In this document: positions 1 to 24,099 of the stretch, in pieces
How the letters are laid out: each line of letters begins with the position of its first letter
Position numbering within the stretch: position 1 is the stretch's first letter
DNA from: a virus
Lineage: Duplodnaviria > Caudoviricetes
Virus record (IMG/VR): IMGVR_UViG_3300036985_000776
Coordinates: 1 to 24,099 of that record
Length of the DNA stretch: 24,099 nt
Direction: 5' to 3' (one strand)
Position numbers and translations under genes: made by a program
Notes under the pieces: generated by a model
What the model saw: only the letters and a program-made list of their open reading frames with translations
Told to the model about the DNA's origin: nothing
Database searches by the model: none

Positions 1-41
1 AATCATCGGCACAATCAAGTGCCCAACCCTTGGAGACCACC

Positions 42-356
42 ATGAACCGCTTCGACAACCTTTCCGCCGCCCAGATCGCCGACCTGATCGGCAACGTGGA
101 CGCTCAGGCCAAGGCGCTTGACGCCGAAAAGAAGGCGCTCCGCGCCGCGCTTGAGGCCCGCAACCTCGACGCCGACACCATCTGCGGCGACCAGTTCGCC
201 GTCAGCTTCAACCTGCGCAACGGCAGCCTGTCCTTGGACAAGGCCGCGGTCGAGAAGGCGCTGGGCAAGGATTGGGTCGCGGCCAACAGCAAGGTTGGTG
301 CCGCTTCGGTCGTCATGACCATCGCCGCCGTTAACGCCGCCGTCAAGGCGGCGTGA
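42..356 (+). CDS. hypothetical phage protein (N-terminal coiled coil)
   Basis: GGAG at 32-35 before ATG 42; strong GC3 codon bias; Ala/Lys-rich helical sequence. Confidence 0.8.
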   Translation: MNRFDNLSAAQIADLIGNVDAQAKALDAEKKALRAALEARNLDADTICGDQFAVSFNLRNGSLSLDKAAVEKALGKDWVAANSKVGAASVVMTIAAVNAAVKAA

Positions 357-412
357 GGGGAGGGGGCCGGTGGCTATAACGCCCCCGCGCAGGCACCGGC
401 CCCTGCCGCACC

Positions 413-889
413 ATGGACATGGAAAGGCTTATCAAGATCTTGGGCATGACCGGATCGACCCACGACGGCGAGGCGCTGTCCGCTCTGCGGATGGCGCAAA
501 AGCTCATGGCGGCCAATGGCAAGACGTGGAAGGATCTGATGGGCCAGCCGCAGGCGCGCGCAGAGCAGCGCCAGCAGGGCTGGGACGACATCATGCGCGC
601 CCACAACGCCCACCGCGCCCGGCAGAACGCCGAACAGGCGCAGCGCCAGCGCGACGAAGCATACCGGCGCGAGCAGGCGCAGAGCGCCTACCGCGAGCCG
701 AACAACGACGACATCGCGTGCAAACACGAATGCCTGCGCATGCTTGACGAATGCCCGGATTTGCTGACAGGCTGGGAGACAGAATTCTTGGAGAGCTTCA
801 AGAACCGGCCAGACCATTGGGCGATGTCCGACAAGCAGCGCGCGGTGTTCCACAAGCTCCGCGCCCGATTCAGGGATCGAAACAAATGA
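413..889 (+). CDS. hypothetical phage protein, DUF2786-like N-terminal helical hairpin
   Basis: LIKILGMTGSTHDGEALSALRMAQKLM resembles the DUF2786-type N-terminus; C-terminal LTGWETEF...SDKQ segment is typical of such phage proteins. Confidence 0.7.
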   Translation: MDMERLIKILGMTGSTHDGEALSALRMAQKLMAANGKTWKDLMGQPQARAEQRQQGWDDIMRAHNAHRARQNAEQAQRQRDEAYRREQAQSAYREPNNDDIACKHECLRMLDECPDLLTGWETEFLESFKNRPDHWAMSDKQRAVFHKLRARFRDRNK

Positions 890-900
890 GGGCTGCCACC

Positions 901-1027
901 TGCCGGGCGGTTCATGGGCCAGCGCATTCCCACCGGTTGCGCGGGCTTCAACGGCAGGGCTGTAAGACGGCGAGTGGGCGACAACCCCGTCAGCCGGTGG
1001 GCGGTCTCCATGCCGCCGCGACCGGCA
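901..1027 (+). ncRNA. candidate structured RNA (long imperfect hairpin)
   Basis: Nested colinear stems 901-906/1022-1027, 907-910/1013-1016, 913-917/1008-1012, 929-939/991-1001, 941-945/986-990 in an apparent intergenic gap. Confidence 0.35.
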
Positions 1028-1050
1028 CTAACGCAACGCATGAGGCAACC

Positions 1051-1299
1051 ATGACCGAAGACGAAGCCGACCTCCAACGCACGCAGGAAGACCTGAGCCT
1101 TCTACGCGACTCGTTCCTTGCCGCGGCGCACGGCCACAACAAGGGCACGATCATCTCAGCCTGCACGCTGGTAATCTCCATCATGATCGATGATGCATCG
1201 CCTGAGATGAAGACCATCGCGCTCGACAACATCGAGGCATCGCTGCATTACTTGCGCGAGCTTTATGGGATCCCCGATCGGGACAGGACGAAGCAATGA
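1051..1299 (+). CDS. hypothetical protein
   Basis: GAGG upstream of ATG 1051; protein-like 3' part of ORF 751..1299; stop overlaps the next ATG (ATGA). An alternative start at 886 is possible. Confidence 0.7.
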   Translation: MTEDEADLQRTQEDLSLLRDSFLAAAHGHNKGTIISACTLVISIMIDDASPEMKTIALDNIEASLHYLRELYGIPDRDRTKQ

Positions 1300-1472
1300 C
1301 TGAATTCCTATTCGGATATGTGGCCGGGCTTGGCACCACGTTAATTGCCGGGCTGGTAATGTCCTTTGTCGTTGTCGGTGCGCGTAGCGAAGACCCTGAA
1401 CCTGAATCTCAGGACGACATCCGTCTGACTAAAATCAAATCCAGATATGTGAGGCATGACCACCATGATTAA
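1296..1472 (+). CDS. small single-pass membrane protein (58 aa; absent from ORF track)
   Basis: Hand translation MTEFLFGYVAGLGTTLIAGLVMSFVVVGARSEDPEPESQDDIRLTKIKSRYVRHDHHD; ATGA coupling; fills the gap between neighbours. Confidence 0.7.
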   Translation: MTEFLFGYVAGLGTTLIAGLVMSFVVVGARSEDPEPESQDDIRLTKIKSRYVRHDHHD

Positions 1473-1785
1473 CGCCATCGACAACGCCCTTGAGATCGTG
1501 CGCAAGGTTGCGCGTGATCAGAGCGACAGCATCGTTCACGAACTGAACGCCGACTTCGACGCGCGCAACGTGGCGCTCGCCACGTACAACGACAGCATGC
1601 GCAAGGTGCGCAGCCTGCGGGAGCAGGCCGACTCCATTGAGCGCGAGGCGCATGACGCGCTGAACAGCGCGCTCACGTCGAGCGGTGGCGTGGCGCTGGC
1701 CATGATCAACCAGATCAATCAGGGGCAGATGGTTGCCGCGTCGGACACGCCGTCGCTGCGCTTCAAAGCCACGGTTAAGGAATAG
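1456..1785 (+). CDS. hypothetical coiled-coil protein
   Basis: Helical heptad-like sequence, good codon bias; GAGG at 1451; start 1456 or 1465. Confidence 0.75.
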   Translation: MTTMINAIDNALEIVRKVARDQSDSIVHELNADFDARNVALATYNDSMRKVRSLREQADSIEREAHDALNSALTSSGGVALAMINQINQGQMVAASDTPSLRFKATVKE

Positions 1786-1789
1786 GCTG

Positions 1790-2029
1790 ATGCCCGTCAC
1801 GTTCTGGCAATGGTGCTGGTTCACCTTCTTCGTCTTCGGCACCTTCGGGGGCTGGGTTTTCATTTTCATTCTGATATGGCTCCTGCGAGCGGAGAGACAT
1901 CATGAGCAGCCAAGACTCTACGATCCAGTTAGTGACCCGGACCCTTTCAGCGACGGTCCAGAAGCTGATGGACGACCTGAAGAGAGCGGACGCCCGGATC
2001 CGGGAACTGGAAGCGGAACTGGCACATGA
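1790..2029 (+). CDS. small membrane protein (aromatic-rich TM helix)
   Basis: AAGGA upstream; MPVTFWQWCWFTFFVFGTFGGWVFIFILIWLLR hydrophobic stretch; 3' half overlaps the next gene in another frame. Confidence 0.55.
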   Translation: MPVTFWQWCWFTFFVFGTFGGWVFIFILIWLLRAERHHEQPRLYDPVSDPDPFSDGPEADGRPEESGRPDPGTGSGTGT

Positions 2030-2063
2030 GCGGCGCGCGCGTGACGTGGAGATGGGGCGATGA
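1902..2063 (+). CDS. small coiled-coil protein (53 aa; absent from ORF track)
   Basis: GGAGAG at 1891-1896; MSSQDSTIQLVTRTLSATVQKLMDDLKRADARIRELEAELAHERRARDVEMGR; stop overlaps ATG 2060 (ATGA). Confidence 0.7.
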   Translation: MSSQDSTIQLVTRTLSATVQKLMDDLKRADARIRELEAELAHERRARDVEMGR

Positions 2064-2284
2064 GTAAGATCAGGATTCCTGCCGCTGCGCTGGAGGCGGG
2101 GGCCAGAACGCTGTGCGGTGAGCAGCGGTTATTTTGGCATGGCCTCACTACGGCAGCACAGGACATTATCCGCGCAGAAGTCCGCGCCGCCTTCTTCGCC
2201 ATGCTGGAGGCGTGGGAGGGGGTGCAGCATGACAACTACGTCATCGTCCTCCCCCTTCCCGAGCAGGAGAACAGCGATGAGTGA
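2060..2284 (+). CDS. hypothetical protein
   Basis: GGAG upstream; coupled to neighbours at both ends. Confidence 0.7.
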   Translation: MSKIRIPAAALEAGARTLCGEQRLFWHGLTTAAQDIIRAEVRAAFFAMLEAWEGVQHDNYVIVLPLPEQENSDE

Positions 2285-2528
2285 CCTTGTGGAGAGGCTT
2301 CGGGCTGGCGTCTGCGGAGACAAGTGCCGCGTTATGGATACCCGGAGCGGGTGCATCTGTGCTGACGCCGCCGCCCGCATCGAACAGCTTGAGGCCGCGC
2401 TGCGGGCTGCTTATGAGGTCTACGCAGGCAGCGACGGATTTGTACCCGAGACATGCGCCGAGGGTTATCAACGGCAGATCATCACGCAAATGGTGGATTG
2501 CATCAGCGCCGCACTGGAGGGGAAATGA
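2277..2528 (+). CDS. hypothetical protein, MSDLVERLR...AARIEQLEAALR type
   Basis: AGGAG RBS before ATG 2277; N-terminal pattern common in small phage proteins; Cys-rich insert. Confidence 0.75.
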   Translation: MSDLVERLRAGVCGDKCRVMDTRSGCICADAAARIEQLEAALRAAYEVYAGSDGFVPETCAEGYQRQIITQMVDCISAALEGK

Positions 2529-2676
2529 TCGAAACTGATAAACAGTTCCTTGATAGAATTGAGGGATATGAAGGTCCAAAAGAAAAATGGGTTCCCATGA
2601 CTATCCGTCTCTTTGCATTGGCCCGCCACGGGGTTGAAGCCGCTGACCGCATCGAACAGCTTGAGGCCGCGCTGCG
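2375..2676 (+). repeat. 30-bp exact direct repeat (2375-2404 and 2647-2676) shared by two adjacent paralogous genes
   Basis: CCGCATCGAACAGCTTGAGGCCGCGCTGCG occurs twice; a second 14/15 repeat GCGCCGCACTRGAGG at 2506-2520 and 2757-2771. Confidence 0.9.
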
Positions 2677-2782
2677 CCCGTTGGCCTGCACATGCGAGGT
2701 GCGGCATCAGGTCGATTGCAGCCGCAGCGAGGTTGACTGCCGGTTCTGGAACGCCCGCGCCGCACTAGAGGACCGCACATGA
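2525..2782 (+). CDS. hypothetical protein, paralog of 2277..2528
   Basis: GGAGG RBS, ATGA overlap; EAADRIEQLEAALR followed by a Cys-containing segment and ARAALE. Confidence 0.75.
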   Translation: MIETDKQFLDRIEGYEGPKEKWVPMTIRLFALARHGVEAADRIEQLEAALRPLACTCEVRHQVDCSRSEVDCRFWNARAALEDRT

Positions 2783-2976
2783 TTACAAGACTTGAGCCGC
2801 CAATCCCCATGTCCACCGTTAAGGGTGATGGCTGGGCGTTTGCCGTAATTGATTACGGGTTCGAAGCGGATCTCATATGGGTTGTTGCGCTCGACGCCAG
2901 CCGGGAAATATGGTGCGTGCCTAACCGCGATGTTAGAATGCAGAAGAACTGGACTGCCGGAAGGCGAGATGACTGA
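2779..2976 (+). CDS. conserved hypothetical phage protein (beta-rich, 65 aa)
   Basis: ATGA overlap, GAGG RBS; LEPPIP...KGDG.A...IDYG.E..L.W...N..VR...N.T.GR pattern recalled from environmental phages. Confidence 0.75.
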   Translation: MITRLEPPIPMSTVKGDGWAFAVIDYGFEADLIWVVALDASREIWCVPNRDVRMQKNWTAGRRDD

Positions 2977-3193
2977 TTGGCAACCCATCGACACCGCGCC
3001 GCTCGACGGCACGCGGATCCTGCTGGCAATGCAGCCGGAATTAAGCTGCTCGACGGTCCAGATTGGCTACGCCGACGAAACCTCAATGTGGGGCTTGTGC
3101 TGGCGCTTTGACGGCGAGTACACCGTCGAGGCACCCATGGGCGCAACGCATTGGATGCCACTGCCCGAACCCCCAGAACGGAGAGAAACATGA
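2969..3193 (+). CDS. DUF551-family protein
   Basis: N-terminal WQPIDTAPLDGTRILL and C-terminal THWMPLPEPP signature. Confidence 0.85.
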   Translation: MTDWQPIDTAPLDGTRILLAMQPELSCSTVQIGYADETSMWGLCWRFDGEYTVEAPMGATHWMPLPEPPERRET

Positions 3194-3396
3194 TTACGCC
3201 GCCCGCGCCAATGATCACTGCCGAAGGCATGCCGCCAGAAGTTATTGCGGTGCTGAAGGAGGCTTGTGACAGCAAGAAGCCGTGGAACGTGCGGGACGTT
3301 GCTGCCGCCATGATCAATGCATGGCCCAACGCGAACAAGGCATACTTCGCGCAGGGTCCGCACCTGATGTTGCCGTTGTTGAAGGCGGGCACATGA
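3190..3396 (+). CDS. hypothetical protein
   Basis: GGAGAG RBS; ATGA overlaps at both ends. Confidence 0.7.
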   Translation: MITPPAPMITAEGMPPEVIAVLKEACDSKKPWNVRDVAAAMINAWPNANKAYFAQGPHLMLPLLKAGT

Positions 3397-4112
3397 ACGT
3401 CGGCGCGGCCATGGCTGGTGGCAACGGCAAGCGCCGTGCCGGTGACTTCTACCCGACGCCGTGGGCGGCCACAGAGGCGATGCGGAGGGCGTTGAGCCTG
3501 CCGCGGGCTATCTGGGAGCCTGCCTGCGGCGATGGCGCTCTGGCGCGCGCTCTGGAGCGGCACGGGCACATCCTGACCTGTTCCGACATTGAGCCGCGCA
3601 TGGATGGGGCCGCAAAGCTCGACTTTGTAAACCAGAATGTCGCTGTAAAGCGCACGGGGCGCTTTGCCATCGTCACGAACCCGCCGTTCAGTCTGGCCGA
3701 ATCCTTCATCCGCCGGTCGCTGTCGATCACGCCGCAGGTTGTGCTGTTACTGAAGGCGAACTACTGGAACGCGGCCAGCAGGCTGCCGCTGTACGCGGAG
3801 CATCCGCCCAGCCGCGTGATGCCGCTGACGTTTCGCATAGACGTGACAGGGCAGGGAAATCCGACTATGGATGTCTGCTGGTATGCATGGGGCTTTGAAG
3901 GCCCGGCCTTCATGCCGCTGCCCAAGCCCAAGGAACCCCATGGAAGCTCTGACCTATCAGGAGACCCTAGAGATAGCGGAGATGCGGGACGCCATCACCG
4001 GCTACGCGATACGCTCAGGGCAGGTAATCCTGATCTACGACTTCACGAAAGTCGTGAAGATCCTGATCAAGATGCACAAGGTCACGCTGAACGAGGCGAT
4101 GGAGATGGCTGA
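3393..4112 (+). CDS. orphan DNA N6-adenine methyltransferase
   Basis: DFYPTP (motif X), WEPACGDG (motif I, SAM binding), IVTNPPF (motif IV); no adjacent restriction enzyme; last ~57 codons overlap the next gene. Confidence 0.85.
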   Translation: MNVGAAMAGGNGKRRAGDFYPTPWAATEAMRRALSLPRAIWEPACGDGALARALERHGHILTCSDIEPRMDGAAKLDFVNQNVAVKRTGRFAIVTNPPFSLAESFIRRSLSITPQVVLLLKANYWNAASRLPLYAEHPPSRVMPLTFRIDVTGQGNPTMDVCWYAWGFEGPAFMPLPKPKEPHGSSDLSGDPRDSGDAGRHHRLRDTLRAGNPDLRLHESREDPDQDAQGHAERGDGDG

Positions 4113-4224
4113 GAAGATTGAAGAGACGTGGCTGGGACCGGGCACGCCGATCATATTCCACAGCGCAACCCACGAAGAGATACAGGACATATTCCATGTC
4201 AAGAGAGACAGTACGATCAACTGA
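3940..4224 (+). CDS. conserved hypothetical phage protein
   Basis: AAGGA RBS; DAITG...IYD..K....L.....T..EA.E......W.G..TP.I pattern recalled from environmental phages. Confidence 0.75.
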   Translation: MEALTYQETLEIAEMRDAITGYAIRSGQVILIYDFTKVVKILIKMHKVTLNEAMEMAEKIEETWLGPGTPIIFHSATHEEIQDIFHVKRDSTIN

Positions 4225-4435
4225 CGAATTGTTTGCGGAGTTTTCCAAGGCGCTGACGCGCATGGATCTGATCCAGAACCTGATCCTCGACCATGCGAAG
4301 GCGTGCGGCGATACGGTCGGCAGGGAGTCGGTCGATTTTTTTGCGGAGCAGATCGGGAAGAGCATCTACGACATGTATGAGTACCTGAACGAAATCAAGC
4401 TCGCCATGGATGTCGAGGCCCACAGGAAGATCTGA
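4196..4435 (+). CDS. hypothetical helical protein directly upstream of terminase
   Basis: AGGA at 4184; 79 aa; stop TGA overlaps terL ATG (TGATG). Confidence 0.65.
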   Translation: MSRETVRSTDELFAEFSKALTRMDLIQNLILDHAKACGDTVGRESVDFFAEQIGKSIYDMYEYLNEIKLAMDVEAHRKI

Positions 4436-6096
4436 TGGCCATCGTCCAGCTTCCGCAGATTGCGCGCCTGACCGGCAGTGCGGCACCGATTGATTCAAGC
4501 GAGACGCTGCGCGCCATCCAGAAGCGCAAGTGCGAGAAGTCTTTGGCCTACTTCATCCGCAAGGCGTGGAGCGTCATTGAACCCGGCCAGAAGTACGTTC
4601 ACGGCTGGCACATAGACTTTCTGTGCGCGCACCTTGAGGCCATCACCGCCGGTATGGAGGTCGATGACGAGCAGTTATACAATCGGCTTCTGATTAACGT
4701 GCCGCCGGGCACAATGAAGAGCCTGACGGTCGGCGTGTTCTGGCCTGCATGGGAGTGGGGGCCAATGAACATGCCCCACATGCGCTATGTCTGCGCCTCG
4801 CATAGCCAAGACCTGTCGATCCGCGACGGGCTGCGCATGCGCCGTCTGGTGATGTCGGAGTGGTATCGGAGCCTGTGGGGCGACCGTGTCGTGCTGACCG
4901 GCGACCAGAACCAGAAGACCAAGTTTGAAAACACGGCGACGGGCTTTCGGCAGGCAGCCGCGGCGGGTTCGATCACTGGTGCGCGTGGCGACAGGGTGAT
5001 CATCGATGACCCATTGTCCGTAGACGGAGCAAATTCGGATGCGATACGCGACAGCACGAACCAGTGGTTCCTTGAGGCCGTGCCGACGCGACTGAACAAC
5101 CCAATATCGTCGGCCATCGTCGTCGTGATGCAGAGACTGCATGAGGAAGACGTGAGCGGCGTCATCCTCGAAAAGGAACTGGGCTACGATCATATCATGC
5201 TGCCCATGCGCTATGATCCGTCGCGCGCGATGCCGACAAAGCTTGATTACCGGGATCCGCGCGAGGACGACGGCGAACTTCTGTTCCCTGAACGGTTCCC
5301 GGTCGAGGTGGTTGACCGCGACGAGAAGGCGATGGGTCCGTATGCCACTGCAGGCCAGTTCCAGCAGACGCCTGAGCCGCGGGGCGGTGGCATCATTAAG
5401 CGCGATTGGTGGCAGCTATGGGACACTGAAGCGTACCCTATGATGGACTTCGTCGTGGCCAGCGTGGATACGGCGTACACGGAGAAGACCGAAAACGATT
5501 TGTCGGCGCTGACGGTCTGGGGCATTTACTCGACCGACACTGTGGCGCAGGCCACGAAGGTCGTCGCCAAGAACGGCACGCTCTACGAATATTCCATGAA
5601 TGTCGAACGCGAATATGCGGAGCAGCATCCGAAGCTGATGCTGATGCATGCGTGGCAGGAGCGACTGCCGCTGCATGAGCTTGTGATGAAGATTGCGTCA
5701 AGCTGCACGCGCATGAAGGTCGATCTGCTTCTGATCGAAGGCAAGGCGTCAGGCCTGAGCGTGGCGCAGGAAATTCGCAGGCTCTACGGCAGCGAGACGT
5801 GGGGCGTGCAGATCATCAACCCCGGATCTCAGGACAAGATGAGCCGACTCTATTCGGTGCAGCACCTGTTTGCGGAGGGGCTAATCTTTGCGCCTGACAG
5901 GACGTGGGCCGATCAGGTGATCACGCAATGCGCCCAGTTCCCGCGCGCGAAGCACGACGATCTGGTGGACACGGTGAGCATGGCGCTGCGCCACCTGCGC
6001 TCTGCCGGGCTTCTCAGCAGGGCCGCGGAGCATCTGGAGGCCCTCGACAGGGCGAAGATGTCACCCGCGCGCATGACCCCGCTTTACGACGTGTGA
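4435..6096 (+). CDS. terL: terminase large subunit
   Basis: Walker A-like LLINVPPGTMKS, ITGARGD then Walker B VIIDDP, coupling motif VMQRLHEED, RNase H-like nuclease SVDTAY...HDDLVD. Confidence 0.95.
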   Translation: MAIVQLPQIARLTGSAAPIDSSETLRAIQKRKCEKSLAYFIRKAWSVIEPGQKYVHGWHIDFLCAHLEAITAGMEVDDEQLYNRLLINVPPGTMKSLTVGVFWPAWEWGPMNMPHMRYVCASHSQDLSIRDGLRMRRLVMSEWYRSLWGDRVVLTGDQNQKTKFENTATGFRQAAAAGSITGARGDRVIIDDPLSVDGANSDAIRDSTNQWFLEAVPTRLNNPISSAIVVVMQRLHEEDVSGVILEKELGYDHIMLPMRYDPSRAMPTKLDYRDPREDDGELLFPERFPVEVVDRDEKAMGPYATAGQFQQTPEPRGGGIIKRDWWQLWDTEAYPMMDFVVASVDTAYTEKTENDLSALTVWGIYSTDTVAQATKVVAKNGTLYEYSMNVEREYAEQHPKLMLMHAWQERLPLHELVMKIASSCTRMKVDLLLIEGKASGLSVAQEIRRLYGSETWGVQIINPGSQDKMSRLYSVQHLFAEGLIFAPDRTWADQVITQCAQFPRAKHDDLVDTVSMALRHLRSAGLLSRAAEHLEALDRAKMSPARMTPLYDV

Positions 6097-6111
6097 TAAC
6101 AGGCATATGCT
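6083..6111 (+). promoter_or_regulatory. putative sigma70-type promoter for a short intergenic transcript
   Basis: TTTACG (6083-6088), 17-nt spacer, TATGCT (6106-6111). Confidence 0.45.
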
Positions 6112-6117
6112 GTCGGT

Positions 6118-6179
6118 GCGATGGCCTCCCTGTCGCTACCTTGGGCACCGCCTAAATCCACCCGGCGGTGCCCATTTTT
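6118..6179 (+). ncRNA. candidate ~60-nt small RNA with anti-SD (CCUCC) loop
   Basis: Promoter-like element upstream, hairpin GCGATGG-CCTCC-CTGTCGC, then an intrinsic terminator. Confidence 0.4.
6142..6179 (+). terminator. intrinsic terminator after terL
   Basis: Perfect 11-bp stem TGGGCACCGCC/GGCGGTGCCCA followed by TTTTT. Confidence 0.8.
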
Positions 6180-6185
6180 CCCGAA

Positions 6186-6214
6186 TTGCGGCCCCAATCC
6201 ATTGATGGTACTAT
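6186..6214 (+). promoter_or_regulatory. putative sigma70-type promoter of the portal operon
   Basis: TTGCGG, 17-nt spacer, TACTAT with an extended -10 TG; lies just after the terminator and 30 nt before the portal ATG. Confidence 0.55.
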
Positions 6215-6244
6215 CCGGCCCCAAATTCCTTTGGGGAACCCACC

Positions 6245-8617
6245 ATGCCAATGATGCCGGGCCTGTCGCCCTCAATTCGTCAAATCTATCCTGAAGAGGA
6301 TGCACCGGCGGGTGACGATACCGAAATCACGATCAATGACGCGCCGGAAGGCGAAGACGTGCCGGAAATGGACGATTCCGGCAACATCCTGTCCATTGAA
6401 CACCCGGACGGTTCGATCACCGTAAGCATTGACGGCCAGCCGCTTGGGCAGGCCCCCGGCGTGGAAACCAAGCGCGATTGGTTCGATAATTTAGTAGACG
6501 ATATTGACGGCATGGAGCTTTCGCGGATCTCCGAAGAGCTTCTTCGCGGCGTGCGCGACGACATTCAGAGCCGTCAGGATTGGATTGAGAACCGGGCGAC
6601 CGGCCTGAAGCTGCTGGGCCTGAAGATTGAGCTTCCGGCCACGCAAGGCTCCGCTGACGGCGCGCCGGTCGAGGGCATGAGCAAGGTGCGGCACCCGCTC
6701 TTGCTTGAGGCCGTGCTGCGCTTCCAAGCGAACGCGCGCAGCGAGTTGCTTCCGACAGATGGCCCGGTGAAGATCCGCGAGGACAACAATAACTCCGATC
6801 CGCAATCCGACCGAATTGCTGACGCGCTGGAGCGCGACCTGAACCACTACCTCACCAGCACGGCCACGGAATATTACCCCGACACCGACCGCATGCTGCT
6901 GATGCTGGGCTTCGGCGGCACGGCGTTCAAGAAAGTGTACTTTTGTCCGTTACGGAATAGGCCGGTCTCCGAATCGGTTGATGCCGACGACCTGATCGTG
7001 AACCAATCTGCGACCGACCTGAGCAACGCCAAGCGCATCACCCACCGCATCCTGATGCGGTCGTCCATCGTAAAGCGCATGCAGATCTTGGGCGTCTACA
7101 AGGACGACGATCTCTCGACGCCGCTGGCCCTCAACCTCGACAGCGTGCAGCAGGAGAAGAACGCCATTCAGGGCGTTGCCGATACCACCCGCAATTCCGA
7201 AGAGCGCGACCGCGAGATCTATGAGATCTACTGCGAACTGGACATCAAGGGCTACCAGCACAAGCGCAAGGGCAAGGTCACCGGCCTTGAGATCCCGTAC
7301 CGCGTGACGGTGGACGTTTCGAGCCGCAAGATCCTGTCCATCGTGCGCAACTACGACGAAGAGACCAAGGATCTGCCCGAAGTCCGCGCCAATTTCGTCA
7401 AGTACACGTTCGTGCCGGGGCTGGGTTTCTACGACATTGGCCTGCTTCATATTCTGGGAAACACGACCAACGCCATCACCGCGGCGTGGCGCGAGCTTCT
7501 CGATGCTGGCATGTTCGCCAATTTCCCCGGCTTCCTCATGTCGGACACTGGCGCGCGGCAGAACACGAATATCTTCCGCGTTCCGCCGGGCGGTGGCGCG
7601 CTGGTGAAGACCGGCGGCCTGCCGATCAGCCAAGCCATCATGCCGCTTCCGTACAAGGAACCCAGCGGCGCGCTGATGCAGTTGGTGGACAACATTGCCC
7701 AGACCGGCATGCGCGTTGGCGGCACGTCGGAGCTTCAGGTGGGCGAAGGCCGCGCGGACGCGCCCGTGGGCACCACACTGGCCATGATCGAACAGGCGGC
7801 CAAGGTGCTGAACGCCGTCCACAAGCGCATGCATGCGGCGCAGGCGGAAGAGTTTGCCCTGATCGTCCGGTGCTTCAGGGAGAACCCGGAGAGCTTCTGG
7901 CAGCGCAACCGCAAGCCCGCCCTGCCGTGGGATGAGCAGACCTTTATAACGGCAATAAATCGGGTTGATCTGGTGCCGCAGGCGGATCCGAACACGGCGA
8001 GCCACGCGCAGCGCCTAATGAAGATCATGGCCCTGAAGCAGCTTCAGGGGTCGAACCCTGAACTGTACGATGCCGTGGCGGTCGATAAGGCGGCGTTGCA
8101 GGCGATTGGCTGGAGCAACCCTGAGCAGTTCATGGTTCCGTCTAACAAGCAGGATGAAACCCCGCCGGAAGTCCTGCAGGGCATCGAAGAACTCAAGATC
8201 AAGCGTCAGGACGCCGATACCAAGGCGAAGGCCGCTCAGGCCAAGGCGCAGGCAGACATGGCCAATGCGCAATCGAACCAGATCAGGGCGCAGGCCGACA
8301 TGCTCAAGGCCCAGCAGCCACCGGCAGGCGGCCTTGCGCCACCGCAGGAGGATCCGTCAAAGATCGTCGGCCTGCATCTCAAGGCGAGGGATATGCAGTT
8401 CAAGCAGGAGCGCGCCGCGGCTGACGATGTCAACCGGGATCTCGACCGGCAGGCTGACGTGACCATGAAGAAGATGGATCTGGAGAGCGACAGCATCAAG
8501 GCTTCGGCAGAGCGCGAGCATACCATGGCGGTTCAAGAGCGTGATCACTTGAGCGAGCATATCAGGCACGCTCACGAACTTATGGCTAAGACAAACTCAG
8601 AAGGCGAGGAAAAGTAA
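6245..8617 (+). CDS. portal protein (P22-like) with long acidic N-terminal and helical C-terminal extensions
   Basis: Follows terL; HPLLLEAVLRFQA, GTAFKKVY, PYRVTVD, FVKYTFVPGLGFYDIGL, APVGTTLAMIEQ...AVHKRMH and VPQADPN motifs characteristic of this portal group. Confidence 0.9.
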   Translation: MPMMPGLSPSIRQIYPEEDAPAGDDTEITINDAPEGEDVPEMDDSGNILSIEHPDGSITVSIDGQPLGQAPGVETKRDWFDNLVDDIDGMELSRISEELLRGVRDDIQSRQDWIENRATGLKLLGLKIELPATQGSADGAPVEGMSKVRHPLLLEAVLRFQANARSELLPTDGPVKIREDNNNSDPQSDRIADALERDLNHYLTSTATEYYPDTDRMLLMLGFGGTAFKKVYFCPLRNRPVSESVDADDLIVNQSATDLSNAKRITHRILMRSSIVKRMQILGVYKDDDLSTPLALNLDSVQQEKNAIQGVADTTRNSEERDREIYEIYCELDIKGYQHKRKGKVTGLEIPYRVTVDVSSRKILSIVRNYDEETKDLPEVRANFVKYTFVPGLGFYDIGLLHILGNTTNAITAAWRELLDAGMFANFPGFLMSDTGARQNTNIFRVPPGGGALVKTGGLPISQAIMPLPYKEPSGALMQLVDNIAQTGMRVGGTSELQVGEGRADAPVGTTLAMIEQAAKVLNAVHKRMHAAQAEEFALIVRCFRENPESFWQRNRKPALPWDEQTFITAINRVDLVPQADPNTASHAQRLMKIMALKQLQGSNPELYDAVAVDKAALQAIGWSNPEQFMVPSNKQDETPPEVLQGIEELKIKRQDADTKAKAAQAKAQADMANAQSNQIRAQADMLKAQQPPAGGLAPPQEDPSKIVGLHLKARDMQFKQERAAADDVNRDLDRQADVTMKKMDLESDSIKASAEREHTMAVQERDHLSEHIRHAHELMAKTNSEGEEK

Positions 8618-8618
8618 A

Positions 8619-9584
8619 ATGTCAGCACGCGACGATTTTGGATCAAGCGCCGGTAGAGGGCCGGGCGCTGGCGGCCTTGGCAATGGCGGCATCGGCGGCG
8701 GGATGGGCGCTGGCTCACGCGGCGGCGGTGCAGGCTACAACGGCGGCGCAGGCTCGCGCACCGGCCTGACCACCGGCACTACGTGGCACGGCAATACGGC
8801 CTTCGGCGCGCCCGGTGGCCGTGCAACCGGCTATGCGACACGCGATGCTAAAAGCCTTGGCCGCGCTGGCATGGGTCCGACGATGGGGCAGTATGGCGGG
8901 TTCAAGACAATGTCTGGCAACCCCATGTTTGGAGGATCCCCCGTTCAGGGGCAGTCGTTCAATGGCATGGGTGCTGGTCAGGCATTTGGCAGAGCCAAGC
9001 AGGCATACGATGCGTGGAAAGATTCTCAAATAGAGCAGGGGCCGCTCAATCGCCCGACGACCAATAGGCCAACCACCGGCAGGCCAAAGCCTTCCGTTGT
9101 GTCGCCGTTCACGCCGCCAGAACTGGATATTCCAGATCCTCTGCCGTTCCCCCCGGCTGAAGAAGTGCTGCCCCCTCAGATAGATAATTCTGATTACGAT
9201 TGGAGGCCGCCCAAGGATTTCTTTTCATCTACCGCGCCAAAACCTTGGCCGGGGCAAGGATCAAACCCGGAAGATTACGCGGCACCAAGCCCAAGGAAAA
9301 GCCCTCCCGGCACGCGCACCATTGACTCCACCAACGGGGGTTACCCCAGCCTAAGCCCTCCCGGCGGTGGCTCGTATCCACCGGGGGTGTATGCCTCTGG
9401 CGGCCTTGTGCGCTCTGCAATGCTCACCGCAAAGGGCGTGAACAATGGCATGAAGGGCGCGCTTGTCGTCAACCAGAAGGGCAATGTCGTCAGCGGCAAG
9501 CTCAAGTCTGGTCCGATTGTACAGGTTGGCACGGGCGGCAACGTGATGAAGCGTGGCACGGTCAAGATCACTTGGGGTTCGTAA
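8619..9584 (+). CDS. Gly/Pro-rich low-complexity protein, putative internal virion protein; one YASGGLV motif
   Basis: Starts 1 nt after the portal stop; Gly-rich N-half, Pro-rich middle. Confidence 0.7.
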   Translation: MSARDDFGSSAGRGPGAGGLGNGGIGGGMGAGSRGGGAGYNGGAGSRTGLTTGTTWHGNTAFGAPGGRATGYATRDAKSLGRAGMGPTMGQYGGFKTMSGNPMFGGSPVQGQSFNGMGAGQAFGRAKQAYDAWKDSQIEQGPLNRPTTNRPTTGRPKPSVVSPFTPPELDIPDPLPFPPAEEVLPPQIDNSDYDWRPPKDFFSSTAPKPWPGQGSNPEDYAAPSPRKSPPGTRTIDSTNGGYPSLSPPGGGSYPPGVYASGGLVRSAMLTAKGVNNGMKGALVVNQKGNVVSGKLKSGPIVQVGTGGNVMKRGTVKITWGS

Positions 9585-9596
9585 GGGGCAGGCGCG

Positions 9597-10823
9597 ATGG
9601 ATAGTTCCGACAAAATTGCGCAAGCCTTGCGCCTTGCAAGATCGACCGGCGGTAAGCTGGAACTAGATCGTGCGAAGGAAGCAAGGCGGCGTGCGCCGGG
9701 ACAAGTCGCGCCGTCCAAATACATGCCCGGCGTGCCGCGGCAGGTGCGCGCTGATGGTGGTAAGGCGGATGAGAACATAGATCAGTTCTTCGGCCCGACA
9801 GACCCCATCCTGCGCCGCCGCTATTACACCGGCACGTCGAAGGACAAGGATTTTACCGCGTTCCAAGAGAGCCGACATGGTACATGGCTCACGGATGACC
9901 CGAGTGAAGCGAGCAGTTATGCGGAGCAGAACGACAGTCAGAATCTGCGGCTGGTCCCCGGCACATGGAACTACGAAAAGGTGAACAGCGCCGCGCGCGT
10001 GATCCCCGCTTATGTGCGCGTTGAGAACCCGTATACGGGCGAACTCCCGGATTTTGCGCGCACCGACAATTATAAGAAAGCGCAGAGCGATTGGTTTGAC
10101 ACGCTGCGCAGAAAAGGGCACGATGCATGGGTGCCAGCAAGCAGCGAGGGAAGGCTTGTCGTAAAGCTCACGAATCAGGGCACGCACATCAAGAGCGCAA
10201 TCGGCAATTCTGGTGCCTATGACCTAAAAAAGAAGCATTTGGCCAAGGCCGAAGGCGGCGAGGTGGACGATCAGGATCCGACGCCAGACATCTCCAACCC
10301 CATGTCGATCTTCCCGAAGCCGCAGCGCATGTTCCCGGAAGAAGCGAGGCCGCCGGGCGGCCAGTATTTGGCGATGCCTGACAAGCGCGATGTCACCGGC
10401 CACAAATCCGCGGCAGCTACAATCGGCGTAAAGCCTGATGGAAAACCATTCTTCAGGGCTTCGGCTGATGCCGTGGAAAAGACCGGCAGCACCGGGCGCG
10501 GCACTGCGGCGGTGAAGACCAACTTGTTCAAGAAGAAGGCTGGCTGGAAATGGCTCGACGTGCCCACCGGGCATGAGGAAGCAGACACAATCGTGTCGGT
10601 TGAGCATCGCGGCAAGCATCACTATGCGCTGAATGCTCACTTTCCGAATGGCGTGGACCTTGCGCGTTACGAAAATTCGCCGTCAGAGCCTCGCCTACGC
10701 CCGACGACGACCGGAAATGTAGAATTGGGGCCGCAGGCTGGATCTATTGTTGTCCGCGGCAAGGAACATCCAGTATATCGCCATGTAATTGTTAAATCTT
10801 CAGGCGGTTTTGTTGGCGATTGA
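9597..10823 (+). CDS. two-domain putative virion cargo protein: ADP-ribosyltransferase-like (ART-PolyVal type) domain plus unknown domain
   Basis: YYTGT..DFTAF...GTWLTDDPSEASSYA...VIPAYVRVENP...LRRKGHDA...IKSAIGNSGAYD follows the pattern of ART domains of phage polyvalent proteins; four xxxGG motifs. Confidence 0.7.
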   Translation: MDSSDKIAQALRLARSTGGKLELDRAKEARRRAPGQVAPSKYMPGVPRQVRADGGKADENIDQFFGPTDPILRRRYYTGTSKDKDFTAFQESRHGTWLTDDPSEASSYAEQNDSQNLRLVPGTWNYEKVNSAARVIPAYVRVENPYTGELPDFARTDNYKKAQSDWFDTLRRKGHDAWVPASSEGRLVVKLTNQGTHIKSAIGNSGAYDLKKKHLAKAEGGEVDDQDPTPDISNPMSIFPKPQRMFPEEARPPGGQYLAMPDKRDVTGHKSAAATIGVKPDGKPFFRASADAVEKTGSTGRGTAAVKTNLFKKKAGWKWLDVPTGHEEADTIVSVEHRGKHHYALNAHFPNGVDLARYENSPSEPRLRPTTTGNVELGPQAGSIVVRGKEHPVYRHVIVKSSGGFVGD

Positions 10824-10832
10824 TTTGAAAAA

Positions 10833-10861
10833 TTGGACAAAACCGCAAGAAAAGCTATGCT
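10833..10861 (+). promoter_or_regulatory. putative internal promoter
   Basis: AT-rich gap with TTGGAC(A), 16-17 nt spacer, TATGCT (same -10 as at 6106). Confidence 0.45.
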
Positions 10862-10887
10862 GACAGCGAAATTTTGGGATCTTAGCC

Positions 10888-13257
10888 ATGAACAACGATG
10901 AAAGGTCTGCTCAGGCGCTGAGAATTGCAAAGTTGCAGCGTTACAGCGACCCCCAAAGCGAAAAACTGGGCAATTGGAACTGGCGGCCTTTGCCGCAAGT
11001 GGCCGAAGAGCTTGGAAACCTGCGCGAAATCCCTTCGCATGTGCAGAATTTTGGTCGCTTCATGGATGATACGGCCAAAAGGGCCAAGAATCAGGGCCTC
11101 ACGGCACGCGACCTGATTAAAGCCTACACAATTACGCTCTCCAGCATTCAGCGCGGGGCTTTATCGACCGACAAGATACGGGCAAAGGGCATGCCGGTGC
11201 CGAATGCCGGTCCCATGCTGCGCCCGGAAGGCGCTTTTGGCGAATGGCTGCACACGCCGGGCGGCCAAGCCTATCTTGACGCCGCCGAAAAGGGGCAGGT
11301 GCATGAAGGCGCGCTCAAGGACATGGCTTATCGCTTCGGCCATTACGGTCTGGTGAACAAACTGGGCGAGGGCATGCGCTGGGCCGCGGAGAACCTACCC
11401 GGCAAGGAAAGTCAGGTTTCCCATTTGGTTGCCGCGGCCATGGAGAAGGCCAGCCCGGTAAGGGAATGGCGAGATTTTGCCAAAGGCTTGCCCGGCATTG
11501 ATACCAGCAAGGCGGGTTTCGTGGCCTCGCTCATGGGTCGCGGTGATCAGCCGACATTCGACGCCCGGCAGCGGATCCTGCACACCGGCATGACCAGCAA
11601 GCAGGCTGGCAATATGATTGCCGGTGAAAAGATGAACCCCAAGGCACAGGACGCACTTGACCGTCTTATTTCTCGCCAGAAGGCAATGAACCTCGACCTG
11701 CCGGAAGAACTCAGCCCCTACTACCAGCATCTCGCGCATCATGCGGTATGGGATCAGGCCGAAGGCGACCAGACAACCCATCAGGACGTGATGGATTCCA
11801 TGCGGCACGCTGCAAGCGGCGGGCGCATCAAGGGCGGTCACGTTGCCAATCATCCGCTCGCGCAGGTCATGCGCGCCATGGGCTTACCCGGCTTGATTCA
11901 CAAGGCAGTCGGTGGCGAGGTCAGCGATGACGAGGCAGCCGACACGCTGAACGCGCTCAAGTCTGGTGCCATCACGTCGGATCAAGCCATTCAGCAGGCC
12001 ATGAGCCGCATTGGCGATGTCACCTCGCAGGATCCCATGATCGCCCAGCACGCGCGTGATGTCGAAGAGACATTGCGCACGAAAATGGGTCATGAAATGG
12101 GAACCGGCAGCTACTACAAGGTTACCCAGCCAATTGAAGCCCGTGACGTTCGCCCCAAGGTCAAGGGTATGCCGAAGAACCCGCTGAAAAAGCCGGTGAA
12201 CAAAACTTGGGAAGATTTCTACAATTCAGCCAAGGGCGGAACGCTTCTCAATTTGGGCGGCGACCGTTCAAATTTTGGTATTTTGACGCATATTGGTCAG
12301 GAGAAGCTTGCGTGGCCGGTGAAGCTCTACGCTGGCCCGAAATACATGCTTGAACCCAACAGGGGTGAGGTTTGGGCAAACAATCCTAATCATGCGACGG
12401 CATTAAGGAACGTCATTGAGACGGCGGCAAAGAAGGGCGATGTCTATGGTGCATATGCGCCAATGGGCCAGACAGGTTCAGATTCTGCTCATCATATGTT
12501 TGATGCGCTCATGGCGCAAATTCCAAACCGCAACATAGATTCAAAAGATGCGGCTGATTTTGACCAGCTTATTAAAAGCGGCGCTCACATCACCGGCAAT
12601 GGCAAGGTTGATGTTGCTCTTAGGAATTCTGCAAAAGAATATCTGGAAAAGTGGCCCGGAATTCTAAATTCTAAAGCAGCAAGCAAATTTGCATTGAAGC
12701 TTCCGGGCAATCAGCGCGCAGCCATTGTAAAGGCCATGGACAAGGGATACTGGCGTGACCGTGATTTTCCTGCGGTTGGCATTACCCGTGTAGCTGTGAC
12801 GGATCCCGACGTTGTGGGTGCTGGCGGAAATTTGATCGGCCACCGAATTGCCAAGCTTGACCCGGACGCAATCCTTCAAAACATCAAGACGCGAATGAAG
12901 CACCCAACATATTCATCTCCAACATTGGGAGAATATGAAGCCGACGTTCCGTTGCTGCCCCGTCAAGATGTTTTGGTTGATGCTACGAAAAAGCTCATGG
13001 GCAAACCGACAACGTCCGGGCAAATCGTTCACCCTTATTCCATGGACGCGCTTGGGCGCAGCACTTATCGCAAGCTCACCGAAGAGCAGAAGCAGACGCA
13101 ACCGATCAATCAAGAGATGATTGACAGCATCCAATCTGCTATTGAACGCCGAAAAACTTTTGGCATCAAGACCGGTGGTCGGGTTTCTAAATTCGGCTCT
13201 GACGCTGTCCAGAAGGCCGTGAACATTGCAAGGCAGCACAAACGGGGACGCCCGTAA
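10888..13257 (+). CDS. large two-domain putative virion cargo protein: HhH-GPD glycosylase-like domain plus unknown ~400-aa domain
   Basis: LPGIDTSKAGF...PTFD helix-hairpin-helix/Asp pattern and HHAVWD in the N-terminal domain; domains separated by AASGGRI and KAVGGEV. Confidence 0.7.
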   Translation: MNNDERSAQALRIAKLQRYSDPQSEKLGNWNWRPLPQVAEELGNLREIPSHVQNFGRFMDDTAKRAKNQGLTARDLIKAYTITLSSIQRGALSTDKIRAKGMPVPNAGPMLRPEGAFGEWLHTPGGQAYLDAAEKGQVHEGALKDMAYRFGHYGLVNKLGEGMRWAAENLPGKESQVSHLVAAAMEKASPVREWRDFAKGLPGIDTSKAGFVASLMGRGDQPTFDARQRILHTGMTSKQAGNMIAGEKMNPKAQDALDRLISRQKAMNLDLPEELSPYYQHLAHHAVWDQAEGDQTTHQDVMDSMRHAASGGRIKGGHVANHPLAQVMRAMGLPGLIHKAVGGEVSDDEAADTLNALKSGAITSDQAIQQAMSRIGDVTSQDPMIAQHARDVEETLRTKMGHEMGTGSYYKVTQPIEARDVRPKVKGMPKNPLKKPVNKTWEDFYNSAKGGTLLNLGGDRSNFGILTHIGQEKLAWPVKLYAGPKYMLEPNRGEVWANNPNHATALRNVIETAAKKGDVYGAYAPMGQTGSDSAHHMFDALMAQIPNRNIDSKDAADFDQLIKSGAHITGNGKVDVALRNSAKEYLEKWPGILNSKAASKFALKLPGNQRAAIVKAMDKGYWRDRDFPAVGITRVAVTDPDVVGAGGNLIGHRIAKLDPDAILQNIKTRMKHPTYSSPTLGEYEADVPLLPRQDVLVDATKKLMGKPTTSGQIVHPYSMDALGRSTYRKLTEEQKQTQPINQEMIDSIQSAIERRKTFGIKTGGRVSKFGSDAVQKAVNIARQHKRGRP

Positions 13258-13276
13258 ACCTAGCTAGGAGACGACA

Positions 13277-15751
13277 ATGAGCGATATGGCGAAGAAGGCC
13301 CGTGCGGCCATGAAGGAGCGGGCGCAGCGCCGCGCCGAACCCGGCAAGAGCGACATCGATGCTTCCGGCTGGCGCGAGCCGCTGATGGAGACCACAAAGA
13401 AGACGGGCGCTCGCCCGATCACCAAGCGCGCGTTCAAGCGCGGCGGCAAGGTGAACATGAAGGCCGAAGGGCCTGAAGGTCTGAAGCACGCTGGCAAGAA
13501 GCCGCGCGGCAATCACGATGACGCGGCCATGGACAAGAAGCTCATCAAGTCCATGGTGAGCCAGAAGGCGCTGAAGAAGGCGGATGGCGGCCAGACCGTC
13601 AATCGCGCGGGCAAGGGTGACTATGCCGGTAACTATCCGGCTGATTTGTCGAACGCTGATCTGGCAAAGATTCTCGCCGCGAAGGCCGCGGCAGACGCCA
13701 AGGAAAAGGCATTTCAGGCCAACCAGCCGCACAAGCGTGGCGGCAAGGTCGCTCACGACAAGGATTGCGCGTGCAAGGCGTGCGGTGGCGCGGCCATGGG
13801 CAAGGCTGATGGCGGCAGCACCTACGGCGATTCAACCCCGCTTCGTCTGGTGAAGACCATCAAGGGTTCTAACCCGAACAAGCACGCCAAGGTCTACAAG
13901 GACAAGGATTGGGGCGAGTACCGAGTCAAGCATTATGAGAACGGCAAGCATCTCGAAAAGGCCGACGCTCATACCGACGACAAAGAAGACGCCATGGATA
14001 CGGCGAACTATTTTGTGAATAAGAAGCGCGGCGGCAGCGTCAATCACATGGGCAAGGCTTCCGGTGGTGATGTCGAAGACAATTCGCCGCCCGACGCAAT
14101 GGCCGGTCTTCCGCGTTACAATGAAGACGCCGTCAACAAGGCGATTGCCGCTTCAAACCGTTCCGGCAAGAAGATCGGCAAGAAGGAAGCCGAAATGATC
14201 CACGCCGTGCTTAAGGGCCGCACCGGACGCAATGACGGCGGAAAAGATAATTCTAACTCTGATGACCAATTTAAGCATCCGTATTTTGGCGATGTTCGCC
14301 AGTACGAAGGCAAGAAATGGGACGAAGAAAAGGAAAAGTGGATCGATAAAAAGAGCCGCACCGGGCGCAAGTCTGGCGGTCGCACGGGCAAGGCTGGCGG
14401 TGGAAAATTCGGTATCGACAACCCGTTTGAGGGTGAAGCCGGTGACGCGCTCGACATGGGCGCATCGATCATGTCGCCCGCCTACGCGCTCGCGCGTGGC
14501 AAGCTCCCCGGCCTGAACGGCGTTATGGCTGGCCTGATGGGCGGCAAGGGCAAGAAGGCCGGTGGCGCTGCCAAGGGCAACTATGAGGGCGGCACCCGCC
14601 CGACCGGCGGTCGCATTGCCAAGCAGGGCGGTGGGTCGCTGCAGGGCCTCAACATAGGCCGTGGCATGGGCAACAGCAGCATGGGCGGCGGTCAGTCCGG
14701 TATGATGGGCCGGGCGAACGGCATGGGCCGCGGAATGGGTGGAATGGGCCGTGGGATGGGTGGCAACCCCCCGATTGGCACCAACCCCGCGACGGGCATG
14801 CCCCGCCCCGACGCAATGCTGGGAGTGATGCCAGCCCGCCCGGTTCTGGGCCGCGATGGCGCAAGCTATAACTCCCCGCCCATGTCAATGCCGCCCGGCC
14901 TTGGCCGCGGCATGCCTGCGCCGCTTTCGGGTGCAATGCCCATGGGCCAGCAGCCCTATGGAAACATGTCACAGATGGGGGCGCAGCAGAGCGCCATGGG
15001 TGCCCCGCTTAACGCTCTTTCCGGTCAAAGCGCCATGGGTACCCCGCTGGGTTCTCTCTATGGTGGCGCTCCGATTGGCCTCAAGACCGGCGGTCGTGCG
15101 CAGCGCAAGAGTGGCGGTCGCATTGCCAAGCAGGGTGGCGGCAGCCTGCAGGGGGGCCAGAAGGAGGGCGCGGGTGATGAAAACCTGCGGAGCATGCTCA
15201 AGCAGGCCATGAAAACTTCTGGGGGCCACCCCATGGCCACCATGATGCAATTGATGGATGACCCCAGTGCGCTTTTTGCGGCAGCCCGTAATGGCCGCGG
15301 CAAAGAAGTGATGCCTACTGGTTCTGGCGCATCGTCTGGAGAAGCCATGCCCACTGGTTCTCGCGTACCGTATTATGAGACTCTGGGCCGTAAGGATGGC
15401 GGTCGGACCAAGGGCAAGACCAGCATCAACATCAATATCAATACGGCTCCCAAGCCGCAGATGCCCATGCCCATGCCAATGCCGCCCCTGCCGCCCATGG
15501 GCGCTGGTGGCCCGCCTATGGGTATGCCCCCGGATGCCGGTGGCCCGCCCCCCGGCATGCCGCCTATGCCCCCCATGGGCGCTGGTGGTCCTCCGCCCGG
15601 TATGCCGCCCCTGCCGCCCCCCGAAATGATGGCTGCAATGGGCCGCAAGGCTGGTGGTCGCGTCTATCGTTCTGCCAAGGACATGGATGCCGGTGCTGGT
15701 GGCGGTCTGGGCCGTCTCGAAAAGACGGAAATCCAGAAGCGCAAGAGATAA
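13277..15751 (+). CDS. basic low-complexity protein with about 17 [KR]xxGG motifs and a Pro/Met-rich C-terminus; putative internal virion (poly)protein
   Basis: AGGAG RBS; 824-aa ORF with strong codon bias; repeated KRGGKV/KADGG/RKSGGR units. Confidence 0.85.
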   Translation: MSDMAKKARAAMKERAQRRAEPGKSDIDASGWREPLMETTKKTGARPITKRAFKRGGKVNMKAEGPEGLKHAGKKPRGNHDDAAMDKKLIKSMVSQKALKKADGGQTVNRAGKGDYAGNYPADLSNADLAKILAAKAAADAKEKAFQANQPHKRGGKVAHDKDCACKACGGAAMGKADGGSTYGDSTPLRLVKTIKGSNPNKHAKVYKDKDWGEYRVKHYENGKHLEKADAHTDDKEDAMDTANYFVNKKRGGSVNHMGKASGGDVEDNSPPDAMAGLPRYNEDAVNKAIAASNRSGKKIGKKEAEMIHAVLKGRTGRNDGGKDNSNSDDQFKHPYFGDVRQYEGKKWDEEKEKWIDKKSRTGRKSGGRTGKAGGGKFGIDNPFEGEAGDALDMGASIMSPAYALARGKLPGLNGVMAGLMGGKGKKAGGAAKGNYEGGTRPTGGRIAKQGGGSLQGLNIGRGMGNSSMGGGQSGMMGRANGMGRGMGGMGRGMGGNPPIGTNPATGMPRPDAMLGVMPARPVLGRDGASYNSPPMSMPPGLGRGMPAPLSGAMPMGQQPYGNMSQMGAQQSAMGAPLNALSGQSAMGTPLGSLYGGAPIGLKTGGRAQRKSGGRIAKQGGGSLQGGQKEGAGDENLRSMLKQAMKTSGGHPMATMMQLMDDPSALFAAARNGRGKEVMPTGSGASSGEAMPTGSRVPYYETLGRKDGGRTKGKTSINININTAPKPQMPMPMPMPPLPPMGAGGPPMGMPPDAGGPPPGMPPMPPMGAGGPPPGMPPLPPPEMMAAMGRKAGGRVYRSAKDMDAGAGGGLGRLEKTEIQKRKR
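14606..15135 (+). repeat. 23-bp exact intragenic direct repeat (14606-14628 and 15113-15135) encoding GGRIAKQG
   Basis: GGCGGTCGCATTGCCAAGCAGGG twice; peptide GGRIAKQGGGSLQG duplicated. Confidence 0.9.
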
Positions 15752-15818
15752 CGGGTCAGTAGTCATGCCCTGACCTGTTCGTGGGGGTGGAGTGTTCTCT
15801 CCAGCATTCCGCCCCCAT
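15750..15818 (+). promoter_or_regulatory. two intergenic hairpins, the second with an anti-SD loop (CTCTCC)
   Basis: Stem 15750-15759/15770-15779; 15-bp stem with G-U pairs 15782-15796/15803-15817 and loop CTCTCC. Confidence 0.6.
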
Positions 15819-15843
15819 ATTAAAATGGAGAGATGGAGAGGGA

Positions 15844-16029
15844 ATGGAACGACTAGCAAGAGAATTGCGCAAGCTCATCGATGCGCGCATCGCAGAGCTT
15901 CGTGACAACGTGTCTTCCGGCCTTTTGAGCGACATGACGGAATACAAAAGGCAGACGGGACACATAGAAGGTTTGAAAGCCGCTCTGGATATTTTGGAGC
16001 AGGCCATTTCGAACATCAACAAAGAGTAA
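15844..16029 (+). CDS. small helical hypothetical protein preceding GroES
   Basis: Doubled TGGAGAG RBS; ..EYKRQTGHIEGL..A pattern; 61 aa. Confidence 0.8.
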   Translation: MERLARELRKLIDARIAELRDNVSSGLLSDMTEYKRQTGHIEGLKAALDILEQAISNINKE

Positions 16030-16041
16030 CTGGAGAGAAGA

Positions 16042-16428
16042 ATGTCGATTATGCCTATGATGCATGAAGTGGATCCGGCAGAGGATCTGCGCACCAAGAT
16101 CGGTGACCTGTCGGGGTTCAATTTGATTGGCCCCAAGGTGCTGTGCGCAATCTATGTGCGCCCCGAAAAGACCAAGGGCGGGATCATTCTGAGCAACAAG
16201 ACCCGCGATGAAGACATTTATCAGGGCAAGATCGGCCTGATCGTGAAGGTTGGCGTCAATGTGGGCGTAGACCCCGATTGGTTTGGCGACAACAAGCTGG
16301 AAATAGGCGCATGGGCCGGGTTCCGCGCATCTGATGGCTATTCGCTCATCGTCAACGGCGTCAACTGTCGCATCCTTGAGGATGTCAGGGTTCAGTGCAT
16401 CGCCTCCCACCCTGATTTGATTTGGTAA
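16042..16428 (+). CDS. groES: phage GroES-like co-chaperonin (Cpn10)
   Basis: KVL...PEKTKGGIIL mobile loop, GLIVKVG, then G.W..F....G.....NG...RIL.D..V. Confidence 0.85.
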   Translation: MSIMPMMHEVDPAEDLRTKIGDLSGFNLIGPKVLCAIYVRPEKTKGGIILSNKTRDEDIYQGKIGLIVKVGVNVGVDPDWFGDNKLEIGAWAGFRASDGYSLIVNGVNCRILEDVRVQCIASHPDLIW

Positions 16429-16438
16429 GGAGAGACCA

Positions 16439-17353
16439 ATGGCCGACGAAAACGAAACAATTGAGATTGAAATCAAGGATGATCCAGCCCCGAAGGCTGA
16501 AGACGACATCCTGATTCAAGACGCGGTCGAAGAAAAGCCCGCAAAGCGGCGCGAAATCAGCCCGCGTGAGGGCATTCAGGAACTCAAGCAGAAGCTTGAG
16601 CTTGAGCGTCAGGCTCGCCTTGAGGCTGAGAACCGCGAGCGCAACGCATCGTCTCAGGCGTATGCCATGCGCAATGAGGTGGCGAGCAACCAGCACCAGC
16701 TTGTCAGCAATACGCTCGATTTTGTGAAGCAAGAGCGGGCGAACATGAAGGCCGCCTATAGTCAGGCGCTGTCTGCTGGTGATTACGATGCCGCTGCGGA
16801 GATCAACGACCGCATTGCCGACATGGCCGCCAAGATCCTTGATCTGGAAAACGGCAAGGCCGCCATGGAAGCTCAGGCACAGCAGCCCCAGCAGCCCCAG
16901 CAGCAGCAGTCCGGCGATTCCGTCGAGGCCTTTGCTTCGCGTCTCACGCCGCGGTCTGCATCGTGGGTCCGTTCGCACCCTGAATATGTGCGGAACCCGC
17001 GCCTGAACCAGAAGATGATTGCCGCTCACCAGATGGCCGTCGCTGATGGTATTGAGCCGGATACGGATGAGTATTTCGGCTATGTCGAAGACATGCTGCA
17101 GGTGAAGAACCAGCCTTATCGTGACGGTGGCGAAGAGTCCATGTCGGGCGCATCCAAGCCCGTCCAGCGCCGATCGTCGCCTGCGGCAGCCCCGGTGAGC
17201 CGCAGCATGAGCAGCAGCGGCGGAAGGCCGAATGTCGTCACGCTCACGCCCGAAATGCGAGAGATCGCCAAGAACTTGGGCCAGACGCCAGAAGAATATG
17301 CAAAGAACCGCCTCGCGCTCATCCGCGAAGGCCGTATCAACAGCGACAATTGA
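16439..17353 (+). CDS. putative capsid scaffolding protein
   Basis: Acidic N-terminus, long coiled coil, C-terminal VTLTPEMREIAKNLGQTPEEYAK helix pair; position in head module. Confidence 0.7.
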   Translation: MADENETIEIEIKDDPAPKAEDDILIQDAVEEKPAKRREISPREGIQELKQKLELERQARLEAENRERNASSQAYAMRNEVASNQHQLVSNTLDFVKQERANMKAAYSQALSAGDYDAAAEINDRIADMAAKILDLENGKAAMEAQAQQPQQPQQQQSGDSVEAFASRLTPRSASWVRSHPEYVRNPRLNQKMIAAHQMAVADGIEPDTDEYFGYVEDMLQVKNQPYRDGGEESMSGASKPVQRRSSPAAAPVSRSMSSSGGRPNVVTLTPEMREIAKNLGQTPEEYAKNRLALIREGRINSDN

Positions 17354-17364
17354 TGGAGAGAAAA

Positions 17365-17874
17365 ATGGAAAACGACACAACGAACGCTGAAGGCAAGGGC
17401 AAGATGTCCTCGCTGAAATCGGCCAAGAAGCGCGCCGAAGAAATCAGAAAGCACCTTGGTGGAGACCTTGACGAGGGCGTCGATGATTTCTTTGTAGACC
17501 CCAACAGCATCCCGGAAGGGTGGACCTATGAGTGGAAGCGCCACACGGTGTTTGGTATGGAGGATCCGACATATCAGGTCGCCCTTCGCCGCACCGGCTG
17601 GGCACCCGTGCCTGCCGCTCGCCACCCTGAGATGATGCCTGTCGGGCACAAGGACGACACGATTCTCCGCAAGGGCATGATCCTCATGGAGCGTCCAGAA
17701 GAGATCACTCAAGAGGTGCGCTCTATCGACAAAAAGCGCGCGCGGGATCAGGTGCGCGTCAAGGAACAGCAGCTTAGTGAGGCCCCGAACGGCCAATTTG
17801 AGCGCAAAAACAAGGATTCTTCGCTGGCAAAGGTGAAGAAATCATTTGAGGCGATGCCGATCCCGGAAGAATAA
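17365..17874 (+). CDS. conserved hypothetical head-module protein
   Basis: TGGAGAG RBS before ATG 17365; IPEGWTYEWKR...GWAPVP...HPE...GMILMERP motif. Confidence 0.8.
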   Translation: MENDTTNAEGKGKMSSLKSAKKRAEEIRKHLGGDLDEGVDDFFVDPNSIPEGWTYEWKRHTVFGMEDPTYQVALRRTGWAPVPAARHPEMMPVGHKDDTILRKGMILMERPEEITQEVRSIDKKRARDQVRVKEQQLSEAPNGQFERKNKDSSLAKVKKSFEAMPIPEE

Positions 17875-17893
17875 ACCTCATTGATTCAAGAAT

Positions 17894-17928
17894 AAAAGCC
17901 CGTGTTTCATGTGAAACACGGGTTTTTT
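17894..17928. terminator. bidirectional intrinsic terminator
   Basis: AAAAGCCCGTGTTTC-ATGT-GAAACACGGGTTTTTT: stem flanked by A and T tracts. Confidence 0.8.
17903..17918. promoter_or_regulatory. parS: parS-like palindrome (candidate ParB/Spo0J binding site)
   Basis: TGTTTCATGTGAAACA matches the chromosomal parS consensus TGTTTCACGTGAAACA at 15 of 16 positions. Confidence 0.65.
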
Positions 17929-17948
17929 CTATGTTAAAAGCCGATATA

Positions 17949-17982
17949 TTGACTTGAACGCAATTTTGCTGCTTAATATCGC
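17949..17982 (+). promoter_or_regulatory. probable capsid-operon promoter region
   Basis: TTGACT and overlapping TTGAAC -35-like hexamers followed by AT-rich CTTAATATC, downstream of a terminator; the exact -10 is ambiguous. Confidence 0.4.
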
Positions 17983-17985
17983 AAT

Positions 17986-18045
17986 CTTCCCCCCGGCGTG
18001 GGAAGTAAAACAATATCCCGGTTCTCAGTCGCCCCGGTGCGCGAC
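17986..18045 (+). promoter_or_regulatory. tandem leader hairpins with a shared 8-nt CCCGGYGY loop
   Basis: CTTCCC-CCCGGCGT-GGGAAG and GTCGC-CCCGGTGC-GCGAC. Confidence 0.5.
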
Positions 18046-18077
18046 ACGCGAGACCCTCCTGAAACAAGGATATACCT

Positions 18078-19046
18078 ATGCCGAATACTTTCGCGGCTAA
18101 TGGGTTCTCCCAGTACAGCGGCAACGGTACAACTCCGTCGTATGAGTTGATCACCATGGCCATTGCGTCTGGCAATACGAACCCGATTTTCAATGGTGAT
18201 CCGGTCGTGCAGGCCGCCAGCGCAACTGGTATCGGCACCGGCTACATCACTCAGGCTTATGGTCCCGTCACCCTGACGGTTGCCGCCACGGCCATCACCT
18301 CTTCCGCTGCAGGCGTTCTGACGGTGACCTTCACCGCCGCGACGGCAACCAGCGGCACAGCACCCCCGGCCACCCCCAATGCTTGGGCACCCCCGGTCGG
18401 CTCTACGCTGATCATCAATGGTTCGACGATGTCTTCGGGCAACCTCAACGGTGCCTACACGGTCACGTCGTCCACTACGACCACTGCCGTCGTCGCCAAC
18501 AGCGGCGCGACGATCAGCGCCACCTCGACGGCTTCCGGCACGGTTACCGTGATCGTTCCCGTCGCTGGCGTCTTCAATGGTTGTCAGTATCTTTCGACCA
18601 CCACGAAGCGTCAGGAATGGTCTTCCTACTGGCCGGGGTCCGGCTCGACGGGCGACGTGCAGGCCAAGGTCATCGCTGACCCGAATGCCCGTTTCCTTGT
18701 TCAGACCGCCAATTCGAACACCACTGCCACGGCAGTTGGTCTCGCTTCGGTCGGCCAGAACATCAGCTTCAACTGGAACGATTCGACGGCAACGGGCGAA
18801 ACCAACGGCAATACTGCCAGCGGTCAGTCCACGTTCTTCGCTGATCAGTTCTCCCTCATCGCCAACTCTGCGGCAGGCCCGGCGGCAAACGCCTACCTCC
18901 CCTTCCGCGTCATTGCTTTGGCAAACTATGTTCCCGGTCAGGCCAGCCCGCTGGCCAGCATCAATGGGAATGATCATACAGCAGGTTACAACGACATCAT
19001 TGTTGGTTTCAACAATGCCATGCCGCGTAACTTCGCTGGCATCTGA
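18078..19046 (+). CDS. putative capsid decoration/cement protein with an inserted Thr/Ser-rich beta domain
   Basis: AAGGA RBS; immediately before MCP; IFNGDPV...GVFNGCQY...YWP...V..DP...F.VQ motifs. Confidence 0.7.
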   Translation: MPNTFAANGFSQYSGNGTTPSYELITMAIASGNTNPIFNGDPVVQAASATGIGTGYITQAYGPVTLTVAATAITSSAAGVLTVTFTAATATSGTAPPATPNAWAPPVGSTLIINGSTMSSGNLNGAYTVTSSTTTTAVVANSGATISATSTASGTVTVIVPVAGVFNGCQYLSTTTKRQEWSSYWPGSGSTGDVQAKVIADPNARFLVQTANSNTTATAVGLASVGQNISFNWNDSTATGETNGNTASGQSTFFADQFSLIANSAAGPAANAYLPFRVIALANYVPGQASPLASINGNDHTAGYNDIIVGFNNAMPRNFAGI

Positions 19047-19059
19047 GGAGTAAGGTACA

Positions 19060-19971
19060 ATGGCTGTTAATCTCTCAGCAATCAAAGACCTTCTCCTTCC
19101 CGGTCTCCGTGGGGTCGAAGGCAAGTACGAGATGATCCCGTCTCAGTACGACAAGATCTTCACGAAGCACGATTCGAAGATGGCGCTGGAGCGTACCGCT
19201 GAAATGCGTTACCTCGGCCTCGCGCAGTTGAAGACCGAAGGCGGCCAGACCGCTTTCGACAACGGCGCTGGCGAACGCTACGTCTACAATCAGGAACACA
19301 CGGAAATTGGTCTCGGTTACGGCATCACCCGCAAGGCGATTGACGACAACCTCTACAAGACCCAGTTCCACCCGTCGAACCTTGGTCTCATCGAAAGCTT
19401 CCAGCAGACGAAGGAGATCTACGGTGCGTCGATCCTGAACACGGCGACGACCTACAATGCTGCAGTTGGCGGCGACGGCGTGGCGCTCTGCTCCACGGCT
19501 CACCCCATCGACGGCGGCACTGTCAGCAATCGTCCTGCAGTGGACGTTGATCTGAACGAAGCCACGCTGCTGAATGCGATGATCGCAGTCCGCACGAACT
19601 TCAAGGATCAGGCCGGTCTGAAGGTCTTCGCCCGCGCTCGCAAGCTGATCGTTCCTCCGCAGCTTGAGCCGGTCGCAATTCGTCTGCTGAAGACGGAACT
19701 GCGCCCCGGCACCGCGGACAACGACACGAACGCCATTCTCATGACATCGGGCGGCCTGCCTGAGTCGTTCATGACGAATGACTTCCTCACGTCAACTCGC
19801 AATTGGTTCCTGCTGACGAACATCGATGGTCTCTCTTACATGGAGCGCATCAAGTTCGAAACGGACATGCAGGTTGACTTCGTAACGGACAACCTGTTGG
19901 TCAAGGGCTACGAGCGTTACAGCTTCGGCTACTACAACTGGCGTGCCCTTTTCGGTTCGTTCCCCTCTTAA
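19060..19971 (+). CDS. major capsid protein (Mu gpT-like, HK97 fold)
   Basis: LLPGL, GYGITRKAIDDNLY, GGDGVALCSTAHP, KLIVPPQL, NDFLT...WFLLT, YERYSFGYYNWR motifs; 303 aa; strongly biased codons. Confidence 0.92.
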   Translation: MAVNLSAIKDLLLPGLRGVEGKYEMIPSQYDKIFTKHDSKMALERTAEMRYLGLAQLKTEGGQTAFDNGAGERYVYNQEHTEIGLGYGITRKAIDDNLYKTQFHPSNLGLIESFQQTKEIYGASILNTATTYNAAVGGDGVALCSTAHPIDGGTVSNRPAVDVDLNEATLLNAMIAVRTNFKDQAGLKVFARARKLIVPPQLEPVAIRLLKTELRPGTADNDTNAILMTSGGLPESFMTNDFLTSTRNWFLLTNIDGLSYMERIKFETDMQVDFVTDNLLVKGYERYSFGYYNWRALFGSFPS

Positions 19972-19982
19972 TGATTGGTCCC

Positions 19983-20006
19983 GGCCCCCTCTTAACTGAG
20001 GGGGCC
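19983..20006 (+). other. GC-rich hairpin after MCP (possible mRNA 3' stabiliser or weak terminator)
   Basis: GGCCCCCTC-TTAACT-GAGGGGGCC followed by an A tract rather than a T tract. Confidence 0.55.
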
Positions 20007-20025
20007 ATAAAAAAGGAGTGCCCAG

Positions 20026-20478
20026 ATGGGTGCATCTCATTTTACCGGACCACTCATTAGTGGTCCAATTCTTCAGACTTCAGGAACCACGGTAGGTCAG
20101 GACGTTGCTGACGTTGGTACGGTCATTGTTGCCCAGACAAGCGCGCTTGTGCAGTCTGGAACAGTGACAACTGCCGTTTCGACGAACATCGTCATTCCGG
20201 CATACAGCACGATCACGGCCATCAATCTTATCGTGTCTACTGCATTCACAGGAACTTTCACGGTCGGCACAAGCGCGACCGCGACTGAACTTGTTGCGAC
20301 CGGTGCGACGATCACCAGTGTCGGCAATGTTGCTTTCCCGCCCACAACTCAGGCGAACGCCCTTCTCTGGGAGAGCACCGGTTCAAGCGATGTGCGTATC
20401 TTCATCAAGCCAGCATCCACTGGTTCTGGCGTTGGCACGCTTGTCGTTGCGTACGTTCAAGCTATCAACGCCCCGTAA
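20026..20478 (+). CDS. putative virion structural protein (beta-rich, head-associated)
   Basis: AAGGAG RBS; MG.SHF.GP N-terminus; Thr/Val-rich strands; follows MCP. Confidence 0.7.
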   Translation: MGASHFTGPLISGPILQTSGTTVGQDVADVGTVIVAQTSALVQSGTVTTAVSTNIVIPAYSTITAINLIVSTAFTGTFTVGTSATATELVATGATITSVGNVAFPPTTQANALLWESTGSSDVRIFIKPASTGSGVGTLVVAYVQAINAP

Positions 20479-20494
20479 TCCGTAGGAGGATCTC

Positions 20495-20806
20495 ATGAAG
20501 GGTCGCAAAGGTAAGGCCAGCGGTGGCGAGACCATGTCTGGCAAGAAGTCGTGGGATGAAGATCTCTCCGACAAGCCCATGCGCTACACGGCAAACAGCA
20601 AGGTTAATTCCGAAGCTGAAGAGCGCAAGAGCGGTGGTCGCACCAAGAAGAATGTTGGTGGTGCTGCCGGTGTAGCTGCACGGGCAAACGGCGGTCGCGC
20701 CGCCCGCAAGTCGGGTGGCCGCACGGGTTCGAACATGAACCCGCTGTCGTCCGCTCATTCTGGTACGCCCGCCAAGGGCCGTCCCGGCGGCAACCGCTAC
20801 GACTAA
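20495..20806 (+). CDS. small highly basic protein with five [KR]xxGG motifs
   Basis: AGGAGG RBS; KASGG, RKSGG, KNVGG, RANGG, RKSGG. Confidence 0.8.
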   Translation: MKGRKGKASGGETMSGKKSWDEDLSDKPMRYTANSKVNSEAEERKSGGRTKKNVGGAAGVAARANGGRAARKSGGRTGSNMNPLSSAHSGTPAKGRPGGNRYD

Positions 20807-20808
20807 AC

Positions 20809-20838
20809 GGCGGGGCTTCGGCCCCGCTCACTTTTTTT
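20809..20838 (+). terminator. intrinsic terminator
   Basis: GGCGGGGC-TTCG-GCCCCGCT followed by CAC and T7. Confidence 0.85.
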
Positions 20839-20847
20839 GGAGGGATC

Positions 20848-21087
20848 ATGGCCAAGTCGCCTGCATGGCAGCGCAAGGAGGGCAAGAACCCCACCGGCGG
20901 CCTGAATGAAAAGGGTCGCGCATCCCTGCGCGCTCAGGGTCACGACATCAAGCGACCGCAGCCTGAAGGCGGCCCCCGCAAGGATAGCTTCTGCGCGAGG
21001 ATGAGCGGCATGACCGGCCCCATGAAAGACGAAAACGGCGAGCCAACGCGCAAGGCGCTGTCGTTGAGAAAGTGGAAATGTCCGTGA
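20848..21087 (+). CDS. conserved small basic phage protein (DUF6321-like by recollection)
   Basis: AWQRKEGKNPTGGLNEKGRAS...RKDSFCARM.G...ALSLRKWKC. Confidence 0.75.
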   Translation: MAKSPAWQRKEGKNPTGGLNEKGRASLRAQGHDIKRPQPEGGPRKDSFCARMSGMTGPMKDENGEPTRKALSLRKWKCP

Positions 21088-21254
21088 AAAAAGACACTCC
21101 CGTATGGGAAAAGGATCTTCCCAAAGAACACCGGTCCAAACCCATGACGAGCAAGCAGGTTTCTCAGGCCAAGGCATTGGCAAGGGCTGCTGGCCGTCCG
21201 TATCCAAATGCGGTAGACAATATCGCAGTGTCCCGCTCGAACAAGAAGGGTTAA
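21078..21254 (+). CDS. conserved small basic phage protein
   Basis: AKALARAAGRPYPNAVDN motif; overlaps the previous stop. Confidence 0.75.
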   Translation: MSVKKDTPVWEKDLPKEHRSKPMTSKQVSQAKALARAAGRPYPNAVDNIAVSRSNKKG

Positions 21255-21257
21255 ACC

Positions 21258-21605
21258 ATGACGCCCCTTTACACCTCCGTTTCAGATGCCTCTGGCGGCG
21301 TCAAATATAGCGCCCTTGTGCGTTTTGATGATTACGCGCCCAGCAACATCTCCATTCAGTGTACGGTCACCGGAACGGTAAACTACACTGTCCAGACAAC
21401 TCTGGATAACCCGAACAGCCCGACGAATCCGGTTCCAGAGGCGAGCATAACTTGGGTTGATAGCTCTGACACGGCGGTTGTCGGCGCTACGGCGACCAAG
21501 CAGAGCAACTTCCTGTTTGCTCCGACATTTGCCCGAATTAAACTGAACAGCGGAAGCGGAAGCGTTTCTGCCACTTTCCTTCAGAGTTCTTCGGTGCCGA
21601 AGTAA
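21258..21605 (+). CDS. putative virion protein (beta-sandwich-like)
   Basis: GTVNYTVQTTLD...W...R..L.SGSGSV pattern; located in the structural operon. Confidence 0.7.
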   Translation: MTPLYTSVSDASGGVKYSALVRFDDYAPSNISIQCTVTGTVNYTVQTTLDNPNSPTNPVPEASITWVDSSDTAVVGATATKQSNFLFAPTFARIKLNSGSGSVSATFLQSSSVPK

Positions 21606-21803
21606 ATGTCTGGATTGGCATCTCCTACAGGCTTGTCTCAAACCACCGGACTATCCATCGGTGGAGGGGAAAGCATCGGCAACGGCCTGTCGCTTCAAGG
21701 ATTTGGCGGTGGACCTCCCGGAAACAATGGAATTCTTCAAGAAAGCAGTACGACCGACTTCTTAATGCAAGAGGATGGCACATCGTACTTGCTACAGGAG
21801 TGA
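21606..21803 (+). CDS. small protein ending in repeated [LM]QE units, possible fibre attachment protein
   Basis: ILQESSTTDFLMQEDGTSYLLQE; abuts previous stop; directly precedes the fibre gene. Confidence 0.6.
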   Translation: MSGLASPTGLSQTTGLSIGGGESIGNGLSLQGFGGGPPGNNGILQESSTTDFLMQEDGTSYLLQE

Positions 21804-21808
21804 TGTAA

Positions 21809-23263
21809 ATGGCTGATCTTCCTATTTCCGGTCTTACTGCCTCTGCATCCAATGCGGCGGCTACCGACGTTCTGCCTGTTGTGCAGACCACTGGTACAGG
21901 TCCTGTCAAAATGACCGTACAGCAGATGGCTGGCGGTTTACTTGGCTCTACGACAATCTCAGGTGCAACGGTCACCACCTCGCAGCCTGTATTGAACTTG
22001 GCACAGACATGGAGCGCATCCGGCGTAAAATTCACGGGTCTGAATTTTAATGCTATCGACACAACATCGAATGCTGCATCATGTCTGATAGATTTGCAAG
22101 TTGGTGGGACAAGCAAGTTTGTAGTCGATAAAGCTGGGCGTATTCGCGGAGATAGCAGCACAAATGTTCAAGCGTATATTTCCTTTGACTCCACCGCTGG
22201 CGGTGGCCCAATTATAGGTAACGTTGCTACTGGCCTTGTTACCTTTGCTATTCCGTTTGGTTACATAGGCGTTCATCTTTGCAATACGGTTCCATTCGGG
22301 TTCGTGTCTACAGCTAACGCTTCGTCTGGGACGCTTGACACCATCCTCACCCGCCGTGGCGCAGCCAACCTTCGCCTTGGTAACGCTGACACCACTGGCA
22401 CCACCGCACCAACCCCGCAGTTCCTCTCCGCGCAGTCGTGGCTTTCGTCTACGACCTTCAACCAGACGGGCGCAAACTTCACAATTGACGGCTCTCAAGG
22501 CACTGGCACGGGCGCTGGCGGCAGCATCGTCTTCCGTGTGGCTCCTGCTGGCGGGACCAGCAACGGTGTGCAGAATGGGCTGTCTGCGGCGCTGACGATT
22601 AACACTACTGGTCAGGTAACTATATCTGGTCAAGGCACAAATAACAATGCGCTCATAATTACTGATGCTAGCGCAGCGACTAAAATTGTTCTGGGTGTGC
22701 CTGCCGCAGCAGGAAACCTAATATATGCGTCCAGCACTGGTGATGCGGTATTCCGTGGCGCGAACGCAAATATGCTGTTTGGCGTTAATGGCGCGGGCGA
22801 TCTATCCCTTGGTTTAACTACTGCATCAAGCATTCAATATACCGTACTGCCATCTACCGGAAGGCTTGTTTGGAACAATGTTGCAGCAAGTAGTGCTGCT
22901 GGTATTACAACTAGCGGATTTGATCTACAACTCGCCCGTGACGACGCCAACACCCTCGCGCTGCGGAATGGTACGGCGGCGCAGGCGTTCAATATCTATA
23001 ATACCTACACCAGCAGTACATCGTTTGAGCGTTACAGCGTTGATTGGATTACAACCGCAAACCTTGTGATCGTCGGACCCAACAAGGGCAGCGGCGGCGG
23101 CACTCAGCGTGTTCAGCGCCTGTCGTATCTGGAAGACGGTGGCGCGGGTAGCACTGTGCCATTGCTTGGTTCCACTTGCCCCGCCGCATCAGGAACCGTC
23201 AAATCTTGGATCAAGGTCATTACTTCAGACGGGACTACTGCCTACGTTCCGTGCTGGGCATAA
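21809..23263 (+). CDS. tail or head fibre-like protein (mosaic)
   Basis: MADLPISGLT...DVLPVVQ anchor-type N-terminus; Gly/Thr/Ala-rich beta repeats; C-terminal WIKV...G...YVP. Confidence 0.75.
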   Translation: MADLPISGLTASASNAAATDVLPVVQTTGTGPVKMTVQQMAGGLLGSTTISGATVTTSQPVLNLAQTWSASGVKFTGLNFNAIDTTSNAASCLIDLQVGGTSKFVVDKAGRIRGDSSTNVQAYISFDSTAGGGPIIGNVATGLVTFAIPFGYIGVHLCNTVPFGFVSTANASSGTLDTILTRRGAANLRLGNADTTGTTAPTPQFLSAQSWLSSTTFNQTGANFTIDGSQGTGTGAGGSIVFRVAPAGGTSNGVQNGLSAALTINTTGQVTISGQGTNNNALIITDASAATKIVLGVPAAAGNLIYASSTGDAVFRGANANMLFGVNGAGDLSLGLTTASSIQYTVLPSTGRLVWNNVAASSAAGITTSGFDLQLARDDANTLALRNGTAAQAFNIYNTYTSSTSFERYSVDWITTANLVIVGPNKGSGGGTQRVQRLSYLEDGGAGSTVPLLGSTCPAASGTVKSWIKVITSDGTTAYVPCWA

Positions 23264-23267
23264 CAAC

Positions 23268-23486
23268 ATGATTAACATTTCACTCACTCAAGAAGAACTG
23301 ACGGCCCTTGCTGGCCTCCTCGACGCTGGCGTCAAAGCCACCGGATTGCAGGGCGTTAAGCACGCCGCCGCAATCCTCACCAAGCTGGAAGCCGCCGTGG
23401 CTGAAGCCAACGCACCCAAGTCCAACGTGACGCCAGACTTCAAAGGCGTACCGCTCAACGCAATTGAACCGCAGGAGACTGAATGA
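23268..23486 (+). CDS. small helical protein, possible fibre chaperone
   Basis: MINISLTQEELTALAGLLDAGVKATGLQ; follows the fibre gene. Confidence 0.65.
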   Translation: MINISLTQEELTALAGLLDAGVKATGLQGVKHAAAILTKLEAAVAEANAPKSNVTPDFKGVPLNAIEPQETE

Positions 23487-23884
23487 TGGCCCTTGTCAAT
23501 TATGGGGTTGTCAGCCCCTCCCTCACGCTGACCGTCCAGATGGAACTGTCTGACGCCGACAGTGAGCGCATCGTAGAGTATCTCATGGCCGCAACGCCGT
23601 ATGGCAGCGTGACTGAGAACGTCATCACCGACATTCCGAACCCCGCATGGTCGCCGGATCAGCCCGATCCGCTGGACCCGCCTGAGTTCATCCAGCAGCA
23701 GGCTTGGGTCACGCGCCCCGCCACGCCGGAAGAGGCAGTGACGGCATATGCAGAAGGCGTGATGACCAGCATCCTCCAGCAGGCTTATCAATGGGATAAG
23801 TCTCAGGCCGCAGCAGAGGCTGCCGCCAATGTGCCGCCGATCACGCCGATCAATCCGCCTGCGCCCGTTCCGCCCTCTCCATAA
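23483..23884 (+). CDS. hypothetical acidic, Pro-rich protein
   Basis: AGGAG RBS, ATGA overlap. Confidence 0.7.
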   Translation: MMALVNYGVVSPSLTLTVQMELSDADSERIVEYLMAATPYGSVTENVITDIPNPAWSPDQPDPLDPPEFIQQQAWVTRPATPEEAVTAYAEGVMTSILQQAYQWDKSQAAAEAAANVPPITPINPPAPVPPSP

Positions 23885-23927
23885 CGAAATTGGCGGTATA
23901 ATTCCGCCATTCACCTTGTGAGTCAAC

Positions 23928-24099
23928 ATGACAACCAGCGGATCTTATGGATTTTCCCCCTCGCTTGGCGAGCTTGTTCTGTATGCCTACAACAACATAG
24001 GCATACGGAACACGTCGATCATTCAAGAGCACATGGTTACCGCCCGCATGGCGACGAACATGATGCTCTCGCGCTGGTCGAACCAAGGCGTGAACCTCT
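23928..24099 (+). CDS. putative head-tail adaptor/connector protein, truncated by window end (absent from ORF track)
   Basis: Hand translation MTTSGSYGFSPSLGELVLYAYNNIGIRNTSIIQEHMVTARMATNMMLSRWSNQGVNL..., open to the end; the AR...N.ML..W.N.G pattern resembles P22 gp4-like adaptors. Confidence 0.7.
   Translation, partial: MTTSGSYGFSPSLGELVLYAYNNIGIRNTSIIQEHMVTARMATNMMLSRWSNQGVNL

Follow-up and report, generated by a model that had tools for sequence, protein, structure and literature searches.

The window, a 24,099-nt stretch of the IMG/VR virus record IMGVR_UViG_3300036985_000776, encodes between its portal protein and a phage GroES four consecutive proteins that share a short double-glycine motif; all genes and modules given in this paragraph lie on the plus strand. 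The portal gene (6245..8617; PF23899, E 2e-12; phrog_1216), devoid of the motif, forms the left boundary of this cargo interval and the GroES gene (16042..16428; phrog_3188, E 2e-6) the right one. The first cargo protein, A321 (8619..9584), is of low complexity, had no family match in domain and PHROG profile searches, and contains one motif copy (9390-9410) followed by a helix tag (9408-9434). B408 (9597..10823) has an N-terminal helix tag (9615-9641), motif copies at 9639, 9747, 10245 and 10794, and two modules: an ART-PolyVal-like ADP-ribosyltransferase (9825..10118; PF18760, E 1e-6), whose 30.1 bits fall slightly below the 31.2 cut-off and whose module family (M21) is also present in L082, and the unnamed M8 (10260..10793), which had no PHROG match and recurs in L004, L057 and L082 at positions different from that in B408. 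C789 (10888..13257), with copies at 11809, 11824, 11902 and 13165 and helix tags at both ends (10909-10932 and 13204-13233), likewise has two modules, M6 (10945..11805) and M4 (11923..13161), the latter unnamed, shuffled among relatives and without a PHROG match. M6, with 72 homologs, also occurs as stand-alone proteins with the motif at their end and had no informative match in PDB, PHROG or Atlas; its conserved G-x(4)-K-x-G-F...P-T-x-D-A-R presumably recalls HhH-GPD glycosylases. The interval's conserved last gene encodes D824 (13277..15751), a basic, low-complexity protein (K+R fraction 0.16) with 10-17 motif copies and an inserted phrog_7884 domain (13844-14026). Beyond GroES lie a probable scaffold gene (16439..17353), assigned from gene position and a conserved C-terminus, the major capsid protein (MCP) gene (19060..19971), whose product is 40% identical to the HTVC023P capsid protein, and E103 (20495..20806), encoding a small, basic, low-complexity protein (K+R fraction 0.21) with four motif copies (20513, 20624, 20681 and 20705).

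The motif is real and more frequent than composition predicts. Its refined consensus spans seven residues, [RKYF]-[KA]-x-G-G-x-[VAIT], with an invariant GG, fixed spacing and a hydrophobic residue at +2, located in inter-module linkers. The residue at P4 was K in 416 and A in 132 of 577 copies. Most copies are K/R-rich; variants of neutral or acidic character, such as YADGGEV and KAEGGEV, occur frequently in cargo. Frequencies exceeded those of a composition-shuffled background, the check proposed in the earlier note on this DNA, both in relatives and in three window proteins: with 2000 composition-preserving shuffles, [KR]xxGGx[VIT] matched nine times in D824 (0.31 expected), twice in B408 (0.07) and twice in C789 (0.12). 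A321 had no match, its sole YASGGLV requiring the Y/F variant. Proteins from the portal–GroES interval of relatives (n = 201) contained 545 copies vs 22.7 after shuffling, their other proteins (n = 855) 43 vs 24.1, and the motif occurred in every one of the 43 loci that extend from portal to GroES, a count that includes redundant ones. Homologs of E103 (n = 22) contained 53 copies vs 1.2 shuffled.

Most of what the earlier note had read from this DNA withstood scrutiny in part or in full. Its nine copies in the first three open reading frames (ORFs) lie where it placed them, and its bracketing of globular domains held for ART-PolyVal (aa 77-174, flanked by the motif at aa 54 and 220) and for the phrog_7884 domain of D824 (aa 190-250, flanked at aa 179 and 252). 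The consensus it gave, [KR]-x-x-G-G-[RKE]-[VIT], in strict form matches just seven copies in the four ORFs, and its "about 17" copies in D824 require a loose reading, a scoring matrix trained on relatives giving 10. This matrix undercounts copies outside the clade, detecting the motif in 18 of the 72 M6 homologs vs 48 by regex. In the window it found no copies in TerL, portal, MCP, GroES or a tail-fibre-like ORF, in agreement with the proposed absence from terminase, portal and MCP, although the loose pattern matched once each in MCP (19231), GroES (16168) and the tail-fibre-like ORF (23084). The MCP site and the GroES mobile loop, matched by the loose pattern only and unscored by the matrix, were rejected as motif copies. 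Confinement of the motif to 8619-15751 did not hold, since E103, encoded after MCP and absent from the earlier note, has three to five copies depending on the pattern.

The motif delimits interchangeable effector-like modules at boundaries and termini. Homology between relatives ends near it: for 37% of 1400 internal HSP ends a copy lay no more than 15 aa away, vs 7% for random positions; a decoy also gave 7%, and the unmasked and decoy runs ruled out masking bias as the cause of this signal. Modules recur in different orders among relatives with one copy per junction, as expected from the plug-and-play effector set suggested earlier. Among 49 cargo proteins scanned, ART-PolyVal was detected in 16 (nine above the cut-off), InPase in three, LPD23 in two and PBECR5 in two; MuF had no match in the window or in these 49 of 79 dereplicated cargo proteins. 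Many copies lie only 2-10 residues from the protein C-terminus, and in 10 of the 72 M6 homologs a hydrophobic tail replaces the motif, resembling an alternative tag.

A second terminal tag, a helix overlooked in the earlier note, lies outside the terminal motif copy. Its pattern, derived from the same protein set as that scored, had a density per 1000 aa of 3.4 at cargo termini vs 0.26 inside cargo and 0.18 in other proteins. The probable scaffold protein is a candidate binder of this helix.

The window belongs to a large group of uncultured, HTVC023P-related podophages, and in its complete relatives the P22-like ejection genes carry both tags. In four near-complete relatives, 25 of 294 ORF calls matched the motif, all of them interval cargo, D824-type, E103, X (a small unnamed gene beside the ejection genes) or ejection-type, and none of the replication genes carried it. 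MW202675 showed the same limitation, its tagged genes including a match to a PHROG "DNA ejection protein". Only interval cargo, E103, X and ejection-type genes carry the motif. The tagged tail-module genes, located after the stabilization gene, match phrog_4287 ("DNA ejection protein"). In MW202675 motif copies form the joints between fused gp7-like, S74, SLT and downstream parts, whereas in HTVC023P and HTVC027P the same parts are separate genes, each opening with a copy.

X co-occurs with the motif. Gene and repeat unit are both absent from the 24-kb window, and X is present in all four relatives of 90% completeness or more. The unit was detected in 10 of 14 genomes, five of these 10 forming a single clade, and the four genomes without it had chance-level motif counts; such absences are weak, as a unit model with HTVC023P left out barely recovers HTVC023P (E 0.59). 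DSL-LC04, outside the training set, has both unit and motif; in HTVC023P, MinM2 and Caulobacter RW the unit is present and motif counts do not exceed those of shuffles. Tape-measure repeats beginning with the motif match the X unit (PDB 8zdo, E 2e-11; PHROG tape-measure matches), homology extends to repeats in the tape-measure proteins 8zdo and 8rk3, and the X of relatives conforms to a tape-measure-type unit (x-A-x-G-G then G-x-[ST]-D...G-E-[FY]-V) found in 179 phage records. Similarity was weak to lambda gpH (prob 32, E 5e-4), and comparisons with the T5 pb2 domain (E 0.13) and the crAss portal-bound domain (hhalign E 0.38 and 0.12) did not establish homology. Among named Atlas clusters, crAss_CARG1 lay closest to X (0.84, a lead only), and X had no Pfam match, crAss_CARG1 included. 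X clusters number 2512. The predicted model of X (pLDDT 78, pTM 0.57) consists of two hairpin plus helix-GxG-helix units, with its own GG stretch disordered and no obvious catalytic set; conserved residues of X include D72, H73 and E138. Foldseek returned no match for this fold; a VIA search gave matches covering the N-terminal helical hairpin only (best Z 5.7), so that the core was barely probed. Single-unit X homologs end in GG-x-[VAIT]-COOH.

Motif-like sites occur in better-known phages. The T5 tape-measure protein pb2 is reported to be cut after R1127 (PMC10038345), and residues 1127-1131 are R-A-E-G-G, placing the cut (R|A-E-G-G) two residues before GG; this is the sole mapped cut at a motif-like site. 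It is the best-scoring of five GG sites in pb2, yet reaches only -5.0 on the clade matrix. In the crAss001 cargo gp45 (C1), portal-bound density is reported to span residues 425-552 (PMC10172136); A425 is the second residue of N-A-F-G-G, in the same register as the T5 cut. This copy is outside gp45's top nine by the clade matrix, mere disorder may explain the density edge, and the crAss001 authors treat gp45 as one continuous chain (PMC10172136). In 26 gp45 homologs we counted 44 [FY][AE]xGG vs 2.8 shuffled, and by regex gp46, 47, 49 and 50 had no copies. For lambda gpH, both cleavage site and catalyst were stated to be unknown in a 2025 paper (PMC12617516); motif-like x-A-x-G-G occurs at 733 and 778, and a cut at 733/734 would yield 12.5 kDa vs about 14 kDa reported. 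The T5 and crAss sites are post hoc resemblances in sequence that score below the clade matrix.

The tagged proteins very likely reside inside the capsid, given that these tags are shared with ejection-type genes, and the motif is probably cut, by analogy with T5 pb2 and crAss gp45 before rather than after GG. Taken together as a load-and-release signal on capsid-internal cargo, cut before GG and with X as likely reader, the proposal is in our judgement evenly balanced. The procapsid would take up tagged proteins, which would then likely be cut directly after the first motif residue (x|[KA]-x-G-G), and the individual modules would be injected. If recognition is C-terminal of the cut, cargo with a copy at its C-terminus would stay attached to the reader until cutting frees it, which would account for the copies that lie 2-10 residues from the end. 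Multivalent core or scaffold-like roles may fall to D824 and E103, which would be cut into small basic peptides. Cleavage and loading, offered as exclusive choices in the earlier note, would probably both apply. X itself could be the reader or protease of the motif, an assignment we hold tentatively. The broader idea is unlikely as it stands: that the X/tape-measure repeat unit constitutes a family of small proteases, so far undescribed, recognising [AK]-x-G-G-x-[VIA] C-terminal of the cut, which would self-process tape measures (T5, lambda, JBD30, mycobacteriophages) and crassvirus C1 and act in HTVC023P-related podophages as a free-standing, portal-docked loader/protease for an injected-effector cassette.

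A motif that merely docks, binding X, scaffold, portal or coat for loading and staying uncut, is rather unlikely and survives best among the alternatives. The 30 of 48 M6 copies that end within 10 residues of the C-terminus are also explained by docking alone, and the extreme C-terminal copies, including GG-x-[VAIT]-COOH of single-unit X homologs, and the hydrophobic tail replacing the motif agree with it, as does the ordering of A425-G428 on the crAss portal. P22 ejection proteins are reported to load through scaffold (PMC8402733). No Pfam protease was found in 69 of the 74 called ORFs of the complete relative G003, most of which have no family. One copy per module would arise under docking because each module began as a gene with its own tag and fusion came later. 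Cleavage is favoured by the T5 cut inside a motif-like site, by ejection polyproteins joined at copies where relatives show gene boundaries, and by a separate helix tag outside the terminal copy. Improbable, by comparison, is a basic repeat, flexible or nucleic-acid-binding, that would lead to co-packaging with DNA and have no specific protein reader: D824, E103 and the K/R-rich majority of copies have the required character, and the motif may be akin to basic histone and ribosomal-protein tails, but the frequent neutral and acidic variants in cargo, fixed spacing, hydrophobic +2, one copy per junction and co-occurrence with X all speak against it.

Slightly less probable still is the cut after GG by an adenain-, C39- or ubiquitin-type protease put forward in the earlier note, to which the invariant GG in inter-module linkers would lend itself. 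Adenain, C39 and ULP/ASFV proteases have a hydrophobic P4 before x-G-G, whereas K or A occupies P4 in 548 of the 577 copies; in six M6 homologs such a cut would release just two residues from the C-terminus, and the T5 cut precedes AxGG; the analogy with these enzymes and the ASFV polyprotein is not supported. Neither these cysteine proteases nor a prohead protease was detected by Pfam in 69 of 74 G003 ORFs, and profile searches of the window's head genes gave no HK97-, T4- or Clp-type prohead protease match, remote forms of which could escape both searches. The folds of X and o172, considered for the cysteine protease, had no match. The conserved head gene at ~17362-17874, folded as a protease candidate, gave a best Z of 3.8 to GNAT-like fragments; it is also present in phages without the motif. 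A mere footprint of a DNA recombination site for module swapping would fit breakpoints coinciding with copies and is highly improbable given mixed glycine codons (GGC 681, GGT 385, GGA 46, GGG 42; 12 different codon pairs) and copies in the non-modular D824, E103 and ejection genes.

If the load-and-release reading is correct, a seven-residue rule would allow the virion cargo of an abundant aquatic phage group, with capsid patterns matched by about 1600 IMG/VR stretches, and its cut sites to be predicted from sequence, and would bear on how podophages select proteins for packaging and injection and on what cleaves tape-measure proteins. Dozens of unnamed, putatively injected effector modules are defined by the motif, which could serve as a portable capsid-loading tag. 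In the window, matrix-scored copies place predicted cuts at 51/52 and 217/218 in B408 and at 308/309 and 760/761 in C789. Elsewhere, predicted cuts are lambda gpH 733/734 or 778/779, crAss gp45 424/425 and, in the JBD30 tape measure, 1019/1020 vs 1066 speculated by its authors.

Such a processing system, possibly common to crassviruses and tape-measure proteins, and the motif itself were not found described in the largely open-access literature searched. A functional parallel is T4, in which a short capsid-targeting sequence loads internal proteins and gp21 then trims them; in SPN3US, gp245 is reported to process the ejection proteins. Short loading signals and proposed trimming would be shared, and the helix pattern enriched at cargo termini may take the part of the T4-type targeting peptide outside the cut site. 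The present phages differ from both in their motif, in many internal copies splitting polyproteins, in being P22-like podophages and in having no Pfam-detectable prohead protease. Whereas the T5 and lambda tape measures are each a single tail protein that has one or two sites, they have many head-cargo proteins and a free-standing X. C1/gp45 of crAss001 (Pfam crAss_CARG1) is also cargo with many motif-like copies and a portal-bound domain starting at one, for which no motif or cleavage is described in the available text (PMC10172136). P22 gp7, gp20 and gp16 are the counterpart of the tagged tail-module genes matching phrog_4287; gp7 is reported to be trimmed by host OpdA, and the part of the source available describes no shared tag on the ejection proteins (PMC8402733). 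Similar in content are the polyvalent proteins (Iyer et al. 2017, PMC5512222), reported to join 2-15 conflict-related domains per polypeptide in varied order, with ART-PolyVal, InPase, LPD23 and PBECR5 in common with our cargo, a shared portal-terminase context and predicted packaging and injection; the word "glycine" is absent from its main text. Our cargo proteins likewise have conflict-type domains in shuffled order and are encoded with portal-terminase and virion genes. They differ from MuF-fused effectors in that MuF had no match in the window or the 49 cargo proteins scanned and a short linear motif and a terminal helix delimit the modules.

The double-glycine motif is real. The copies of this seven-residue pattern (consensus [RKYF]-[KA]-x-G-G-x-[VAIT]) listed in an earlier note were found where it had placed them, and they exceed composition shuffles, with 9 copies against 0.31 in D824, the cargo protein encoded at 13277..15751. 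A multi-copy motif protein was detected in all 43 loci spanning portal to GroES among 160 related loci, redundant loci being counted. Dereplicated proteins of this interval (n = 201) held 545 copies against 22.7 after shuffling, and the homologs of E103, ORF 20495-20806 (n = 22), held 53 against 1.2; the other proteins (n = 855) had 43 against 24.1, with several matches being misfiled interval or E103 proteins. The matrix built on 577 copies corresponds to [RYFKL]-[KA]-x-G-G-[RKE]-[VATI]. The GroES mobile loop (16168-16188) and an MCP loop (19231-19251) match the loose pattern and not the matrix. Host GroE has a role in T5 tail cleavage.

The head module of the 24-kb window comprises a terminase (4435-6096), an SU10-like portal (6245-8617), the four interval ORFs between portal and GroES, GroES itself (16042-16428), a probable scaffold between GroES and MCP, and the MCP (19060-19971). 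Identity of this MCP is 86% with its MW202675 counterpart, as against 37-40% with the MCPs of two pelagiphages (HTVC023P, HTVC027P) and a roseophage (CRP-901). Genes of P22-like stabilization and ejection type are present in complete relatives, so the virion plan is of podophage type. A weak methyltransferase-like ORF (3393-3941; PF08241, E 0.004) lies upstream of the terminase, and a conserved head-module gene (17362-17874) has a confident predicted core, yet its fold search gave no match (best Z 3.8). A GcrA homolog in the complete relative G003 (1594-2070) suggests an alphaproteobacterial host for the clade. MinM2, Pag-Yong1 and Pra-JY27 are of equal length (65,014) with identical capsid scores, yet were deposited under different cyanobacterial hosts.

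The motif marks module junctions. Segments between copies fell into 21 families and 50 singletons recurring in varied order, as in C789 (10888..13257; M6|M4), L150 (M6|M3|M4), L032 (M1|M4), B408 (9597..10823; ART|M8) and L082 (InPase|ART|M8), and 37% of internal alignment ends (n = 1400, unmasked) lay within 15 residues of a copy, compared with 7% at random and 7% in a decoy control. Module M6, which has a putative likeness to HhH-GPD glycosylases, contained no matrix-scored copy in 72 independently found homologs; the motif followed the module directly in 48 of these (regex), in 30 at most 10 residues from the C-terminus, the other homologs having a hydrophobic tail instead (10), something else (7) or being truncated (7). 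In module homologs without the motif (P0142, P0151, P0163, P0166, P0177), a G/A/L-rich hydrophobic tail occupies its place, as it does in the CRP-901 interval proteins (10172-11542, 12321-13880), possibly as a substitute loading tag of lineages that lack gene X, described below. Pfam matches were obtained for 28 of the 49 cargo proteins scanned, out of 79 dereplicated: ART-PolyVal in 16 (9 above cut-off), InPase, DUF7178 and GP88 in 3 each, LPD23, PBECR5 and methyltransferase in 2 each, and M15 and cell-wall hydrolase in 1 each, with no MuF by Pfam in those 49. This set corresponds to the polyvalent-protein repertoire (PMC5512222).

A further tag lies outside the terminal motif copy at N- and/or C-ends; it is an amphipathic helix with the pattern (IV)(VI)x[HRKQ]ALx(IVL)(AS)[RK]. 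Cargo termini had 3.4 matches to this pattern per 1000 residues, cargo interiors 0.26 and other proteins 0.18; the same set had served to define the pattern. Of 294 ORF calls from four near-complete relatives, 25 scored for the motif, and these were exclusively interval cargo, D, E103, gene X and a pair of ejection-type genes, the second one terminating with motif and helix; MW202675 showed the same distribution. The first ejection gene joins a gp7-like N-terminus, an S74 auto-cleaving chaperone domain, motif-linked segments and a lytic transglycosylase in one fusion (9188-12745 in MW202675, UOF80297; also at L177, L179, L183 and L186; complete copies 1182 to 2138 aa). Ejection genes of HTVC023P and HTVC027P carry looser copies. 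In HTVC027P (7909-12040) and DSL-LC04 (10344-12821), large motif-bearing genes lie between terminase and portal, not after portal. HTVC023P gp43 has a DUF6321-like domain fused after a motif copy (22238-22555); in the window such a domain follows E103 without a tag (20848-21087).

Gene X, a small gene upstream of GNAT and the ejection genes, was present in all four records of 90% completeness or more and absent from a 67%-complete one. Its homologs form 2512 clusters and have no Pfam family. Its usual layout is helix tag, motif, unit, motif, unit; the predicted model has two hairpin plus helix-GxG-helix units, and fold searches with it gave no match. The unit matches tape-measure repeats that start with the motif. 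Among 14 genomes, two covered in part only, the unit occurred in ten (five from one clade), of which seven had motif counts above all shuffles and three did not; counts were at chance level in the four without it, the unit model having limited reach. The unit could be the protease, with tape-measure proteins and crAss cargo also among its substrates, although we consider this unlikely.

We propose that tagged proteins would be recruited to the procapsid by the helix and/or through binding of the motif to X near the portal. A cut at x|[KA]-x-G-G would follow and release individual effector modules and ejection subunits to be injected. Capsid location, cleavage, its register and the role of X are all inferred, and we give the whole scheme about an even chance. 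Cutting is favoured because the ejection proteins, encoded separately in pelagiphages, are fused through motif copies in the window's clade. Docking without cutting, a possible but doubtful reading, would account for copies at the extreme C-terminus, for the apparent alternative tail, and for the absence of a recognisable protease among 69 ORFs scanned in G003.

Cutting also draws on other phages. T5 pb2, cleaved after R1127 (PMC10038345), reads R-A-E-G-G at 1127-1131, so the cut falls inside a motif-like sequence, between positions 1 and 2; of five GG sites this one ranks first, although its score on the clade matrix is -5.0. The crAss001 protein gp45 has several motif-like copies (44 in its homologs against 2.8 shuffled), and its portal-bound density begins at residue 425 (PMC10172136), position 2 of a copy scoring below ninth rank on the matrix; this start likewise favours cutting. 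Both assigned cryo-EM fragments (214-245, 425-552; gene at 21988-24516) sit between copies, so they may be distinct cleavage products instead of parts of a single chain that spans 420 A. In lambda gpH, copies at 733 and 778 flank a weak X-unit match; the protein becomes about 14 kDa smaller (PMC12617516), but a cut at 733/734 would give 12.5 kDa. For JBD30, the authors of PMC11445458 term the homologous tape-measure stretch a 'hook', report no peptidase motif and speculate on a cut at 1066. Comparison did not show homology of the T5 and crAss domains to X, and the T5, crAss and lambda likenesses were noticed after the fact, which, like the matrix scores and the 12.5 kDa figure, counts against leaning on them for cutting.

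Under recruitment followed by cutting, D824 and E103 would be multivalent core proteins ending as small basic peptides; that the motif is instead a DNA-binding repeat is improbable. Adenain, C39 and ubiquitin-type proteases cut their consensus sites after GG, and the earlier note had drawn an analogy to them that the motif does not fit; a cut after its GG is more improbable still. A recombination footprint is highly improbable, and glycine codons within copies are mixed, so constraint acts on the protein.

No description of the motif was found in the literature searched, and the available text of the HTVC023P preprint lacks 'motif', 'protease' and proteomics terms. The system differs from MuF systems in that no MuF domain was found in the window or in the 49 cargo proteins scanned, though the cargo is of polyvalent type. 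T4 internal proteins are known for capsid targeting, and the combination of loading and processing proposed here would resemble T4 or SPN3US.
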